Both the position numbers and the translations under genes were made by a program. The notes under the pieces were generated by a model, which did not search any database, was not told where the DNA came from, and saw only the letters and a list, made by a program, of their open reading frames with translations. From assembly GCA_902776455.1 (NCBI GenBank), contig CACYQI010000026.1, positions 5,686 through 69,685 on the forward strand: DNA of 64,000 nucleotides. The letters are read 5' to 3'. This stretch comes from an uncultured Bacteroidales bacterium. GTDB taxonomy: Bacteria > Bacteroidota > Bacteroidia > Bacteroidales > Bacteroidaceae. Within the stretch, counting starts at the first letter, position 1, and every line of letters begins with the position of its first letter. Below, one piece after another: positions 1 through 64,000 of this stretch.

Positions 1-9085: not shown

Positions 9086-9180
9086 TTTAACGTATAAAGT
9101 TGACTGACTTAACGTATAAAGTTGACTGACTTAACGTGTAGAGTTGACTGACTTAACGTGTAGAGTTGACTGACTTAACG
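9086..9180. repeat. tandem array of about 4 units of a 22-nt repeat (C family, cttaacgtRtaRagttgactga)
   Basis: Four near-identical 22-mers directly abut the A array. Confidence 0.9.
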
Positions 9181-9318
9181 TGTGAGTCCGCTTGAAAAAG
9201 TCCTGTAAGGACTAAAAGCTCTTAGCCCAGGGCATCGCCCTGGGTAGTAATCAAGCGGTTGTGTTTCGCTCTGTAAGAGCAAAAGCAGACATCTGAACTT
9301 TTCAAGTGGACTCACGTG
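9178..9318. repeat. 141-nt multi-stem element (S element): outer stem gtgagtccgcttgaaaaag/cttttcaagtggactcac enclosing three inner hairpins
   Basis: Inner hairpins are agtcc-tgtaa-ggact, cccagggc-atc-gccctggg and gctctta...taagagc. A second copy lies at 57854-57993. Confidence 0.75.
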
Positions 9319-9366
9319 AAGTTGGATGATGCCGGAAGGAAACTGTGCCTTCTCCCAAAAAGAATC

Positions 9367-9479
9367 GCCACAATCTGCCACAATCTGCCACATTTTCCCC
9401 AATCTGCCACAAATCTGCAACACGCATATCCGTTTGTACTTCAGCGCGATATAGCCCCTCTGTGGCAGATTGGCAGATT
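9367..9479. repeat. decamer-word hairpin (D family, aatctgccac words vs gtggcagatt)
   Basis: Left arm gccacaatctgccacaatctgccac...aatctgccacaaatctgc, right arm ctgtggcagattggcagatt. Confidence 0.8.
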
Positions 9480-9531
9480 TTCTCAGAAAAAAACCTTGTG
9501 TACGCGCGTGCGCGTAACATTATTATATCTA

Positions 9532-10200
9532 CCTCCTTTGACTCCTTGGCTCCTTAGAGTTTTTTTTCTACGGAGCACATGGAGTACATGGAGAAGGCCC
9601 CGCTTCCCTCCTTTTACTCCTTGGCTCCTTAAAGTTTTTGATGCCTAAGGAGTATAGGAGTACAGGAGTTTTAGACGCTGGGAGGGGGCTTCACTTCTCC
9701 GGAGTTTTGGAGGCTGGGAGGGGGCTTCGCTTCTCCTTTGACTCCTTGACTCCTTAGAGTTGTTTTCTACGGAGCACATGGAGTACATGGAGAAGGCCCT
9801 GCTTCCCTCCTTTGCCTCCTTGGCTCCTTAAAGTTTTGATGTCTAAGGAGTATAGGAGTATAGGAGTTTTGGAGGCGGGAAGGGGGCTTCACTTCTCCTT
9901 TGACTCCTTGACTCCTTAGAGTTGTTTTCTACGGAGCACATGGAGTACATGGAAAAGGCCCTGCTTCCCTCCTTTGACTCCTTGGCTCCTTAAAGTTTTG
10001 ATGTCTAAGGAGTATAGGAGTATAGGAGTATAGGAGTTTTGGAGGCGGGGAGGGGGCTTCGCTTCTCCTTTGACTCCTTGACTCCGTAGAGTTTTTTAAT
10101 GTCTAAGGAGTATAGGAGTAAAGGAGTTTTGGAGGCTGGGAGGGGGCTTCACTTCTCCTTTGACTCCTTGACTCCTTAGATATGGAGCACATGGAGAAGC
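9532..10200. repeat. higher-order tandem repeats (about 160-200-bp units, 3-4 copies) built from octamer words (ctccttga, ggagtata, ggagcacatggagtacatgg, ggaggctgggagggggcttc)
   Basis: The anchor ctacggagcacatggagtacatgg recurs at 9568, 9767 and 9929. Confidence 0.85.
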
Positions 10201-10205
10201 ATCCG

Positions 10206-10318
10206 GTTCTGGCGGATTTGAAATCCGACAGAATTGAGAATAAGCATTTGCAATGCTATAAGCTGTGGGGATTACAAATCCCTAACTCAAAACGGCCGGA
10301 TTGCAAATCCGTCCGAAC
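10206..10318. mobile_element. MITE-like four-hairpin element (F family), copy 1
   Basis: Ends gttctggcggatttgaaatccg... and ...cggattgcaaatccgtccgaac are inverted repeats. Internal hairpins are cggatttgaaatccg, gcatttgcaatgc, ggattacaaatcc and cggattgcaaatccg. Confidence 0.7.
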
Positions 10319-10473
10319 AGCGAAGGGGCAGCGCCAAAGGAGCACTCACTCCCCCTAAATGGGGGCGGGGGTCTTGGAGGCTGGGAGGGGGCTTTTCCTC
10401 TCTGGTAGAGGCTGAGAGGGGGCTTCCAGATAAAAAAAATCACACAATTCTTTGAAGGTATTGAAATTCTTAG

Positions 10474-10481
10474 TAATTTTG
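10474..10481 (+). promoter_or_regulatory. -7 box TAATTTTG for the LRR gene
   Basis: The box ends 37 nt upstream of ATG 10518. The paralogue at 56741 has TACTTTTG at the same distance. Confidence 0.65.
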
Positions 10482-10885
10482 TGCTGGAAACAAGTAATTA
10501 CCAACAACACAAAAGATATGAAACGGGAACTTTTACTTCTTCTCGTGGCTCTGCTGCCAATGGTAGCAAGTTCCTACGATGTCCAGATTGATGGCATCTA
10601 TTATGACTTCTCGGGAGACAATGCAACGGTGACTTATCAGAAATATCAAAATGATTATTATGTATCTGATTATTCTGGTGAAGTAGTTATTCCAGAATCT
10701 GTTACTTACGGTGGAAAGACTTACAGCGTGACCAGCATCGGCTACAGGGCCTTCTATGGTTGCAGCGGACTGACCTCCGTCACCATCCCCAACAGCGTGA
10801 CCAGCATCGGCGAGGAGGCCTTCCGAGGTTGCACCAGCCTGACATCCGTCACCATCCCGAACAGCGTGACAAGCATCGGCAACTA

Positions 10886-10984
10886 TGCCTTTGATTGTTG
10901 CACCAGCCTGACTTCCATCACCATCGGGAACAGCGTGACCAGCATCGGCTACAGAGCCTTCTCTGGTTGCACCAGCCTGACCTC
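10886..10984. repeat. 99-nt perfect direct repeat, copy 1 (LRR module)
   Basis: Reads identically to 11231-11329 by eye, offset 345 nt (five 23-aa LRR units). Confidence 0.85.
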
Positions 10985-11230
10985 CGTCACCATCCCAAAC
11001 AGCATGACAAGTATCGGAAGCCAAGCTTTCTATGGAACAGGATGGTATAAAGCCCAGCCAAACGGAATCCTCTATTTAGATAACTGGCTTATAGGTTATA
11101 AAGAAACTAAGCCGACAGGAAATGTAGCTATCAATAGTGGAACAAGAGGAATAGCAAACGCTGCCTTCAAAGATTGCAGCGGCCTGACCTCCGTCACCAT
11201 CCCCAACAGCGTGACCAGCATCGGCGAAAG

Positions 11231-11329
11231 TGCCTTTGATTGTTGCACCAGCCTGACTTCCATCACCATCGGGAACAGCGTGACCAGCATCGGCTACAGA
11301 GCCTTCTCTGGTTGCACCAGCCTGACCTC
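11231..11329. repeat. 99-nt perfect direct repeat, copy 2; the frameshift lies exactly at its 3' edge
   Basis: Same string as 10886-10984. The next base diverges (catcccg vs ccgtcacc). Confidence 0.85.
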
Positions 11330-13538
11330 ATCCCGAACAGCGTGACCAGCATCGGCAGCTGTGCCTTTCTAGATTGCAAAGGACTGACCTCCGTCACCAT
11401 TCCCAATAGCGTAACAAGCATCGGCGGCGGTGCCTTCTCTTATTGCACCAGCCTGACCTCCATGACTATCCCCAACAGCGTAACCAGCATTGGCGGGGAG
11501 GCCTTCCGAGGTTGCACCAGCCTGACCTCCGTCACCATCCCGAACAGCGTGACCAGCATCGGCAGCTGTGCCTTCCAAGGTTGCAGCAGCCTTACCTCCA
11601 TCACCATCCCGAACAGCGTGACAAGCATCCGTGACTTTGCCTTCTCATATTGCAGCAGCCTGACCTCTATCACCATCCCCAACAGCGTGACCAGCATCGG
11701 CAGTTGTGCCTTCTATGATTGCAGCGGTCTGACCTCCGTCACCATCCCCAACAGCGTGACAAGCATCGGCAACTATGCCTTCGATGGTTGCAGCAGCCTA
11801 AAAAAAACTATTTGGCTCACTAATACACCCCCTTCTGGTTACACTAATGTAAAGGGAACCATTAATTATGTATCAAACGAACAGTATTCTGGCCTCTCAA
11901 ACACAATTATCTATCCTTTCTTGAGTTCAATGTTCGAAGTTAATGGTGTTTGCTACGTACCTGTAAATCCCTCTGAACGTACTTGCGATCCCATTGATTG
12001 TAGGCATAATGAGACGGCTGCCCACCTGAATATTGCTTCTACTGTATCCTATAAAGGAATAACCATGCATGTAAACAAAGTGCAACCCTATTTCTGTTAT
12101 AAAAATCCATTTGTACAAACTTTGAATTGCGACTATGAAGGCGAAATATGCAATTATGCGTTTAGTGGTTGTACAAATTTATATAGTCTGACATTAGGCA
12201 AGAAAGTATCGTCGATTGGTGTTTGTTCCTTCCAAGGTTGTTCATCCTTGGCCTCTGTCACCATCCCAGATTCGGTTAGTACATTAGGAAACTATGCTTT
12301 CTCTGGCTGTTCTTCACTTGCCAGCGTTAGACTGGGAAATAACATCAAGTCATTAGGAAGTTATGTGTTCCAAAATTGTGGGATTCCTGCTATCAGCATT
12401 CCTGCATCCGTCAACTCCATCAATAATTATGCTTTTTCGGGATGTACGAAACTAAAAACTATTATCATTGCTAATCGCGATAACGAATTGTCGTTGGGCA
12501 GCAATGACAGTTCGCCCTTATTTTCAGACTGCCCTCTCGACTCTGTGTATATTGGCGGGAACATCAATTACAACACCTCTTCGAGCTATGGTTACTCCCC
12601 ATTCTACCGCAACACATCACTGCGCATGGTAGTTATTGCAGACAAAGAAACAGAGGTTTCTCCGAATGAGTTCTATGGTTGCACCAACTTGCAGAACTTC
12701 ACAATTGGCGATGGCGTCACATCATTCGGCAACTGGGCTTTCTCAGGTTGCACAAGCTTGAAGCGTCTTTCTTTCGGCTCTCATTTGGCTTCAATCGGTA
12801 AAGAGGCATTCTCAGATTGCTCATCTGTAATCGAGATAGTAAGTAAGGCGGTGACTCCTCCTTCTTGCGGAACACAGGCGCTGGATGACATCAACAAATG
12901 GGAATGTACGCTTACTGTCCCCAAAGGAAGTCTGGCTTCTTATCAGCAGGCAGAGCAATGGAAAGAATTCTTCTTTATCAATGAAGGCAATGGAGAAGAA
13001 CCGCCTGTCATCCCTGACCCCGAGAAGTGTGCAACGCCTACCATCAGCTATGTTAATGGCAAGTTGGTATTCGACAGCGAGACAGAGGATGTCGTTTTCC
13101 ATTCCTCGATTACTGATACTGACATCGCTTCGTATCTCAACAAAGAGATTTCCCTCTCCGCTACCTACACTATCACTGTCTATGCCACAAAGGCTGGCTA
13201 TGAGAACAGCAACGTAGCAACGGCCACCCTCTGTTGGATTGACGCAGAGCCGAGGTCGGAAGGTCTGGAAGAGGATGCTGTGACTGAAATAAAGGCTCTG
13301 CCCGTCCTCATTCAGGCACAAGCTGGCTTCATCAACGTTCAAGGCTTGGAGGCAGGCACAGAAGTCTCGGCCTACAACACCAGCGGCATGCTCTTAGACA
13401 CTATCGTCAGCGGTCAGGACACAGCAACGCTCCGCACCAAGATCCCCGCAGGTTCCACAGCTATCGTGAAGATAGGCCAGAGGGCTATAAAGGTCATGGT
13501 TAAGTGAATCCTTACACGTTAACTTACAAAACATCGCT

Positions 13539-13778
13539 ATGATAACTTACATCCTTACTCTAATTTGTGCGGCAACTATCCTGTTGGCAGCCTACTTTGC
13601 CATTCGTTACAGGAAGGTGAACGCCTATATTCGTTTGGCTGCACTCGCCGTCGCTGCTGCATTTGTGCTGTTCCTCTACTTCAAGTACGACGATACGTCG
13701 CAGCTCTACGGCCTTGGCATCTTGGCTGTGGCCCTTGTGTTCCCCGTCATAGACATCAAACGAAATGCTAAAGAGTAA
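13539..13778 (+). CDS. small hypothetical membrane protein
   Basis: 79 aa with two or three hydrophobic helices. It overlaps the next gene by 14 nt. No recognisable family. Confidence 0.4.
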   Translation: MITYILTLICAATILLAAYFAIRYRKVNAYIRLAALAVAAAFVLFLYFKYDDTSQLYGLGILAVALVFPVIDIKRNAKE

Positions 13779-14277
13779 GAGACTGAGACTGAGGGCAGTG
13801 GAGCCGGAGGACCTCGACTTGATGTACCTCATAGAGAACGACACCACGTTGTGGCCTCTGGGCGAGGCTACGGTTCCGTTCTCTCATTTCGCCCTGAAGC
13901 AGTACATCGCCGAGAGCTGCAACGACATCTTCCGCGACCGTCAGCTTCGCCTCGTCATTGAGACGGCCGATGGCAGCAGCGTCGGTTTTGTCGATTTGCA
14001 GCACTACGAGCCTCTGCACCAGCGGGCCGAAGTGGGCATCGTGGTTGTTCCTGAGCAGCAACGCAAGGGCATCGCTACCGAAGCCCTCTGTCTGCTTGCC
14101 GAATATGCTGCCTCTCATCTTGGCATCCACCAGCTCTGCGCTATCGTTCCCGAAAGCAATGTGGCCTCCGCAGCCCTCTTCCAGAAGTGTGGATACAAGC
14201 AGACTGCCACCCTTCAGGACTGGCTGAAAAGCCCCGAAGGATGGCAGTCGGCCTTTGTGTTTCAAAGCCTTCTCTAA
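13765..14277 (+). CDS. GNAT family N-acetyltransferase (RimJ/RimL-like)
   Basis: 170 aa. LRLRAVEPEDLDLMY...AEVGIVVVPEQQRKGIATEAL matches the GNAT acetyl-CoA motif Q/RxxGxA. Confidence 0.8.
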   Translation: MLKSKRLRLRAVEPEDLDLMYLIENDTTLWPLGEATVPFSHFALKQYIAESCNDIFRDRQLRLVIETADGSSVGFVDLQHYEPLHQRAEVGIVVVPEQQRKGIATEALCLLAEYAASHLGIHQLCAIVPESNVASAALFQKCGYKQTATLQDWLKSPEGWQSAFVFQSLL

Positions 14278-14326
14278 ATCTCAGGGGAGACTTCCCCCCT
14301 CCTTGAAGGGGTAAGGTGGAGGCTTT

Positions 14327-16567
14327 TTAGAACTCGTATCCCAAGCTTAGGAAGAAGTATGCCTTCTTCGTCCTGTTGCTGTAGCCGATGCTGCCGCCAA
14401 GGGGACCGAAGATGGTGTTGTAGTAGTAGGAGAGCTGACCGCCGACGAGTGTGCGATGGTCGAAGAGTTCGCCCAGCTTGTTTGCCTGCTGCCCGACGGC
14501 AAGGCGAAGCAGGATGTAGTGGTTGCGACCTATGCGCTGCTGTCCCTGCAACTGTGCTGCGACGAACTGCTTCCCTACGTACTCCATGTTGCCGATGCCG
14601 GCGAAGGGCATCTGCTGCTCGATGTAGTGGCTGAACCACTCGCCGCCTACTGTGTTGCCGAAGAAGGGAGGAATGTCGTCGCCGAATATCAGACGTCCGT
14701 AGAGCATGGGCTGGAGGGTGAAACGCTTGCCGAAGGTGAACGACATGCGCCAGCTGGCACTGACATCGTTCATGCCGGAATGGCCCTCAAGTCTGGCAAA
14801 GTTGTCGGTCAGGTAGTTGTAGCCTGCCTTGAAGCGTGCGCCTCGGGTAGGGAATATCCAGTTGTCTTCGCTGTTGTAGTCAACCTTGGCGCGGTAGCTG
14901 AAGTAGTGGCCGTTCTTCAGCGTGATGATGTTGTTCAGCTTGTCCGACACCAGTCTGTCGACATAATGTATGTAGTCCCAACGCAATCCCACTTGCAGGT
15001 TGAAGTGACGAATCTCGTGGGTGATGGGGATGAGGTTCGCTTGGTACTGATTATAGAGAAGGCTGTAGTCGCGGTCGCCATTGATATACAAGTCCAAATC
15101 GCTTCGGCGGAAGGTGAAATCGATGGAGGGACGTGTGAAGCTCCGCGGATGGATGGTCCAGGCCCCCCGTGCCATTATGCGTTTTCCCAGTCGCACGGTC
15201 ACGTCGGCATTCATGGGCGTGGCAGTCTTGAACGGTATCTCGGCACTTGCCTGCAACGAGGCGTGTTCTTCCGTGTCGTAGCGCATGCCGGCATGCAGCT
15301 GGACGGACTTGCGGTTGCCTGCTGAGATGATGATGCGCACACCGTCGCCGTCGTGCACGAACTGGCATTCGGCCGTCTGATAGAAGAGGTCGATGCGCAT
15401 GCTTGTAGTGATTTGCTGTGCCAGCTCTGCATCGATGCTGTCCCTCTTATGCAACGAGAATTTCTGCCGGATGAATTGCTCTGCCTGGGGTGTCATGTTC
15501 TCGAAGGAATAGCCGGTGACGTGCTGCTTCTCGGTCATCGCCTGCGGTCGCAAGGGCTGCAGGATGGTGGGGCGGAAGTCGTCGCTGATGCCGATGCGCT
15601 TCTTCAGGGCTATGATGTCGTCCCAATGGCGCATGGCTTCCTCTTCGCCTCTGCGGACAAGGGTGTCGATGGCGGCTGTGGAGAAGCTGGCAGAGCTGTA
15701 GCCCTTCGTGTTCACCTGTATGTGAAGGTCGGTGATGGCAAGGTTCTCTTCGACCTTATTCTTACAGTTCACATCGACGATTTGGCTGATGATGCTCATC
15801 GTGCCGCCCATGTCCTCGGCTACCTTCGGCGCACCCTGAACGGTGACGCCTATGATGATGTCGGCTCCCATCTCGCGTGCCAAGTCGGCAGGGTAGTTGT
15901 TCTTCAAACCGCCATCGACCAGCACTTTGTCGCCTATCCTGACGGGCGCGAAGGCACCGGGTATCGACATCGAGGAGCGCATGGCTTGCGGCAGACGTCC
16001 GCTGTGGAAGTCAACCTCGCTGTTGTCGATGATATCTGTCGCCACACAGGCGAAGGGGATGGGCAGGTCTTTCGAGAAGTCGAGCGAATCGGTGTAGCCT
16101 GTGCAGATTTGCTGGAACAGCTCTGCCAGGTTTTTCCCCTTGATGAGGCCGCCTCTGTTTGCATCGCGTTTGCCGATGGTCAGGCCCGTGGTGAAGATAT
16201 AGGTGTATTGCTTCAGGCGGTCTCTGAGGCTTTGGTTGTTCAGGTTCTCTTTGTCGCTGATGGTGTAGGCCCAGTCTTGCGACTTAGCCACCGAGTCGAG
16301 GGCGTTGGCATTGTAGCCGATGGCATAGAGTCCGCCGATGATGCTGCCCATCGAAGTGCCGGTGATGATATCAACGGGGATGCCGGCTTTCTCCAGGACC
16401 TTCAGCACGCCGATGTGGGCCATGCCTTTTGCACCGCCGCCGCTGAGTACGACGCCCACCTTCTTGCGCTGTGGCTCTTGCTGAGCTTCTTGTTGTGCTT
16501 CTTGCTGTGCGTTTGCCGCCGCGCATAGCACCATTGCAGCGACGAGCGTCAGTAGTCTTGCTTTCAT
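14327..16567 (-). CDS. patatin-like phospholipase fused to an Omp85/surface-antigen-type beta-barrel
   Basis: Signal peptide, GVVLSGGGAKGMAHIG oxyanion motif, GTSMG (GxSxG), and a C-terminal barrel ending ...FFLSLGYEF. Confidence 0.8.
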   Translation of the reverse strand: MKARLLTLVAAMVLCAAANAQQEAQQEAQQEPQRKKVGVVLSGGGAKGMAHIGVLKVLEKAGIPVDIITGTSMGSIIGGLYAIGYNANALDSVAKSQDWAYTISDKENLNNQSLRDRLKQYTYIFTTGLTIGKRDANRGGLIKGKNLAELFQQICTGYTDSLDFSKDLPIPFACVATDIIDNSEVDFHSGRLPQAMRSSMSIPGAFAPVRIGDKVLVDGGLKNNYPADLAREMGADIIIGVTVQGAPKVAEDMGGTMSIISQIVDVNCKNKVEENLAITDLHIQVNTKGYSSASFSTAAIDTLVRRGEEEAMRHWDDIIALKKRIGISDDFRPTILQPLRPQAMTEKQHVTGYSFENMTPQAEQFIRQKFSLHKRDSIDAELAQQITTSMRIDLFYQTAECQFVHDGDGVRIIISAGNRKSVQLHAGMRYDTEEHASLQASAEIPFKTATPMNADVTVRLGKRIMARGAWTIHPRSFTRPSIDFTFRRSDLDLYINGDRDYSLLYNQYQANLIPITHEIRHFNLQVGLRWDYIHYVDRLVSDKLNNIITLKNGHYFSYRAKVDYNSEDNWIFPTRGARFKAGYNYLTDNFARLEGHSGMNDVSASWRMSFTFGKRFTLQPMLYGRLIFGDDIPPFFGNTVGGEWFSHYIEQQMPFAGIGNMEYVGKQFVAAQLQGQQRIGRNHYILLRLAVGQQANKLGELFDHRTLVGGQLSYYYNTIFGPLGGSIGYSNRTKKAYFFLSLGYEF
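16475..16510. repeat. 3 x 12-nt in-frame tandem repeat (QQEA)3 just after the patatin signal peptide
   Basis: ctcttgctgagc ttcttgttgtgc ttcttgctgtgc. Confidence 0.7.
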
Positions 16568-16588
16568 GTCTTTGAATTAATGAGAGGC

Positions 16589-17962
16589 TTATTGTACCGT
16601 AAGTTTTCCTGTGACGCGGAGGTATTCTGTCTCGTAGATACGCTGTTGTGTCTGTGCTTCGATGAGGTTGCTGTGAGCCTGTTGCCACTGGCTTTGGGCA
16701 TCCAGGAGGTCGGTCATCGTCGCCATCTGCGTGTCGTAGCGCAGACGCATCATGCGGAGGTTCTCGTCGGCCTGCTGTTGGCTGAGCGTTGCAGTCCTGA
16801 CCATTTGCTCGCTGTCAGTAAGGTTCTGTACGGCTTGGCGTACCTCAACATGCATGCCTCGCTCGCCCTGTTGCAGTTGCAGGCGGGCGTTCTCCACGTC
16901 TATCTTGGCCTTCTTTACCTTCTTCAGCTCTGCCCCCCAGTGGAACAGCGGTACGCTGACGTTCAGCATGGCTATTGGATTGAAGTCGCTGAAGGTGTGG
17001 CTGATGGTTATGGGCATGCCGTCGAGGTTGCGGATGGCACCCTTCAGCTTGAGGTTGTCGTAGTAGCTCAAGCGGCCCACGATAGCTACGGTGGGAAGGT
17101 AATTGGCGCGGGTGGCCTTGAGGGCAGCCTGCTTGGCCTTCACCTGCCAGTTGAGGAGCTGGAGGTCGGGGCGGGAGGAGAAGTCTTCATCGAGTTGCGT
17201 TGACAACGCAACATACGGGACGGAAGAGAGCGAAGCAGACGATGAGGGGAGCGAAGCAGTAGGGGCGGAGGGCTGCGGCGCAGAGGGGAGGGTGTCGGTG
17301 GGGGTGATGGAAGCTTCGAAGTCTGTGCCGATGATGTTGGCAAGAGCTAGTTGGCAGAGCTGTTCGCCGTTGCGGGCTTTCTGGAGCTGATAGGCGATTT
17401 CGCTCTGCTTGGCTGTGATGCGAAGCAGGTCGTTGTTGGTTGCCAGCTCGGCATTGACGCTGAGTTGCACCTTGTCGTAGAGGCTTTGTATCTGACGGGC
17501 GTAGGCTTCCAGCATCTGCACCTTGGAGCGGACGGCAACAAGCTGGTAGTAAGCATGGTCAACGCTGGCGATGAGCTGCATCTCCGTCTTGCGGCGTTGC
17601 TCTTCGCTCACCTTCTCTCCGATGGCTGCCAAGCGGTTGGCTGCCGTTATCCTGCCGCCGACGTAGAGCGGCTCGGTGATGTTGAGGCCCGCCATGTAAG
17701 TGCCACGAGCCTGGAGGGACATGCCGATGATGTCCTGGTCCTTCATCAAAATGGTCGTGAACGAACCGTCGATCTTCGGCAGATACTGCGCGAAGGCTAT
17801 CTTGCGGTCAAGCTCAGCCTGCCGGACAGCGTTGTCGGCCATCTGCATCTGCTCGTTGTACTGGAGAGCGAGGCGGCGGCATTCGGCGAGGGAGCGAGGC
17901 TGGGCAAGGAGTTGCGTTGACAACGCAACAGACAGGACGAGGGCTGTTATGTTCTTTTTCAT
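16589..17962 (-). CDS. TolC-family outer-membrane efflux protein (third gene of RND operon 1)
   Basis: The true start is MKKNITALVLSVALSTQLLAQ at 17962, with an ATGA overlap with the RND stop. The longer track ORF (to 18592) overlaps the pump gene. Confidence 0.8.
   Translation of the reverse strand: MKKNITALVLSVALSTQLLAQPRSLAECRRLALQYNEQMQMADNAVRQAELDRKIAFAQYLPKIDGSFTTILMKDQDIIGMSLQARGTYMAGLNITEPLYVGGRITAANRLAAIGEKVSEEQRRKTEMQLIASVDHAYYQLVAVRSKVQMLEAYARQIQSLYDKVQLSVNAELATNNDLLRITAKQSEIAYQLQKARNGEQLCQLALANIIGTDFEASITPTDTLPSAPQPSAPTASLPSSSASLSSVPYVALSTQLDEDFSSRPDLQLLNWQVKAKQAALKATRANYLPTVAIVGRLSYYDNLKLKGAIRNLDGMPITISHTFSDFNPIAMLNVSVPLFHWGAELKKVKKAKIDVENARLQLQQGERGMHVEVRQAVQNLTDSEQMVRTATLSQQQADENLRMMRLRYDTQMATMTDLLDAQSQWQQAHSNLIEAQTQQRIYETEYLRVTGKLTVQ
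17194..17212. repeat. 19-nt palindrome gttgcgttg-a-caacgcaac (I family) inside TolC
   Basis: Encodes VALSTQL. It is part of a 33-nt match to the 48-bp intergenic units at 38622-38765. Confidence 0.9.
17911..17929. repeat. second identical 19-nt palindrome inside the TolC signal-peptide region
   Basis: Same 19-mer and same frame, again encoding VALSTQL. Confidence 0.9.
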
Positions 17963-20900
17963 GCGGCTTTCGGTTTTTGGATGTGGAAGATTGTGGTGTA
18001 GAGGATAGGCAGGAAGACGAGGGTAATGATGGTGCCCATAGCGAGGCCCGACATGATGCTGACCGCCATAGAGCCGTACATCGGGTCGCCCATTAGCGGA
18101 GCCATACCGAGGATGGTGGTCAGCGAGGCCATCACCACAGGGCTGGTGCGGCTGACCGTCGCGTTCACCACGGCATGATAGGGGTGTTGCTTCTCCTCGC
18201 GCCTTAAGCGGTTGATTTCGTCCACCAGCACGATGCCGTTCTTTGTCATCATGCCCACGAGGCCCATCACGCCGAGGATGGCGATGAAGGTGAAGGGCAT
18301 GTCGATGAGCAGAAGCACGGGAACGATGCCGCAGACGATGAAGGGCAGGCAGCAGACGATGAGGAGAACCTGCTTCCAGCTGTTGAACAGGAGGAGCATA
18401 ATGACGAGGATGAAGAAGAAGGCCACGGGGAAGAGCTTGAGCAGAGATGTTGCTGCTTCGCCGGAGCTGCCGCCTTCGCCCTGCCAGCCTACAGAGTATC
18501 CTGGTGGCAGAGGTATGGCCGCAATCTTTTCGCGGATGTCTTTCTCCACGTTGCCGGGTGTTGCATTCTCGTTCAGCGGGTCGGGGTCGCATTCGGCCTC
18601 AATGGTGCGCTGACCGTTCTTGCGTATCACAAGTCCTTCTTCCCAAGCCATTTGCATCTTGTTTGCCACAGCGGTGAGCGGCAGGCTGCTGAGCATCTTG
18701 TTCTCCATGTCGTCGATGCTGGTGGTGCCGCTTAGGAGTCCCTTCACGTCGTCGTTGTCGATGTTGAGGTTGAAGTCGCTCCAGACGGGGATGTGCGGCA
18801 AGTCCATGATGGCCGAGCCGTCCTCGTTGCGAACCTGCATCTGCACGATGACCGTCTTGTCCTGGTCGGAGATGACGCCCACGGGCAGTCCGTCGGTGGA
18901 TGCCAGAAGCGCATTTGCCACGTTGCCTCGGTTCAGGCCGCGGCGGACGGCATCGCTCTGGACGTAGTCAGCCACGATGGTCATTCCCTTCGGATGCCAG
19001 TTGTTCTGCACGGAGTACTTGTCCACATACTTGCAGTCGCGCATGATGTCCTCGGCTTGCTTGGCAAGTTGTCGGAGCACCATGGGGTCGGGGCCTTGAA
19101 ATTCCACCTCGACGGTATGGGTGGTGCTGATGCTGAAGTTGTAGTTTCGGAAACGGATGTAAGCGTCGGGATACTCGGCGCGAAGCTTTGGACGCAGTTC
19201 GGCGATGGCTGCCTTCATGGTCTTGAAGTCCTTGCAGTCCACGATGAGTTCGCCGTAGTGCTCGCCTCCGCTGTTCATGGGACGCACGAAGCTGTAGCGG
19301 ACAGGCGAGGAACCCATCGCTGCCGTCACGCGGTCAATCTTCTCGTTCTTCAGCAACTCCTCGGAGAGCGCCAGCAGGTCGTTCCTTGTGCGGTCGGGGC
19401 TGCTCTGTGGTGGCAAGTAGTATTCGATGACGAACTGCCCGTAGTCGAAGTCGGGGAAGAACACTCTTCGCAGCTGCGTGAAGCCCCATCCGCACAGGCA
19501 AAGCAGGGCGACGGCGCAGACGATGGTCAGGCGTTTGTAGTCGATGAGCATGGCTATCAAGCCTCGTATGGCTTTCTGCATCTTGTTGTCGCTCACGTCT
19601 TCGCCCGTCTTGTTCTTCATTCTCAGCGGCAACCATGCGGCGACGCAGGCCGGCACCTGTACCATAGCCAGCACCCAGGAAGCCAGCAGCGAGATGCAGA
19701 GCACGAGGAAGAGGTCGCGGCAGTATTCGCCTGCCGTGTTGGGCGAGAGGTAGGTGGGCAGGAACGTCAGCACGGCGATGATGGTGGCGCCCAGCATGGG
19801 CAGCGCCGAGTTGTTGACGATGTTGTAGAGATAGCTTTTGGGCGAGAGTCCTCTCTTGCGGTCGGCCAGGATGCCGTCGAGGATGACGATGGCGTTATCG
19901 ACAAGCATACCCATTGCCACGATGAAGGCGCCGAGGGAGATACGCTGCAGGGTGCTGCCGCAGAGCAGCAGGATGGGGAACGACACGGCGATGGAGAGCA
20001 CGAGGCTGGTGCCGATGATCATGCCGCCCCGGAAGCCGTACATGAACATGAGGACGATGATGACGATGAGCACCGACTCCAGGAGGTTGATCATAAAGCC
20101 GCCGATGGCGGAGTTCACCTGGTCGGGCTGGAAGAATATCTTCTCCGTTGCGAAGCCCACCGGGACGCGTTGCATCACTTCGGCCATCTTGGCATCGACG
20201 GCTTTGCCCACGTCCGGGACGATGACTCCGTCGTTGCACGTCAGGCAGATGCCCAGGGCGGCCTTTCCGTTGACGAAGAATCCGCCCGTCTGCGGCTCCT
20301 TGTAGCTGCGTTCCACGGTGGCGATGTCGCCCAGCCGCATCAGCTTGCCGGTCGTGGTTCGGATGTAGAGGTCGGCGATGTCCTGTTCGTCCTCCAGTTC
20401 ATGGCTGACGCGCATCTCGATGCGGTCCTCGCCGTTGGTGTATTTGCCGCTGTTCACGGTCTTGCCCGCACCTCGCAGGCCGAGCATCACTTGTGTGGGG
20501 ATGATGCCGTTGCGGGCCAGTTTGTCCTTCGAAAGGATGATGTTGATGACCTCCTTCCGCGTGCCGATGATGTTGATGCGCTTCACGCCTTTGACGGTCA
20601 GCAGCTCGCGGCGTATCAGTTTTGCATAGCGTTCCAGCTCTGCATAGCTGTAGCCTTCGCCGGTGAAGGCGTAGAAGAGTCCATAGACGTCCAGCATGTC
20701 GTCGATGACGATGGGCGGGTAGCAGCCCGACGGTAGCTTCATCTGCACGTCGTTTGCCTTGCGGCGAAGCTGGTCGAAGTGCTGTTCCATCTGCGACATC
20801 TTCACCTCGTCGGCAAACTTCACCGTGATGACGGCCATTCCGGACTGGCATTTCGACTCCAGGCTCTTGATGTTGGGCAGCGTGCGCAGCTCGTCCTCCA

Positions 20901-21108
20901 TCACCTGCACGGCTTTCAGCTCCACTTCGTGAGCTGAGGCTCCGGGGTAGATGAGCGCTACTGATGCCTGCTTGATGGCTACGGCGGGGTCTTCCAGCTT
21001 AGGCATGTTCAGGAAGCTGAACACGCCCAGGAAGAGGATGCCCACCACGAAACTCCAGAATATGCTGGGGCGCTTCACGAAAAACTCAGTTAGTCCTCTT
21101 GCATTCAT
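17959..21108 (-). CDS. RND efflux permease (AcrB/HAE1-like)
   Basis: 1049 aa with 12-TM RND architecture, flanked by adaptor and TolC genes. Confidence 0.9.
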   Translation of the reverse strand: MNARGLTEFFVKRPSIFWSFVVGILFLGVFSFLNMPKLEDPAVAIKQASVALIYPGASAHEVELKAVQVMEDELRTLPNIKSLESKCQSGMAVITVKFADEVKMSQMEQHFDQLRRKANDVQMKLPSGCYPPIVIDDMLDVYGLFYAFTGEGYSYAELERYAKLIRRELLTVKGVKRINIIGTRKEVINIILSKDKLARNGIIPTQVMLGLRGAGKTVNSGKYTNGEDRIEMRVSHELEDEQDIADLYIRTTTGKLMRLGDIATVERSYKEPQTGGFFVNGKAALGICLTCNDGVIVPDVGKAVDAKMAEVMQRVPVGFATEKIFFQPDQVNSAIGGFMINLLESVLIVIIVLMFMYGFRGGMIIGTSLVLSIAVSFPILLLCGSTLQRISLGAFIVAMGMLVDNAIVILDGILADRKRGLSPKSYLYNIVNNSALPMLGATIIAVLTFLPTYLSPNTAGEYCRDLFLVLCISLLASWVLAMVQVPACVAAWLPLRMKNKTGEDVSDNKMQKAIRGLIAMLIDYKRLTIVCAVALLCLCGWGFTQLRRVFFPDFDYGQFVIEYYLPPQSSPDRTRNDLLALSEELLKNEKIDRVTAAMGSSPVRYSFVRPMNSGGEHYGELIVDCKDFKTMKAAIAELRPKLRAEYPDAYIRFRNYNFSISTTHTVEVEFQGPDPMVLRQLAKQAEDIMRDCKYVDKYSVQNNWHPKGMTIVADYVQSDAVRRGLNRGNVANALLASTDGLPVGVISDQDKTVIVQMQVRNEDGSAIMDLPHIPVWSDFNLNIDNDDVKGLLSGTTSIDDMENKMLSSLPLTAVANKMQMAWEEGLVIRKNGQRTIEAECDPDPLNENATPGNVEKDIREKIAAIPLPPGYSVGWQGEGGSSGEAATSLLKLFPVAFFFILVIMLLLFNSWKQVLLIVCCLPFIVCGIVPVLLLIDMPFTFIAILGVMGLVGMMTKNGIVLVDEINRLRREEKQHPYHAVVNATVSRTSPVVMASLTTILGMAPLMGDPMYGSMAVSIMSGLAMGTIITLVFLPILYTTIFHIQKPKAA

Positions 21109-21147
21109 AATGGGATAGTCTGATTGTTAAACAGTCTGAGTGTCAAA

Positions 21148-22206
21148 TCACAAGAGGTCGCCAATGTTGGTCTTCTGCGGTACAACCACCTTCACCTTCT
21201 CGCCGTCGTGGAGCATGCCTACGCCTGCCTTCACCACGCGCTCGCCTTCCGAGAGGCCGGAGGTGACGAAGATTTCGCCTTCGGTGCTTACCGTGCCGGT
21301 GGTGATGGCACGTTGCTTCACCACGTTGTCCTGCCCGACGACCCAGACATAGCTCTTGCCGCCGTCCTCGAAGACAGCATGGGGCGGGATGGTCAGGCCG
21401 TCGCTACGGTCGTCGCCGCTTACTTCGATGAAGACATCGACGCTCTGTCCGGCGCTGAGCACACCGTTCTGCAAGGCGAACTTCAGCGTGAAGAGCTGGT
21501 TGGAGTCGGCTTTGGGGAGCAAGCCCGTCTGCCGAAGCTCGTACTGCTGCCCTTTGTGGATGCAGTAGGCGCGAGTGAAGCTGTCGTGCAGGGCATAGAT
21601 TTCGGCCGGCACGTTAATCTGGACTTCCATGCTCCGGGCGTCGATGATGTCGAACACAGGCAGGCCTGCGCTCACCATCTCTGCGGGTTCGAAGTTCACC
21701 TTCTGTATGGTGCCGTTCACGGGTGCCGTGAGTCGGGTGTAGCTCAACTGGTTCTTGGCGTTCTGCAGCTTGATGCCCAGCTGTTCCAGTCCGCTGGTGG
21801 CTTTCTCGTAGTCGTTGCCGGAGAGGCTGTTGCCTTCGTAGAGCTGACGGAGTCGCTCCACTTCGTTCTTCAGCTGGTTGTACTGCGACTGGGCGGCATC
21901 CACCTGAAGCTGATAGTCTTTGGCGTCGAGCGTAGCCAGCAGCTGACCGCTCTTGACGCGGTCTCCCTCCTTGACCAGGATGCGCTCTATCTGCCCAGGC
22001 GTGCGGAAGCCGAGGCTCACGGTGGCGTGCTCCTTCACGATGCCGGAGAAGTTCTTCCGCATGGTGGCTTGCCTGTTCTTGGGCGTCACGGTGATGACAT
22101 TGTGTACGGTCTCTGCGGCCTTCTCTTCGGTCTTGCTGCCGCAGCTGCTCATCAGGGCTGTACCCAGCAACGCTACAGGCAGAATCAGTTTGGTGATGGT
22201 TCTCAT
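21148..22206 (-). CDS. RND periplasmic adaptor lipoprotein (MFP/HlyD family)
   Basis: Lipobox LMSSC, coiled-coil and barrel-sandwich pattern, first gene of the operon. Confidence 0.85.
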   Translation of the reverse strand: MRTITKLILPVALLGTALMSSCGSKTEEKAAETVHNVITVTPKNRQATMRKNFSGIVKEHATVSLGFRTPGQIERILVKEGDRVKSGQLLATLDAKDYQLQVDAAQSQYNQLKNEVERLRQLYEGNSLSGNDYEKATSGLEQLGIKLQNAKNQLSYTRLTAPVNGTIQKVNFEPAEMVSAGLPVFDIIDARSMEVQINVPAEIYALHDSFTRAYCIHKGQQYELRQTGLLPKADSNQLFTLKFALQNGVLSAGQSVDVFIEVSGDDRSDGLTIPPHAVFEDGGKSYVWVVGQDNVVKQRAITTGTVSTEGEIFVTSGLSEGERVVKAGVGMLHDGEKVKVVVPQKTNIGDLL

Positions 22207-22257
22207 ATTATTGGATGTAATTTAATGTATTGTACGCGTGTTCTAATAAATTAGTTG

Positions 22258-22265
22258 CAAAAGTA
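22258..22265 (-). promoter_or_regulatory. -7 box TACTTTTG for RND operon 1
   Basis: Plus strand reads caaaagta, 52 nt upstream of ATG 22206. Confidence 0.6.
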
Positions 22266-22395
22266 GTTAAAAATCATTAATTATTGATGGTTTTCACATT
22301 ATTATTTGTTCAATTTGCACACTATTTAACAAATTAAATCGATATGTGTTAATGATTGTAAAGCCGTGTCGTATGAGGTCTTGCAATGTACTGTG

Positions 22396-22554
22396 TTTGT
22401 CAGAGAATTTCGCAATCGGACGCGCTCTGACGCGTTCTTTTTGCTTCTGTGGCACTTTGGTCCACCGAAGGCGAGAAATGGGCTTAAATCGAATTTGCGG
22501 TGATTATCAGTCGGTTAGAAACGGGCATTTTGTCGAGGAGGGTTAAGAAAGTGT
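22396..22554 (+). repeat. 159-bp dispersed element (X family), copy 1
   Basis: tttgtcagagaatttcgcaat...ggcactttgg...cttaaatcgaat...gtgattatca...gttaagaaagtgt. Other copies lie at 38192-38350 and 46835-46993. Confidence 0.8.
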
Positions 22555-22644
22555 CAGGTCAGCACACAGTGCTGATAAACGGAACAAAGATTGAAGTGGA
22601 AAATTGAAAGTGGAAAGGGGAAAGTTAATGTGGAGGAAAAGGCG

Positions 22645-22685
22645 ACACAACGTGGAGTGTAAGCCGACACTCCACGGAGCATCGG
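22645..22685. repeat. A-family units forming a hairpin (cgtggagtg-taagccga-cactccacg)
   Basis: One forward and one reverse A word, about 90 nt downstream of X copy 1. Confidence 0.75.
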
Positions 22686-22778
22686 ACAAGCCACCGTGTC
22701 GTATCGTCAGACACGACGTTAGGCGGCCCTTTTTGCTGTCAGGATTTTTCGGCGATTCCCTGCAAGGGAAGTTTCGCC

Positions 22779-24836
22779 TCAGAACTGGAAATAGATGAAG
22801 GGCTGCATTTCTGCGCTCACGAACTGGTAGATGATGACGACCATGACGATGCAGACGAGGCACATCGCGGGCAGGGGCATCGTGGCGAAGGCAAGGCGGT
22901 AGCGGCGTTTCCATTGCTCTGGAAGCCAATGGATTATCATGCCTGCGATGAAGAGAAGGAAGACGGCCCGATGGGTGCTGGCTATGGCCCAGACGTCGCC
23001 CGTCCAGCGTGAACCGATGCGCGTCACCATCTCTCTGGCCGTCTGCCACGCCTGTTGGTTGGCCGTAGCAGGGTCGAGGTTGCTGCCCGAGCGGAAGAAA
23101 AGGCGCGTGAAGCTGATGAAAGTGAAGGTGACAAGGATGGCCCACGGCCGCGCAAGAGCAGCAGGTAGAAGCCTAACGGGCTTTTGGAGAACGCTGAAGA
23201 CTCTGAATTCTCTGAATGCTCTGAGTGCTCTGAATGCTCCGAGTTCTCTGAATACTCCGATTATTCTGAATGCTCTGATAAACCTCAGCCAAGCGCTGAT
23301 GGCGATGAAGCCTGTGAAGCAGAGGAAGATGCGCCATACTGGTGCCGGCATGAAGACGGTGAGTGCCCAGCAGACAAGGGCTGCGGCTGTGGTGGCGATG
23401 GCGCGGTGGAGGGGCTTTGCGTCGCGCCAGAACTTATAGACAATCATGCCCACGCCGTTCAGTCCGCCCCAGATGAGGAAGTTGAGGCTTGCGCCGTGCC
23501 AGAGACCGCCCAGCAGCATCGTCACCATGCTGTTGAGGTTCGCATAAATCTTCTTGCGGCGGTCGGGACAACGCCATGCCGTCAGGATGACAGAAAGGGC
23601 GAGAAGCAAAGCGCCTGCTGCCACCCAGATGCTGCCGCTCAGGATGAGGCCGGCAAGCGTGAGAACCGCAATCCAGAAGTACGTCCCGAAGGTGATGTTG
23701 CGGTTGCCGCCTAAGGGAATGTAGAGATACGTCTGTAGCCAGCGGCTCAGGCTGATGTGCCATCGCTTCCAGAAGTTCGAGCAGTTCTCGGCCTTATAGG
23801 GCGAGTTGAAGTTGCGGGGCAGGTGGAAGCCCATCAGCAACGACAGGCCGATGGCAATGTCCGTGTAGCCCGAGAAGTCGGCATACACTTGGAGGGAGTA
23901 GAGGAAAAGGGCGGCGAGGTTCTCGAAACCCGTGAACAGCAATGGATTGGCAAAGACGCGGTCGATGAAGTTGAGTGCCAGATAGTCGCTCAGGATGATC
24001 TTCTTCGTCAGTCCTCCCACTATCCAGAAGATGGCGATGCCAAACATTCTGCGGCTCAGGAAGTAGCGTCGGTAGAGCTGCGGAATGAAGTCGCTGGCCT
24101 TGACGATAGGGCCTGCCACGAGTTGCGGGAAGAAGCTGACGTAGAAGCCGAAGTCGAGGATGTTGCGGACGGGACGGATGAGGCCTCGATAGACATCGGC
24201 GGTGTAGCTGATGACCTGGAAGGTGTAGAACGAAATGCCTACGGGCAGGATGATGCGGTCCACGCTGAACACAGGGCTACCGGCAGCCGCGTTGAACCAC
24301 TCGGCAGCTATGTTCCTCACTTCAAGCTCGATGCCGAAGATTTGTCCCACTATGTCGGCGAAGAAGTAGCTGTACTTGAAGTAGCAGAGGATGCCGAGGT
24401 CGAGCGTCACGCTCAGTGTGAGCCACAGGCGTTTACGCCACTCCGACGTGCTCCGATAGATGCGCTGGGCGATGAAGAAGTCGCTGCAAGTCACCAGCAG
24501 CAGCAGTCCCACGAAGAGTCCGCTCGTCTTGTAGTAGAAGAGCAGGCTCACGGCCATGAGGTAGGCGTTGCGCAGGAGCGTCCGCCGCCCCATAAGGGAA
24601 AAGCCCGCAAAGACAATGAGGAAGAACACCCAGAAGTGCATCTGCGTGAAGAGCAGCGGGCTGTTCTCGTCGAAGGAGAACACCTTCTGCAGGTAGGCTA
24701 TGAGGAGGTCAAAGTCCAAGGGCGTGGGAGTTTTCGGAGAATTCTGAGTGATCGGAGTTTTCGGAGTATTCTGAGTTTTCGGAGTATTCTGAGTGCTCTG
24801 AGTACTCTGATATGGCCTTGAAGAGCAGGTCGGCAA
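22779..24836 (-). CDS. MBOAT family O-acyltransferase (AlgI/DltB-like); start codon uncertain (TTG 24836, TTG 24719 or ATG near 24641)
   Basis: Multi-TM protein with the conserved RWHISLSRWLQTYLYIPLGGNR histidine block. The N-terminal 40 codons read through the 9-mer array and overlap the upstream gene. Confidence 0.8.
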   Translation of the reverse strand: MPTCSSRPYQSTQSTQNTPKTQNTPKTPITQNSPKTPTPLDFDLLIAYLQKVFSFDENSPLLFTQMHFWVFFLIVFAGFSLMGRRTLLRNAYLMAVSLLFYYKTSGLFVGLLLLVTCSDFFIAQRIYRSTSEWRKRLWLTLSVTLDLGILCYFKYSYFFADIVGQIFGIELEVRNIAAEWFNAAAGSPVFSVDRIILPVGISFYTFQVISYTADVYRGLIRPVRNILDFGFYVSFFPQLVAGPIVKASDFIPQLYRRYFLSRRMFGIAIFWIVGGLTKKIILSDYLALNFIDRVFANPLLFTGFENLAALFLYSLQVYADFSGYTDIAIGLSLLMGFHLPRNFNSPYKAENCSNFWKRWHISLSRWLQTYLYIPLGGNRNITFGTYFWIAVLTLAGLILSGSIWVAAGALLLALSVILTAWRCPDRRKKIYANLNSMVTMLLGGLWHGASLNFLIWGGLNGVGMIVYKFWRDAKPLHRAIATTAAALVCWALTVFMPAPVWRIFLCFTGFIAISAWLRFIRAFRIIGVFRELGAFRALRAFREFRVFSVLQKPVRLLPAALARPWAILVTFTFISFTRLFFRSGSNLDPATANQQAWQTAREMVTRIGSRWTGDVWAIASTHRAVFLLFIAGMIIHWLPEQWKRRYRLAFATMPLPAMCLVCIVMVVIIYQFVSAEMQPFIYFQF
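23196..23285. repeat. 10 x 9-nt in-frame tandem repeat (J family, GAATGCTCT) inside MBOAT
   Basis: gaagactct gaattctct gaatgctct gagtgctct ... translated on the minus strand as RAF/REF/RVF/GAF triplets (IGVFRELGAFRALRAFREFRVF). Confidence 0.9.
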
Positions 24837-25968
24837 GCAGTTCGTAGCCGGGGCGCAGGAAGTGAATGTGGTCGCGGTTCATCAGGTGTGCGTTCACCCA
24901 ACGATTGCTGCTGCCGTAGCCTCCCATGATGCGGAACTGGTTCCACACGGCTCCGTCGCATTCCCTTGCCAGTTCCATCATGGCCTGCTCCACCTTCTGC
25001 GTGTTGCGGTTGAGCGTTCTGCGCTGACGGCCTACGCGAAGGAAGCAGTCGTTGTTGGTGATGAAGAGAAAACAGACCTTCGGGTTGACCTTGCGCAACT
25101 CGTCCATGAGGGTGCGATAGGAGGCCTTGAACGCCTCGGCATTGAAATGCGAAGGCGGCACGTTGGCGTCGTTGATGCCTATGCCGAAGATGACCAGGTC
25201 GGGCGGACAGAGTTGCGACAGCTCTTCCGTCAGCAGTTCGCAGCGAAGCCACGACGGCACACTGGCCCCGTTCACCCCGCTTTCGCTGTAGGTGATGCGT
25301 TGTTCTGTTTCGGGATAGATGCCGCGCAGCACGAAACGTCCGCTGCCGTTCATGCCTCGGAAGGCTATCGTGCAGAGGCTGTCCGGCTGTCGGAGGGAGA
25401 AGCAGAAGTCGTCGCCCTGCCGCTTGGCCCTAAGGGTGTCGCCACCATCGAGGAGCAGCAACGGCTCGGCCCCGCCTTCGGCTTTACCGATGACGTGCAG
25501 ACGGCGGAAGGCATATCTGGCAGGAGATTCCAGACGCAACGAGGCAAGGCTGTCGGAAGTTATGGCGGCTGCACCGCTCATGCCGAGCTGTTCCGAAGGC
25601 AGAGGCTCGATACAACGCGACCTCTCCCACGTGCCGCTGGGCGTCAGACTGTAGTCGGTGGGCGCATTCGTGCGGATGGCTTTCCAGGGGAAGAGCAGTC
25701 CGCGCGACGCTCCGATGCGCTCCCTCAGCCGGTTCGGAAAGATGCCTGCCTGTACGTGGCTGCCGCCGATGTGCAGGATGTTCACGTGCTTGCTGCTGTC
25801 GCGCAGGCAGCAGAGCAGCGAGTCGAACCGTGCATGCGACCCCGGAAAGTCGAGCCGGTTCTCGCCCAGGTGCAGGCCGGCCGGCTCGGGGCTGGGAATG
25901 TTGTCCCATGCCGAAAGCGCAAGGGACATATACATTATTATATATATAATAGTAGCGAAGCGTTTCAT
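24709..25968 (-). CDS. SGNH/GDSL-like hydrolase family protein (acyl-transfer partner of MBOAT)
   Basis: Signal/anchor peptide, block-I-like ILHIGGSHVQ. There is a 4-nt overlap with the upstream gene. The C-terminus runs into the 9-mer array (EYSEHSEYSENSEYSENS). Confidence 0.6.
   Translation of the reverse strand: MKRFATIIYIIMYMSLALSAWDNIPSPEPAGLHLGENRLDFPGSHARFDSLLCCLRDSSKHVNILHIGGSHVQAGIFPNRLRERIGASRGLLFPWKAIRTNAPTDYSLTPSGTWERSRCIEPLPSEQLGMSGAAAITSDSLASLRLESPARYAFRRLHVIGKAEGGAEPLLLLDGGDTLRAKRQGDDFCFSLRQPDSLCTIAFRGMNGSGRFVLRGIYPETEQRITYSESGVNGASVPSWLRCELLTEELSQLCPPDLVIFGIGINDANVPPSHFNAEAFKASYRTLMDELRKVNPKVCFLFITNNDCFLRVGRQRRTLNRNTQKVEQAMMELARECDGAVWNQFRIMGGYGSSNRWVNAHLMNRDHIHFLRPGYELLADLLFKAISEYSEHSEYSENSEYSENSDHSEFSENSHALGL
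24728..24808. repeat. 9 x 9-nt tandem repeat (J family, GAGTATTCT) at the SGNH/MBOAT junction
   Basis: Same orientation and word family as 23196-23285. It is read in two different frames by the two overlapping ORFs. Confidence 0.9.
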
Positions 25969-27482
25969 TCCTCTTGTTCGTTACTTTGAATGGGTGTTTC
26001 CTCTTGTTCCGTTTGCCCGATGTTTACGGCGGCAGAGTCTTCTGCAGTCAGTTCCACTTGCTCCTGTCCCGTGCGGAAGCGGTAGAAGCGGTAGTAGAGG
26101 CTGAGCGTGTCGTAGAGTAGTCCGGCTATCTTCTTTGCGCCGAGGGGCGTGAAGTGAATGTAGTCCTCGCCTGCCAGCTGCGGGTTGGCGTTCACCCAGC
26201 GGACGATGCTTCCCCTGCCGCCCATTGCTGCGTACATGTTCCAGAAAGCCGCTCCGGCCTCGTTGGCAGCAGCGCGGAGGCTGTCGTTCAAGGCAGGCAG
26301 GATGGGGTAGGACTCCATCTCGCCGTCCTCCCTGTTGCGTGCCATGTCGGCAGGGCCTATGAAGAGCACCTTAGCTTCTGGCGCAAGGGCTTGGAACGAG
26401 CGGATGAGCTGCTTCATGCTTTCCTTGAAGTCGTGCAGCTTCGACGCGTTGAGATAGGGCATACTGTTGCCGCCGAACTGCAGAATGACGAGTGCCACAT
26501 GCTCGCGGGCAAAGAAGGGACGGAGCGAAGAACGGCTGATGGTCATCAAGTCTCTGCCCGAACTGCCGCGCATCGGTATGTTGTCCATGCTGACGCCCGT
26601 CGCTCCGTCCAGCTGTATGCCGAGGATGTCCGTCTCGCCCTCCACGTCCAGCGTGACGCGCCAAGTGGCTCTGTCCAACGACGTTGTGTAGAAGCAAGGC
26701 TCACCTCCGCTGCTGAGCGGCATCTCCTGTGCTTCCTCGTCGTTGCCGGCCTTCAGCAGAAGCGTTGCCGGCCTGCGCGTGATGACCGTGATGCGGCTGA
26801 AGCTGGAGGAGCGTCGATAGTCCTTTCCGCCTATTCCTGTGAGGCGGATGGTGGCACGCTCCGGTATGTGCGTCACTCTTGCCAGCGGACCGTAGAAGTT
26901 GTCAGCACTCCGCATGTCGGCAGGACCATAGGCTAAGTACTGCGGCACGTCTTCGGGCCAGATGCTCGAACTGAGCGTGAAGGTCGGGATGCTTTGCAGG
27001 GCAGGCACCAAGCCTACGCCCATGCCGCCGAATTCCTCCTGGAAGCGTTGCCGGAGCAGGCTGGTGATGCGGTCGCACTCTATCTGCGAATCGCCGTAAT
27101 GCATGATGCGGACGTGGCGTGTAGAAGCAAGCTGGAGCGTCTCCCAAAGCGCATCGAGATAGGTTTCGTCCTCGTTGGGCATGTAGATGCGGGCAGCGTT
27201 GCTTGTCTGGTACGAGCGGAACTCCTCCATCTGCTGCGCGTTGAGTTCGTCCTGCCTCAGCTGCAACAGCTCCTCGGGAGTAAGGTCGGGCAGCGTGTCG
27301 GCCTCTTCGGCTACGACCTCCGCCTCGCTCTCTGCAGCTCCGCCCATTACTTCTGTCAGGCTCGGAAGGCGCAGACGAAGCCCCCAGCCGAGCGGCAGAC
27401 CGTCGGAGGGAAAGCAGGTGCAAAGCAGGGCAAGACCTGCCATTACGCCCGAAAAAAAGAGCAGCGACTGGCGCGTATTCAT
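25965..27482 (-). CDS. SGNH/GDSL-like hydrolase family protein
   Basis: N-terminal anchor, IMHYGDSQIE block I. First gene of the SGNH-SGNH-MBOAT operon. Confidence 0.6.
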   Translation of the reverse strand: MNTRQSLLFFSGVMAGLALLCTCFPSDGLPLGWGLRLRLPSLTEVMGGAAESEAEVVAEEADTLPDLTPEELLQLRQDELNAQQMEEFRSYQTSNAARIYMPNEDETYLDALWETLQLASTRHVRIMHYGDSQIECDRITSLLRQRFQEEFGGMGVGLVPALQSIPTFTLSSSIWPEDVPQYLAYGPADMRSADNFYGPLARVTHIPERATIRLTGIGGKDYRRSSSFSRITVITRRPATLLLKAGNDEEAQEMPLSSGGEPCFYTTSLDRATWRVTLDVEGETDILGIQLDGATGVSMDNIPMRGSSGRDLMTISRSSLRPFFAREHVALVILQFGGNSMPYLNASKLHDFKESMKQLIRSFQALAPEAKVLFIGPADMARNREDGEMESYPILPALNDSLRAAANEAGAAFWNMYAAMGGRGSIVRWVNANPQLAGEDYIHFTPLGAKKIAGLLYDTLSLYYRFYRFRTGQEQVELTAEDSAAVNIGQTEQEETPIQSNEQEE

Positions 27483-27505
27483 GCTTTTATGTACAGTTGG
27501 GGCTA

Positions 27506-27513
27506 CAAAATTA
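27506..27513 (-). promoter_or_regulatory. -7 box TAATTTTG for the SGNH-SGNH-MBOAT operon
   Basis: Plus strand reads caaaatta, 24 nt upstream of ATG 27482. Confidence 0.65.
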
Positions 27514-27557
27514 CGAAATAATTCTTAATTCATCATTCTTAATTCTTAATTTCTTTG

Positions 27558-27565
27558 TAACTTTG
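27558..27565 (+). promoter_or_regulatory. -7 box TAACTTTG for the LOG-family gene
   Basis: 31 nt upstream of ATG 27596, preceded by ttcttaatt word repeats. Confidence 0.65.
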
Positions 27566-27595
27566 CGCCATTAATCTACTTTTTTACCTCATGCC

Positions 27596-28708
27596 ATGCA
27601 AGACAGATACACACAGATAAAGTCTGCCGACGACCTTGCCGCATTGCTCTCACAGCCTGAGCAGGAGTTGCGTCGCTATGCCTTCCAGAACGTCAGCTTC
27701 ACAGCTGTTTCCGAGCTTGCGCTACGACATATCTATCGAGAATGCCTTTTCTTGAGTTGCCGCCTGCCGATGGGACTGAAGCGACAGTCGAAGGACTGCC
27801 TCTTCCTGCCATCAATGGGCGAGACGTTCTACTTCCCCAATCACCTCTATTCGCCCGAGGAACTCTACGATGGCTACTGTCCCGACCGGCCCGAAACCTA
27901 TGCGAAGTGCTACGACGGGCGTGTCTATCGGCACTACATAAAGAAGGGAAAGTTCCGCACCGACATCAAGGAGACGTTGGCACGCACGCTTCACGACCAC
28001 TCCATCAGCGACTGCCTGCGGGACTACCTCTCGTCGTTTAACGAGCATAAGCTGATAGGTGTGATGGGCGGCCATGGGCTTTCGCGCCTCGACGTCGCTT
28101 ATCGTCAAGTGGTGCTGCTGAGCAAACATCTCACCGAAGCAGGCTTCCTGATGATAAGCGGCGGCGGTCCCGGAGCGATGGAGGCAACGCATCTGGGCGC
28201 TTGGATGGCGGGAAGGACGGAGGAAGAGTTGCAGGAAGCCTTTTCCATCATGTCCGTGGCGCCTTTCTACACCGACAGCCTTTGGCTTCCCACCGCTTGG
28301 CAGGTGCGGAGCCGCTTCCCGAACCTCGGCTACGAGAGCCTCGGCATCCCCACTTGGCTCTATGGGCACGAGCCTTCCACCCCGCTTGCTACGCACATCG
28401 CCAAGTTCTTCGAAAACAGCATCCGCGAGGACAGCATCCTCACACTCGCTTCGGGAGGCATCATCTACACACCCGGTTCGGCCGGCACTCTACAGGAAAT
28501 CTTCCAGGAAGCCGTGCAGAATCATTATCTCATCTTCGGTTATGCCTCTCCCATGATATTCATGGGGAAGCAGTTCTGGACGGAGCGAGTGCCCGTATGG
28601 CCTTTGCTTATGTCGCTCGTCGATAATGGGGTTTACAAGAACCTCATCCTTTGCCTGACAGACGAGGTGGAGGAAGCGGAGCGCGTGCTACAGAGCAACG
28701 TGAGATAG
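27596..28708 (+). CDS. LOG/TIGR00730-type Rossmann-fold nucleotide-binding protein with a 150-aa N-terminal extension
   Basis: LIGVMGGHG...MISGGGPGAMEATHLGA...YTPGSAGTLQEIFQ resembles the LOG/PpnN GGGxGxME and PGGxGTxxE motifs. Confidence 0.55.
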   Translation: MQDRYTQIKSADDLAALLSQPEQELRRYAFQNVSFTAVSELALRHIYRECLFLSCRLPMGLKRQSKDCLFLPSMGETFYFPNHLYSPEELYDGYCPDRPETYAKCYDGRVYRHYIKKGKFRTDIKETLARTLHDHSISDCLRDYLSSFNEHKLIGVMGGHGLSRLDVAYRQVVLLSKHLTEAGFLMISGGGPGAMEATHLGAWMAGRTEEELQEAFSIMSVAPFYTDSLWLPTAWQVRSRFPNLGYESLGIPTWLYGHEPSTPLATHIAKFFENSIREDSILTLASGGIIYTPGSAGTLQEIFQEAVQNHYLIFGYASPMIFMGKQFWTERVPVWPLLMSLVDNGVYKNLILCLTDEVEEAERVLQSNVR

Positions 28709-29021
28709 AGGAAAAAGGAAAAGGGCGCACTGGTGATGTGATGAAACTCCGAAAAACAGGTTTTGAGGGTTCGCCGCCTTTGTAATCCACCTAACCATAA
28801 ATGGGATGGCACGCCATTGGACAGACGAAACAGTTCTCGGTAATAAAATGTAAATTGATGAGTATCCCGATCTAACCAGTACGCCCTATTTGTGTATGTC
28901 TTGCCAGCTGCAAGGCCATTTAGGTCTTCAATTGTATTGCAAAAATAGTAAGTCTTGTTGTAATATGCAAGTTTTTTAGGCTTTTTCTTCGTCTTCCTTT
29001 GGCATTTTGTTGAAAACTTCC

Positions 29022-29029
29022 TACTTTTG
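29022..29029 (+). promoter_or_regulatory. -7 box TACTTTTG for malQ
   Basis: 30 nt upstream of ATG 29059. Confidence 0.65.
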
Positions 29030-29058
29030 TTATGAAAATAGAACTTTAAAAGCATAAA

Positions 29059-31614
29059 ATGACGCTACATTTCTCCATTGAATACCGAACGGAATGGGGA
29101 CAGTCCGTTGAGGTCGAACTTAGCTTCCTTTCTGCCGACGGAAAGACAACCCGACAGTACATTCTCCTCGAAACAGACGACGGGGTCTTCTGGAAAGGTG
29201 TCTTCAGGCTCAAGTCGCGCAGCAGCCAGTTCCGATACACGTATATTATAACCGCTTCCCACCAGTCGCAATCCCGCTCCACTGCTGCCGAAGGAGAGGA
29301 TGCCAGAGGTGTGATTGAGGGGGGAAGGGCTGTGCTGCGCCGCGAATGGGACGTCGTGCCGCGCCTTTTCCCTGTTGACGACAACCGGACATACTTCTTC
29401 CTGGACCATTGGCGCGACAGGCCGGCTTCTTCCTATTGCTATACCGATGCCTTCCGCATCAGTTCGGGAATAGCGAAAAACTCAGCCGTCATGCCTGCCC
29501 TCTTTCCCCGTACGTGCCTCTTCCGCATTCAGGCTCCGCAACTTCAGCCTGGAGAGAGGGTTGCACTCCTTGGCGACCAGCCCGCCCTGGGCAACTGGGA
29601 CGTGGCGCGAGCCTTGCCCATGATGCCGTCCAGCAATGGCGAGTGGCTTCTTTCCATCAGCGGCGACGGCTTGCGTCTGCCGTTCCAATATAAATATATA
29701 AAGGTAGGGAAGGACCATTCGGTGCTTTGGGAAGAAGGTCCCAACAGGCAAAGTCCGGAACACTCCCCCAAAGGGGTGGAAGGAGGAGGCTGCGTCGTCG
29801 CCCTTTCCGACGGCGAGTTGCGGCTTCCATCGCCTCGCTGGAAGGTGGCAGGCCTCGTGGTGCCTCTCTTCTCGCTGCGTTCCGAAGGAAGCCAAGGGGT
29901 AGGGGATTTCGGCGACCTCTGCCAGATTTGCGACTGGGCAGCCTCTACAGGCATGCATGCCGTACAGCTCTTGCCCATCTACGACACTACCCAGAACCGC
30001 ACCCCAACGGACAGCTATCCCTACAACGCCATTAGCGTCCACGCCCTCCATCCCATCTATGCCGACCTGCGCCGCCTGCCTCTTGCCGATGCCGAAGCAC
30101 TCGCTTCCTTCCGCGAAAGATGGCAGAAACTCAACGCGCTGCCTGCCATCGACTACGTCGAAGTCATCAAGATGAAGGAAGAATACCTGCACCTCCTCTA
30201 TGAAGAGCAGACAGCCTCTTCCCAACCCTCTCCCGTGGGAGAGGAAAGCCTCTCCCCAGACCTCTCCAAAGGGGAGGGAGTTTCGTCGCCTTGGCTGCTG
30301 CCCTATCAGGTCTTCTGCCACTTGCGCGACACCTACGGCACAGCCCGTTTCGCCCAGTGGCCCAAGCTCTCGGCCTACAACCAGAGTGCCGTGCGGAGGT
30401 ATGCCGAGCGTCATGCTCACGAAATCGGCTATTATGCCTTCGTGCAGAACATCCTTCATCAGCAACTTTCCGAAGCGGCCGAACATGCCCGCCGCCTGCG
30501 CGTCTTCCTCAAGGGCGACTTGCCCATCGGCATCAGTCCCAATAGCGTAGAGGCTTGGCAGTCGCCACACCTCTTCCACACTGACATGGCAGCCGGAGCA
30601 CCGCCCGACGACTTCTCGGCCACAGGGCAGAACTGGGGCTTCCCTACCTACGACTGGGAACGCATGGCTGCCGACGGCTACCAATGGTGGAAGCAGAGGC
30701 TCAGGGACATGTCGAAGTACTTCGGAGCCTACCGCATCGACCATATCCTCGGCTTCTTCCGCATCTGGCAGATACCTCGGAACAGCCCCACAGCCCTCCT
30801 CGGACAGTTCTCGCCCGCTCTGCCCATGAGCGTCGCAGAGATAGAGTCCTACGGAATGCCCCTCGTGCCGGAGCTTTTCGTGCCCGATGCCACCCGTCCC
30901 GACCTCTACCACCCGCGTATCGGAGTGATAGGCGAGAAGGCCTGGTGCAGTCTCCCCAAGTACGAACAGGACGCCTTCATCCGTCTCTACGAAGACTTCT
31001 TCTTCCGCAGGCACAACAACTTCTGGGCAGAGCAGGCCATGCATCGGTTGCCCGTCCTCGTCGATGCTACCGACATGCTCGTCTGCGGCGAAGACCTCGG
31101 AATGGTGCCCGACTGCGTAGGCCCCGTCATGCAGCACCTCGGCATCCTCAGCCTCGAGATACAAGCCATGCCCAAGGCCTACGGCGTGCGCTTCTCCCGC
31201 CTTTCGGACAACCCTTATCGAAGCGTAGCCACCATCTTCACCCACGACATGCCAACCCTCCGCCTCTGGTGGAAGGAAGATGCCGAGCGCACCAGACTCT
31301 ACTATAATGAAGTGTTGGAGCACGACGGCCCTGCGCCCGACGACCTTCCGGGATGGCTGCAAGAAGAAATCGTGGCACACCACCTCAACTGTCCCTCCAT
31401 GCTCTGCCTCATCAGCCTGCAGGACTGGATATCGATGGACGAGAGCCTGCGCAACCCGCATCCCGAAGAGGAGCGCATCAACGTGCCAGCCAATCCCAAG
31501 CACTACTGGCGCTACCGCATGCACATCCCCATATCGCGCCTCCTCGCCGCCGATGCCCTGAACGACCGCCTGCGCACCCTCATCGCCCGCTCCGGCAGGG
31601 AGTGCCTTCTCTAA
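29059..31614 (+). CDS. malQ: 4-alpha-glucanotransferase (GH77) with an N-terminal starch-binding-type module
   Basis: 851 aa with GH77 blocks VQLLPIYDT, YRIDHILGFFRIW and GEDLGMVP. Confidence 0.85.
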   Translation: MTLHFSIEYRTEWGQSVEVELSFLSADGKTTRQYILLETDDGVFWKGVFRLKSRSSQFRYTYIITASHQSQSRSTAAEGEDARGVIEGGRAVLRREWDVVPRLFPVDDNRTYFFLDHWRDRPASSYCYTDAFRISSGIAKNSAVMPALFPRTCLFRIQAPQLQPGERVALLGDQPALGNWDVARALPMMPSSNGEWLLSISGDGLRLPFQYKYIKVGKDHSVLWEEGPNRQSPEHSPKGVEGGGCVVALSDGELRLPSPRWKVAGLVVPLFSLRSEGSQGVGDFGDLCQICDWAASTGMHAVQLLPIYDTTQNRTPTDSYPYNAISVHALHPIYADLRRLPLADAEALASFRERWQKLNALPAIDYVEVIKMKEEYLHLLYEEQTASSQPSPVGEESLSPDLSKGEGVSSPWLLPYQVFCHLRDTYGTARFAQWPKLSAYNQSAVRRYAERHAHEIGYYAFVQNILHQQLSEAAEHARRLRVFLKGDLPIGISPNSVEAWQSPHLFHTDMAAGAPPDDFSATGQNWGFPTYDWERMAADGYQWWKQRLRDMSKYFGAYRIDHILGFFRIWQIPRNSPTALLGQFSPALPMSVAEIESYGMPLVPELFVPDATRPDLYHPRIGVIGEKAWCSLPKYEQDAFIRLYEDFFFRRHNNFWAEQAMHRLPVLVDATDMLVCGEDLGMVPDCVGPVMQHLGILSLEIQAMPKAYGVRFSRLSDNPYRSVATIFTHDMPTLRLWWKEDAERTRLYYNEVLEHDGPAPDDLPGWLQEEIVAHHLNCPSMLCLISLQDWISMDESLRNPHPEEERINVPANPKHYWRYRMHIPISRLLAADALNDRLRTLIARSGRECLL
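30215..30280. repeat. in-frame GC-rich palindrome element (B family) inside malQ
   Basis: cccaaccctctcccgtgggagagg (palindrome at 30226-30244) plus cctctccaaaggggagg. Translated as SSQPSPVGEESLSPDLSKGEG. It shares the cccaacc flank with the copy at 3729. Confidence 0.8.
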
Positions 31615-31631
31615 ATCCAGACCCCCTCTAA

Positions 31632-31674
31632 CTCCCCCATAAGGGGGAGGACTCCCTCTCCCACGGGAGAGGGT
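31632..31674. repeat. two GC-rich palindromes just after the malQ stop (ctccccc-ataa-gggggag; ccctctcccacgggagaggg)
   Basis: Arms checked by reverse complement. Confidence 0.9.
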
Positions 31675-31744
31675 TTGGGAGAGGCTGCGGGGGGAAGTGT
31701 CGCTGTCGTTCCTCGTCGGCGACCTCTTTGCGGAGTGTTGATTT

Positions 31745-31825
31745 ACACTCCACGTTGCATCGGCTTACACTCCACGTTGCATCGGCTCACGCTCCACGTT
31801 GCATCGGCCGATGCTCCACGTTGTG
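31745..31825. repeat. A-family 22-nt units, reverse orientation (about 3.5 copies of acactccacgttgcatcggctt)
   Basis: Tandem units lying between malQ and mltG. Confidence 0.85.
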
Positions 31826-31832
31826 TAAAACC

Positions 31833-32855
31833 CTACCTTATTCCCCTTTTGTTCAAGGCCTTTTGGTAACGGCGTGCATTGCTGTAGTGTTCGGGTAGCG
31901 TCGAAGCGAAGTTGTGAGTGCCCGAGAAGTCCTCTTTGGCACACATATACAGGTAGTTGTGCCGCACAGGATTGAGTACTGCTTCAAGTCCTGCTATGCT
32001 TGCAATGCGGATGGGACCAGGGGGCAGACCGACGTTGCGGTAGGTGTTGTAGGGACTCTCTGCCCCTAAGTGTACGTTCAGAATGCGGCGCAAAGTGAAG
32101 TCGCCTAAAGCAAACTTTACCGTTGGGTCGGCCTGTAGCGGAATGCCCCTTTCCAACCGGTTGAGATACAGTCCCGCTATCATGGGCTTCTCGGCGTTGT
32201 TGGCCGTCTCCTCATCGACGATGCTTGCCAGCGTGGCCACCTGTTCGCGCGTCATTCCCAGCGCCTTGGCCTTCGCCTTCCGTTCTGCTGTCCAGAAACG
32301 GTTGTGTTCGCGCTCCATTCTCTCCATGAATTTATCGACGCTGATGTCCCAATAGACCTCGTAGGTGTTGGGAATGAAGAGGGCAGGGATGGTGGCCGTC
32401 GTGTAGCCGTGTGTGTCCAGATACATGCTGTCGGTCAGGGCAGAAGCAATCTCGGCCGAATCGACCATGAGGTTCTGCGAGAGGACGGCGGCCAGTCTGT
32501 CCATGGTGCGTGAGGTGGGAATGACGAGCTTTATCGGCTCCTGATTGCCGCTGCGCAGGCATCGGTACAGTTCGAGGTATTTTGTTCCGGGTACTACGCG
32601 GTAGCGGCCCGTGCGGGGACGGAACCCGATGACCTTGCTGTAGATGTCCCATCGCCATCCGATGCCGGACTTTGCCTTGACGCTGTCCGCCGTATCGTCG
32701 CGGTCGATGTATATCAGCCGCCCCTCTCCGCTTTCCTGCCCCGCCACTTCCGGCACTTCTCCCGTCAGCAGCAAGAGTGCGAAAACGGTTCCGACGGCCA
32801 GCACGATAAGTGCTGCCAGCACTATCCAAATAGTTCTTTTCCTTGTCTGTTCCAT
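31833..32855 (-). CDS. mltG: endolytic murein transglycosylase MltG (YceG-like)
   Basis: N-terminal TM helix and YceG blocks (LASIVDEETA, GLPPGPIRIAS). Confidence 0.85.
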   Translation of the reverse strand: MEQTRKRTIWIVLAALIVLAVGTVFALLLLTGEVPEVAGQESGEGRLIYIDRDDTADSVKAKSGIGWRWDIYSKVIGFRPRTGRYRVVPGTKYLELYRCLRSGNQEPIKLVIPTSRTMDRLAAVLSQNLMVDSAEIASALTDSMYLDTHGYTTATIPALFIPNTYEVYWDISVDKFMERMEREHNRFWTAERKAKAKALGMTREQVATLASIVDEETANNAEKPMIAGLYLNRLERGIPLQADPTVKFALGDFTLRRILNVHLGAESPYNTYRNVGLPPGPIRIASIAGLEAVLNPVRHNYLYMCAKEDFSGTHNFASTLPEHYSNARRYQKALNKRGIR

Positions 32856-32878
32856 TGTCTATGATGCTTATTCGAGTG

Positions 32879-32886
32879 CAAAAATA
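32879..32886 (-). promoter_or_regulatory. -7 box TATTTTTG for mltG
   Basis: Plus strand reads caaaaata, 24 nt upstream of ATG 32855. Confidence 0.6.
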
Positions 32887-32949
32887 CATAATTTCGCCCG
32901 AAAAACAAAAATTTTCAACTTTCAACTTTCAACATTCAACTTTTTTTTG

Positions 32950-32957
32950 TACCTTTG
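32950..32957 (+). promoter_or_regulatory. -7 box TACCTTTG for tRNA-Thr
   Basis: 12 nt upstream of the tRNA 5' end, preceded by a ttcaactt octamer array (32912-32948). Confidence 0.7.
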
Positions 32958-32968
32958 CACTCGCAATT

Positions 32969-33041
<73 letters not shown>

Positions 33042-33055
33042 CCCAGAAAGCATTT

Positions 33056-33085
33056 AGAGAGTTCTGTAGAAGGGCTCTCTTTTTT
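33056..33085 (+). terminator. possible terminator after tRNA-Thr
   Basis: agagag...ctctct stem followed by TTTTT. The stem is short and the loop is 13 nt. Confidence 0.4.
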
Positions 33086-33194
33086 GTCCGATAACGTTTT
33101 GATTACTATTCTGGGTCAGCGGATTTTCTTAAGTAGCGCTTTTAAAGTGGACTCAACAAAAGCGGAGTTGCTGGGGTGGCTCGGGTAGGGGAGT

Positions 33195-33230
33195 AAAAGA
33201 AAAAAGGATTGCACTTTCGATGCAATCCTT
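33195..33230 (-). terminator. terminator after tRNA-Cys
   Basis: aggattgca-N7-tgcaatcct stem, followed on the minus strand by a T-run. Confidence 0.65.
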
Positions 33231-33241
33231 TGTTTCGAGCG

Positions 33242-33313
33242 AGGTGCCTGGCGGATTCGAACCGCCGTTGACGGTTTTGCAGACCGTTGACTAAGCCACT
33301 CATCCAAGGCACC
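33242..33313 (-). tRNA. tRNA-Cys (anticodon GCA)
   Basis: Reverse complement reads GGTGCCT...ACGGT-CTGCAAA-ACCGT...GGCGG-TTCGAAT-CCGCC-AGGCACC-T. 72 nt with a U73 discriminator. Confidence 0.85.
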
Positions 33314-33387
33314 AACTAATTTACAATTTGACGTTTTACTATTTACAATTTGAGTGTAAGCTAGGTATCTTTCGTCGAATTGCGCTG

Positions 33388-33395
33388 CAAAGGTA
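33388..33395 (-). promoter_or_regulatory. -7 box TACCTTTG upstream of tRNA-Cys
   Basis: Plus strand reads caaaggta. The 75-nt leader contains gtaaat word repeats. Confidence 0.5.
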
Positions 33396-33462
33396 CGACA
33401 ATTATTTCACAATTCATAATTCGCCATTCATTTTTTTTGTATAAGGCCAGCAATTTAACATT

Positions 33463-33505
33463 TGTTAAAAGAAGCCCCGCTCCATCATACGATGTTGCGG
33501 GGCTT
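33463..33505 (-). terminator. terminator after the GH76-like gene
   Basis: aagccccgc-N16-gcggggctt stem, then a T-rich run on the minus strand. Confidence 0.6.
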
Positions 33506-33543
33506 GTGTTCTCGTTTGTGCCGCTGTGGTAATTCGTTTGGAA

Positions 33544-35676
33544 TCAGAAGAGTACCTTCTTCCCGTTCACGATGTATATGCCTTTGGGCAACTTGCGATT
33601 TACTAAGTGGCGGCCGCTGAGGTCGAAGATGCTTTCGTTTCTCTCAAGAGAGGTAGCCGGACTTATGCAACCACTGGCGTAGTCTTCAGTTGTCAGGATG
33701 CTAATCCTCGCCGGGGTGCTGGCCGTAACCTTCAGTTCGTTGGAAGAGAAAGACAAACACCATCGCTGCGGAGAAATCGCAGTTTCCTCCTCGGAATACA
33801 CTAATTCTCCATCCTGAAGGGTGTAGGTCTGTGCTATGGTCAGCATGTTGTAGTAGCCGAAGAAGGTGTAGAGGATGCCATTGAAGTTGTAGTCGGAACC
33901 GTGTTCTATGGCGGGAACAACTGTTGCATCAGGCAGGGTCAGCGTCTTTTCTCCTGGCGACTTCGCGCGGATAAGGTAAGGTGTGTTGGGCGATATGTTG
34001 CCGTCTTTCAGCACTTTAACCACCATATCAATCTCGTCCGTGATGCCGTCGTTGTTGGTGTCGTAATGGTGGAAGTCGTAGATATCTGCCACGTCGTACT
34101 CCTCAGCCCAGTCCTCATACTTCATGGCGAAGGGGACGTACAGAGATTCCCATTTCCCGTCGTAGGTGCGGGTATAAGTAATGTGCGGGTACGTCTTCTC
34201 TTCCGTGATGTTCAGGACTGTGTTATCGATTATGGCGAAGTCTTCCACCTTGGTAGCAAGGACAGCCTGATAAGTTTCGCTCAGCTTGTTTTTAGCCTTC
34301 AGATAATCAGATATGGTATAGGCACCAGGGTTGTCGAGTATCTCTTGGGCTTTGGCCATCGCTGTGTTGAAGGCAGCCATCTCAGTCTCTCCATATTGTC
34401 CGTCTTCGAAGTTATAGCTGCTGCATTCTGCATAGAGTGCTCCCAGTTCGTAGCGATCGGTGATGACGCGGCAGAGCCTGGCCGAGTTCTCCATGAGCGA
34501 TGCTCCGCAACAGGCAGCGCCCATCGAGGCATTGCTGTCTGTGTCGGTATAGGACTTTGTCCAATCCCAGTTGCAGAAGACGATGGGATAGCGCGAGAGG
34601 TTGAGGTTATCCCACATCGTCTTGGTGTTCTTCAGGATGAGGCGGCATAAGCTGGTTCGGTTGTTGGTCGGCATCTCTTCGTCGAGAACGTAGTTGACGG
34701 CATACGGGATGAGCACGGCCTTGAAGATGCTTTGGTCGCCGTTATGCCCTTCGTCGCGAAGGATGTTGTTGCCGTTGGTGCAACGTCCGCTCGTGAAGGC
34801 GTAGTTGTTATAGGTGAAAGCTAATGTGCGGTATTTGTTCTTGACAGCCGTTGACTCGTCGGAGACGTGGTAGAGTATGCGGCAAGCTTCGGCGAAGGTG
34901 CCTTGGGTGTAAGTCAGAGGCGGGTCTTCTACGCGGCCGTCGCTGAAGACAATCTTCTTGGACGTATAGGCATAGAGCTTCTTTGCATAGTCAAGGTATT
35001 TGGCCGTGCCGTACTTCTGATAGAGTTTGGCTGCAATGAGTGTGGCTGGCGACTGCGTGCAGGCATTCGGTCCGCTGCCTGCATCGGTGTTCCAAGGAAG
35101 CCAGAGTCCGCCCGTTGCCTCGTCCTCTTTGGCACGCTTGATGATGTAGTTGTCGAAAACCTGTCTGGCGACAATAGAGTAGGTACTGGTGCCTGTTGCC
35201 TCGCCTATGTGTAGGAGGGTGAGTGTTATCCAGCACATGTCGTCGGTATAAGGGTTCTCGAACATCTTATAGTCTGAGCTGGTGTTGGGCGACGAGCTGG
35301 AGCTTGCCGGAGCTCCTGAATAGTTGTTTGCCTTGTTCTTGTACCAGAGCTTGATGTAGCTCAAGTACTTGCTGGCAAGCTGAGCGTTAATCAACTTGTG
35401 ACGCTGGTAGGCGTAGATGATGACGTCGATGGCGTGTGCCTGCGTCCAGTAGGCATTGAAGGCATAGTGATTATAGGTGTCGTTGAAGATGCCTTTGGAC
35501 TTAATCATGAACGACTCGATGAAAGCATTGGTCATGGAGTCTGCCTTTGTCTCGTAGGTGTCGTTGAAGGTGCGGTAAAGGCTCTTGATGGCTGTTGTCT
35601 GGGCATATAGCGACCGACCGCCAACGAGCATCGAACTTCCGGTAAGGAGTAGGAGGAGAGTAAATCTTTTGAACAT
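33544..35676 (-). CDS. secreted GH76-like (alpha-1,6-mannanase family) protein with T9SS C-terminal domain
   Basis: Signal peptide. YWTQAHAIDVIIYAY and NPYTDDMCW (adjacent Asp pair) resemble GH76 blocks (from memory). C-terminus IFDLSGRHLVNRKLPKGIYIVNGKKVLF is CTD-like. Confidence 0.5.
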   Translation of the reverse strand: MFKRFTLLLLLTGSSMLVGGRSLYAQTTAIKSLYRTFNDTYETKADSMTNAFIESFMIKSKGIFNDTYNHYAFNAYWTQAHAIDVIIYAYQRHKLINAQLASKYLSYIKLWYKNKANNYSGAPASSSSSPNTSSDYKMFENPYTDDMCWITLTLLHIGEATGTSTYSIVARQVFDNYIIKRAKEDEATGGLWLPWNTDAGSGPNACTQSPATLIAAKLYQKYGTAKYLDYAKKLYAYTSKKIVFSDGRVEDPPLTYTQGTFAEACRILYHVSDESTAVKNKYRTLAFTYNNYAFTSGRCTNGNNILRDEGHNGDQSIFKAVLIPYAVNYVLDEEMPTNNRTSLCRLILKNTKTMWDNLNLSRYPIVFCNWDWTKSYTDTDSNASMGAACCGASLMENSARLCRVITDRYELGALYAECSSYNFEDGQYGETEMAAFNTAMAKAQEILDNPGAYTISDYLKAKNKLSETYQAVLATKVEDFAIIDNTVLNITEEKTYPHITYTRTYDGKWESLYVPFAMKYEDWAEEYDVADIYDFHHYDTNNDGITDEIDMVVKVLKDGNISPNTPYLIRAKSPGEKTLTLPDATVVPAIEHGSDYNFNGILYTFFGYYNMLTIAQTYTLQDGELVYSEEETAISPQRWCLSFSSNELKVTASTPARISILTTEDYASGCISPATSLERNESIFDLSGRHLVNRKLPKGIYIVNGKKVLF

Positions 35677-35795
35677 CTTATTACCTTATATTTAACATTA
35701 TGACAAAATCCGCTAAAGGCTTTAAGGACTTTAAGGTCATTGGGTACTTTAAGGTCCTTAAGGTCTTTAGGGATTTAAGAGAGCGTTATTTTAAT

Positions 35796-36197
35796 TTATT
35801 GCTTCTTCAGCAGGTCGCGAATCTCGGTGAGCAGTTTCTCTTCAGCACTTGGTTCGGGAGCCGGAGCTTCTGCTGCTTCTTCTTCTTCTTTCTTGCGGGA
35901 GAGAGCGGCGATGCCCTTCACCATGAAGAAGATACAGAGGGCGATGATGAGGAAATCGACTACGTTCTGGATGAACGCGCCATACTTGAGCACAGCAGCG
36001 CCTTCGCCTTCGCCTATCTGGAAAGCTAAGCTGCTGAAATCGACATTGCCTGTTGCCATACCGATGAGGGGCATCAGAACGTCGTCCACCAGACTGCTGA
36101 CAATCTTGCCGAATGCACCGCCGATGATGACACCGACAGCCATGTCCATCACGTTACCTTTAAGCGCGAACGCCTTGAAATCTTGAATAAATGACAT
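35796..36197 (-). CDS. mscL: large-conductance mechanosensitive channel
   Basis: 133 aa, [46 protein letters not shown]. Confidence 0.9.
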
Positions 36198-36279
36198 AAT
36201 GAGGTTTAGAATTAAATGATTTATAATTTACTTGTTTCTTATTCTTTCTGTCTGGAGTCGTATTACATCAATTTGTGCA

Positions 36280-36287
36280 CAAAGTTA
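36280..36287 (-). promoter_or_regulatory. -7 box TAACTTTG for mscL
   Basis: Plus strand reads caaagtta, 83 nt upstream of the ATG. Confidence 0.5.
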
Positions 36288-36382
36288 TAAAAAATAGAAG
36301 AAAGAAACGTGAAGAAAGTAAAATTATTCTCCTTAATGCTTAATTTTTTCACTTTTCGCTTTTCTTTTTGCGCATTTTGTTG

Positions 36383-36390
36383 TACCTTTG
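36383..36390 (+). promoter_or_regulatory. -7 box TACCTTTG for gap (about 230-nt leader)
   Basis: tgtacctttgcagcgc. The leader contains aaatagtaaatc word repeats. Confidence 0.55.
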
Positions 36391-36621
36391 CAGCGCAAAA
36401 GTAAAGAATTAAAGTGAAGAAGAGAGTCGTTTCCGTCTCAATATGCCTGCTCTTGACGCTGATAATGCTTGCCTGCAAGTCAGCTCACTACTGTAATTGC
36501 GGTTGATTCGCCATAATCGCAAAGGAATAGCAAGTTGAACAATCGCAAATATAATAAATAGTAAATCGTAAATCTTTAAATAGTAAATCACATTAACCCT
36601 TTTAATTTAAAACAAAACAAA

Positions 36622-37650
36622 ATGGCAAACGTAAAAGTCGCTATTAACGGTTTCGGCCGTATCGGTCGCCTCGCTTTCCGTCAGATGTTCGAGGCTGAAG
36701 GTTATGAAGTAGTTGCAATCAACGACCTGACCAGCCCCAAGATGCTGGCTCACCTGCTGAAGTACGACACAGCTCAGGGCGGTTTCGCTGGCAAGTTCGG
36801 CGAGAACAAGCACACCGTTGAGGCTACAGACAACTCCATCATTGTCGATGGTAAGGAAATCACTATCTACGCAGTTCCCAACGCTGCTGAGCTCCCCTGG
36901 GGCAAGATTGGCGTGGACGTAGTTCTCGAGTGCACAGGTTTCTACACAAGCAAGGAGAAGGCTTCTGCTCACATCCAGGCTGGTGCCAAGAAAGTTGTCA
37001 TCTCTGCTCCCGCTGGCAATGACCTCCCCACCATCGTTTACAACGTGAACCACAAGACTCTGAAGAAGGAAGACACGGTTATCAGCGCTGCTTCTTGCAC
37101 AACCAACTGTCTCGCTCCCATGACAAAGGCTCTGAACGACTACGCTCCCATCCAGAGCGGTATCATGACAACCGTTCACGCTTACACAGGCGACCAGATG
37201 ATTCTCGACGGTCCTCAGCGCAAGGGCGACCTGCAGCGTGCTCGTGCCGGTGCTGCCAACATCGTGCCCAACAGCACAGGTGCTGCCAAGGCTATCGGTC
37301 TCGTTATTCCTGAACTCAACGGCAAGCTCATCGGCGCCGCTCAGCGCGTTCCTACTTTCACCGGTTCTACTACCATCCTGCACGCTGTTGTCAAGGGTGA
37401 CGTTACCGTAGAAGGCATCAACGCAGCCATGAAGGCAGCAGCCAACGAGAGCTTCGGCTACACCGAGGAGAAGCTCGTCAGCAGCGACATCATCGGCATG
37501 AAGTTTGGCAGCCTCTTCGACGCCAACCAGACCATGGTCAGCAAGATGGAGGACGGCAACAGCCTCGTACAGGTTGTGGCTTGGTACGACAACGAGAACA
37601 GCTACACAAGCCAGATGGTTCGCACCATCAAGTACTTCGCTGAACTCTAA
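36622..37650 (+). CDS. gap: type I glyceraldehyde-3-phosphate dehydrogenase
   Basis: 342 aa. [11 protein letters not shown] motif and SCTTNCLAP catalytic motif. Confidence 0.95.
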
Positions 37651-37698
37651 TAAAGAGTGAGAGAAAATTTTTGATTTCATAGAAAATAATTTATTGGG

Positions 37699-37729
37699 GG
37701 TACTGCTTCGTGAGAAGCGGTACCTTTTT
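37699..37729 (+). terminator. rho-independent terminator of gap
   Basis: ggtactgcttc-gtga-gaagcggtacc followed by TTTTT. Confidence 0.8.
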
Positions 37730-37843
37730 GTTTCTTATTCAAACATCGCAATTATTGGTGTCCGGGGAAAAGCATGCGCACCTCAATTGATGCTCCTATC
37801 CATCGGCTTACCTGACGAAAAGCAGCTCATGGGGGCTTACTCT

Positions 37844-38056
37844 AAAGTCCCGAAGGGACGAGAGACCACAGACGGGGGCGCAAGCCCCCGGTAGTAGTGC
37901 GACAATCAAAGAAGCCCCGACGGGGCGACAGAGACCTAATCATGTTGTTATTAAACACGTTACATGTTCTGTCGCCCTTTCAGGGCTTAGTTTTGTTAAT
38001 TCGCTTGTACCGGGGGTTACACCCCCGTCTGTGGTCTATCGCGCCTCCGGTGCTTA
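37844..38056. repeat. 213-nt mirror-symmetric element made of six local hairpins around a central stem
   Basis: Hairpins at 37847-59, 37873-90 (GCAA loop), 37914-26 | 37974-86, 38011-27, 38041-53. Shared arms are agaccacagacggggg and cccccgtctgtggtct. Confidence 0.8.
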
Positions 38057-38191
38057 TTTAGCGGACAGCAATACAACGCAATAAGCCTACATCCTTAGGA
38101 AAGAAACTTTCATTTTCACTCTCCATATTCTCCTTCGCCGTAGGCAACGATTCTGTTCTTTCTGCACTTTCCGTATGAGATAACTTTGTTT

Positions 38192-38350
38192 TTTGTCAGA
38201 AGTTTTCGCAATGAGACGCGTTCTGGCGGCGTTTTTTTGTTTCTGCGGCACTTTGGTCCACCGAGCACAAGAAATCGTCTTAAATCGAATGGCACGTGAT
38301 AATCAATGAGTTACAAAAAGGCTTTTTGCGGGACTGTGTTAAGAAAGTGT
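38192..38350 (+). repeat. 159-bp dispersed element (X family), copy 2
   Basis: Colinear with 22396-22554. A TAACTTTG box lies at 38181-38188 immediately upstream. Confidence 0.8.
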
Positions 38351-38621
38351 ACAGACAACGTTGAATGTCATCAAACAGTACAAAGAAAATCGTGAAAAAC
38401 GACGAAGAGGAAGGGGGAAGATAGCATGGAGGAAAAAGCAACACAACGTGGAGAATCGTCCGATTCAACGTGGAGTGTAGAATGAGAAGGCGTGCAGAGG
38501 AGGGAAATGCCCTATGGGAAGGCAGGAAATTGTGTCGCGAATTTTCGGACACGTACCCTTTTCCTTTCGGAAGAAGCCTCCGTCCTTCCCCAAGACACGC
38601 TCTCAAGCAATGACTTCCCCT

Positions 38622-38765
38622 CCGTCCCATATGTTGCGTTGCCAAAGCAACATCACCAACTCCCTCCAGCCGTCCCGTATGTTGCGTTGCCAACGCAACA
38701 TCACCAACTCCCTCCAGCCGTCCCGTATGTTGCGTTGCCAACGCAACATCACCAACTCCCTCCAG
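38622..38765. repeat. 3 x 48-bp tandem repeat, each unit containing the palindrome tgttgcgttgccaacgcaaca (I family)
   Basis: Units at 38622-69, 38670-717 and 38718-65. The array ends 1 nt before the stop codon of the minus-strand regulator gene. Confidence 0.9.
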
Positions 38766-38766
38766 C

Positions 38767-40401
38767 TTAAACCGTCTCTGTATATTGTTTCTTCGGCACG
38801 TTCAGCAAGTAGCCGCATATCTCCTCGGCACGCTTCACCCTGTTCCAGACGGTTTGTATCTTGGCATCCATCACCTTGGCAATCTGCATCGGCTTCAAGC
38901 CAATCTTCATCAGGCAGATGGTGCGGAGCAGCGGCTCGCGAATCGGCCCATCCATTCGCTCCTGGACAGCCTCGATGAAGCCCGGGTAAAGTGCTGCCGT
39001 AGCCGTCATCAAGTCTTTCCACGAGGAGACTGTCAGGTATGCTTTCCCGGCCGCAATGTTGTGGAAGCGTTCCACCACATCTTCAGCCCTGACCTTCGCT
39101 TCGTTCATAAGGGCCATGCGCGTCAGTTCCTTGTTTATGGCCGCCTTTTGCTCAAGCAATTTCTTCCAGCCGACAATTTCTTCCACAAACTTCTTCCGAC
39201 GGAAGTTGTAGTACGCCACAAAGCATGTAGCAAGGCAAAGCGCTACGAGGCCCGCTATGATGGAGTAGAAGATGAGGTATTTGTCCCGCTGCATGATGGC
39301 CCTCTCTGCTTCCAGGTCCCGATGATAGCGGAACTCGTCCCTGGCTCTCTGTGTCTGCTCGAAAGCACGCTGGGCAATAATTGAGTCGTTGGTCTCGTAG
39401 AGACGTTGTCCCCACAAAGCAGCCTGCCGGAAGTCTCCCTTGCGGAAATAGCACCGCTGAAGGCCTGCTGTAGCCTCGTATCGTCCCGTCGCACTTCGCT
39501 CCTTATTATAATATATAATGTAATGGGCTATTGCCGAGTCTGTCCTCTCCTGGTTCTCATGGTGTCTGGCAAGGCAAAGCTCATAATTACCCGGGCGCTC
39601 GTTTGCCGGCATTTGCGACAGATGCCGGAGCAACGGCCCGACCTTCTCGTAGTGACCATAGTTGGAATATATGGCCAGCATGTACGACATCACGTCCCCA
39701 TACCTCTGCGGGAACTGCTCTTCTCGTATTGCCTTGTAGGCCAAGTCGCAGTAAAGCAGGCAGTGGAGCGTGTCGTTCTGGTGTTCGTAAGCCGAAGCCA
39801 CGTCCATCAGGTAACTCGCCGTGGAGCGGTTCCTCCTTCCTTTGGAATCGACGGAGGAGGCTTTCGCCAGTTCCACAGCCTGCTTTGCCACGTTCAACTC
39901 TTCCTCATAGTTCAGGACAAGCATATAGAGATACCTCAACTGCGAAAGCGCATTCTGCCATATCAGCGTATCGACGTCCCTCCCTTTCTCAGCGACATCA
40001 ACGGCTTTCAAGAAAAGACTTATGGCCCGAGGGTAGTCTTTCAGGTCGCGATAGGCACTGCCCAGATAGTAGAAGGCACGTTCCTTGTCGCAGTCATCCT
40101 CGCGCCCTTCGAAATAGGATACTGCTCGCTTGGCGGAGTCGGGAGAGGATGGTACGACGTCGAACTTGTCGCGCAAACGGATGGTCAACAGATTGTACTT
40201 CTGCCGGACGTGCTCTGTTGACTCCTTCACCGAGTCCTTCATGCCTTCTGTGCGAGCCTTTGCCTCTGACATTGATGTCTCGCAAAGCTGCCATATCTGC
40301 TCAATCTCGTTCAGCAATTGTTGCTCTCCCTTCTCATCCTTGCACGAGAAAAGCAATGCCGACAGGCAGAAGAAGAGGAATGATAGTGTTGTCTTACTCA
40401 T
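38767..40401 (-). CDS. membrane-anchored TPR protein with a C-terminal LuxR/sigma70-region-4-like HTH (DUF6377-like regulator)
   Basis: Lipobox LLFSC, TPR-like repeats, one TM helix (YLIFYSIIAGLVALCLATCFVAYY) and C-terminal LRTICLMKIGLKPMQIAKVMDAKIQTVWNRVKR. Confidence 0.55.
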   Translation of the reverse strand: MSKTTLSFLFFCLSALLFSCKDEKGEQQLLNEIEQIWQLCETSMSEAKARTEGMKDSVKESTEHVRQKYNLLTIRLRDKFDVVPSSPDSAKRAVSYFEGREDDCDKERAFYYLGSAYRDLKDYPRAISLFLKAVDVAEKGRDVDTLIWQNALSQLRYLYMLVLNYEEELNVAKQAVELAKASSVDSKGRRNRSTASYLMDVASAYEHQNDTLHCLLYCDLAYKAIREEQFPQRYGDVMSYMLAIYSNYGHYEKVGPLLRHLSQMPANERPGNYELCLARHHENQERTDSAIAHYIIYYNKERSATGRYEATAGLQRCYFRKGDFRQAALWGQRLYETNDSIIAQRAFEQTQRARDEFRYHRDLEAERAIMQRDKYLIFYSIIAGLVALCLATCFVAYYNFRRKKFVEEIVGWKKLLEQKAAINKELTRMALMNEAKVRAEDVVERFHNIAAGKAYLTVSSWKDLMTATAALYPGFIEAVQERMDGPIREPLLRTICLMKIGLKPMQIAKVMDAKIQTVWNRVKRAEEICGYLLNVPKKQYTETV

Positions 40402-40434
40402 ACTTCCTGTTTACTTGAATAACATTTTCAAGCG

Positions 40435-40442
40435 CAAAGTTA
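40435..40442 (-). promoter_or_regulatory. -7 box TAACTTTG for the TPR-HTH regulator
   Basis: Plus strand reads caaagtta, 34 nt upstream of ATG 40401. Confidence 0.65.
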
Positions 40443-40474
40443 CGCTATTTCTCAATAAATGGCAAGGAAATCCA

Positions 40475-40527
40475 CTCCCAACTGCTCCCAAATCAAAGAA
40501 AATTTGCCAGTTGGGAGCACTTGGGAG
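40475..40527. promoter_or_regulatory. 17-nt inverted repeat ctcccaactgctcccaa / ttgggagcacttgggag between divergent promoters (candidate operator)
   Basis: One mismatch, 19-nt spacer. It lies between the regulator promoter and the LRR-gene promoter. Confidence 0.45.
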
Positions 40528-40559
40528 CGATTTTATTTGGAACGAACTGCAAAACATCC

Positions 40560-40567
40560 TACCTTTG
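40560..40567 (+). promoter_or_regulatory. -7 box TACCTTTG for the second LRR locus
   Basis: 68 nt upstream of ATG 40635. Confidence 0.6.
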
Positions 40568-40634
40568 TCCCCGAAAACAATAACAACTCTAAAAAACGTC
40601 ACTACTATTTCACTTACATATAAATATATATAGT

Positions 40635-43600
40635 ATGAAACGCAGCATTTTATTTTTGCTTTGGGCAGTTACCATATTGTCTGCCAACGCTCTTGAGGTA
40701 ACAATCCACGGTTTGAACTATTTCTTGGATTCTAAAAGCCATGAGGCTGTCATTACCAGTGGTGGCACTTGCTCGGGCGAGTTGGACATCCCTTCAGAGG
40801 TATGCTACAATGGAGAGACATTTGTCGTAAAGAGCATGATCTGGAAAGCATTCGACGGATTGGTCGAACTGACAAAAGTGAGGATTCCAAAGACTCTTGA
40901 GAGCATCATGCATGAATACCCGCAAGAGCCTACTTATGAAGATGTAGAACTACCATATGTTTTCTACCCATGCACGAATCCTTTTACCAGATGTACCTCC
41001 CTTGAATCGATAGAGGTGGACGAAGAGAACCCTGGCATGAAGTCCGTCGGTGGTGTGCTCTTCAGCAAGGACGGGACATGGCTGTACGCCTATCCGGCTG
41101 GTATCAAAGCAGCAAGTTACGATGTGCCACAAGGTGTCACACAGGTAGGGACTTTCGCTCTTGCCAATGAAAATCTTAAGAAAATAGATTTGGCCGAGAG
41201 TGTACAAGCAGTCGGCCTCAATATATGTTACGATTCCTCGCTCGACACCTTGATAATTAGAGGAAGGAATGTTGAGGATATCAGTATGCGCGGCTGGTTC
41301 TTGGAATGTCTGAAAGATACAGCGAAACTCTATGTTCCTGCCTCAGAGGTTGACCGCTACAAGAGTCTGTATTCTGGGACTGTCCTGCCGCTGGAGGAAT
41401 ATGAAGGGAGGAAGGTAAATCAAGAGTACTTCCCCGAGGGGACGAAGTGGACGGAGATACGTTTGGACACCCTGAAGTACGATAGCTGGTACTCAAAGGT
41501 TGGAGACGAGTGGGTACCTAACTTTGAGACGATAGAATACCGCGTGCAAGGAGAGCATACGTCGTTTGGGACACATTATAAGTGTGTGTACAATAATGAC
41601 CCTGACTGGGCAGGTCAAGCCACTTTTTTAATCTACGAAAAAGACAATAATGAAGTGTTAGTTTCATTATTAGTTCTTGACGAAAATGGTAATGAATCTT
41701 ATACATTTGTGCCATCAGAAATTTATCAATTTAATTGGAGCATTGGACAATGGATGTGGTTTCAAACCCCAGATGAAACAAATACCACAGTTATCTTTCA
41801 AAAACGCTATAGCTATGGTATAATAGATGAAATAAAAGAAGGGTACTTCGGAGGTGTGAGTCCATTGAAATATGTGGATTTGGATGGCAAAGCGCCTGAT
41901 AATCCAGAACTAGAGCCAAAATATGTTGATACCAATGGTGGTCGTATTATTCAAGGAATAGGCATTACAGAGTGGAATGACGGGGAGTGCCTTTTGGGTC
42001 CAATCAACATGTATAAGTATCTGGATATGTGGGGCGTGGGTAGAGAACGTCACTACCGATCCATGCTTGTCCACTTCGAGCGCGACGGCGAGGTGCTTTA
42101 TGATGTTTGGCCTCGGAAGGGGAGTACTGTAGAGGTTGCTATTGATGGTTTGAATTATTTCCTGTACTTAGACAGACATGAGGCTGTTCTTACTAGCAGA
42201 AACAATTGCTCTGGCGAGGTGGACAAAGGTAAGGATACCCAAGACCATTGAGGAAATCATACATTATTATCCTGTTGACCCCGACTGGCTTGATCCGCCT
42301 ACAGGGATGGCCAATCCTATTTATGTAAATCCCTTTAAAGGATGCACCGCTCTTGAATCGATAGAGGTGGACGAAGAGAACCCATGCATGAAGTCCATAG
42401 ATGGCGTACTCTTCAGCCAAGATGGAGTTGGACAATACTATTATAAAACAGGCAGTTATTCAGGAACAGGGCTTTATTGCTATCCAGAAGGTGTCCGACA
42501 AGAGTCTTACACTATTCCTGAGAGTGTGGAATGGATTGGTGGAGCAGCTTTTCCCAATAATCAGTATCTTACTACATTGACGATACCGAACAGCATGAAA
42601 CACATATGTTATGATGCTTTCTCTGGCTGTTGCAATCTGACAGATGTCTATTGCTATGCAGAAAACGTCCCCATCGCATGGGACGGTGCATTCAGAAACG
42701 TTCCCATAGCTTCTGCCACGCTTCATGTGCCTGCTGGCTCTATAGAAGAGTACAAGACGACTTCGCCTTGGAGCAACTTCGGCAACATCGTGGCACTGCC
42801 AGATAATAATTCTTACTATTATTATTACAAAGGAAACAAGATTCCTTTAGCTCTGAACGAAAACAAGGTCGTTGTCAGCATCCCTAAAGAATGTGATGAA
42901 ACAAGCGAAAGGATTCAAGCAAATGTTCAAGTCCTGACGACAATAAAGGACAACTATTTCGACATTATTGTTATATCGCGGTCAGATTATGAGCATTTAA
43001 CCTCAATGGATTCCTGGGAAGAGGATGAAAGGAATGTGGTATTGTCATCCTGTTATTTTACAGAGAGAAACGATGAAGTTTGTGCATCGCCATATCTGAA
43101 TGTAAAAATCAAAAAGGAACAGGACACAGACTTGCTGAATGCGTATGTTGAACAGTATAAGCTCAGATATGGTGACTATAAACCCCTAATTACATTGTGG
43201 TATGTTTTGTCTGTTACACCCGAAACTGAGAAAGACCCATTGCAAGTGGCAAATGAACTGTATGAAAGTGGAGATTTTGCAGTATCAGTACCGGACTTGG
43301 TTGATATTGAACCTGAACCACTCGAACCAGTCACCTACACCGAAGAGCAGATGGCGACGATTGTGCTGCCGACGGAGCCGGATGCAAGCAAGGGGAAGTA
43401 CTATAGGCTGGACCGCGTGGAAGGTAATGAGATTGTCTTCGAGCAGGAGCTGCAGCCTTGCGCACATGTTCCTTATATTATTGTGCCGAGCGAGGACTTC
43501 AGCATTGAGGTGGACGCATTGGAGCTGGATGGTTTGCGCTGCGACACGGCGAGCGTGGAAGGCATCAGCTTTATCGGCACTTTCCAAAAGGAAGAGGTTG

Positions 43601-43965
43601 AAAGTCAGGAGGGCTTCTACATCGAACTCATCGACACGACGCCCGACTGCAGCCTTTCCGCCTCCGGGGAGGCAGGCAGAGAGGTGTACACGATTGGCAC
43701 CTTGCGTGCGTACTTGCTGGTACATTGGGACGACCCCTACAGTCATGGCGGCACGAAGACACCTGCAGAGAAGCTTGAGATAGTGCTGCATGACGATGCC
43801 ACAGGCATCGAATCAATTCAAAATTCAAAGTTCAAAGTTCAAAATGAGGATGCCGCCATCTACGATGTTGGCGGGAAACCGGTAAATCGTAAGTCGTTAA
43901 GCCGTAAATCGACCCGCGGTATATATATCCAGGATGGCAAGAAAGTCGCATTTAAGCAGGAGTAG
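40635..43965 (+). pseudogene. two-module BspA-like LRR protein with T9SS C-terminal domain, split by a frameshift at about 42225
   Basis: ORF 40635..42251 has the signal peptide but no CTD. ORF 42178..43965 has the CTD (IYDVGGKPVNRKSL...GIYIQDGKKVAFK) but no signal peptide. Module 2 repeats module 1 but lacks the 86 nt equivalent to 40789-40874. Confidence 0.7.
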
Positions 43966-43977
43966 GCCAAAGCCTAT

Positions 43978-46224
43978 CTACCATTTGATGCTGACTTTCA
44001 CGCCTTCGGGCTTGTTCTCGAAGCGGAGGTGCAGCAGGCGGTCCTTGCCGTCCCATTGGGTTTCGTAGGTATCGGCGCCGACGGTGATTTCCTTCGGCTC
44101 GTGGGGCAACAGAATGGCCATCACGTTGTCGGTGTTGGCGGGACTCTTGGCTGTAAAAGCATAGCGATGCTTCTCCACGAGTTCCTCTTCCTGGCGCGAA
44201 GCTGCGGCCAGCACCTGCGGACGCTTGCTGTGCTTCACCTTCCCGAGGTCAATAAGGAAAGTCTGTTCGCCGGGACGAACCATCTTCCCCGGCAGGCAGG
44301 GCAGGGTAGGGTCGAAGAGGTCGAGGAAGCGCCCTTCGAGGATGAGCGGCTCGTTGCTCACGACGCCTTCATCTACGACAGAGGCAATCAGATAATGTCC
44401 TCGCCTGAGCAGGAAGTTGTTCTTCTCTTCGAGCTTGCCGTAGGCGTTGCCAAGCGTCTGCATCAGCCTGCTATCGCCGCCTTCGTTCATGGCGAACTCC
44501 TTCGGGTCTTGCCGTAGAATATAGACGCGCCCCTTGCCGCAGCGATACTCGCCCTCGGCGGCCTTCCTCTCCATGCCCATCAGCTCGAACAGATGCTCCG
44601 AGGGGGCCTTGTAGCCGCTCTCCGTCCACCATTCCTTGATGTTCTGGAAGGCATCGTCGTCGCGACTGCAATAGATGAGCCGTCCTCCTTTCCTGACCCA
44701 TCGGGCAATGTCTTCGTGTGCCTTCGGGTCGAGCGGTTTCATGGCCGAATAGGAGAGGAGCAGCACCTTGAGCCCCGTCCATGTGTCGGCATAGCCTGTG
44801 TTTTCCAAGTGCGTGATACTGACAGGGATGCCTCGCTTCACCAGCGGAAGGGCCAGTCCGTAGAAGTTCGAGAGTTGCGGGTCGTCGTAGCCCTCGACGG
44901 GATGTGGCGAGCGCTGGAACATCAAGGAGTTCGCCATTGCTACGCTGACAGCCCGAGACCCTTCCAAACCTCCCTCCTTTTTAAGGGGCAAGGGGCAGGG
45001 GGCAAGGGGCAGGAGGATTGCTCTGGTAGTTGGTCTTCTCTTGCCCCTTGCCCCTTGCTCCTTGCCCCCTTTTGAGGGAGTAAGAGGGTCAGATGGCATC
45101 TCGTTCAACGCGTTGATCATCACCTGCATCTGCGTGGAATAGAAACGCGGTATGTGGGCACGTTCCTCGCTTCCGGCCGCGACGCGATAGAGACCTTCGT
45201 AGATGCGGTCGGGCCAAGGCATCACCTCGTAGTTGCCGATTTGTGGATAGAGCAACTGAGCCGTGAACGTGGCCTGATAGTTGCGGCGATAGTCCTCCCA
45301 GTCCTTGGCGCGGTCCTCGATGGGGTCGGTCAGGAAGAACATCTTCCGGCCGGTGGGTCGGGTCATCGACTCCATGCATCCGTATTCCAGGAAAGCCGTC
45401 TCGAAGACACGCTCGCGCGCGATACCATTATAATAATTAGGTTCGCGCGACGTGCCCGTCCAGACCTGCGCGATGTAGCCGTCGCAACTCTCCATCGAGG
45501 CAAGCGAGGCTTCGGGCGATACAATCTGCCACTGCGAATAGTTGAGCAGCGAGTGCGTCGGCACGTAGCACTTCACGTCCAGTCCCTTCTCCCGTCCGTA
45601 GGCCTTGGCGTAAGTGAAGGCCTCGTCCAAGGCACGGTAGTAGAGGTGGTACTTCAGCTTGTTCGAGAGGTAGGTGTTCTCGGCCGATTCGTGCTGAGGC
45701 CGCCAAGGGAAGCCGTAATACTCCTGCCACTCGCGCTTGAAGGCCTCGCTATAGCCGGCTCTTGCCCAGAACTCAGGCTCTTCCAGGAAGATAGCTTCGA
45801 TGCCTTGGTCTATGGCGGGACTGATGTGCTTCTCCTTGAAGTAAGCCAGATAGTTGCGCGTCGGGACGATGTAGGGCACGAGGTGTCCGTGCATGATGGT
45901 GTCGCCCCGCTGCGTCTTCTGCCCCTCGTCCATGTGCCAGCGGCCGTCCCACTTTCCGGTGAAGTAGTCCTGATACTGCCCCCAGGCGATGCCCGTCATG
46001 AAGTGCGTCGTGTAGTTGTGTTCGCGCCACGACTGCACGCGCTCGGCAAAGGAATGCCGTCGGTTGTCGTTCACGCCATAGACCATCACGGCATCCGAGC
46101 GGATGTCGGTTGTCGGCTTCCACGGCCCAGCGGTCTGGAACGTTGTCTTCTGTGCGTGGCAGGCTGCTCCGAAAAGGAACAGACAGCAGGCTATAGTGCT
46201 GACTTTCATTGATGTTTGCTTCAT
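43978..46224 (-). CDS. secreted hypothetical protein (possibly glycoside-hydrolase-like) carrying a 120-nt in-frame hairpin repeat
   Basis: The likely start is MKQTSMKVSTIACCLFLFGAACHAQ at 46224, 31 nt after a TATCTTTG box. I do not recognise the family. Confidence 0.45.
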   Translation of the reverse strand: MKQTSMKVSTIACCLFLFGAACHAQKTTFQTAGPWKPTTDIRSDAVMVYGVNDNRRHSFAERVQSWREHNYTTHFMTGIAWGQYQDYFTGKWDGRWHMDEGQKTQRGDTIMHGHLVPYIVPTRNYLAYFKEKHISPAIDQGIEAIFLEEPEFWARAGYSEAFKREWQEYYGFPWRPQHESAENTYLSNKLKYHLYYRALDEAFTYAKAYGREKGLDVKCYVPTHSLLNYSQWQIVSPEASLASMESCDGYIAQVWTGTSREPNYYNGIARERVFETAFLEYGCMESMTRPTGRKMFFLTDPIEDRAKDWEDYRRNYQATFTAQLLYPQIGNYEVMPWPDRIYEGLYRVAAGSEERAHIPRFYSTQMQVMINALNEMPSDPLTPSKGGKEQGARGKRRPTTRAILLPLAPCPLPLKKEGGLEGSRAVSVAMANSLMFQRSPHPVEGYDDPQLSNFYGLALPLVKRGIPVSITHLENTGYADTWTGLKVLLLSYSAMKPLDPKAHEDIARWVRKGGRLIYCSRDDDAFQNIKEWWTESGYKAPSEHLFELMGMERKAAEGEYRCGKGRVYILRQDPKEFAMNEGGDSRLMQTLGNAYGKLEEKNNFLLRRGHYLIASVVDEGVVSNEPLILEGRFLDLFDPTLPCLPGKMVRPGEQTFLIDLGKVKHSKRPQVLAAASRQEEELVEKHRYAFTAKSPANTDNVMAILLPHEPKEITVGADTYETQWDGKDRLLHLRFENKPEGVKVSIKW
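44969..45088. repeat. in-frame heptamer-word hairpin ((aaggggc)n vs (gcccctt)n) with an outer cctccctcc/gagggag stem
   Basis: Arms at 44983-45013 and 45038-45072. Translated on the minus strand as ...PSKGGKEQGARGKRRPTTRAILLPLAPCPLPLKKEGG... Confidence 0.85.
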
Positions 46225-46254
46225 GACTGACTTCGTAAATAACGTTTCGCTGCA

Positions 46255-46262
46255 CAAAGATA
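46255..46262 (-). promoter_or_regulatory. -7 box TATCTTTG for the 43978-46224 gene
   Basis: Plus strand reads caaagata, 31 nt upstream of ATG 46224. Confidence 0.65.
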
Positions 46263-46379
46263 AGCATTTTCCCTGAAATGGCAAGCGGTCGAAGCGAAAT
46301 AGTAGGCAGTTTTCCGTTGTATAGCTTTCCCAGAGAAATGCGCCTGAGGCGTGAGAGACCACAAGCGACCGAAACCCTT

Positions 46380-46500
46380 GTTCTGGCGGATTTGTAATCC
46401 GCCAGATGCGAATATAGGCATTTGAAATGCCGTAATTGGGGACATTAGGGGATTACAAATCCCCATACTCCTTGCGGTCGGATTGCAAATCCGACCGAAC
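46380..46500. mobile_element. MITE-like four-hairpin element (F family), copy 4
   Basis: gttctggcggatttgtaatccgccag ... ggcatttgaaatgcc ... ggggattacaaatcccc ... cggtcggattgcaaatccgaccgaac. Confidence 0.7.
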
Positions 46501-46705
46501 AGGGAGCTAAACTTGCTGTTTTGCCTCATTATATGAACTTCAATACTTGAATGGCTATTTAGCTCAATTCCTTTTTATAACGTCAGTTGGCTTTTTGCCG
46601 AACAGCAACTTGGAAGGAGAAGAGCAAGACATGTGTTGGAAAAATCCTTACAGAAAAATAAGTCTCTACGTGGACTTTTGCGCGACTCCCCGCGGGGTGT
46701 CTGCT

Positions 46706-46765
46706 GACGCTCCACGTTGTGTAAGCCGATACTCCACGTTGCATCGGTCGAAACTCCACGTAGCG
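46706..46765. repeat. A-family units (reverse orientation)
   Basis: gacgctccacgttgtgtaagccgatactccacgttgcatcgg... Confidence 0.75.
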
Positions 46766-46834
46766 TCCACCATCCCTTCATGCCGTTTTCGAGCAAGAAA
46801 TATGCGGGATTTGTCTTTGCGACAAACCCCGCAT

Positions 46835-46993
46835 ACACTTTCTTAACTAAGTTCCGAAAATCACGCCCTTGTAAAGCATTGACAATCAGCAGCTATTCGA
46901 TTTAAGGCCATTTCTCGCATCGGAGGCTCCAAAGTGCCACAGAGCCGAAAAAAGGCCGTCAGAAAGCGTGCGATTGCGAATTACTTTGACAAA
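46835..46993 (-). repeat. 159-bp dispersed element (X family), copy 3 (reverse orientation)
   Basis: The reverse complement is colinear with copies 1 and 2 (tttgtcaaagtaattcgcaat...gttaagaaagtgt). Confidence 0.8.
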
Positions 46994-47014
46994 CGCACGC
47001 TTCTTCCGGAACGG

Positions 47015-47887
47015 TTACTTCTTCTTTGCGGCAGCTTTCTTCTGCGTGGTCGGAACCGTAGAAACAGCTGGCTTGTAGTAACTCAAAGCCTCTGGCATGC
47101 GTTTCTGCAGTTCAGCCAGTCGCTTCTCGTCGGAGGGGTGGTCGCTGAAGATTTCGCTCTTCGTGCTGCCCCCTTGTTGAGCCATGCGTTGCCAGAAGGG
47201 GATGGCAAGCTGCGGGTCGTAGCCGGCCATGGCAGCGAAGATGAGGCCAAGCCGGTCGGCTTCCGTCTCGTTGTCGCGCGAATACTTGAGGTTGGCGAAG
47301 TTGAAGCCCGTCTGTGCCACCATGTCGATGAGCTGGATGGTGCTACTCGATATGCCTTTCGACTTCGCAACCGATGCCAGTACCGAGCCGCCTATCTGGG
47401 AGGCGTACTGCTGCCGCGTCTGCTTCGAGAGCTGTTCGGCAGAGTGCTTGGCCACAGCATGCGCTATCTCGTGTCCGAGCACAATGGCAAGGCTCGTTTC
47501 GTCCTGTGTAACAGGAAGTAAGCCTTCATAGACTACGATTTTTCCGCCAGGCATGCAGAAGGCGTTGATCTCGTTGCTTGCCACGAGATTGAACTCCCAT
47601 TGGAAGTTCTGCACCTCGTTGGCGTAGCCGTTGTTCTTGAGGAAATTCTCGACGGCCGAAGCGAGTCGCTGTCCCACACGCTTCACGAGAGCCGTGTTCG
47701 TCTGGTTTGTTGAGACCTTTGCGCTTTGCATGTACTCCTGATACTGCTGGGTGCTGAGTCCGAGAATCTGTGCGTCATCGACGAGCAAATGCGTCTTGCG
47801 TCCCGTGATGGGCACGGTGTTGGTAGTGCCGCATGCGGTTGCAAGCAGTGCAAGTGCGGCAATGAGCGTTGTTTTGATTACTTTCAT
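47015..47887 (-). CDS. M48 family zinc metallopeptidase lipoprotein
   Basis: Lipobox LLATAC and the HEIAHAVAKH (HExxH) motif. Confidence 0.85.
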   Translation of the reverse strand: MKVIKTTLIAALALLATACGTTNTVPITGRKTHLLVDDAQILGLSTQQYQEYMQSAKVSTNQTNTALVKRVGQRLASAVENFLKNNGYANEVQNFQWEFNLVASNEINAFCMPGGKIVVYEGLLPVTQDETSLAIVLGHEIAHAVAKHSAEQLSKQTRQQYASQIGGSVLASVAKSKGISSSTIQLIDMVAQTGFNFANLKYSRDNETEADRLGLIFAAMAGYDPQLAIPFWQRMAQQGGSTKSEIFSDHPSDEKRLAELQKRMPEALSYYKPAVSTVPTTQKKAAAKKK

Positions 47888-47974
47888 AGGGATTTATTAA
47901 ATTGAATATTGATAATTGAATACTGAAAGTTGCTTCGCTTGAGCTATGGTTGTGAGTTCGACTGAATGTGTGTA

Positions 47975-47982
47975 CAAAGTTA
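47975..47982 (-). promoter_or_regulatory. -7 box TAACTTTG for the M48 peptidase gene
   Basis: Plus strand reads caaagtta, 88 nt upstream of the ATG. Confidence 0.5.
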
Positions 47983-48049
47983 CGGAAAAATTCTTTATGA
48001 CAGATGATAAGTAGCTGCTTTTTTTCGAACGAAGTTCAAAGATTGGGCA

Positions 48050-48658
48050 TTAAGGCTTCTTGAAGGTCCAGACCTGTTCGCCCTGGAAGGTTTGGATGTG
48101 GAGGGCGATGGAGTCGGCGAAGGGGATTGCCTTGAGGTTGTCTGTAGGGAGGCTGGCATAGACGGTCTGGGTGTAGGAGAGCGGGTCGTCGTTTTGGCGG
48201 TGATGAAGGCTGATGTGTAAGGTTCTGCCCCGTAGTCTGCCGATGCGGTAGCCCCAGTATTGCTTGCCTCCTTGCGTGAGGGGAGAGAGGTGCATGTTGA
48301 TGTATCGGCCTGATTGCCAGACGCTCGTCACTTTGATAGGGTCGGGGTCGAAGGCGAGAGCGGTGGAGTCGTGCAGCAGGTAGGCTCCCGTCAGTTGATA
48401 GAGGGTAGCGGTCTGTCCGTCGGGGACGTAGCCGCAGACGACGCGATACATGACCTCTTTCTCGAACCCCGACTGCGGATTGCTGATGGTGTAGGTGCGG
48501 CCGGCATCGGTCGTCAGCTCCGTCAACGTGCCGGAAGCATCGGTGAGTATCGTGGCAAACTCAGTCACAACATTGGGATAGAGGTCCGAAGTGTCGTCAC
48601 TACCCTTGCAACACGAGAGGAGACAAACGGCGAACAATAAGATATACTTGACCTTCAT
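48050..48658 (-). CDS. NigD-like lipoprotein (tentative)
   Basis: The likely start is MKVKYILLFAVCLLSCC at 48658. Size and N-terminal pattern resemble the Bacteroidota NigD family (from memory). Confidence 0.45.
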   Translation of the reverse strand: MKVKYILLFAVCLLSCCKGSDDTSDLYPNVVTEFATILTDASGTLTELTTDAGRTYTISNPQSGFEKEVMYRVVCGYVPDGQTATLYQLTGAYLLHDSTALAFDPDPIKVTSVWQSGRYINMHLSPLTQGGKQYWGYRIGRLRGRTLHISLHHRQNDDPLSYTQTVYASLPTDNLKAIPFADSIALHIQTFQGEQVWTFKKP

Positions 48659-48683
48659 AAACAGATGAACTGATTTTTTCTTT

Positions 48684-48807
48684 AACCACAGATTTAACGG
48701 ATTCAACGGATTTGTTCTTCACGCATACCTTAATCTGAGAAATTCCTTAAGCAATTAAACGGATTGTTTGCTGACTTGAATCAGCTTAATCCGATTAATC
48801 TGTGGTT
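48684..48807. repeat. 20-nt inverted repeat aaccacagatttaacggatt / aatccgattaatctgtggtt (aacggatt word family)
   Basis: The arms are 84 nt apart, between the NigD-like start and the acyltransferase stop. Confidence 0.8.
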
Positions 48808-48822
48808 TATTTGTAATACCTA

Positions 48823-50028
48823 TTATTTAGTTTCTATTGCTTTCTGTTTGTTGACGACTGGGTTGGCGTACATCGTGAGAATGCGTTCCCTGAGGAAGTC
48901 TTCGTCCTTGTTCGCTATCTGCACGAGGTCTATGCGGCTCTGCAGGTAGGTTTCGAAGGTCTTCTTCTCCTCTTCGCTGTACTTGTCGGCAAAGGCTGAC
49001 GTGCCGCTGAGCAGGTCGGCTGCTACGTAGTTGCCCGGGAAGAGCTGATAGCCGGCATGAATCTGCTGGTCGATGCGGCGGGCCACCTCTGCAAAGACTT
49101 CCGTCTTAGGCAGTTCCGATAGTTCGTCGAGCCAGGTGTTGATGCAGGGACGGGCTTCGTAGTGGATGCGTCCTTTCTGTCCGAAGATGCCTGTCTTCAT
49201 GTTGTCCAGATCGTCCTGCTTGCTCTTCTTGAACGATGGGTTGTCGCGCTTCAGCTGGAACTCCTGGGCTTTGAGGTAGTCGCAGGGGTCGTACTCGTAG
49301 CTGATGCTGAGCGGCACGATGTGGAGATCCTTGAGGCGTTCCACGATGCTCCCTTCTCCGGCCATCGCAAACATCTTAAGCAGAGAGTCTTGCGTCTGGT
49401 CGCTGCTGTCCTTGGCTCTGCCTTCGCGTTGTGCTATCCAGATGTTTTCGTGCTTCTCGTTGATGGCGTGGTGCATGTAGCGGCTCATGGTCTGACTGCT
49501 TTCGAGGAGTTCCCTCGGACTGAGTCCCCTTTTGACCGTGAAGGCTTTGTTGAGTTTGACGAGCGTCTTAATCCAGGGGTAGATGAGCAGGTTGTCGCCG
49601 ATGGCTATCTCGCAGGTCGTGGGGAAGCCGTTTTCGAGCAGCAGGAGGTCGAGAATGGCGCTGTCGAGCACGATGTCACGATGGTTGCTGATGAAGGTGT
49701 AGCGTACCGGTCCGGGGGCAATACCGCTGTAGGAGAGGCTGTACCCTGTGCTGCATTTCTTTAGGATGCGCTTCAGTACGGGCTTGATGAAACGCAGTTG
49801 GAACTGCAGGGGCGTGTTGACACCAACAAATGCCAAACGTATCAAGCCGTTACGCATCCATTTCGGCATCCAGGGCACGAAGCCCCTGAGCAGATGCGAG
49901 AACTGTCTGTCGGCAAGCAAGCTCTCAACGGCCTGCTTCACTTCGCCCGCCGCGTAGGGACGGATTTCGTCGAAAGACCCCCCATCCCCCTTTAGGGGGA
50001 GGCATTCATTACATTTGGATTCTGACAT
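48823..50028 (-). CDS. PlsC-type glycerolipid acyltransferase
   Basis: NHRDIVLD (Hx4D) motif. The first 18 codons (MSESKCNECLPLKGDGGS) are encoded by a palindromic repeat. Confidence 0.75.
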   Translation of the reverse strand: MSESKCNECLPLKGDGGSFDEIRPYAAGEVKQAVESLLADRQFSHLLRGFVPWMPKWMRNGLIRLAFVGVNTPLQFQLRFIKPVLKRILKKCSTGYSLSYSGIAPGPVRYTFISNHRDIVLDSAILDLLLLENGFPTTCEIAIGDNLLIYPWIKTLVKLNKAFTVKRGLSPRELLESSQTMSRYMHHAINEKHENIWIAQREGRAKDSSDQTQDSLLKMFAMAGEGSIVERLKDLHIVPLSISYEYDPCDYLKAQEFQLKRDNPSFKKSKQDDLDNMKTGIFGQKGRIHYEARPCINTWLDELSELPKTEVFAEVARRIDQQIHAGYQLFPGNYVAADLLSGTSAFADKYSEEEKKTFETYLQSRIDLVQIANKDEDFLRERILTMYANPVVNKQKAIETK

Positions 50029-50083
50029 AATGCTACGAATGTTTTACATTATAAGTTCCCCCTAAAGGGGGGGGTAGGGGGTC
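49976..50083. repeat. 108-nt palindromic element spanning the ddl stop and the acyltransferase start
   Basis: Arms gaccccccatccccctttagggggagg and ttccccctaaaggggggggtagggggtc, each itself a hairpin. ATG 50028 and stop 50062 both lie inside the element. Confidence 0.85.
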
Positions 50084-51060
50084 AGTTTGTCCTCAATGAT
50101 ATCCGTCATCACATCCTTTATGTCCAGGCCTGCTGCACGGACTTGCTGCGGGATGAAGCTCGTGGCGGTCATGCCCGGCGTGGTGTTTATCTCGAGGAGG
50201 TTGATTTTCTCGCCTTCGGTGATGATGTAGTCGATGCGTATGATGCCGTGACAGCCCAGCAGGTCGTAAATCATGGACGTCAGCTTCGAGACGCGCTCGG
50301 CAAGGTGCTGGCTGATGCGGGCTGGCGTTATCTCGTCGCTTTCGTTGTTGTACTTGGCCGCATAGTCGAAGAATTCGTTCTTCGACACCACTTCTGTGAT
50401 GGGGAAGACGACGCTCTTCTCCCTTGTCTTGTAGCAGCCGCAAGTCAGTTCGGTGCCGCCCATGAAGGCTTCCACCATGACGTCCTCGCCTTCCTTCAGA
50501 GCGAGGTTGATGGCAGGCCGCAGTTGCTCGATGGTTTTCACCTTCGTCGTGCCGAAGGAGGAACCGCCTCGGCTTGGCTTCACAAAGCAGGGCAGACCGA
50601 TGCGCTCCACGATGTCCTCGTCGCTGACCTCAGCTTCGTGACCTATCTTGACGAGTAGGCTGTCGGCCACCGACACGCCGAATGACCGCAGATAGTTGTT
50701 GAGCACGAACTTGTCGTAAGTCATAGCCTCGACGAGCACGCCGCAAGTGGAGTAGGGCATCCCGATGAGGTCGAAGTAGCCTTGCAGTTCGCCGTTCTCT
50801 CCCGGCGCTCCGTGAATGGTGATGTAGGCGAAGTCGGGATGGACCGCCTCGCCATTCACCATGAAGCTGAAATCGTCTCTGTTCACTTTGCTTCGGCTTC
50901 CGTCGGGAAGCAGAGCCTCCCACTTGCCTGCATGAATCTCCACCTTATATATATTATAACGTGCAGGGTCGATAAACGAGGCGATGCCCTCTGCACTTCG
51001 CATGCTAACGTCGTGTTCCGAGCTGTCGCCGCCACAAACTATTGCTACTGTCTTCTTCAT
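50062..51060 (-). CDS. ddl: D-alanine--D-alanine ligase
   Basis: 332 aa ATP-grasp protein: VAIVCGGDSSEHDVS, FVKPSRGGSSFG, EINTTPGMT. Confidence 0.9.
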   Translation of the reverse strand: MKKTVAIVCGGDSSEHDVSMRSAEGIASFIDPARYNIYKVEIHAGKWEALLPDGSRSKVNRDDFSFMVNGEAVHPDFAYITIHGAPGENGELQGYFDLIGMPYSTCGVLVEAMTYDKFVLNNYLRSFGVSVADSLLVKIGHEAEVSDEDIVERIGLPCFVKPSRGGSSFGTTKVKTIEQLRPAINLALKEGEDVMVEAFMGGTELTCGCYKTREKSVVFPITEVVSKNEFFDYAAKYNNESDEITPARISQHLAERVSKLTSMIYDLLGCHGIIRIDYIITEGEKINLLEINTTPGMTATSFIPQQVRAAGLDIKDVMTDIIEDKLTPYPPL

Positions 51061-51084
51061 ATAACAATTATTATTTTTCTTTTT

Positions 51085-51160
51085 AACAACGGATTGAACG
51101 GACTATACGGATTTTTCCTTTCAGTATGATACGTGCAGTTCATCCGTGCAATTCGTTGTT
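51085..51160. repeat. imperfect word hairpin (aacaacggattgaacggact / agttcatccgtgcaattcgttgtt) between rluD and ddl
   Basis: Same aacggatt word family as 48684-48807. Confidence 0.7.
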
Positions 51161-51195
51161 ATATATAAATTTAAACTCTATGTTTGTCATTCGTC

Positions 51196-52305
51196 TTAGT
51201 TTCTGTTTTTGCTGTATGCCCGCCACTTGTTCAGCAGGGCTTCGAAGTCCTCGGGCAGTTCGCTGGAGAAGAACATCTCCTTGCCAGTTGTGGGATGCAC
51301 GAAGCCGAGCGTCCTTGCATGAAGAGCTTGCCGCGGACACAGTTCCAAGCAGTTGTGGATGAACGCCTTGTAGGAAGCCGTCTGTTCTCCTCGGAGGATT
51401 TGGCAGCCGCCGTAGCGCTCATCGGCAAAGAGCGGATGTCCGATGTGCCGCATGTGAGCGCGAATCTGATGCGTGCGACCCGTTTCCAAGTGACACTCCA
51501 CGAGCGTGACAGGGCCGAAGCGTTCCAGCACCTTGTAGTGCGTGATGGCAGGCTTCCCCACTTCTCCGTCCATCGGATAGACGTCCATCTGCAGGCGATC
51601 CTTAGCGTGCCGACCAATGTTGCCCGTAATGGTGCCTTCATCATCGGCGAATGGTCCCCAAACGAGAGCATTATATTCGCGACGGGTTGTATGGTAGAAG
51701 AACTGCTTGCAGAGGTGTGTCTTAGCCTCCGCCGTCTTTGCTATGACCAGTAATCCGCTGGTGTCCTTGTCGATACGATGCACGAGGCCGACCGTCGGGT
51801 CGTTGGGGTCGAAGCCTTTGTCGTCGCGAAGATGCCAAGCGAGAGCGTTGACCAGCGTGCCGCTGTAGTTGCCGCAACCGGGATGAACCACAAGGCCTGC
51901 GGGCTTGTTGATGACGAGCAAGACGTTGTCCTCATAGACGACATCGAGCGGGATGTCCTCGGGAACGATTTCCCAGTCGCGCTTCGGATGGTCGAGCACA
52001 AGGGAGATGATGTCGCCGGGCTTCACCTTGTAGTTGCTCTTGACGGGTTTGTCGCCGGCACGGATGCTTCCAGCTTCAGCCGCTTTCTGTATGCGGTTGC
52101 GGCTCGTGCCGGGCATGTGGTCCATGAGGAACTTATCGACACGAACAGCTGTCTGCCCCTTGTCCACCTCTATGCGCCAATGTTCGAAGCCCTCCTCCAA
52201 CCTCTTCCCGAGGAGAGAGGCATCGTCGCTTAGCTCAGACGAAAAAGGAACCTCCAGAAGCTCGTCGTCAAGCTCATCATCAAGCAGTATGTCTTCCACG
52301 TTCAC
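51196..52305 (-). CDS. rluD: RluA-family 23S rRNA pseudouridine synthase (RluD-like)
   Basis: S4-like N-terminus and HRIDKDTSGLLVIAKT catalytic block. GTG start. Confidence 0.85.
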   Translation of the reverse strand: MNVEDILLDDELDDELLEVPFSSELSDDASLLGKRLEEGFEHWRIEVDKGQTAVRVDKFLMDHMPGTSRNRIQKAAEAGSIRAGDKPVKSNYKVKPGDIISLVLDHPKRDWEIVPEDIPLDVVYEDNVLLVINKPAGLVVHPGCGNYSGTLVNALAWHLRDDKGFDPNDPTVGLVHRIDKDTSGLLVIAKTAEAKTHLCKQFFYHTTRREYNALVWGPFADDEGTITGNIGRHAKDRLQMDVYPMDGEVGKPAITHYKVLERFGPVTLVECHLETGRTHQIRAHMRHIGHPLFADERYGGCQILRGEQTASYKAFIHNCLELCPRQALHARTLGFVHPTTGKEMFFSSELPEDFEALLNKWRAYSKNRN

Positions 52306-52330
52306 ACTCTTACTTTATTCAACTTTCAGC

Positions 52331-52433
52331 CTCTCCTCATCCCTCCCCTAAAAGGAAGGAGGTAAGTCTCTCCATCCCTCCCCTAAAGTGAAGGGGGTAA
52401 GTCTCTCCCTTTAGGGGGAGATATAGAGGAGGC
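52331..52433. repeat. cluster of three degenerate GC-rich palindromes (tccctcccctaaa...ggagg; ctctccctttagggggag)
   Basis: B-family words between the PASTA gene and rluD. Confidence 0.7.
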
Positions 52434-52515
52434 TTTCAATTTTCAACTTTCAATTTTCAATTCCCTCCCCTTTCAATTTTCAACTTTCAATTTTCAACTT
52501 TCAATTTTCAACTTT
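52434..52515. repeat. octamer tandem array (tttcaatt/ttcaactt, G family) abutting the PASTA-gene stop codon
   Basis: About 9 units in two blocks separated by ccctcccc. Confidence 0.85.
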
Positions 52516-53160
52516 TTAGAGTTCCTCTTCGTATCCGTCCATCACATCCGAGTTGTCGCCTAACGAATCGCCCCAGAGCACATCGAAATCATCTTCGGTA
52601 TTACTGATGTCGCTGTTGCCCACCACGATGACTACGGGAGCATCGCACGGCACACGCTCGCCGGTATAGACCTCGCGCCCATTCACTTTGAGAGCAATCA
52701 CCCAATCGGGGTCGCCGGGGACGAACTCTATGGGACCAATTTTAAAGCCAAGCGACCGCAGACGTGCCTCTGCTTCCCGTCGCGAACAGTTGCCTGCTAT
52801 GTCGGGTATCGTGTTGGTGGGTGTCTGCTTCTGATTGATAGTCAGATAGATTTCCCGCCCCGACTTCACTCGGTTGCCGACGCCTGGAGTCTGTTCCAGC
52901 ACTATGCCTGCGGGCTGCTGACGGACGTATGCCGAGTCCACTACGACCGCAAGCAGTTCGAGCTTCTCCAGCTCGTACTCGGCGTCGCTGAGCATCATGC
53001 CCTTCACTTCGGGCACTTCCACGCTTTCACCATGCATGGTGTAGCCCGTCATCCACATCCACAGTCCTATGCATAAGGCTATGCCGACAAGCACCATCGC
53101 TATGAGGTTCCAATAGACAACGGGGCTGAACAGCTTCTTCTTGAATCCTTCCCAAGCCAT
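52516..53160 (-). CDS. PASTA domain-containing membrane protein
   Basis: N-terminal TM helix followed by three about 65-aa repeats, each starting VPEVKG/IPDIAG-like. Confidence 0.7.
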   Translation of the reverse strand: MAWEGFKKKLFSPVVYWNLIAMVLVGIALCIGLWMWMTGYTMHGESVEVPEVKGMMLSDAEYELEKLELLAVVVDSAYVRQQPAGIVLEQTPGVGNRVKSGREIYLTINQKQTPTNTIPDIAGNCSRREAEARLRSLGFKIGPIEFVPGDPDWVIALKVNGREVYTGERVPCDAPVVIVVGNSDISNTEDDFDVLWGDSLGDNSDVMDGYEEEL

Positions 53161-53187
53161 AATCGTTCTTTTTTATATATTTGCGCA

Positions 53188-53195
53188 CAAAGATA
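53188..53195 (-). promoter_or_regulatory. -7 box TATCTTTG for the PASTA-rluD-ddl-acyltransferase gene string
   Basis: Plus strand reads caaagata, 28 nt upstream of ATG 53160. Confidence 0.65.
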
Positions 53196-53390
53196 CAAAT
53201 TATTTATGGATTAGAGGCTATGGATGAACGATTATTTCTTTTCTTTGCTCAAAAAAAGTAAAAGGAGAGTGTTCGGGTTTTATTATTGTTCTTCAAGTGT
53301 CGCATGTAGGCAACCTGCAAATCAAAGCCATAAAGTCACAAAGTAATCTTCCAGCCTGAAAAGGCACAACGGTCTTGGTGGTTAGCTAAT

Positions 53391-53516
53391 ACACTTGCGA
53401 AGTTCGCGTGCTAAGTTTGCAAACTTAACGTGCCAAGTTTGCAAACTTAACGTGCCAACTTTGCTAAGTTAACGTGCTAAGTTTGCGAAGTTGACGTGCG
53501 AAGTTTGAATCTTCAC
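53391..53516. repeat. tandem array of about 5.7 units of a 22-nt repeat (K family, aagtttgcaaacttaacgtgcc)
   Basis: Units at 53391, 53413, 53435, 53457 and 53479. Each contains the 14-nt palindrome aagtttgcaaactt or a variant. Confidence 0.9.
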
Positions 53517-53663
53517 ATATAATTACCTTGAAATTGCCCATTATTATATTTTATGGTCTTTCTTCGGCATTCGCCTCCAGCTCGTTACGCTTCGGCGGGC
53601 TTGAAGTCAAATCAGCTCGAAAATAGCCTAAGAGCCATTCAAAGCCAATACATAGCCTCCCCC

Positions 53664-53700
53664 CAAAAAGAAAAAGAAGTAAAGTCCCCCTTACTTCTTT
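53664..53700 (-). terminator. terminator of rpmH
   Basis: agaagtaa-N8-ttacttct stem, followed on the minus strand by ttcttttt. Confidence 0.65.
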
Positions 53701-53726
53701 CCCTATTTGCTTCAAGTAGTGTGTGT

Positions 53727-53882
53727 TTACTTGCCGTGTTTTTCGTCTGAAACGGTGAGTTTCTTGCGGCCTTTTGCGCGACGTGATGCCAATACGCGGC
53801 GACCGGTTGCTGTTGTCATTCTCTGACGGAAACCGTGCTTGTTGTTGCGGCGACGGTTGTGGGGCTGAAATGTTCTTTTCAT
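53727..53882 (-). CDS. rpmH: 50S ribosomal protein L34 (absent from the ORF track because it is under 60 aa)
   Basis: Manual translation: [51 protein letters not shown] (51 aa). Confidence 0.9.
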
Positions 53883-53929
53883 ATCGTTTGTTATTGCTTA
53901 ATTATTATGTCACATTCGGATTCGGGGTG

Positions 53930-53937
53930 CAAAATTA
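53930..53937 (-). promoter_or_regulatory. -7 box TAATTTTG for rpmH
   Basis: Plus strand reads caaaatta, 48 nt upstream of ATG 53882. Confidence 0.6.
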
Positions 53938-54043
53938 AGCCTTTTTTTTCATTTATACAAGTATTTGGCAACTTTTTCTTACTAACTTTTCAACTTTTCA
54001 ACTTTTTCACCCGTTCAACTTTTCTATTTTTCAATTTTATTCT

Positions 54044-54051
54044 TACCTTTG
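54044..54051 (+). promoter_or_regulatory. -7 box TACCTTTG for efp
   Basis: tacctttgcagccgaaat is identical to the etfB promoter 18-mer. It is preceded by a ttcaactt array (53971-54043). Confidence 0.65.
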
Positions 54052-54183
54052 CAGCCGAAATGGTCGATAAGGTGATTAGTTGTTTGGTCGTTTAGGGGGC
54101 ATTACCCGAAGCCAACACAGAATTCTCCATACGGCCAAACGACAGAACAACCCAACGACTAAACATTTTTAAAACCTAAATTT

Positions 54184-54702
54184 ATGATTAATTCACAGGA
54201 CATCAAGAAGGGCACCTGCATCCGCATGGACGGCAAGCTCTATTTCTGCATCGACTTCCTTCACCGCAAACCCGGTAAGGGCAACACCATCAAGCGCTTC
54301 AACATCGGCGAGCGCCTTGAAGACGTGCGCGTAGAGCGTCGTCCCTATCAGTACCTCTACAAGGACGGCGACGACCTGGTATTCATGAACAACGAGACCT
54401 ACGAACAGATTACCATAGCTCCCGACCAGGTGAACGGCGTGAAGTTCCTCAAGGAGAGCGAGAACGTGGAAGTTGTCGTCGATGCCAGCACCGAGACTGT
54501 GCTCTATGCCGACGTGCCCGTCAAGGTGCATCTGCAAATCGTTTGGACAGAACCCGGCCTGAAGGGCGATACAGCCACCAACACGCTGAAGCCTGCCCGC
54601 GTTGAGACCGGCGCAGAGATTCGTGTGCCCCTCTTCATCGAGGAAGGCGAGACAGTCGAAGTGGACAGCCGCGACGGCAGCTACCTCGGCCGCGTAAAGT
54701 AA
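54184..54702 (+). CDS. efp: elongation factor P, about 16 residues shorter than canonical
   Basis: KPGKG loop and GLKGDTA block are present. The protein is 172 aa, and only IKR separates KPGKGNT from FNIGERLEDVRVE. Confidence 0.85.
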   Translation: MINSQDIKKGTCIRMDGKLYFCIDFLHRKPGKGNTIKRFNIGERLEDVRVERRPYQYLYKDGDDLVFMNNETYEQITIAPDQVNGVKFLKESENVEVVVDASTETVLYADVPVKVHLQIVWTEPGLKGDTATNTLKPARVETGAEIRVPLFIEEGETVEVDSRDGSYLGRVK

Positions 54703-54741
54703 GAGCCACCCCCCTGACTCACAGGGAAAACAATTAAAGGT

Positions 54742-54781
54742 ACAGGGACTTGTGGAATGCCACAAGTCCCTGTTCTGTTTT
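54742..54781 (+). terminator. terminator after efp (potentially bidirectional)
   Basis: acagggacttgtgg-aatg-ccacaagtccctgt followed by tctgtttt. Confidence 0.8.
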
Positions 54782-54890
54782 CATGCGCTTCCTTCGGTTT
54801 GGCGAAGGTCTGTCTCGCTACTTAACCATGACCTTGACTTTGTCGAGGTCATTCACGCTCGGCATAGCTCAAACAAGTTTGGCTCTGCAC

Positions 54891-56741
54891 TCACTTAACC
54901 ATGACCTTGACAGCCCTCTCGCCAATCTTCACGATAGCTGTGGAGCCTGCGGGGAGCTTGGAGCGAAGCGTGGCTGTGTCCTGACCGCTGACGATAGTGT
55001 CCAGGAGCATACCACTGGTGTTGTAGGCCGACACCTCTGTGCCTGCATCCAAGCCGCTGACGGTAATGGTGCCAGCTTGCGACTGAATGAGGACAGGCAG
55101 AGCCTTTACTTCGTTCACGGCATCTTCGGCAATGATGCCATTGGTGACTGGCTGGCGGTCAATCCAGCAGAGGGTGGCAGTTGCCACTTCGCTGTTGTCG
55201 CAGCCTGCCTTTGTGGCATAGACGCTGATGACGTAGGTGGCGGAGAGGGAAACCTCGTTGCCGTAGTGCGTCTTGACGTCGGCATCGGTGATAGTGGCCA
55301 CGCACTCGGCTCCCTCGGTTGTGCTGGTGAAGGTCAGCTTGCCGCCAGCATAGCTGATGGTGGGCGTAGCGCATATCTCGGGCGTTGGCGGTTCGGGCGT
55401 GCTTCCGTCTGTGGCTTTCTTCGTTCCGAACAGGCTCCAAGGCTCTTTTGCCTTGTAAAGCTCTATAGATGCCGCCGGTACATGAAGCGTGGCATACTCG
55501 ATGTATGAGTTTTCAAAAGCATTACTTTCAGTAGAGGGAACATCTTCGGCATAGCAATAGACGTCTGTCAGCTCCGGGCATTTGGCAAAGGCATAGTAGC
55601 CGATGCTTTTCGTTCCGCTGCCGATGGTGACGGAGGTCAGGCTTCTGCAATACTCGAAGGCATAGTTGCCGATGCTGGTTACGCTGTTGGGGATGGTGAC
55701 AGAGGTTAGGCTGCTGCAATTCTTGAAGGCATAGTTGCCGATGCTTGTCACGCTGTTTGGGATGGTGACGGAGGTCAGGCCACTGCAACCATAGAAGGCA
55801 CTTTGGTCGATGCTTGTCACGCTATTCGGGATGGTGACGGAGGTCAGGCCGCTGCAACCAGAGAAGGCTTGGGAGCCGATGCTGGTCACGCTGTTGCCAA
55901 TGGTGACGGAGGTCAGGCTGCTACAATCTCTGAAGGCATAGTCGCTGATGCTGGTCACGCTGTTCGGGATGGTGACGGAGGTCAGGCCGCGGCAACCATC
56001 GAAGGCCCAGTTGCTGATGCTGGTCACGCTGTTGGGGATAACAAGGTCTTTTATTTCCTCGCCATTCATATATAAATGATGAGCATATGAAAGAGGATTG
56101 GAACCACCAAAAGCGATATTGCACCATGCTGCTACATCTGTTATATGGACGGAGGTCAGGCCGCTGCAATTCAGGAAGGCATAGCTGCCGATGCTGGTCA
56201 CGCTGTTGGGGATGGTGACAGAGGTCAGGCCGCTGCAACCATAGAAGGCTCTGTCGCCGATGCTGGTCACGCTGTTTGGTATGGTGATGGAGGTCAAGCC
56301 GCTGCAATCTTCGAAGGCATAGTCGCCGATGCTGGTCACGCTGTTGGGGATGGTGATGGAGGTCAGGCTGGTGCAGTAATAGAAGGCCTTTTCGCCGATG
56401 CTGGTCACGCTGTTGGGGATAGTGACGGAGGTCAGGCCGCTGCAATTATCGAAGGCAGATTCGCCAATGCTGGTCACGCTGTTGGGAATGGTGATGGAGG
56501 TCAGGCCACTGCAACCATAGAAGGCACGGTAGCCGATGCTGGTCACGCTGAATTCCTTACCGTCGTAGGTAAAGGAAGCAGGGATGTTGACTTCGCCAGA
56601 GTAGTATCCACTTGGCTTTTTTGTTACTTCGGCTTGTCTTGCCTTGACTATCAGATTGTACCAGATGCCGTCGATTTCTACAGATGCGTTTGCCACTATT
56701 GACAGCAGGGCCACAAGAAGAAGTAAAAGTTCCCGTCTCAT
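54891..56741 (-). CDS. BspA-like leucine-rich-repeat surface protein with T9SS C-terminal domain (intact paralogue of 10518-13507)
   Basis: Start [19 protein letters not shown] at 56741, IPNSVTSIG 23-aa LRRs. The C-terminal 170 aa are colinear with the 13507 gene (…[24 protein letters not shown]…KVMVK). Confidence 0.8.
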
Positions 56742-56778
56742 ATCTTTTGTTTTATAGTTAATTACTCGTTTTGCTGTA

Positions 56779-56786
56779 CAAAAGTA
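56779..56786 (-). promoter_or_regulatory. -7 box TACTTTTG for the LRR paralogue
   Basis: Plus strand reads caaaagta, 38 nt upstream of ATG 56741. Confidence 0.65.
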
Positions 56787-56887
56787 CAAAGAATTTCAAT
56801 ACCTTCAAAGTATTGTGTGATTTTTTTTGTCTGAAAACCCCTCACAGCCTCCCCAAAGTGTTTCCGTGTGGCATACCCCACCCCTAA

Positions 56888-56910
56888 CCCCTCCCCTGCG
56901 AGGGGAGGGG
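56888..56910. repeat. GC-rich palindrome cccctcccc-N5-ggggagggg (mirror of 8756-8778)
   Basis: The flank ccccacccctaac is the reverse complement of the flank at 8779-8791. Confidence 0.9.
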
Positions 56911-57108
56911 AAGAGAGGCTGAAACCATATCAGCGAGAGCTTTCTCCATGTACTCCATGTGCTCCGTAGAAATAAAAACTCTAAGGAGCCAAGGAGTCAA
57001 AGGAGGGAAGCGGGGCCTTCTCCATGTACTCCATATACTCCGTAGATAAAAAGGCCCCCAGCCTCCACATTGGGAGGAGGAACGCTCAGTTGCAGCTAAG
57101 AGGCTCTA

Positions 57109-57221
57109 GTTCGGACGGATTTGCAATCCGGCCGTTTTGAGTTTAGGGATTTGTAATCCCCCAGCTTATAGCATTACAAATGCTTTTTCTCAATTCTGTC
57201 GGATTTCAAATCCGCCAGAAC
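57109..57221. mobile_element. MITE-like four-hairpin element (F family), copy 2
   Basis: gttcggacggatttgcaatccggccg...cggatttcaaatccgccagaac. Confidence 0.7.
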
Positions 57222-57475
57222 TGGATGCTTCTCCATGTACTCCGTAGAAAAAAAACTCTAAGGAGTCAAGGAGTCAAAGGAGAAGTGAAGCCCCATTCCC
57301 GCCTCCAAAACTCCTTTACTCCTATACTCCTTAGACATTAATAAACTCTACGGAGCCAAGGAGTGAAAGGAAGGAAGCGGGGCCTTCTCCATGTACTCCA
57401 TATACTCCGTAGATAAAAAGGCCCCCAGCCTCCATCTTGGGAGGAGGAACGCTCAGTTGCAGCTTAGAGGCTCTT

Positions 57476-57589
57476 GTTCGGACGGATTTGCAATCCGGCC
57501 GTTTTGAGTTTAGGGATTTGTAATCCCCACAGCTTATAGCATTACAAATGCTTTTTCTCAATTCTGTCGGATTTCAAATCCGCCAGAAC
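57476..57589. mobile_element. MITE-like four-hairpin element (F family), copy 3
   Basis: Near-identical to copy 2, 367 nt downstream. Confidence 0.7.
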
Positions 57590-57704
57590 AGGATGCTTCT
57601 CCATGTACTCCGTAGAAATAAAAACTCTAAGGAGTCAAGGAGTCAAAGGAGATATGTAATAATGTATCGCGCGCATGTGCGTACACAAGGTTTTTTCCCG
57701 AGAA

Positions 57705-57812
57705 AATCTGCCAATCTGCCACAGAGGGGCTTTATCGCGCTGAAGCACAAACGGATATGCGTGTGGCAGATTTGTGGCAGATTGTTGAAAATGTGGCAGA
57801 TTGTGGCAGATT
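57705..57812. repeat. decamer-word hairpin (D family), mirror copy
   Basis: aatctgccaatctgccacag ... gtggcagatttgtggcagatt...gtggcagattgtggcagatt. Confidence 0.8.
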
Positions 57813-57853
57813 TGGGGGTGCAGGTACAGTTTCCTTCCGGCATCATCCAACTA

Positions 57854-57993
57854 CACGTGAGTCCACTTGAAAAGTTCAGATGTCTGCTTTTGCTCTTACA
57901 GAGCGATACATAACTGCTTGATTACTACCCAGGGCGCTGCCCTGGGCTAAGAGCTTTTAGTCCTTACAGGACTTTTTCGAGCAACTTCACACG
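57854..57993. repeat. multi-stem S element, mirror copy
   Basis: Reverse complement of 9178-9318 with substitutions. The cccagggc/gccctggg stem is kept while the loop changes (atc vs gct). Confidence 0.75.
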
Positions 57994-58032
57994 TTAAGTC
58001 AGGCAACTCTACACGTTAAGTCCCCCAACTTC
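57991..58032. repeat. C-family 22-nt units (2 copies), mirror
   Basis: acgttaagtcaggcaactctac acgttaagtcccccaacttc. Confidence 0.7.
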
Positions 58033-58042
58033 ACTCGCTAAA

Positions 58043-58167
58043 ACACTCCACGGAGTATCGGCTAACACTCCACGGAGTATCGGCTAACACTCCACGGAGT
58101 ATCGGCTTACGCTCCACGGAGTATCAGCTTACACTCCACGGAGTATCGGCCTACGCTCCACGTTGTG
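58043..58167. repeat. A-family 22-nt tandem array (about 5.5 units, acactccacggagtatcggcta), mirror
   Basis: Head-to-tail 22-mers in reverse orientation relative to 8880-9085. Confidence 0.9.
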
Positions 58168-58392
58168 TTCGGTACAGCCCCCAAGCCTCTCCTATATCCT
58201 CCCCTAAAGGGAACCGATAGGTCGATGGCCGTTCCGCCTGCACCTGAGGCAACAGCCGAAGAAGGGAAAGGCAGGGACTTCCGCCCCCCTCTATGTTCCC
58301 TGTTAGGGGGAGGAAAGCGGGCGAAGAAAGTCACTTGCGGCAGTTAGCATAGAAAAATGGAGTTAATCTTTTATTAATTGCCAACTTATTCG

Positions 58393-58400
58393 TACCTTTG
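58393..58400 (+). promoter_or_regulatory. -7 box TACCTTTG for RND operon 2
   Basis: cgtacctttgcac, 16-49 nt upstream of the candidate start codons. Confidence 0.65.
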
Positions 58401-58448
58401 CACAATAATTATATAATGTATATGAACGTTAGAAACAGAATCCCCTGT

Positions 58449-59576
58449 ATGAGAAGCATGGTTCGTATGTTGGCGCTGGCGTCGCTGGCGGTCGTGGTGG
58501 CAGCTTGCGGCAGCAGTTCGAGCAAGACGAAGAAGGACCAGATCAAGTACGAAATCCGTAAGGTAGAACCCGAAACGAGGGTCTATAACATCTATATTCC
58601 GGCTTCGCTCCACGGACTGAGCGAGGTGGAGGTCTTCCCGCAGGTGTCGGGTATCATCCGCGAGGTGAACTTCAAGGACGGCTTCAAGGTGAAGAAGGGA
58701 CAGCCGCTGTTTGTCATCGACCAGACAGAACACAAGTTGAACGTGCAGAACGCTCAGGCTAACCTTGCGGCTGCGAAGGCTCAGATGGAGACGACCAAGC
58801 TCAAATACGAGTCGAACCAGAAACTTGCCGCGAAGAAGATTGTGAGCGAATACGTGATGTCCACCAGCATGAACGCCTACCATGTGGCCCAAGCCGCTGT
58901 CCAACAGGCTGAAGCTCAGTTGGCAATGGCTCAGACAACGTTAAGCTATTGCACGGTGAGGTCGCCCATCACAGGCATCATCAAGGAGAACGGCTTCAAG
59001 ATAGGCGAAGTAGCCGACCTCTCCGGTTTGCTCTGCACCGTTAGCGACGACAGCGAGATTCAGGCTTGGTTCTCTTATACGGAGAGTCAGTTGCTCGATT
59101 TGCTCGACCAATATGGTCTGAAACCCTCATCGGAAGGCTTGAAGGACATTGACGGAAAGACTGTCAGCGCGAAGCTGCCCCGCCTGAAGTTGCAGCTGAA
59201 GAACGGACAGGAGTATGCGCATGAAGGCGTAGTGACAGAGATGGGCGGCATCGTGGACCGCAAGACGGGTACCGTCATCTGTAAGGCCACCTTCCCCAAC
59301 CCCGACTACGAGTTGCGTTCCGGCCTCTCGGCTACGCTCGTGTTCCCCATTCAGATGAAGGAAGTGTTCCGCGTGCCGAAGACGGCAGCCGTTCACTTGC
59401 AGGACCACCTGATGTTCTATCGTGTAGGCAAGGACGGAACCGTGGAAGGTGTCATCTGCGAGGCAATACCTTCGAACAGCGGACAGAACTATTATGTGAA
59501 GAGTGGCTTGCACAGCGGCGACGAGATTGTCATCAACGGCGTGCAGAACTTGTCTAACGGAGTGAAAGTGAAATAA
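58449..59576 (+). CDS. RND periplasmic adaptor lipoprotein (MFP/HlyD family); start could also be ATG 58416
   Basis: MRSMVRMLALASLAVVVAAC lipoprotein signal and adaptor-type barrel-sandwich/coiled-coil pattern. Confidence 0.8.
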   Translation: MRSMVRMLALASLAVVVAACGSSSSKTKKDQIKYEIRKVEPETRVYNIYIPASLHGLSEVEVFPQVSGIIREVNFKDGFKVKKGQPLFVIDQTEHKLNVQNAQANLAAAKAQMETTKLKYESNQKLAAKKIVSEYVMSTSMNAYHVAQAAVQQAEAQLAMAQTTLSYCTVRSPITGIIKENGFKIGEVADLSGLLCTVSDDSEIQAWFSYTESQLLDLLDQYGLKPSSEGLKDIDGKTVSAKLPRLKLQLKNGQEYAHEGVVTEMGGIVDRKTGTVICKATFPNPDYELRSGLSATLVFPIQMKEVFRVPKTAAVHLQDHLMFYRVGKDGTVEGVICEAIPSNSGQNYYVKSGLHSGDEIVINGVQNLSNGVKVK

Positions 59577-59577
59577 T

Positions 59578-59671
59578 AATTCATAATTCTCAATTCATAA
59601 TTCATAATTACTTTTCGCGAAGAGTCTGGGCGTAGCCTTAATTATGAATTATGAATTGAGAATTATGAATT
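59578..59671. repeat. perfect 32-bp inverted repeat of octamer words (aattcataattctcaattcataattcataatt / reverse complement) with a 30-nt loop
   Basis: Arms at 59578-59609 and 59640-59671 are exact reverse complements. The element fills the adaptor-pump intergenic space. Confidence 0.95.
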
Positions 59672-59688
59672 AACAATATGTTGATAAA

Positions 59689-62600
59689 GTGAAGGTTCAT
59701 TTTTTTGTAAAGCATTGGGTAGCGGCATTTGCCATCGCTGTGCTGACGGTTGTCATCGGAGCGGTAAGCCTGCAGACCCTTTCTGTGGAGCAATACCCCG
59801 ACATCGCTCCGCCCATGGTTACCATTAGTGCCACGTATAGTGGTGCTGATGCCCATGCTGTGATGGAGTCTGTCATCATGCCGCTGGAGGAGGTTGTGAA
59901 CGGCGTGGAGAACATGATTTACATGGACGCTACGGCCACTTCCAACGGCGAGGGCGAGATTGATATCTACTTCAAGCAAGGCACGGATGCCGACCAAGCG
60001 ACTGTGAATGTGCAGAATCGCGTCAGTCAGGCCTCAGGCGTATTGCCTGAAGATGTCATCAGAAACGGCGTGACCGTACAGAAGAACGTCAACGCCACCT
60101 TGATGATTATGAGCTTGGAGAGCACCGACGGCAAGTTCGACCAGTCGTTCATCTCCAACTACCTCGACATCAACGTCATGCCAGCCATCAGCCGTATTGC
60201 AGGCGTAGGCAGAACGATGGTGATGGGCGAGCAGTATGGCGTGCGCATCTGGCTGAAGCCCGACCTGATGGGCCTCTATGGCGTGACGCCCGACGAGATA
60301 GTGGCAGCCATCAACGAGCAGAACCTTGTTGTCCCTGTTGGCCGCTTGGAGAGCGCTACCGACAAGATAGACATCGAGTTCAACGGCCTGCTGGACGACA
60401 TGAAGCAGTTCGAGAACATCATCATCCGCGCTTCTGAGAAGGGCGAGATACTCCGCCTGCGCGACTTGGCAGAGGTGGAACTGGGTGCCCGCGCCTACGA
60501 CTTCCGCACGAACATCAGCGGCAAGCCCGGCGTTATGTTCTACGTCAAGCAAGCTCCTGGAGCCAACGCCACGAAGGTGAACGCCGAAATCAACAAAGTG
60601 CTGGCCGAGGTGGAGAAGCGTCTGCCAGCTGGCTTGGAGTTCAAGCTCCTCGAGACCAGCGACGACTTCCTCTATGCCTCGATGTACAACGTCGTTGAGA
60701 CCCTCATCGTCGCCATCATCCTCGTGGTGCTTGTGGTCTATTTCTTCCTGCAGGACTTCCGAGCCACCCTCATTCCATCCATCACGATAGTCGTCTCGCT
60801 GATAGGCACCTTTGCCATCGTTAAGATAGCCGGCTTCTCGCTGAACCTGCTGACGCTCTTTGCCTTAGTGCTTGCCATCGGTACGGTGGTGGATAACGCC
60901 ATCGTTGTGGTGGAAGCGGTGATGACGAAGCTGGAACAGGGTACATCGAGCATGCGCCGAGCAGTCAGCGACGCCCTCAGCGAAGTGACGGCGGCCTGTA
61001 TCTCTACCACACTCGTCTTCATGGCCGTGTTCATTCCCGTCACCTTCATGTCGGGCACCTCGGGCACATTCTTCAAGCAGTTCGGCATCACGATGGCCTC
61101 TTCCGTCGGCATCTCTACGGTCTTGGCTCTGACACTTTGTCCCGCTCTTTGCGTGCTTCTGATGAGACCCAATAATGGCTCCGAGCACAAGAAAGGCTTC
61201 GGGCACTACATTTATGTGGCCTACTCCACTTCCTATAATGCGCTGCTTGTCAGATACATGAAAGCCATCAAGCGTTTCGTCAGGAAAGCCTCCTACGCTT
61301 GGATTCTCTTGGGCGTCTTCTGTGTGGCAACAGCCCTGCTTGTCATGCGGTCGAAGAGCGAGCTGGTGCCGCAAGAGGACCAGGGCTTCCTGCTTGTCAA
61401 CATCATGCTGGCTCCCGGCACCTACCTGGACGAAACGGAAGCTACGGTATTGCAACTCGAGGACTACATCAAGTCGCTCGACGAGGTGGAGACGGTGGGA
61501 GCGCTGACAGGCTACTCCATGATGGAGGACGTCACCAGCACGAACTACGCCACGCTCATGGTTCGCCTCAAGAACTGGAACGAGCGTGCCTTCTTCAGCA
61601 TCGCCGACATACAGAAGGACATCAGCGACTGGGCCACCATCAACCTGCCGCAAGCCGACGTCACAGCCTTCCAGATGCCGCAGATACCCGGTTACGGTAA
61701 CGGCTCGGACATCAGTTTCAGCCTGCAAGACCTCTCGCGAAGCGCCGACAAGCACGAGTTTGTAGCCATGGGCGAGAAGTTCGTGGAGAAGTTGGCTCAA
61801 AGGCCTGAGACAGAGTTCGCCTCGTCAACATACTCCACCGACTACCCGAAGTACAGGCTCGACGTCGATGAGATAGCCTGCAAGCGCATGGGCATCTCGC
61901 CCAAGACCGTGCTGCAGACCATCGGCACCTTCCTTGCGGGAGACTACATCGGCTCGTACGTACAATATAATAATGTCTATCGCGTGATGGTGCAGGCAGG
62001 CAAGGAGTACCGCATGTCCGAAGCTATGCTGAACAGCATCTTCGTGCCCGTTGGCGACCACATGGTGCCTGTCACGCAGTTTGTCTCGATGCGGCTCGAC
62101 ACGGGTTCGGCTATGGACCTCCACTTCAACCTCTTCCCCTCCTATCCCGTCAGCACGCTCCCCGCCCCCGGATACACCAGCGACGACGTGCGAAAGGCTG
62201 TCGATGAGGTGAAGAAAGAGGTGTTCCCTGAGACCTTCGGCTACGAGTATTCGGGCATGGCTCGCGAGGAAGCCGACAACGCCAACTCAAACGAGACGCT
62301 GCTCATCTATGGCATCTGCATGCTGCTCATCTACCTCATCATGGCTTGCCTCTACGACTCGCTGTTCATCCCGCTGGCCATCATGCTGTCTATTCCCTTT
62401 GCCCTGTTCGGCGCCTACCTCTTCATCATTCCGATGGAGTCGATGGGTGTGGGTGCTAACGTCTATGTGCAGACGGGTATCATCATGATGATAGGCTTGG
62501 TGGCCAAGACTGCCATCCTCATCACCGAGTTTGCCGTGCAGAAGCGAAAGGAAGGCATGAGCATCATGGATGCAGCCATCGGAGCCTGTCAGGACCGCCT

Positions 62601-62817
62601 TCGTCCCATCCTCATGACGGTGCTCACCATGATTCTCGGCATGTTGCCTTTGGCCGTCGGCAGCGGCGCAGGAGCCGTAGGCAACCGCTCGTTGGCACTT
62701 GCCGTAATAGGAGGCATGACGAATGGCACCATAGCCCTGCTCTTCGTCACCCCTGCGTTCTACATGGTGTTCCAGAAAGTTCACGAGAAACTAACTCCCG
62801 AGAAAGATGACGAATAA
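59689..62817 (+). CDS. RND efflux permease (AcrB/HAE1-like), GTG start
   Basis: 1042 aa. The N-terminus (M)KVHFFVKHWVAAFAIAVL fits the RND pattern. Confidence 0.9.
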   Translation: MKVHFFVKHWVAAFAIAVLTVVIGAVSLQTLSVEQYPDIAPPMVTISATYSGADAHAVMESVIMPLEEVVNGVENMIYMDATATSNGEGEIDIYFKQGTDADQATVNVQNRVSQASGVLPEDVIRNGVTVQKNVNATLMIMSLESTDGKFDQSFISNYLDINVMPAISRIAGVGRTMVMGEQYGVRIWLKPDLMGLYGVTPDEIVAAINEQNLVVPVGRLESATDKIDIEFNGLLDDMKQFENIIIRASEKGEILRLRDLAEVELGARAYDFRTNISGKPGVMFYVKQAPGANATKVNAEINKVLAEVEKRLPAGLEFKLLETSDDFLYASMYNVVETLIVAIILVVLVVYFFLQDFRATLIPSITIVVSLIGTFAIVKIAGFSLNLLTLFALVLAIGTVVDNAIVVVEAVMTKLEQGTSSMRRAVSDALSEVTAACISTTLVFMAVFIPVTFMSGTSGTFFKQFGITMASSVGISTVLALTLCPALCVLLMRPNNGSEHKKGFGHYIYVAYSTSYNALLVRYMKAIKRFVRKASYAWILLGVFCVATALLVMRSKSELVPQEDQGFLLVNIMLAPGTYLDETEATVLQLEDYIKSLDEVETVGALTGYSMMEDVTSTNYATLMVRLKNWNERAFFSIADIQKDISDWATINLPQADVTAFQMPQIPGYGNGSDISFSLQDLSRSADKHEFVAMGEKFVEKLAQRPETEFASSTYSTDYPKYRLDVDEIACKRMGISPKTVLQTIGTFLAGDYIGSYVQYNNVYRVMVQAGKEYRMSEAMLNSIFVPVGDHMVPVTQFVSMRLDTGSAMDLHFNLFPSYPVSTLPAPGYTSDDVRKAVDEVKKEVFPETFGYEYSGMAREEADNANSNETLLIYGICMLLIYLIMACLYDSLFIPLAIMLSIPFALFGAYLFIIPMESMGVGANVYVQTGIIMMIGLVAKTAILITEFAVQKRKEGMSIMDAAIGACQDRLRPILMTVLTMILGMLPLAVGSGAGAVGNRSLALAVIGGMTNGTIALLFVTPAFYMVFQKVHEKLTPEKDDE

Positions 62818-64000: not shown

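Follow-up and report, generated by a model that had tools for sequence, protein, structure and literature searches.

The window, by which we mean the whole 64-kb stretch of DNA that was analysed, carries a gene for a TolC-family outer-membrane factor on the minus strand at 16589..17962. The predicted protein has 457 aa, starting with MKKNITAL, and its homologues contain PF02321, some of them being named TolC. The gene closes an RND efflux operon, its ATG overlapping the stop codon of the RND pump gene (17959..21108) in the sequence ATGA. The pump gene and the membrane-fusion gene of the operon (21148..22206) were assigned from the list of open reading frames and from Pfam matches on the syntenic locus L122.

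Palindromes in the TolC gene and in a 48-bp array

The exact 19-mer GTTGCGTTGACAACGCAAC is found twice in the TolC gene, at 17194-17212 and at 17911-17929, in agreement with the sequence-only reading, which had reported two in-frame palindromes encoding VALSTQL. Both copies lie on the coding (minus) strand of the ORF in the same frame, 717 nt or 239 codons apart, and both are read as GTT GCG TTG TCA ACG CAA CTC. The resulting VALSTQL occupies residues 12-18, within the signal peptide, and residues 251-257, in the length-variable linker that joins the two structural halves of TolC. Taken together with its 9-nt flank unit, the signal-peptide copy (17911..17938, minus strand) consists of GTCCTGTCT followed by GTTGCGTTG-T-CAACGCAAC and encodes (L)VLSVALSTQ(L) at codons 9-18, and the linker copy (17194..17221, minus strand) consists of the flank unit GTCCCGTAT followed by the same GTTGCGTTG-T-CAACGCAAC and encodes VPYVALSTQ(L). 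The two copies match each other at 29 of 31 nt. As RNA, the signal-peptide copy is predicted to form a hairpin of 8 bp with a triloop (-9.4 kcal/mol, z = -3.6).

When up to two mismatches were allowed, five palindrome matches were found in the window, starting at 17194, 17911, 38633, 38681 and 38729, with a core consensus of GTTGCGTTG-N-CAACGCAAC. Those at 38681 and 38729 read GTTGCGTTGCCAACGCAAC, and the copy at 38633 has one mismatch. Since 0.00 matches were expected from 100 shuffles of the window, chance is ruled out as their source. The five copies represent three sites in 64 kb, which is a low density. The window copies have the 9-nt flank unit on one side only and CGTC at 6-7 nt before the stem, and Rfam gave no match at any of the window palindromes.

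The three copies away from TolC form an array of three 48-bp units arranged head-to-tail on the plus strand at 38622..38766, each unit being CCGTCCCGTAT + GTTGCGTTG-C-CAACGCAAC + ATCACCAACTCCCTCCAG. Tandem Repeats Finder (TRF) gave a period of 48 bp, 3.0 copies and 97% matches, so that the three tandem units described earlier stand. The linker copy had been credited with a 33-nt match to these units; this proved to be 30 nt with a single mismatch, at the central base. The array lies in the spacer between two convergent genes, a GAPDH gene (36622..37650, plus strand) and a TPR gene (38767..40401, minus strand), and adjoins the stop codon of the latter (38767-38769). It was identical in seven other independent metagenome assemblies, which were picked by their identical neighbouring protein, and an assembly artefact is thereby ruled out; among these same seven strains no variation in copy number was seen. 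Strong folding was predicted for both strands of the array (z = -7.0 and -5.6), and a promoter and terminator scan found no terminator and no terminator-like T-run there. We regard the array as the same element clustered in tandem at a gene 3' end, where it may also serve as an RNA 3' hairpin. A derivation of the array spacer GGGAGTTGGTG from the RAYT 'RELV' codons or the TolC 'ITPTD' codons was considered and dropped, the matches being too short and of low complexity.

A C-rich low-complexity tract (17222..17290, minus strand) adjoins the linker copy and encodes the Ser/Pro/Ala-rich peptide LPSAPQPSAPTASLPSSSASLSS, which is N-terminal of the linker copy in the protein. The tract holds an imperfect tandem duplication of 21 nt and is restricted to the lineage of the window, being missing in orthologues of 83% identity or less. 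In a 98% identical orthologue (P0002) it is 24 nt longer, and since the extra part is bounded by TCTTCCGTCCC direct repeats, the change in length points to slippage. At other loci, for example L061, L073 and L057, purine-rich tails of the GGAGGGA type were observed after the palindrome.

The repeat family and its candidate partner protein

A scan for the exact 19-mer through one genome per GTDB species (596 Gb) found it at 118 loci or more, where about 9 would be expected by arithmetic for that amount of sequence. The titles shown for 80 of the 118 loci are nearly all those of Prevotellaceae, Muribaculaceae, Bacteroidaceae and other Bacteroidales MAGs, many bearing rumen or ruminant-gut isolate names, and the few non-Bacteroidota matches among those listed are compatible with a chance background. 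Several contigs of one MAG can carry copies, as in RUG378 (L007, L031, L040 and L069). The 19-mer plus flank was also present in 18 IMG/VR contigs.

Alignment of 284 flanks extended the element to about 37 nt built with 9-nt units, GTyCyGTnT GTTGCGTTG N CAACGCAAC AnACrGrAC. The pattern GTnnnGTnT fits approximately 80% of the flanks on either side of the core, giving a 37-nt palindrome. Across the same 284 flanks neither a GTAG nor a CGTC tag was conserved at a fixed offset; conservation was confined to GT..(.)GT.T, and the base preceding the flank GT was not conserved. Stem variants that keep complementarity occur with the same flanks, namely GTTGCGATG.CATCGCAAC, GTTGCGAC...GTCGCAAC and GTTGCGGCA.TGCCGCAAC, and other genomes were found to have these 9-nt-flanked variants at unrelated sites between genes. 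The element is thus a short hairpin palindrome of the kind expected of a REP, in its 19-nt core as in its 37-nt extended form. At many loci the copies are clustered in tandem with differing spacers and a period of 31-66 nt, including arrays of 3-7 copies at gene 3' ends; all the clusters seen were head-to-tail, and inverted dimers (REPIN/BIME) were not the arrangement. Intergenic copies showed a mild depletion between divergent genes, as judged from crude gene calls. REP elements typically number more than 100 per genome and are mostly intergenic.

By crude gene calls, 72 of 148 copies of the palindrome are within ORFs, 50 of these 72 being read in the VALxTQ frame. Apart from the RAYT-like gene described below, several different long genes have a copy at one shared site in two or three species, with the flanking DNA in common (L021/L033/L117, L015/L050 and L028/L093), and the gene of the first group looks like arginyl-tRNA synthetase from the YARIRSILRK motif that it encodes. 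The TolC linker element itself behaves as an in-frame insertion of the Rickettsia palindromic element (RPE) type would, in that it is present in a sub-clade only and its flanks align cleanly. Annotators should be aware that a Ser/Pro-rich or VALxTQ segment can be repeat-derived in these proteomes.

A tblastn match to one conserved gene for a 355-aa RAYT-like protein was found in 39 of the 118 loci, and 33 of the matches cover more than 300 residues. An internal in-frame palindrome, between the HUH and Tyr motifs, is present in 31 of the 33 near-full-length loci, a fraction inflated by the fact that the loci were picked for a perfect palindrome and corrected in part by protein-based checks. Homologues collected by protein similarity contain VAL[STPA]TQ in 114 of 120 cases, and in the 40 of them that were compared over this region its position is the same. 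Furthermore, of two loci chosen by protein, L192 carries four copies (at -46, at +420 and, beyond the stop codon, at +14 and +78), and L189 has the internal copy only, which is the sole copy in its 21 kb. An upstream palindrome 25-67 nt before the ATG was seen in 12 of 31 RAYT-like loci and a downstream one within about 25 nt of the stop codon in 6 of 30 (7-25 nt in five of the six), so that in related genomes the RAYT-like gene is flanked by copies in the manner of a REPtron. No RAYT-like gene was found by tblastn in the 64-kb window; for this genome the link to the partner is therefore by family.

The 355-aa protein has the order of motifs expected of a RAYT, HUH followed by Tyr (Y-x-x-x-N-P). 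Its DHLH motif of the HUH type (residues 100-103), its FARGY motif (residues 174-178) and its YL(E/A)DNP motif (residues 195-200) are each invariant or nearly so in 29 sequences, and a catalytic role of the HUH and Tyr motifs is assumed by analogy with the family pattern (PMC6006769). The NCBIfam model NF047646 (REP_Tyr_transpos, 'REP-associated tyrosine transposase') matched residues 85-202 with E = 3.8e-7, which at 30 bits is below its cut-off of 80. A Pfam scan gave no match at E <= 1, and PDB sequence searches, run with the protein alone and also as a profile, brought up no transposase, the one weak match being to DprA (E ~0.7). Several homologues carry the JGI name 'REP element-mobilizing transposase RayT'. 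The AlphaFold model is poor (pLDDT 58, pTM 0.37) because the alignment is shallow (~80% identity), and the fold matches obtained with it are therefore suggestive only. Within that limit, the best Foldseek matches of the N-terminal part were the TnpA proteins of ISDra2, IS608 and IS200, the top eight all being ISDra2 or IS608 TnpA (E ~1e-3, TM on target 0.45-0.57), and the C-terminal ~140 aa showed a weak resemblance to DprA. Overall, the 355-aa RAYT-like protein is the probable partner of the palindrome family.

The two TolC sites and the explanations weighed

The two sites were compared among TolC orthologues as protein and as DNA alignments. The linker is the sole length-hypervariable region of the orthologue alignment. 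A perfect palindrome is present there in P0003 (83% identity) and P0009 (73%), variant palindromes are present in P0008 (GCTGCGAC-agt-GTCGCAGC) and L157 (58%; GTTGCGAC-aca-GTCGCAAC), and decayed remnants are seen in P0005, P0007 and P0010; in many other aligned orthologues the linker site has no palindrome. On these alignments the linker copy is shared or recurrent among orthologues and, since it extends to those of 83% and 73% identity and as a variant to one of 58%, it did not arise as a recent insertion in this genome alone. At the other site the palindrome adds no length to the protein, and a hairpin is found at the same signal-peptide codons in ten orthologues of 63-100% identity. The forms taken are GTTGCGTTG-T-CAACGCAAC, GTTGCGTTG-C-CATCGCAAC with one mismatch, GTTGCGATG-T-CATCGCAAC, GTTGCGAC-TGT-GTCGCAAC, two forms with G-T pairs (GTTGTGAC-CGT-GTCGCAAC and GTTGCGGC-TGT-GTCGCAAC), GTTGCTGT-GTT-ACAGCAAC and GCTGCGAC-GTT-GTCGCAGC. 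Since no length is added and the hairpin is kept through compensatory changes, the signal-peptide copy has the look of an old element, maintained or homogenised, rather than of a fresh insertion. The stem would be kept by a hairpin constraint, by conversion from other copies or by quasi-palindrome correction.

The sequence-only reading had proposed that a mobile palindrome was inserted into the TolC gene or converted within it. What stands of the insertion is that the palindrome is a member of a REP-like family of dispersed repeats and lies in frame in a structural outer-membrane gene; what does not is a recent private event, given that the linker copy is shared with orthologues, that the signal-peptide copy adds no length and that its hairpin is kept in orthologues down to 63% identity. 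The outcome that would have spoken against that proposal, absence of the 19-mer elsewhere and a TolC segment conserved in orthologues without palindromic DNA, was not observed: the 19-mer is abundant elsewhere, and orthologues do have palindromic DNA at the same TolC sites, the C-rich tract alone being lineage-specific. Gene conversion between the two TolC sites is plausible, since the sites tend to agree within an orthologue: the central base is T at both in the window and C at both in P0003, and the same GCTGCGAC arms are present at both in P0008. In other lineages a different palindrome occupies both sites (CCCCTCTC-n5-GAGAGGGG in L136, PLPHREGSGEG in P0065), which together with the agreement within orthologues argues for two tolerant and recurrent sites.

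Taking these observations together, we think it likely that the 19-nt palindrome forms the central part, or core, of a REP/RAYT-type repeat family of ruminant-gut Bacteroidales with in-frame copies resembling the Rickettsia RPEs. By analogy with REP/RAYT and IS200/IS605 systems, the hairpin in single-stranded DNA would be the target of the RAYT-like protein, which would recognise it and cut and join beside it, and this would spread the palindrome copies or homogenise them. Purifying selection would then leave copies where they are harmless, between genes and in frame in tolerant protein segments; in TolC these would be the signal peptide for the one copy and the variable inter-repeat linker for the other, where neighbouring repeat DNA would have expanded by slippage to give the Ser/Pro/Ala-rich tract. 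The palindromes may thus be mobile and prone to deletion; no insertion or excision polymorphism and no deletion variant was seen.

An alternative that we consider unlikely is that the signal-peptide copy in TolC, and perhaps the linker copy too, is a selected cis-acting mRNA or DNA hairpin whose identity with the repeat is secondary. Lying 33 nt downstream of a start codon that is translationally coupled to the pump gene, such a hairpin might, for example, tune translation or the early phase of elongation. The ten orthologues keep the stem through at least four double-sided changes with G-U intermediates tolerated, 95.6% of the cells of the stem are paired compared with 29-70% when the partner is slid, and the covariation score from the four pairs changed on both sides was reached in 0 of 500 shuffles, a control that ignores the relatedness of the orthologue sequences; the fold energy of -9.4 kcal/mol points the same way. 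However, 'compensatory' pairs can arise without selection, by quasi-palindrome template switching or by conversion from other copies. The same stem variants with their 9-nt flanks also occur at unrelated intergenic sites elsewhere as repeat subfamilies, so that we read the variation at the signal peptide as repeat-family behaviour and not as a TolC-specific device. Moreover, the more distant orthologues (58-65% identity) have no hairpin at the signal peptide, and L136 and P0065 have an unrelated palindrome at the same place. That the palindrome is instead the duplex operator of a conserved dimeric regulator, with the copies marking its regulon, is very unlikely. While the perfect 9+1+9 dyad, the strict conservation of the core across families and the position of some copies, with a promoter-like TAnnTTTG box on one side and a start codon on the other (e.g. 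L192), would suit an operator, roughly one copy in two lies within an ORF and far from promoters, others form the tandem arrays of 3-7 copies at 3' ends, and copies concentrate at one HUH-protein gene. In addition, the free central base and the co-varying inner stem indicate a hairpin constraint rather than base-specific duplex contacts.

Even less credible is a purely local event in which the signal-peptide segment was duplicated or converted into the linker, the array being a coincidence. The agreement of central bases and arms at both sites in the window, P0003 and P0008 is what such an event would produce, but the same element with its flank is found in the array and at 118 or more other loci, which contradicts a local event as the sole explanation, and the association with the RAYT-like gene would be left unaccounted for; conversion between the TolC sites could nevertheless operate in addition to what the repeat family explains. 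We give equally little credence to the palindrome being a DNA uptake signal or genome-wide 'self' tag of rumen Bacteroidales, for which one could cite the identical core in several families of one habitat and the weak resemblance of the partner's C-terminal domain to DprA, a transformation protein. Known uptake sequences occur about once per kb, whereas the palindrome is present at three sites in 64 kb, and in 21 kb of L189 there is only the copy inside the RAYT-like gene; the copies are clustered in tandem and at one gene rather than evenly spread.

The REP/RAYT-type explanation could be carried further. Rather than being a passive passenger, the hairpin and the RAYT-like protein with its DprA-like domain might constitute a shared rumen system, present across several Bacteroidales families and, given the copies in IMG/VR contigs, possibly moved by phages. 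Such a system would keep hairpins with 18 identical nt perfect even inside essential genes, through targeted conversion or re-insertion, and would repeatedly rewrite the same tolerant loops of surface proteins. We regard this extension as quite unlikely. If it were true, the TolC copies 717 nt apart might be a substrate for programmed deletion or inversion, amounting to phase variation of the efflux channel.

Comparison with known systems

The kind of element is known, and the present family is apparently undescribed; our literature search found no description of the present sequence, nor of REPs in Prevotella or rumen bacteria. The resemblance of the partner to IS200/IS605 elements (IS608, ISDra2), in which TnpA recognises a DNA hairpin in single-stranded form, comes from the fold matches of a low-confidence model, these TnpA proteins being the best ones. 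In contrast to those elements, the present partner gene has no TnpB and is not bounded by left and right ends, and the hairpins are dispersed alone in the manner of REPs.

The in-frame copies are best compared with the Rickettsia RPEs, palindromic repeats that are likewise found in frame in ordinary genes, at tolerant sites and with the gene left intact, adding or replacing short peptide segments, sometimes twice in one ORF. REPs in general, the RPEs included, have been described within ORFs, in some cases with two in the same ORF (PMC3733652), and the RPEs have been classed as CGTC-type REPs, being reported to end in CGTC and to lack a dedicated transposase (PMC3733652). Compared with the RPEs, whose hosts are obligate intracellular alpha-proteobacteria, the present element is of smaller size, comes with a candidate RAYT-like partner and is found in free-living gut anaerobes.

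The closest system is that of REP/REPIN elements with a RAYT (TnpA-REP), especially subclass 2.4 of Quentin et al. 2018 (PMC6006769) and group 4 of Bertels. It shares with the present family short hairpin palindromes that are both dispersed and clustered, stem variants that keep complementarity, and the association with one gene for an HUH/Tyr (Y1) transposase-like protein, which has copies on its flanks and another in frame within its coding sequence. In PMC6006769, REP copies inside the transposase gene are given as typical of RAYT subclass 2.4, from Cyanobacteria and Bacteroidetes. The present family departs from REP/RAYT systems in its core of 9+1+9 nt extended by 9-nt repeat units, in its head-to-tail clusters instead of inverted dimers and in the sharing of one core across several bacterial families. 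It also has no fixed GTAG or CGTC tag, whereas a conserved unpaired tetranucleotide of either kind at one end is a criterion for REPs (Di Nocera 2013, PMC3733652). The partner differs from RAYTs in its length of 355 aa and in an extra C-terminal ~140 aa that appears DprA-like in the model, and its DHLH, FARGY and YLEDNP motifs fit none of the subclass lines legible in the table of PMC6006769.

The in-frame copies, which are frequent in housekeeping and envelope genes, offer natural material for asking how hairpins stay perfect inside coding DNA, and the TolC orthologues are a case in point, with stems that change in a compensatory way and with variants that agree between the two sites of the gene. 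REP/RAYT systems have been best studied in Proteobacteria. To these the present work adds a well-defined family of REP/RAYT type from rumen Bacteroidales. Its probable partner protein is unusually long and may have a DprA-like domain, and a core identical across bacterial families and frequent in-frame copies are further unusual traits.

A second palindrome at the two TolC sites

The TolC orthologue at locus L136, from another genome, and the homologous protein P0065 carry a palindrome unlike the 19-mer, CCCCTCTC-n5-GAGAGGGG, which is read as the peptides PLSxGEG and PLPHREGSGEG. It lies directly past the signal peptide, in L136 no more than 90 nt from where the gene starts, and again in the same TolC linker. 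Since this palindrome is found at both positions, the two TolC sites are used by a second repeat family as well.

The element in predicted viral contigs

Copies of the 19-mer that carry the usual flank were also found in 18 stretches on 16 predicted viral contigs (IMG/VR, L171-L188), each contig holding no more than three. These copies are either borne by phage or are located in host fragments that were classed as viral.

Other repeats and RNA motifs in the window

The 1.1-kb spacer containing the 48-bp array also houses an Acido-Lenti-1 RNA motif (37846-37891, minus strand), which at 38 bits is barely above the Rfam cut-off of 37, and, 120 nt away, a weaker inverted partner (Rfam; 38010-38054, plus strand). 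A Bacteroidales-1 (6S-like) RNA was matched at 28717-28886 on the minus strand (Rfam, 130 bits).

Several pairs of tandem-heptamer arrays, inverted to each other, form long hairpins in intergenic DNA (2188-2277, 5608-5699, 44983-45068 and 59576-59672), for example (CCATTGA)x4.9 opposite (AATGGTC)x4.4. There are also several 22-bp tandem arrays (8880-9187, 31743-31823, 53407-53507 and 57981-58162). Near both window ends, 9006-11800 and 58166-55700 form a diverged inverted pair of 76-84% identity, comprising repeat-rich DNA and LRR_5/BspA-like genes.

The RAYT-like gene and its product

At locus L192, which was selected by its RAYT-like protein, a copy of the element (about 9915-9955) separates a Bacteroidetes-type TAnnTTTG promoter box from the RAYT-like gene's start; L189, selected likewise, has the same box without the element. 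In the RAYT-like protein (gene at L003 5444-6511; homologues P0121-P0240), the internal palindrome is contained in a low-confidence linker, and its VALxTQ core is nearly invariant despite the variable length of that linker. The C-terminal ~130 residues (about 225-345) appear similar to the Rossmann domain of DprA, a likeness suggested by a Foldseek probability of 0.99 on a poor model and a profile E of about 0.7.

Follow-up and report, generated by a model that had tools for sequence, protein, structure and literature searches.

How does a GC-rich palindrome come to be translated in the middle of a conserved enzyme? The question is raised by the malQ gene of an uncultured rumen bacterium of the Bacteroidales (family Bacteroidaceae), which lies on the plus strand at 29059-31614 of the window (the whole 64-kb stretch of DNA analysed here). 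The ORF list and Pfam identify an intact reading frame of 851 aa encoding a 4-alpha-glucanotransferase with Glyco_hydro_77 (3e-136) and CBM_20 domains, and D561, E678 and D730 of the catalytic motifs fall in invariant columns of the orthologue alignment. A first-pass annotation, made from the letters alone, had placed the palindrome in frame within this GH77 gene, and that is where we find it: the perfect palindrome CCTCTCCCGTGGGAGAGG occupies 30227-30244, with the hairpin copy at codon 392 of 851. The 851-aa protein is identical to P0123, and 9 contigs drawn from assemblies in NCBI and ENA carry it, which excludes a one-off assembly artefact.

The repeat unit is larger than the palindrome. 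It consists of an outer C-arm, 2-3 nt, an inner C-arm, a loop and an inner G-arm, and the malQ segment is made of two such nested-hairpin units in tandem. Unit 1 (30214-30244, plus strand) reads GCCTCTTCCC-aa-CCCTCTCCC-gt-GGGAGAGG, that is, outer C-arm, inner C-arm, loop and G-arm, and contains the perfect palindrome; it is identical at 31 of 32 positions to the post-stop copy of the sister strain L001, and likewise to L119. Unit 2 (30248-30277, plus strand; GCCTCTCCCC-aga-CCTCTCC-aaa-GGGGAGG) is the second, degenerate hairpin of the first-pass annotation, and it is indeed in frame, with its hairpin CCTCTCC-aaa-GGGGAGG at 30261-30277 and one G-T wobble. An overlapping alternative palindrome, GGGAGAGGaaagCCTCTCCC (30237-30256, plus strand; GGGAGAGG-aaag-CCTCTCCC), arises by pairing between unit 1's G-arm and unit 2's outer C-arm and appears among the predicted minimum-free-energy structures. 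As had been proposed, the region is read in frame: nucleotides 30217-30279 encode MalQ residues 387-407, SSQPSPVGEESLSPDLSKGEG. Protein and DNA alignments together with AlphaFold delimit the variable cassette as residues 384-411, QTASSQPSPVGEESLSPDLSKGEGVSSP (30208-30291, plus strand). The translated segment includes the peptide SSQPSPVGEESLSPDLSK.

The same element occurs both between genes and within one, as the first-pass annotation had claimed. The pattern CCTCTCCCNNGGGAGAGG is matched perfectly by five 18-mers of the window where 0.01 would be expected, one of them in malQ, and a relaxed three-block motif has seven matches, the malQ copy among them, against 0.02 in shuffles. The window holds about 15 units, and the malQ segment is the sole non-intergenic one. 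Two further copies directly 3' of the malQ stop, also reported before, form hairpins at 31632-31649 and 31654-31673; they belong to a composite at 31618-31687 that begins 4 nt after the stop and joins a GACCCCCTCTAACTCCCCCataaGGGGGAGG unit (31620-31650, plus) to an inverted unit (31654-31687, minus), with termini CAGACC...GGAGAGGCTG. Immediately 3' of the ETF-alpha gene stop lies the unit GCCTCACCCCCAACCCCTCTCCCatGGGAGAGGGG (3716-3750, plus), which reads gcctcacccccaacc plus a hairpin and has the 5' flank cccaacc in common with the malQ copy, a match already pointed out in the first reading. Another unit (4175-4207, minus) ends 5 nt upstream of the ATG of an acyl-CoA dehydrogenase gene. The intergenic cluster at 8756-8880 combines a CCCCTCCCC-type unit (8756-8791, minus; G strand GGGGAGGGGTTAGGGGTGGGG) with a composite at 8805-8880 whose termini are ACAGCCTCTCC...GGAGGCTGT; a 22-nt tandem array follows this composite. 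Two units, 49976-50002 (plus) and 50058-50083 (minus), lie between the acyltransferase and ddl genes (49976-50083). Two more intergenic composites are on the plus strand, one that comprises three hairpin units and has CAGCCTCTCC...AGAGGAGGCT as its termini (52327-52434) and one reading CAGCCTCCCC...GAGAGGCTG with the unit CCCCACCCCTAACCCCTCCCCtgcgaGGGGAGGGG (56845-56921). The composites have terminal inverted repeats, CAGCCTCTCC...GGAGAGGCTG.

Comparison with MalQ from related species, the check that the first-pass annotation had suggested, indicates what the segment displaced. Most orthologues, P0015/L007 included, carry a canonical 20-aa segment, QxxxxCQxxxYRxFxxxNAE, at this site; it lacks hairpin DNA and is unrelated in sequence to the 28 repeat-derived residues found in the window. 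The refuting condition named in the first reading, an equivalent segment in homologues that is free of palindromic DNA, is therefore ambiguous: the unrelated segment marks the window allele as derived, which supports the first reading rather than refuting it. In the AlphaFold model of the canonical P0015 protein, helices span residues 343-367, 369-377 and 379-395 at pLDDT of about 95; in that of the window MalQ, residues 389-408 are coil with pLDDT below 50 and the fold is otherwise kept. Because most orthologues have a conserved helix where the window protein has 28 residues predicted to be disordered, the window allele is a replacement of an ordered helical segment and not a loop insertion. 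The repeat-derived segment itself is predicted to be a disordered loop rich in Pro, Ser, Gly and Glu. At least 17 of the 81 orthologue representatives have hairpin-repeat segments at this same MalQ site, differing from one another and scattered over a neighbor-joining tree. At 70-75% identity the tree has little depth, which makes the count of independent events uncertain; the repeat may also have arrived only once, long ago, and diverged since, or have passed between species.

At the level of strains, the malQ site is a hypervariable cassette. The window gene and that of the sister strain L001 are about 99% identical in nucleotide sequence outside the segment, whereas the segment itself is 28 aa in one and 51 aa in the other and cannot be aligned. 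The post-stop composite also differs, with an extra 43-nt unit in the sister strain. A second pair, L134 and L006, repeats the pattern, being about 99% identical except at element sites. Length alleles of malQ are present inside 90% clusters, and the alleles have neither sequence nor length in common, some of them being plain 7-nt tandem repeats. Parts of their boundaries are shared: in the window species the left junction cagacagcctcttc is common to both alleles, and in the second species the alleles are bounded by common arms, ACAGCCTCTCC ... GGTGAGGCT. A search of metagenome contigs for a donor of the window allele, using its internal junction 31-mer, gave 0 exact matches.

MalQ is one of several hosts. 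At least 12 other proteins with Pfam-validated in-frame copies were found, mainly in Bacteroidota MAGs or rumen-like contigs, among them UxaC, IleRS, a GatA-like amidase, a Cys/Met PLP enzyme, a DnaB intein, a transglutaminase-like protein, the CCA-adding enzyme (CCA/PolyA_pol), TruA, ArgRS, HerA, ZIP and Ham1. Alignment of the PLP enzyme with PDB 3e6g leaves a 12-aa gap exactly at SLSPSPAGEGRG, and the transglutaminase-like genes of two MAGs are 82% identical overall and 100% identical over a 93-nt island around the element. The reading frame giving PSPxGEG was used in 13 of 17 events (P = 3e-4), in a tally whose loci were partly selected for motif presence and which includes an RHS-like locus (L044) judged by eye without a Pfam check and a locus (L099) of putative coding status, where the motif, at aa 75, precedes the first residue of the Pfam domain, at aa 87; the share had been 11 of 13 initially and weakened once an independent metagenome sample was added. 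Inverted doublets with variable spacers occur at four loci (L134 malQ, L021 UxaC, L087 and L142), the first two having two inverted units of about 33 nt around a 19-27-nt spacer. Rumen-like contigs (GC 0.50-0.56) and a cyanobacterial assembly share an identical 32-mer, which in the latter is part of a larger MITE-like element whose ends read ATCCGGTT...AACCGGAT. For the 18-mer, the scan of genome contigs is read among the matches listed, and some 35-100 chance matches are expected in 596 Gb (an estimate from pattern degeneracy), so that taxon breadth of the 18-mer alone is no evidence and shared flanks are.

The BoxC/TMECO-type repeats, a family known since the 1990s and with no assigned function, offer the closest comparison. 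Their published form in E. coli is the TMECO pattern CCCTCNCCC-N3-6-GGGNGAGGG-N3-GGGNGAGGG, with at most one mismatch, which has been equated with BoxC and PIT (PMC4666352); the HPG1/HPG2 repeats and the oligonucleotide tested are those of Kaplan et al. 2016 (PMC5100583). Like them, the window repeats are built from the blocks CCCTCTCCC, a loop, GGGAGAGGG, a short loop and GGGGTGAGG/GGGGAGAGG (PMC4666352, PMC5100583), and on the minus strand the malQ copy reads TCCTCTCCC-ac-GGGAGAGGG-tt-GGGAAGAGGC. Both are dispersed and multi-copy, with highly similar copies that often form inverted pairs; both make their loci unusually variable among close strains, have no known function or mobilising enzyme and have the potential to form hairpin, triplex or G-quadruplex alternatives. 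In composition, the minus strand of the malQ copy has three G3 tracts and one GG, and the copies at 8756 and 56876 each contain four G4 tracts. The window copies differ from strict TMECO in having a first loop of 2 nt and a degenerate third block ending in ...GGC; the strict published expression has 0 matches in the window, and our relaxed form allows a first loop of 2-6 nt and 1/1/2 substitutions. A second difference is one of location. In E. coli MG1655 the triplex motif is 'always located intergenically' (PMC4666352), whereas many conserved genes of this and related Bacteroidota contain it in frame. The reported hosts of the family are E. coli, other Proteobacteria and cyanobacteria (PMC4666352, PMC5100583); Bacteroidota are mentioned in neither paper, and the string 'bacteroid' occurs 0 times in PMC4666352. 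The copy at fabI in E. coli K-12 carries no repeat annotation, and the same is true of the other strains under our blastn matches, so that existing annotation is uninformative on this point.

For translated repeats the closest parallel is the Rickettsia palindromic element, or RPE (Ogata et al. 2000; review, PMC10969869), which is about 150 bp long, is restricted to Rickettsia and encodes a conserved peptide. Compared by description only, the two share palindromes found both intergenically and in frame in unrelated housekeeping genes, with a peptide compatible with the host fold. The malQ repeat differs in its units of about 30-35 nt, its GC-rich and modular build and its occurrence in several phyla, and in that at MalQ it replaces a helix instead of extending a loop. 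The behaviour thus resembles that of RPE in a different repeat family and phylum, and we do not claim membership.

Altogether these data lead us to favor, as the probable explanation, a model in which 30215-30280 is a translated two-unit copy of a dispersed nested-hairpin repeat that matches BoxC/PIT/TMECO/HPG in relaxed form, carried as a passenger and renewed by copy-and-paste turnover. We infer a copy-and-paste mechanism between dispersed copies. After a first colonisation, the arms would act as short stretches of homology through which template switching or gene conversion could draw on copies elsewhere in the genome, and such replication- or repair-driven turnover would fit the local instability reported for the family in E. 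coli. Selection would then retain only in-frame, stop-free variants at structurally permissive sites, and the PSPxGEG frame might be favoured because its peptide is small, flexible and hydrophilic. Most probably the MalQ repeat peptide is tolerated as a passenger and plays no part in catalysis.

A competing model, which we consider possible but decidedly less probable, is that the units are non-autonomous elements of REP/REPIN or MITE type, that they are moved by a trans-acting Y1/HUH RAYT-like or IS transposase, and that the malQ copies are true transpositions into a preferred target. REPs and REPINs are likewise short, GC-rich, multi-copy palindromes that form inverted doublets with a spacer and composite mosaics (PMC3116915, PMC2817692, PMC3733652, PMC6006769), and the doublets in the four loci above are REPIN-like; Bacteroidetes, moreover, encode a separate TnpA_REP subclass with 'atypical secondary structures' on its flanks (PMC6006769). 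MITEs and intragenic ERIC or RU sequences are small non-coding repeats that occasionally give in-frame gene fusions (Delihas 2007, PMC2759123; PMC10969869), the window composites have terminal inverted repeats as MITEs do, and the identical 32-mer is common to rumen-like contigs and a cyanobacterial MITE-like element. However, REPs are by definition extragenic and have a conserved GTAG/CGTC head, which is inconsistent here: by eye, GTAG adjoins the 3716 copy only, and other copies read ACAG, CCAG, GAAG or GGCC. The units are also far shorter than typical MITEs, and intragenic copies are much commoner in this clade. At malQ no target-site duplication is visible, and there is no clean empty site for comparison because the canonical sequence was replaced; we therefore reject a clean insertion with target-site duplication. 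Holder et al. 2015 (PMC4666352) found that the E. coli members of the family are not associated with phages, plasmids or transposons. A tblastn search with IS200 TnpA over about 1.3 Mb of collected loci gave no matches, a weak test that would miss RAYTs.

It is unlikely that the segment is itself under selection, either as an mRNA hairpin affecting ribosome pausing or stability or as an adaptive variable surface loop of MalQ, for example an antigenic or phage-related one. In its favour, the hairpin is the most stable 60-nt stretch in the malQ mRNA (-28.9 kcal/mol, where the mean over the gene is -13.8 +/- 4.9), the repeat is kept in many lineages and always in frame, and the transglutaminase-like gene has its fully conserved 93-nt island. 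Against dinucleotide-preserving shuffles, however, the hairpin folds no better than expected (RNA z = -0.61, DNA z = 0.03); because its stability is within the shuffle range, the case for a repeat rests on sequence identity with the other copies and not on folding energy. In addition, most orthologues lack the segment, its alleles, the 7-nt tandem repeats included, share neither sequence nor length, and MalQ, assumed to be cytoplasmic, has no obvious cause for surface diversification. PIT/TMECO repeats in E. coli had neither promoter nor terminator activity (PMC4666352). A role for the post-stop copies as a malQ terminator is unsupported, since a terminator scan 3' of the malQ stop found none, in agreement with those published tests. 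At gathering thresholds no Rfam family covers the hairpin element. Rfam matches elsewhere, away from the element, are Bacteroidales-1 RNA, two tRNAs and a borderline Acido-Lenti-1.

Invertons are common in Bacteroidales, and the inverted units of about 33 nt that flank a spacer in L134 and in L021 UxaC would suit an intragenic inverton, in which a site-specific recombinase flips inverted repeats and recodes MalQ. We consider this very improbable: the window palindromes enclose only 2-4 nt, so that inversion would change nothing useful, the alleles differ by replacement and length and not by orientation of a shared spacer, and recombinase families are absent from the Pfam matches of the ten window ORFs scanned. 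A chance low-complexity stretch, a palindrome-like ancestral linker or an assembly artefact has next to no likelihood, for although CT-/GA-rich composition alone folds strongly (z near 0), the palindrome is identical at 18 of 18 positions to four other copies in the window, whose flanks it shares, against an expected count of 0.01-0.02, most orthologues lack the segment and the same protein recurs on 9 independent contigs.

Returning to the passenger repeat renewed by copy-and-paste, we can extend the model in a speculative direction that we hold only tentatively. BoxC/TMECO-type hairpins could be an active cross-phylum copy-and-paste element that settles in frame in essential genes of low-Shine-Dalgarno lineages (Bacteroidota, cyanobacteria), generating strain-level length polymorphism and disordered enzyme loops, and its driver may be a single-strand DNA enzyme or hairpin-primed template switching. 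Such exact sharing of a 32-mer by different phyla can be put to the test.

These findings carry a practical warning for annotation and protein clustering, because orthologue length variants can differ only by repeat cassettes, and the malQ cassette could serve as a strain marker. They also place a family described as strictly intergenic in E. coli in frame within enzymes, tRNA synthetases included, with turnover of alleles within about 1% genome divergence. The repeat can put a disordered loop where an ordered helix stood and leave the reading frame and catalytic motifs intact, and it provides a natural experiment in the tolerance of proteins for insertions.

A GC-rich hairpin repeat that is dispersed through the window has one member translated within malQ. 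The element at 30215-30280 (cttcccaaCCCTCTCCCGTGGGAGAGGaaagCCTCTCCCCagaCCTCTCCaaaGGGGAGGgag) lies in the sole plausible gene there, an 851-aa ORF at 29059-31614 (+) with Pfam Glyco_hydro_77 (3e-136) and CBM_20 domains, and is read as MalQ residues 387-407 (SSQPSPVGEESLSPDLSKGEG). The allele is real, since the same 851-aa protein (P0123) occurs in NCBI and ENA assemblies, on 9 contigs in all. The first-pass annotation had described further hairpins after the malQ stop and a cccaacc flank common to the malQ copy and an intergenic one; we find the hairpins at 31632-31649 and 31654-31673, and the flank is indeed common to the malQ copy and that at 3716-3750. An antisense 680-aa ORF (29482-31524, -) spans malQ and reads through the repeat; we regard it as a side effect of GC-rich codon usage and not a gene. 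Some 170 nt upstream of the malQ start, between malQ and a SLOG/LDcluster4-like gene, lies a Bacteroidales-1 RNA, a proposed 6S-like RNA (28717-28886, -; 130 bits).

The 18-mer CCTCTCCCNNGGGAGAGG has five mismatch-free copies in the window, at 3731, 4176, 8822, 30227 and 31655, compared with 0.01 in shuffled sequence. Orienting the copies by their loop (GT versus AC) reveals a unit longer than the palindrome. In it the outer C-arm (GCCTCACCCC or GCCTCTCCCC) is separated by 2-4 nt from the inner C-arm (CCCTCTCCC), which a 2-nt loop joins to the G-arm (GGGAGAGGG); some copies have an additional outer G-arm (GGGGTGAGG or GGGGAGAGGC). Two units stand in tandem in malQ (30214-30244 and 30248-30277), with an alternative pairing possible between the G-arm of the first and the outer C-arm of the second. 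The copies at 8756, 31620, 49976, 50058, 52327 and 56876 are sub-variants whose arms are CCCCTCCCC or CTCCCCC, and several of them lie within composites bounded by CAGCCTCTCC...GGAGAGGCTG. The 64-kb window holds ~15 units, and the malQ copy is the only one that is not intergenic; the adjoining ORFs that were scanned are real genes (ETF-alpha, acyl-CoA dehydrogenase, DUF3472, MltG/YceG, acyltransferase, Ddl, an RluD-like protein, a PASTA-domain protein and a BspA-type LRR protein).

Other repeats are also present. Tandem arrays of 22 nt, such as TGGAGCGTGAGCCGATGCTACA x9, lie at 8880-9082, 9087-9187, 31743-31823, 53407-53507 and 58042-58162; two directly adjoin the hairpin composites at 8805-8880 and 31618-31687, and the array after malQ has one extra copy in the sister strain, L001. 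Hairpin composite and 22-nt array may form one larger composite element. There are scattered 7-nt tandem arrays (2188-2277, 5670-5699, 32913-32943 and 52434-52515), including inside the ORF at 4212-5972, and long repeats of 69-nt period inside ORFs at 10723-11799 and 55588-56550, the latter in a BspA-type leucine-rich-repeat protein (Pfam LRR_5). An Acido-Lenti-1 RNA match (37846-37891, -) scores 38 against a gathering score of 37 bits and is possibly spurious.

What the repeat displaced can be read from related proteins. The closest relatives of the window MalQ are from "Bacteroidaceae bacterium" MAGs, whose sample and isolate names (roe-deer omasum, sheep rumen, rumen co-assemblies) suggest a ruminant-gut origin. 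Most orthologues carry a conserved 20-aa segment between the invariant ...YLHxxYEE and WLxPY, for example QGQDVCQSANYRAFADENAE in the orthologue P0015; its aligned counterpart in Thermus amylomaltase 2x1i is the EDFARFQEEEAWWL region, and the hairpin repeat is absent from its DNA. In the AlphaFold model of P0015 this canonical segment comprises the end of helix 343-367, a short helix (369-377) and the start of helix 379-395, at pLDDT ~95. The window protein has 28 repeat-derived residues in its place, and its model shows residues 389-408 as coil with pLDDT<50 between helices 366-387 and 413-426. Because the canonical segment is helical at high confidence and the window segment is low-confidence coil, the models indicate that the repeat overwrote a small ordered helix with a predicted disordered loop. 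The first-pass reading of a single element both between genes and within one is supported, but the event was a replacement at a recombinationally active cassette and not a simple insertion. The repeat did not land in a pre-existing loop, as most orthologues have the canonical segment at this site, modelled as ordered helix in P0015. The catalytic-motif residues D561, E678 and D730 are intact and fall in invariant columns.

Longer, non-canonical segments occupy this site in at least 17 of 81 orthologue representatives (P0001, 4, 7, 9, 12, 13, 14, 17, 18, 19, 21, 25, 26, 27, 34, 42 and 52). In the seven loci for which the DNA was examined (L001, L006 and L129-L133) the segment consists of nested CT-arm/GA-arm hairpins with MFE of -26 to -85 kcal/mol. 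Non-canonical segments are interspersed with canonical ones on a neighbour-joining tree and, since the canonical helix could not be regained once replaced, this scatter suggests that repeat-type segments arose in several events, on a shallow tree and with exchange between species possible.

The strongest evidence for turnover comes from comparisons within species, where the cassette is hypervariable at ~1% genome divergence. The window and L001 share ~99% nucleotide identity over malQ and its flanks, and their cassettes (28 versus 51 aa) are unalignable between a common left junction (cagacagcctcttc) and the WL codons; their post-stop composites differ by an extra 43-nt unit. L134 and L006, from a second species, share 98-100% identity outside the cassette, and different cassettes lie between their common arms (ACAGCCTCTCC...GGTGAGGCT); in L134 the cassette holds two copies of the CCCTCTCCC hairpin in inverted orientation, 19 nt apart, translated PSPVGEG...PLSHGRG. 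MalQ lengths in 90% clusters are 851, 870, 871 and 874 in one species and 825, 839, 840, 847 and 858 in the other. Among all collected DNA, the nearest relative of window unit 1 is a copy just downstream of L001 malQ (31/32 identity).

MalQ orthologues also carry repeat-like peptides at four further sites, after query residues 73, 216, 234-244 and 610, that resemble translated CT/GA hairpins (HPSPSGEKEGG, KTPQSPLGGETA and SLPIEGEVW, for example). The window MalQ has a second low-confidence stretch (aa 70-86, STAAEGEDARGVIEG; pLDDT<50), and no clear repeat unit is seen in its DNA (aa 74-88, 29278-29322). At the cassette site (window 30208-30291), the alleles of P0005/P0010/P0011 and P0138 look, at the protein level, like translated 7-nt tandem repeats: FNVQCSMFN back-translates to TTCAATG x4, and MLNGQWSMFNGQ looks alike.

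MalQ is not the only host. Searching genome and metagenome samples, with hosts validated by Pfam, we found in-frame hairpins in a GatA-like amidase (L019), a Cys/Met PLP enzyme (L059), a transglutaminase-like protein (L031/L126), a ThiD-like/AraC fusion protein (L087), CCA-adding enzyme/PolyA_pol (L142, L158), TruA (L156/L167/L170), ArgRS (L176), HerA (L160), a ZIP transporter (L140), Ham1 (L159), a cyanobacterial DnaB intein (L015) and IleRS (L112, which carries two more), an in-frame doublet in UxaC (L021), and a copy in a polysaccharide deacetylase (L099) that lies upstream of the Pfam domain start. In the genome collection the hosts belong to named Bacteroidota MAGs, and in the metagenomes to untyped contigs (GC 0.39-0.56). 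The PLP enzyme shows a 12-residue gap to the solved structure 3e6g exactly at SLSPSPAGEGRG. In a crude census of ~288 kb of Bacteroidales DNA, 27 of 52 perfect CT/GA hairpins lie deep in long ORFs, an upper bound because the loci were partly selected for intragenic copies. The hairpin has no stop codon in any of three frames, and intragenic copies are biased toward the PSPxGEG frame (13 of 17 independent events, including the RHS-like L044, whose host was judged by eye, and L099; binomial P = 3e-4), consistent with a selective preference for a small, flexible and hydrophilic peptide rather than PLPWERG or LSRGRG.

The transglutaminase-like gene (L031 3257-5776, L126 4768-7302) has 82% nucleotide identity between two rumen MAGs, yet the 93 nt centred on its in-frame repeat are 100% identical, suggesting a patch either recently exchanged or strongly constrained. 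In related MAGs a ThiD-like kinase (Phos_pyr_kin) and an AraC-type HTH are called as one gene (L087 1254-2417, -; L131 12465-12880), and in L087 a repeat doublet is translated within the interdomain linker.

The family itself is known. By sequence, and in relaxed form only, the window motif corresponds to TMECO, formerly BoxC and PIT, with the pattern CCCTCNCCC-N3-6-GGGNGAGGG-N3-GGGNGAGGG and 3610 occurrences in 262 proteobacterial genomes, cyanobacteria also being rich in it (PMC4666352); HPG1/HPG2 is the same motif (GGGAGAGGG-TTA/CCG-GGGTGAGGG, whose 5' flank is C-rich; PMC5100583). Nothing in the window matches the strict pattern, loop 1 being 2 nt long and the third block ending in GGC. 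A relaxed pattern has 7 matches, the malQ copy included, versus 0.02 in shuffles, and on this basis we class the window repeats as a Bacteroidota variant of the TMECO family. According to these two papers the motif is invariably intergenic in E. coli; it has neither promoter nor terminator activity and no transposon link, forms triplex or G-quadruplex as a single strand in vitro with no in vivo evidence, and marks loci of unusual between-strain variability (PMC4666352, PMC5100583). Neither paper mentions Bacteroidota or coding copies, and we found no such description in the literature searched. Rickettsia palindromic elements, which lie in frame within unrelated genes (PMC10969869), are a parallel in behaviour, with no family membership claimed; REP elements differ in two defining features, their tagged head and extragenic location.

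Many phyla are represented among the matches listed for the 18-mer in a scan of one genome per species (596 Gb), a breadth that proves nothing alone because by our estimate chance could give tens of matches. The flanks of the copies are non-random: most copies are followed or preceded by N3-5 and GGGGTGAGGG, or have the complement of this at the opposite end. An exact 32-mer, CCTCACCCCCAACCCCTCTCCCRYGGGAGAGG, has ~28 copies in one cyanobacterial assembly (contigs JAESGS..., GC ~0.46, among L135-L180), where it lies within a longer repeated element bounded by ATCCGGTT...AACCGGAT. It is also listed for L029, L052, L103, L111 and L120 (Cyanosarcina radialis) and found in contigs of GC 0.50-0.56, two of them (L136, L154) being orthologues of the window 3716 locus. 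Such identity across phyla is far beyond chance.

A live rival to the mechanism that we favor is that a dedicated RAYT- or MITE-type transposase moves the units: doublets resemble REPINs, composites carry terminal inverted repeats, and the identical 32-mer travels within a larger MITE-like element in one cyanobacterial assembly, yet we saw no target-site duplication, no consistent GTAG/CGTC head and, in the 64 kb of the window genome covered, no candidate enzyme. We favor a model in which copies would exchange sequence through template switching or gene conversion at replication or repair, with the arms providing the short homology, which would agree with the published instability of the BoxC/TMECO family. 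Selection would retain in-frame, stop-free and structurally harmless outcomes, and the repeat-derived MalQ peptide would have no role in catalysis.

Bacteroidota and cyanobacteria rely little on Shine-Dalgarno pairing. We speculate that for this reason GGAGG-rich arms within genes may cost these bacteria less than they cost E. coli, where the motif is intergenic.

Follow-up and report, generated by a model that had tools for sequence, protein, structure and literature searches.

Palindromic elements that lie in frame within working genes have so far been treated as a peculiarity of Rickettsia. The Rickettsia palindromic elements (RPEs) are dispersed palindromes of about 100–150 nt, which occur in coding and non-coding DNA and are carried in frame by genes whose proteins stay functional. 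The element described here shares these properties, but its host is one of the free-living Bacteroidota that are abundant in gut and rumen. A count in R. felis gave 728 RPEs, 85 of which are located within ORFs (PMC1166351). Dispersed heptamer repeats have been described in other bacteria. The GGGAATC arrays of Xanthomonas form, in 70–75 cases, convergent pairs that are able to fold into stem-loops; these pairs are scattered on the chromosome and have no known function (PMC4692102). Most of these repeats are intergenic (89–93%, with 7–11% intragenic), and for the Nostoc repeats an intergenic share of 68% was given (PMC4692102). The enterobacterial MITE-like elements RU-1/ERIC, RU-2 and RU-3 (Delihas) are characterized as small non-autonomous inverted repeats with open frames, which are occasionally intragenic and then add peptide segments (PMC2759123, PMC2229807). 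REPs are by definition located outside genes, and one of their ends has a conserved GTAG or CGTC (PMC3733652). In the literature searched, we found no earlier description of an element like the present one in Prevotella or Bacteroidales.

The hairpin and its host gene

The window, which is the entire 64,000-nt stretch of DNA analyzed here, contains on its minus strand an ORF (43978–46224) that encodes 748 amino acids from an ATG, or 794 from an upstream GTG. The 748-residue protein is secreted and carries the signal peptide MKQTSMKVSTIACCLFLFGAACHAQ. Searches of Pfam and NCBIfam with this protein gave no family match, but more than 7800 homologues, mostly of 705–720 amino acids, were found in Prevotella/Bacteroidaceae MAGs. 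Its AlphaFold model (pLDDT 80, pTM 0.81) matched 4uzs, 3tts and 6t7g in Foldseek (E about 1e-12 to 1e-10), and the protein is predicted to adopt a three-domain glycoside-hydrolase fold like that of GH42 beta-galactosidases and GH164 beta-mannosidase.

A nested palindrome is located at 44957–45093 of the window and consists of (AAGGGGC)x4, a 22-nt loop and (CTTGCCC)x4, enclosed by an outer CCTCCCTCC/GAGGGAG stem. The first-pass annotation had described a 120-nt nested hairpin at 44969–45088 with such arms and an outer cctccctcc/gagggag stem. This description is borne out by the sequence, in which the two sides of the outer stem occupy 44969–44977 and 45074–80, the repeat searches and the fold, and the palindrome extends slightly beyond the range given. 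On the plus strand, the arms read aaggggcaaggggcagggggcaaggggcagg (44983–45013) and ctcttgccccttgccccttgctccttgccccc (45038–45069) and the loop between them gattgctctggtagttggtctt (45016–45037). Inverted-repeat search placed the arms at 44985–45015 and 45038–45068 with 90% complementarity. For each arm, TRF reported a period of 7, 4.1 copies and 90% matches, which makes it a tandem heptanucleotide array of at least three units; the two arrays are convergent and close together and have stem-loop potential. When the minus (coding) strand was folded as RNA, a free energy of −89.5 kcal/mol was obtained, compared with −59.3 ± 4.6 kcal/mol for 200 dinucleotide shuffles (z = −6.5), none of which folded as well. 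The fold takes in the outer stem ACUCCCUC/GGAGGGAG and an extra GACCCU/AGGGUC stem.

The whole composite palindrome, to which no strand is assigned, measures about 135 nt and its ends are uncertain by about 5 nt. In the sense of the gene, i.e. on the minus strand, it begins with the 5′ half of an outer B-type palindrome (TCTGACCCTCTTACTCCCTCAAAA, 45070–45093), which pairs with 44957–44982 in the fold. Then follow the G-rich arm GGGGGCAAGGAGCAAGGGGCAAGGGGCAAGAG (45038–45069), which encodes KGGKEQGARGKR, the loop AAGACCAACTACCAGAGCAATC (45016–45037), which is diagnostic for the family when copies are compared, and the C-rich arm CTCCTGCCCCTTGCCCCCTGCCCCTTGCCCCTT (44983–45015), which encodes LLPLAPCPLPL; both arms were delimited by sequence, ORF and repeat searches. 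The 3′ half of the outer palindrome (AAAAAGGAGGGAGGTTTGGAAGGGTCT, 44957–44982) was defined by fold and allele comparison, and its final GGGTC is native sequence in the empty allele. The element ends in AGACCC.../...GGGTCT without a GTAG or CGTC tag. Terminal inverted repeats AGACCC(CC)TCT ... AGAGGGTCT are common to the copy in the hydrolase gene, to a copy in a carbamoyltransferase gene (L101) and to B elements, which is trivial for a full palindrome.

The ORF runs through the hairpin as ...PSKGGKEQGARGKRRPTTRAILLPLAPCPLPLKKEGG... without stop or frameshift, and the peptides encoded by the insert include GGKEQGAR and AILLPLAPCPLPLK. Residues 377–417 are the only long segment of the AlphaFold model with a pLDDT below 50 and are modeled as coil; for the insert segment, pLDDT is 24–29 and secondary structure is absent. 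In the model, the insert is predicted to lie in a surface or disordered loop away from the protein core. The signal peptide and the GH42/GH164-matching model agree with the earlier view that the hairpin lies in frame within an otherwise globular, secreted hydrolase-like protein. It had also been considered that the gene might be a pseudogene. It is not: dN/dS between insert-bearing alleles amounts to 0.10–0.16, and the gene is under purifying selection.

Filled alleles, dispersed copies and sister families

Apart from the window allele, the insert is carried by the orthologues P0001 (98%) and P0002 (92–93%), and it is missing in P0003 (88%) and about 115 others among the homologues listed. The orthologue alignment, which the first-pass annotation had proposed as a check, thus characterizes the insert as lineage-specific and missing beyond the closest alleles. 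Since three independent assemblies bear the insert, it is not an assembly artefact. At the DNA level, we compared three filled alleles (window, L003, L004) with two empty ones (L001, L002). Here, we found that 132 nt stand in place of 21 nt of ancestral loop codons (net +111 nt or 37 codons), so that seven loop codons were exchanged for 44; the nearest empty allele is 12% divergent and the ancestral site is therefore known only approximately. No direct repeat indicative of a target-site duplication was present at the junctions, native nucleotides were replaced in every filled/empty comparison, and one junction shows possible microhomology. Private inserts of other orthologues were considered as further elements of this kind and rejected, since that of P0023 is not a hairpin and that of P0098 is a different palindrome (GGGATTTCAAATCCC).

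A scan with the pattern GGGGCAAGGGGC-N20-50-GCCCCTTGCCCC yielded 15 loci in seven Prevotellaceae/Bacteroidales MAGs and their loops are homologous. The heptamer had been taken for a word private to this gene, which did not hold in scans of genome contigs and metagenomes: at least 10 further genes of Prevotellaceae MAGs contain this word and a loop homologous to ours, in one case together with the same outer stem, and the words of the etfB and acyl-CoA dehydrogenase (acd) inserts are dispersed too. One of these copies (L101, about 1640–1785) is located in frame in the carbamoyltransferase gene of a related MAG and is identical at 124 of 142 nt, outer stem included. Its loop is identical to ours at 19 of 22 positions, and the loops of the other copies at 12–17 of 22. 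All 13 testable copies of the GGGGCAA family in Prevotellaceae MAGs lie inside open frames, which are 282–1427 amino acids long. The host genes are functionally unrelated and their products include both cytoplasmic and secreted proteins. The loop is read in varying frames, as KRRPTTRAIL in the hydrolase gene versus REDQLSEQSS in L101, and the likeness between copies is one of DNA and not of protein. In high-GC genomes of other phyla, the ORF test was non-discriminating (36/80) and we make no claim on the genic share there. Among 2.9 million viral contigs, phage carriage was searched with 0 and 1 matches, and the words are essentially absent from these contigs. A Pfam scan of 20 ORFs of the window detected no transposase or other mobilizing enzyme.

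The window contains three more hairpins of this architecture. An (ATTGACC)n hairpin (2190–2277, plus strand) lies in frame in etfB (ORF 1725–2687), and its insertion point maps between residues 149 and 153 of 6fah_B, a beta-hairpin turn of solved EtfB structures. An (AGTGAAG)n hairpin (5606–5698, plus strand) lies in frame in the acd gene (ORF 4212–5972) behind the ACAD core domain. The architecture that the first-pass annotation had seen in these two and in the hydrolase insert is indeed the same, although the words ATTGACC and GTGAAGA lack G-runs. The fourth hairpin (59577–59672, no strand assigned), built from the AT-rich, stop-containing word (TAATTCA)n, is intergenic between MFP and RND efflux genes, and words of this type are generally found between genes. 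For the ATTGACC family, we counted at least 120 metagenome loci with a consensus loop over more than 100 of them. Inside long ORFs were 78 of 94 testable copies, and for 70 of the 94 a single one of the six frames is open. The acd word was found again in etfB of another genome (L233), and this copy is homologous (loop alignment score 29, p < 0.0005). A loop core common to different word families was looked for and rejected, since local alignments scored against shuffles gave p = 0.15–0.8 and significance was reached within families only. There are three sequence-unrelated families of one heptamer geometry, for which simple common descent is insufficient.

The outer half TCTGACCCTCTTACTCCCTCAAAA is homologous to AGACCCCCTCTAACTCCCCC of an intergenic B element (31620–31690) and also to sequences of L238 and L101. 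Judged by this homology, the outer stem is a B-family palindrome with the heptamer hairpin nested inside, and the assignment of its words to the B family, made earlier, was correct. The carbamoyltransferase site provides a series of partial B (L239), full B (L238) and B plus heptamer hairpin (L101); by its sequence, L239 appears to have arisen from L238 by a deletion between GGG repeats. Many different inserts occur across lineages in single loops of EtfB and of the carbamoyltransferase, together with mini-palindromes of one heptamer.

Probable origin and tolerance of the element

These data suggest that the hairpin is probably one copy of a non-autonomous palindromic repeat element, a translated passenger that has spread through a rumen-type Prevotellaceae lineage. 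The element would consist of a small B-type palindrome with a tandem-heptamer hairpin inside, would measure about 135 nt in all and would be dispersed to many chromosomal sites. Its entry into the GH42/GH164-like gene would be recent, later than the separation from the 88%-identical relative but earlier than the divergence of the three alleles that bear the insert. The copy may have survived because the net gain in length is divisible by three, the G/C-rich word is stop-free in the host frame and the loop site is permissive. The ribosome would read through the insert and produce a disordered low-complexity loop (GARGKGQ-type, linker, LAPCPLP-type) without a function of its own, and the enzyme would keep working. 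We infer that the segment is translated and that the insert is neutral. Replacement of native codons without target-site duplication is unusual for classical transposition and speaks against a mobile element, as do the negative search for a mobilizing enzyme among the window ORFs scanned and the heptamer geometry common to unrelated families. Taken together with the possible microhomology, this mode of replacement would be explained less well by a cut-and-paste DDE transposase than by template switching independent of a transposase or by a single-strand transposase specific for hairpins.

Hotspot loops with varied inserts and mini-palindromes could also mean local growth. The hairpin would then have developed at its present site out of a short palindrome, through heptamer slippage and through intra-strand (snap-back) template switching that copies one arm or flank onto the other, without movement between loci, and we consider such an origin unlikely. 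It would account for the 20 period-7 tandem arrays in the window (1.3 expected from Markov simulations) and for the 10–15-fold over-representation of heptamer, octamer and nonamer arrays. It would also agree with the junctions, where native codons are replaced without target-site duplication and the palindrome is often continued into the flanks. At the exact position of the full hairpin of L233, L234 has a palindrome of one heptamer (GTGAAGA-AC-TCTTCAC), unrelated inserts are numerous in the hotspot loops, and P0115 carries a small B-type mini-hairpin (CTCCCTCC..GGGGAG) at the codon position of the element, the only such case among the orthologue inserts examined. However, the short forms can equally be read as deletion scars, such as L239 from L238. 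Moreover, loop (19/22) and outer stem (about 80%) are so similar between copies in unrelated genes although the heptamer word does not constrain them. The loop homology extends over at least 10 genes, the ATTGACC consensus loop over more than 100 loci, and the acd and etfB copies have a common loop. Local remodeling probably acts after insertion, but it does not explain the dispersal.

It is quite improbable that the hairpin is a selected regulatory structure of mRNA or DNA, in which the hairpin itself or a template-strand G-quadruplex makes ribosomes or polymerase pause, determines the half-life of the mRNA or offers an RNase III site and in this way tunes expression or co-translational export of the secreted enzyme. 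Such a role would be in line with the exceptionally stable fold and with the plus strand of 44983–45015, which reads as a canonical, putative (G4N3)4 G-quadruplex motif; similar G-rich heptamers of Xanthomonas and Nostoc have been studied as G-quadruplex formers (PMC4692102). However, nearly all orthologues work without the element, the same element occurs in functionally unrelated genes for cytoplasmic and secreted proteins, the arms are symmetric in DNA with nothing specific for RNA, and the sister families lack G-runs. Conservation does not argue for a role either. The window allele and L003 differ at 1 of 135 nt of the element versus about 8% gene-wide, but the idea that the hairpin is better conserved than the gene was rejected: L004 differs from the window at 5 of 135 nt, and this mosaic gene has other 132-nt windows with 0–2 differences. 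Compensatory stem changes were not found between the alleles, and all three variable sites break pairs. Loop orientation relative to transcription is shared by about 10–12 of 12–14 copies, which was also discarded as a sign of function. Because of a TAG in one antisense frame, a share of about 0.6 is expected, and the bias is not significant (p about 0.08) once loop stop codons are allowed for. No Rfam family was found for the hairpin and no terminator-like site on either strand of 44700–45400; the gene-sense stem is followed by AAAAAGG and not by the U-run of an intrinsic terminator.

The 44-residue segment, which is basic and glycine-rich and then rich in Pro, Leu and Cys, can hardly be a selected protein feature such as a surface-binding or linker peptide in a functional new loop: its frame is kept across alleles differing by up to 8%, and Claverie and Ogata reportedly proposed RPE-type inserts as raw material for new protein segments, but AlphaFold gives it neither confidence nor secondary structure, its substitutions are mostly non-synonymous (4 non-synonymous to 1 synonymous versus 12 to 41 in the rest of the gene, p = 0.018), and the reading frame differs for copies in other genes, so that conservation does not concern the peptide.

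As a tentative extension, rumen and gut Prevotellaceae may harbor a large undescribed class of ORF-adapted hairpin elements. Its sequence-unrelated families would have 4–5 heptamers per arm and loops of 22–31 nt, would sometimes be nested in a second palindrome family and would be mainly intragenic with stop-avoiding consensus variants. In housekeeping enzymes (EtfB, acyl-CoA dehydrogenase, N-acyl-ornithine carbamoyltransferase), they would hit identical surface loops again and again and reshape them. Their spread might need no classical transposase and might proceed by microhomology-mediated template switching driven by the hairpins. A hint that the generating mechanism is general comes from related heptamer hairpins in Planctomycetota, Pseudomonadota and Nitrospirota. 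If in-frame palindromic elements do occur in working genes of these Bacteroidota, a second data-rich system would be available for studying the entry of selfish DNA into proteins and the origin of new loops, with thousands of metagenomic alleles and with hotspots in well-structured enzymes such as EtfB to draw on. For annotation, it would mean that such low-complexity segments lengthen the predicted proteins and break up protein clusters. Inserts that are present or absent between close strains could serve as strain markers, and the findings would bear on the old question why heptanucleotide repeats are over-represented in bacterial genomes.

Comparison with known palindromic and heptamer repeats

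REP/REPIN sequences, which are mobilized by RAYT, resemble the present element as short, GC-rich, hairpin-forming dispersed repeats that are present in many copies per genome without target-site duplication. However, the present element is not extragenic (13/13 and 78/94 copies intragenic) and has no GTAG or CGTC end. Since their stem is conserved and their loop variable, the Tepidisphaerales (GGGGCAA)2 hairpins of our scan resemble a classical REP family. RU-1/ERIC, RU-2 and RU-3 are mainly intergenic and have defined terminal inverted repeats but no tandem-heptamer arms. Of the features that define MITEs, our element has terminal inverted repeats but lacks the target-site duplication.

With the GGGAATC repeats of Xanthomonas and the GGGGA(T/C)T/STRR heptamers of Nostoc and other cyanobacteria, the element shares the tandem heptanucleotide arrays, and its (GGGGCAA)4 arm is also a G4-type motif. 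In contrast to these repeats, nearly all copies found here are intragenic and in frame. Each family possesses a non-repetitive loop that is conserved, an outer palindrome is present in some cases, and words without G-runs (ATTGACC, GTGAAGA) share the architecture.

As with RPEs, unrelated genes contain homologous copies, purifying selection acts on the host gene and the insert is predicted to occupy a surface or disordered loop. The hosts differ, since RPEs belong to obligate intracellular Alphaproteobacteria and our element to free-living gut and rumen Bacteroidota. The intragenic share (13/13 and 78/94) is opposed to about 12% for the RPEs of R. felis. The arms consist of 4–5 tandem heptamers, for which we know of no counterpart in RPEs, and several sequence-unrelated families have that geometry. 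Furthermore, elements are nested in a second palindrome family and single loops are hypervariable hotspots. By its Prevotellaceae host and its tandem-heptamer arms, the element probably stands outside the RPE sequence families of Rickettsiales. The phenomenon is the one known from RPEs, here with a much higher intragenic share and a distinctive tandem-heptamer design. Taken by analogy, the element is best read as one that works like the RPEs of Rickettsia and is built like the heptamer inverted repeats of Xanthomonas.

Hairpin structure and host gene

The sequence at 44969-45088 matches the description given in the first-pass annotation and the feature is real. Four imperfect (AAGGGGC)n heptamers (44983-45015) and four imperfect (CTTGCCC)n heptamers (45038-45069) form the arms of a hairpin with a 22-nt loop. 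These arms are bracketed by a CCTCCCTCC/GAGGGAG stem, and a GACCCT/AGGGTC pair is found farther out. When the coding (minus) strand was folded as RNA, we obtained -89.5 kcal/mol versus -59.3 ± 4.6 kcal/mol for shuffled sequences (z = -6.5), and none of 200 shuffles folded as well. The minus-strand ORF 43978-46224 runs uninterrupted across the hairpin.

This ORF encodes a product of 748 amino acids with a signal peptide, for which neither Pfam nor NCBIfam yielded a match. More than 7800 homologues are present in Prevotella/Bacteroidaceae MAGs, nearly all of them 705-720 amino acids long. The AlphaFold model (pLDDT 80, pTM 0.81) predicts a TIM barrel followed by two more domains, and it resembles GH42 beta-galactosidases and a GH164 beta-mannosidase at about 10% identity. 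Because of the signal peptide and this structural match, the earlier label "secreted hydrolase-like" is fair. The source of the window is a rumen-type Prevotellaceae, as judged by MAG names and the Bacteroidales-1 (proposed 6S) RNA at 28717-28886 (minus strand, 130 bits). Two tRNAs are located at 32969-33041 (plus strand) and 33242-33313 (minus strand).

Gain and spread of the insert

Among 120 homologues of the host protein, the segment is carried only by the window copy, P0001 (98%) and P0002 (92-93%). P0003 (88%) and all remaining homologues carry MPLSxNxVSGSQG at this position. DNA alignment indicated that 21 nt (CTCTCCCAGAACCGTGTCAGC) were replaced by 132 nt (TCTGACCC...GGAAGGG), which lengthens the gene by 111 nt (37 codons). 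At its right end, the window copy overlaps with a native GGGTC. Since the insert was found in three independent assemblies, it is no assembly artefact; the hairpin entered a working gene recently, with P0003 as closest empty allele. Insert-bearing alleles differ with a dN/dS of 0.10-0.16, and therefore purifying selection on the host gene continued after the gain. Inside the element, four non-synonymous changes were counted against one synonymous change, compared with 12 to 41 elsewhere in the gene (p = 0.018), and none of the few element differences between alleles was a compensatory stem change. Residues 377-417 are the sole long stretch of the AlphaFold model with pLDDT below 50 (24-29), and they are predicted to lack secondary structure between helix 360-374 and the following strand. 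The homologue P0115 carries a small hairpin of the B type, a separate palindrome family, at the same site.

One genome per species was scanned with the exact pattern GGGGCAAGGGGC-N20-50-GCCCCTTGCCCC, so that the copy numbers are lower bounds. We found 105 loci, 15 of which were in seven Prevotellaceae/Bacteroidales MAGs (up to six per MAG), where the copies agree in their arm ends and have homologous loops of 22 nt (AAGACCAACTACCAGAGCAATC and variants). All 13 copies with sufficient flanks lie inside open frames of 282-1427 amino acids. The copy L101, which keeps the frame of an N-acyl-ornithine carbamoyltransferase gene, is identical to the window element at 124 of 142 positions over the full length; the agreement includes 19 of 22 loop positions and extends to both halves of the outer stem. 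The two genes read the loop in different frames, and therefore the likeness is at the DNA level and not at the peptide level. Some insertions are common to different species-level MAGs (L071/L074; L020/L081/L078), so that long persistence is possible. The observation and most of the interpretation of the first-pass annotation hold, except for its claim of a private heptamer word: the same word with the homologous loop recurs at other loci across Prevotellaceae MAGs, L101 being one of these loci.

B-type palindromes are present in the window at 31620-31690 (AGACCCCCTCTAACTCCCCC-ATAA-GGGGGAG...GGTTTGGGAGAGG), 8759-8880 and 52395-52430. At the carbamoyltransferase site, the alleles form a series of a partial B element (L239), a full B element (L238) and a B element with a central heptamer hairpin (L101), and the window element has the same composite build as L101. 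The suggestion that the outer stem links two repeat classes is borne out by this nesting, and the composite has been moved or copied as one unit at least once.

The inserts in the etfB gene (2190-2277, ATTGACC word) and the acyl-CoA dehydrogenase (acd) gene (5606-5698, AGTGAAG word) are both in frame. The former maps to a beta-turn in 6fah_B, a solved CarD/EtfB structure, where it falls between residues 149 and 153; the latter follows the ACAD core domain. The etfB word was detected with a consensus loop at no fewer than 120 metagenome loci, mostly on rumen-type contigs, and thus constitutes a family as well. Long ORFs contain 78 of its 94 testable copies, and in 70 of the 94 a single one of the six frames is open. 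A recurring variant heptamer, ATTCACC, abolishes, as read from the sequence, the sole TGA that the frame keeping the 5' arm open would otherwise contain. A further genome has a member of the acd family in its etfB gene (loop alignment p<0.0005), and local alignment detected no significant loop likeness between different families. AT-rich words containing stops were found in intergenic positions only.

Some loops are filled repeatedly. Across lineages, no fewer than eight distinct inserts occupy the EtfB turn (EEILSLKDGKITVKRH in the 295-aa base form), where a one-heptamer palindrome (GTGAAGA-AC-TCTTCAC) is also found, and more than 15 different inserts were found in the carbamoyltransferase loop ITIEEYK|KTARPKVV. 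Native codons were replaced in every filled/empty comparison, and a target-site duplication was detected in none of them.

Other repeats in the window and related hairpins elsewhere

Short-period arrays are a trait of the entire window and not of the hairpin site alone, with 20 arrays of period 7, 18 of period 8 and 16 of period 9 versus about one expected for each. Single AT-rich arrays of 3-5 heptamers (1643-1670, 27519-27551, 32913-32943, 36346-36364; also 870-902 and 36555-36589) are located directly upstream of matches to the Bacteroidetes -7 promoter box TAnnTTTG and may be part of promoter upstream regions. For example, tttttgTAccTTTGc comes directly after (TTTCAAC)4, 25 nt ahead of the tRNA at 32969. 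The intergenic MFP/RND efflux-gene spacer carries a heptamer hairpin in two genomes, with the word (TAATTCA)n in the window (59577-59672) and (ATGAAGA)n with a different loop in locus L005 (16136-16235); one position is occupied by different families.

Large complex-repeat blocks adjoin genes of BspA-type LRR proteins (8879-10180, 56875-58162; also 31743-31823, 53407-53507). Among their components are tandem units of 22 nt, of the form ACTCCACG..GCATCGGC / TGGAGCGTGAGCCGATGCTACA (at four loci), hairpin-forming 8-9-nt arrays (AGGAGTAT, CTCCTTTGA) and 2.4 copies of a 162-nt unit; the first two blocks seem to be inverted copies of one another. A palindrome family on GGATTTGCAATCC / GGATTTCAAATCC was found at 57105-57225, 57472-57593 and 46221-46529, and in L006 at about 11270-11300. 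A private 22-aa insert of the host-gene orthologue P0098 contains a GGGATTTCAAATCC-type palindrome, and therefore other repeat families also enter this gene in frame.

The GH77 4-alpha-glucanotransferase gene with CBM20 (ORF 29059-31614, plus strand) contains a B-type double palindrome at 30205-30290 (CTCTCCCGTGGGAGAG ... CTCTCCAAAGGGGAG), translated in frame as ASSQPSPVGEESLSPDLSKGEGVSS and similar to the SRGRTSGEESLPIEGE insert of allele L238; it is probably another in-frame palindromic insert. ORF 42178-43965 (plus strand) carries (AATTCAA)4.4 at 43815-43845 and (GTAAATC)4.1 at 43882-43911, which are mutually non-complementary and translated as QNSKFKVQN and NRKSLSRKS near the C-terminus of an LRR protein, within an apparent T9SS-type sorting domain. 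The inverted period-9 arrays (CTCTGAATG)8.7 and (GAGTATTCT)9.2 (23187-23278, 24727-24810), about 1.45 kb apart, are located within MBOAT ORF 22779-24641 and at the start of the adjoining GDSL-lipase ORF, and their period preserves the reading frame. A 48-nt unit repeated three times (38622-38766, 97% matches) has a perfect palindrome, ATGTTGCGTTGCCAACGCAACAT, in each unit. A borderline Rfam match to Acido-Lenti-1 RNA (37846-37891, minus strand; 38.0 bits versus a gathering score of 37) sits in one arm of a 44-nt inverted repeat (37845-38055) with arms 123 nt apart.

Hairpins of (GGGGCAA)n also occur in Geobacter, Thiobacillus, Gemmataceae, Nitrospirota and others, and thus heptamer hairpins of this word are widespread across phyla. 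The planctomycete MAG JBBQNK01 (Tepidisphaerales) has a classical REP-like family in many copies (L012, L022, L030, L035 and about 20 more loci) of the form AGGGGCAAGTATTCA-GGGGCAAGGGGCAAGT-(variable loop)-ACTTGCCCCTTGCCCC-TGAATACTTGCCCCT.

Origin of the element and known systems

The best-supported explanation is a non-autonomous palindromic mobile element, which would be tolerated when the reading frame is kept, no stop arises in the host frame and the landing site is a surface loop. A tolerated copy would then be translated into a disordered loop. Nothing we found requires a functional role of the inserted peptide, and the same applies to a role as regulatory RNA or G-quadruplex. Pure growth of the hairpin in place cannot explain why the loops and outer stems of copies in unrelated genes are homologous; local remodelling by heptamer gain or loss and deletion scars clearly followed insertion. 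As for the mode by which the mobile element spreads, we infer that template switching at stalled forks or a hairpin-specific single-strand transposase would fit better than a DDE transposase, because duplications are lacking and target nucleotides are replaced.

REP/REPIN sequences are extragenic and carry a GTAG/CGTC tag, neither of which applies to the element, and it lacks the target-site duplication of a MITE. Our literature search, which does not prove absence, yielded no account of such elements from Prevotella or Bacteroidales. In build, the nearest parallels are two sets of heptamer repeats that lie mostly between genes and have no known function: the GGGAATC arrays of Xanthomonas, arranged convergently, and the repeats of Nostoc (PMC4692102). 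Closest in behaviour are the Rickettsia palindromic elements, whose targets include both coding and non-coding DNA; 85 of the 728 elements of R. felis lie within ORFs (PMC1166351).
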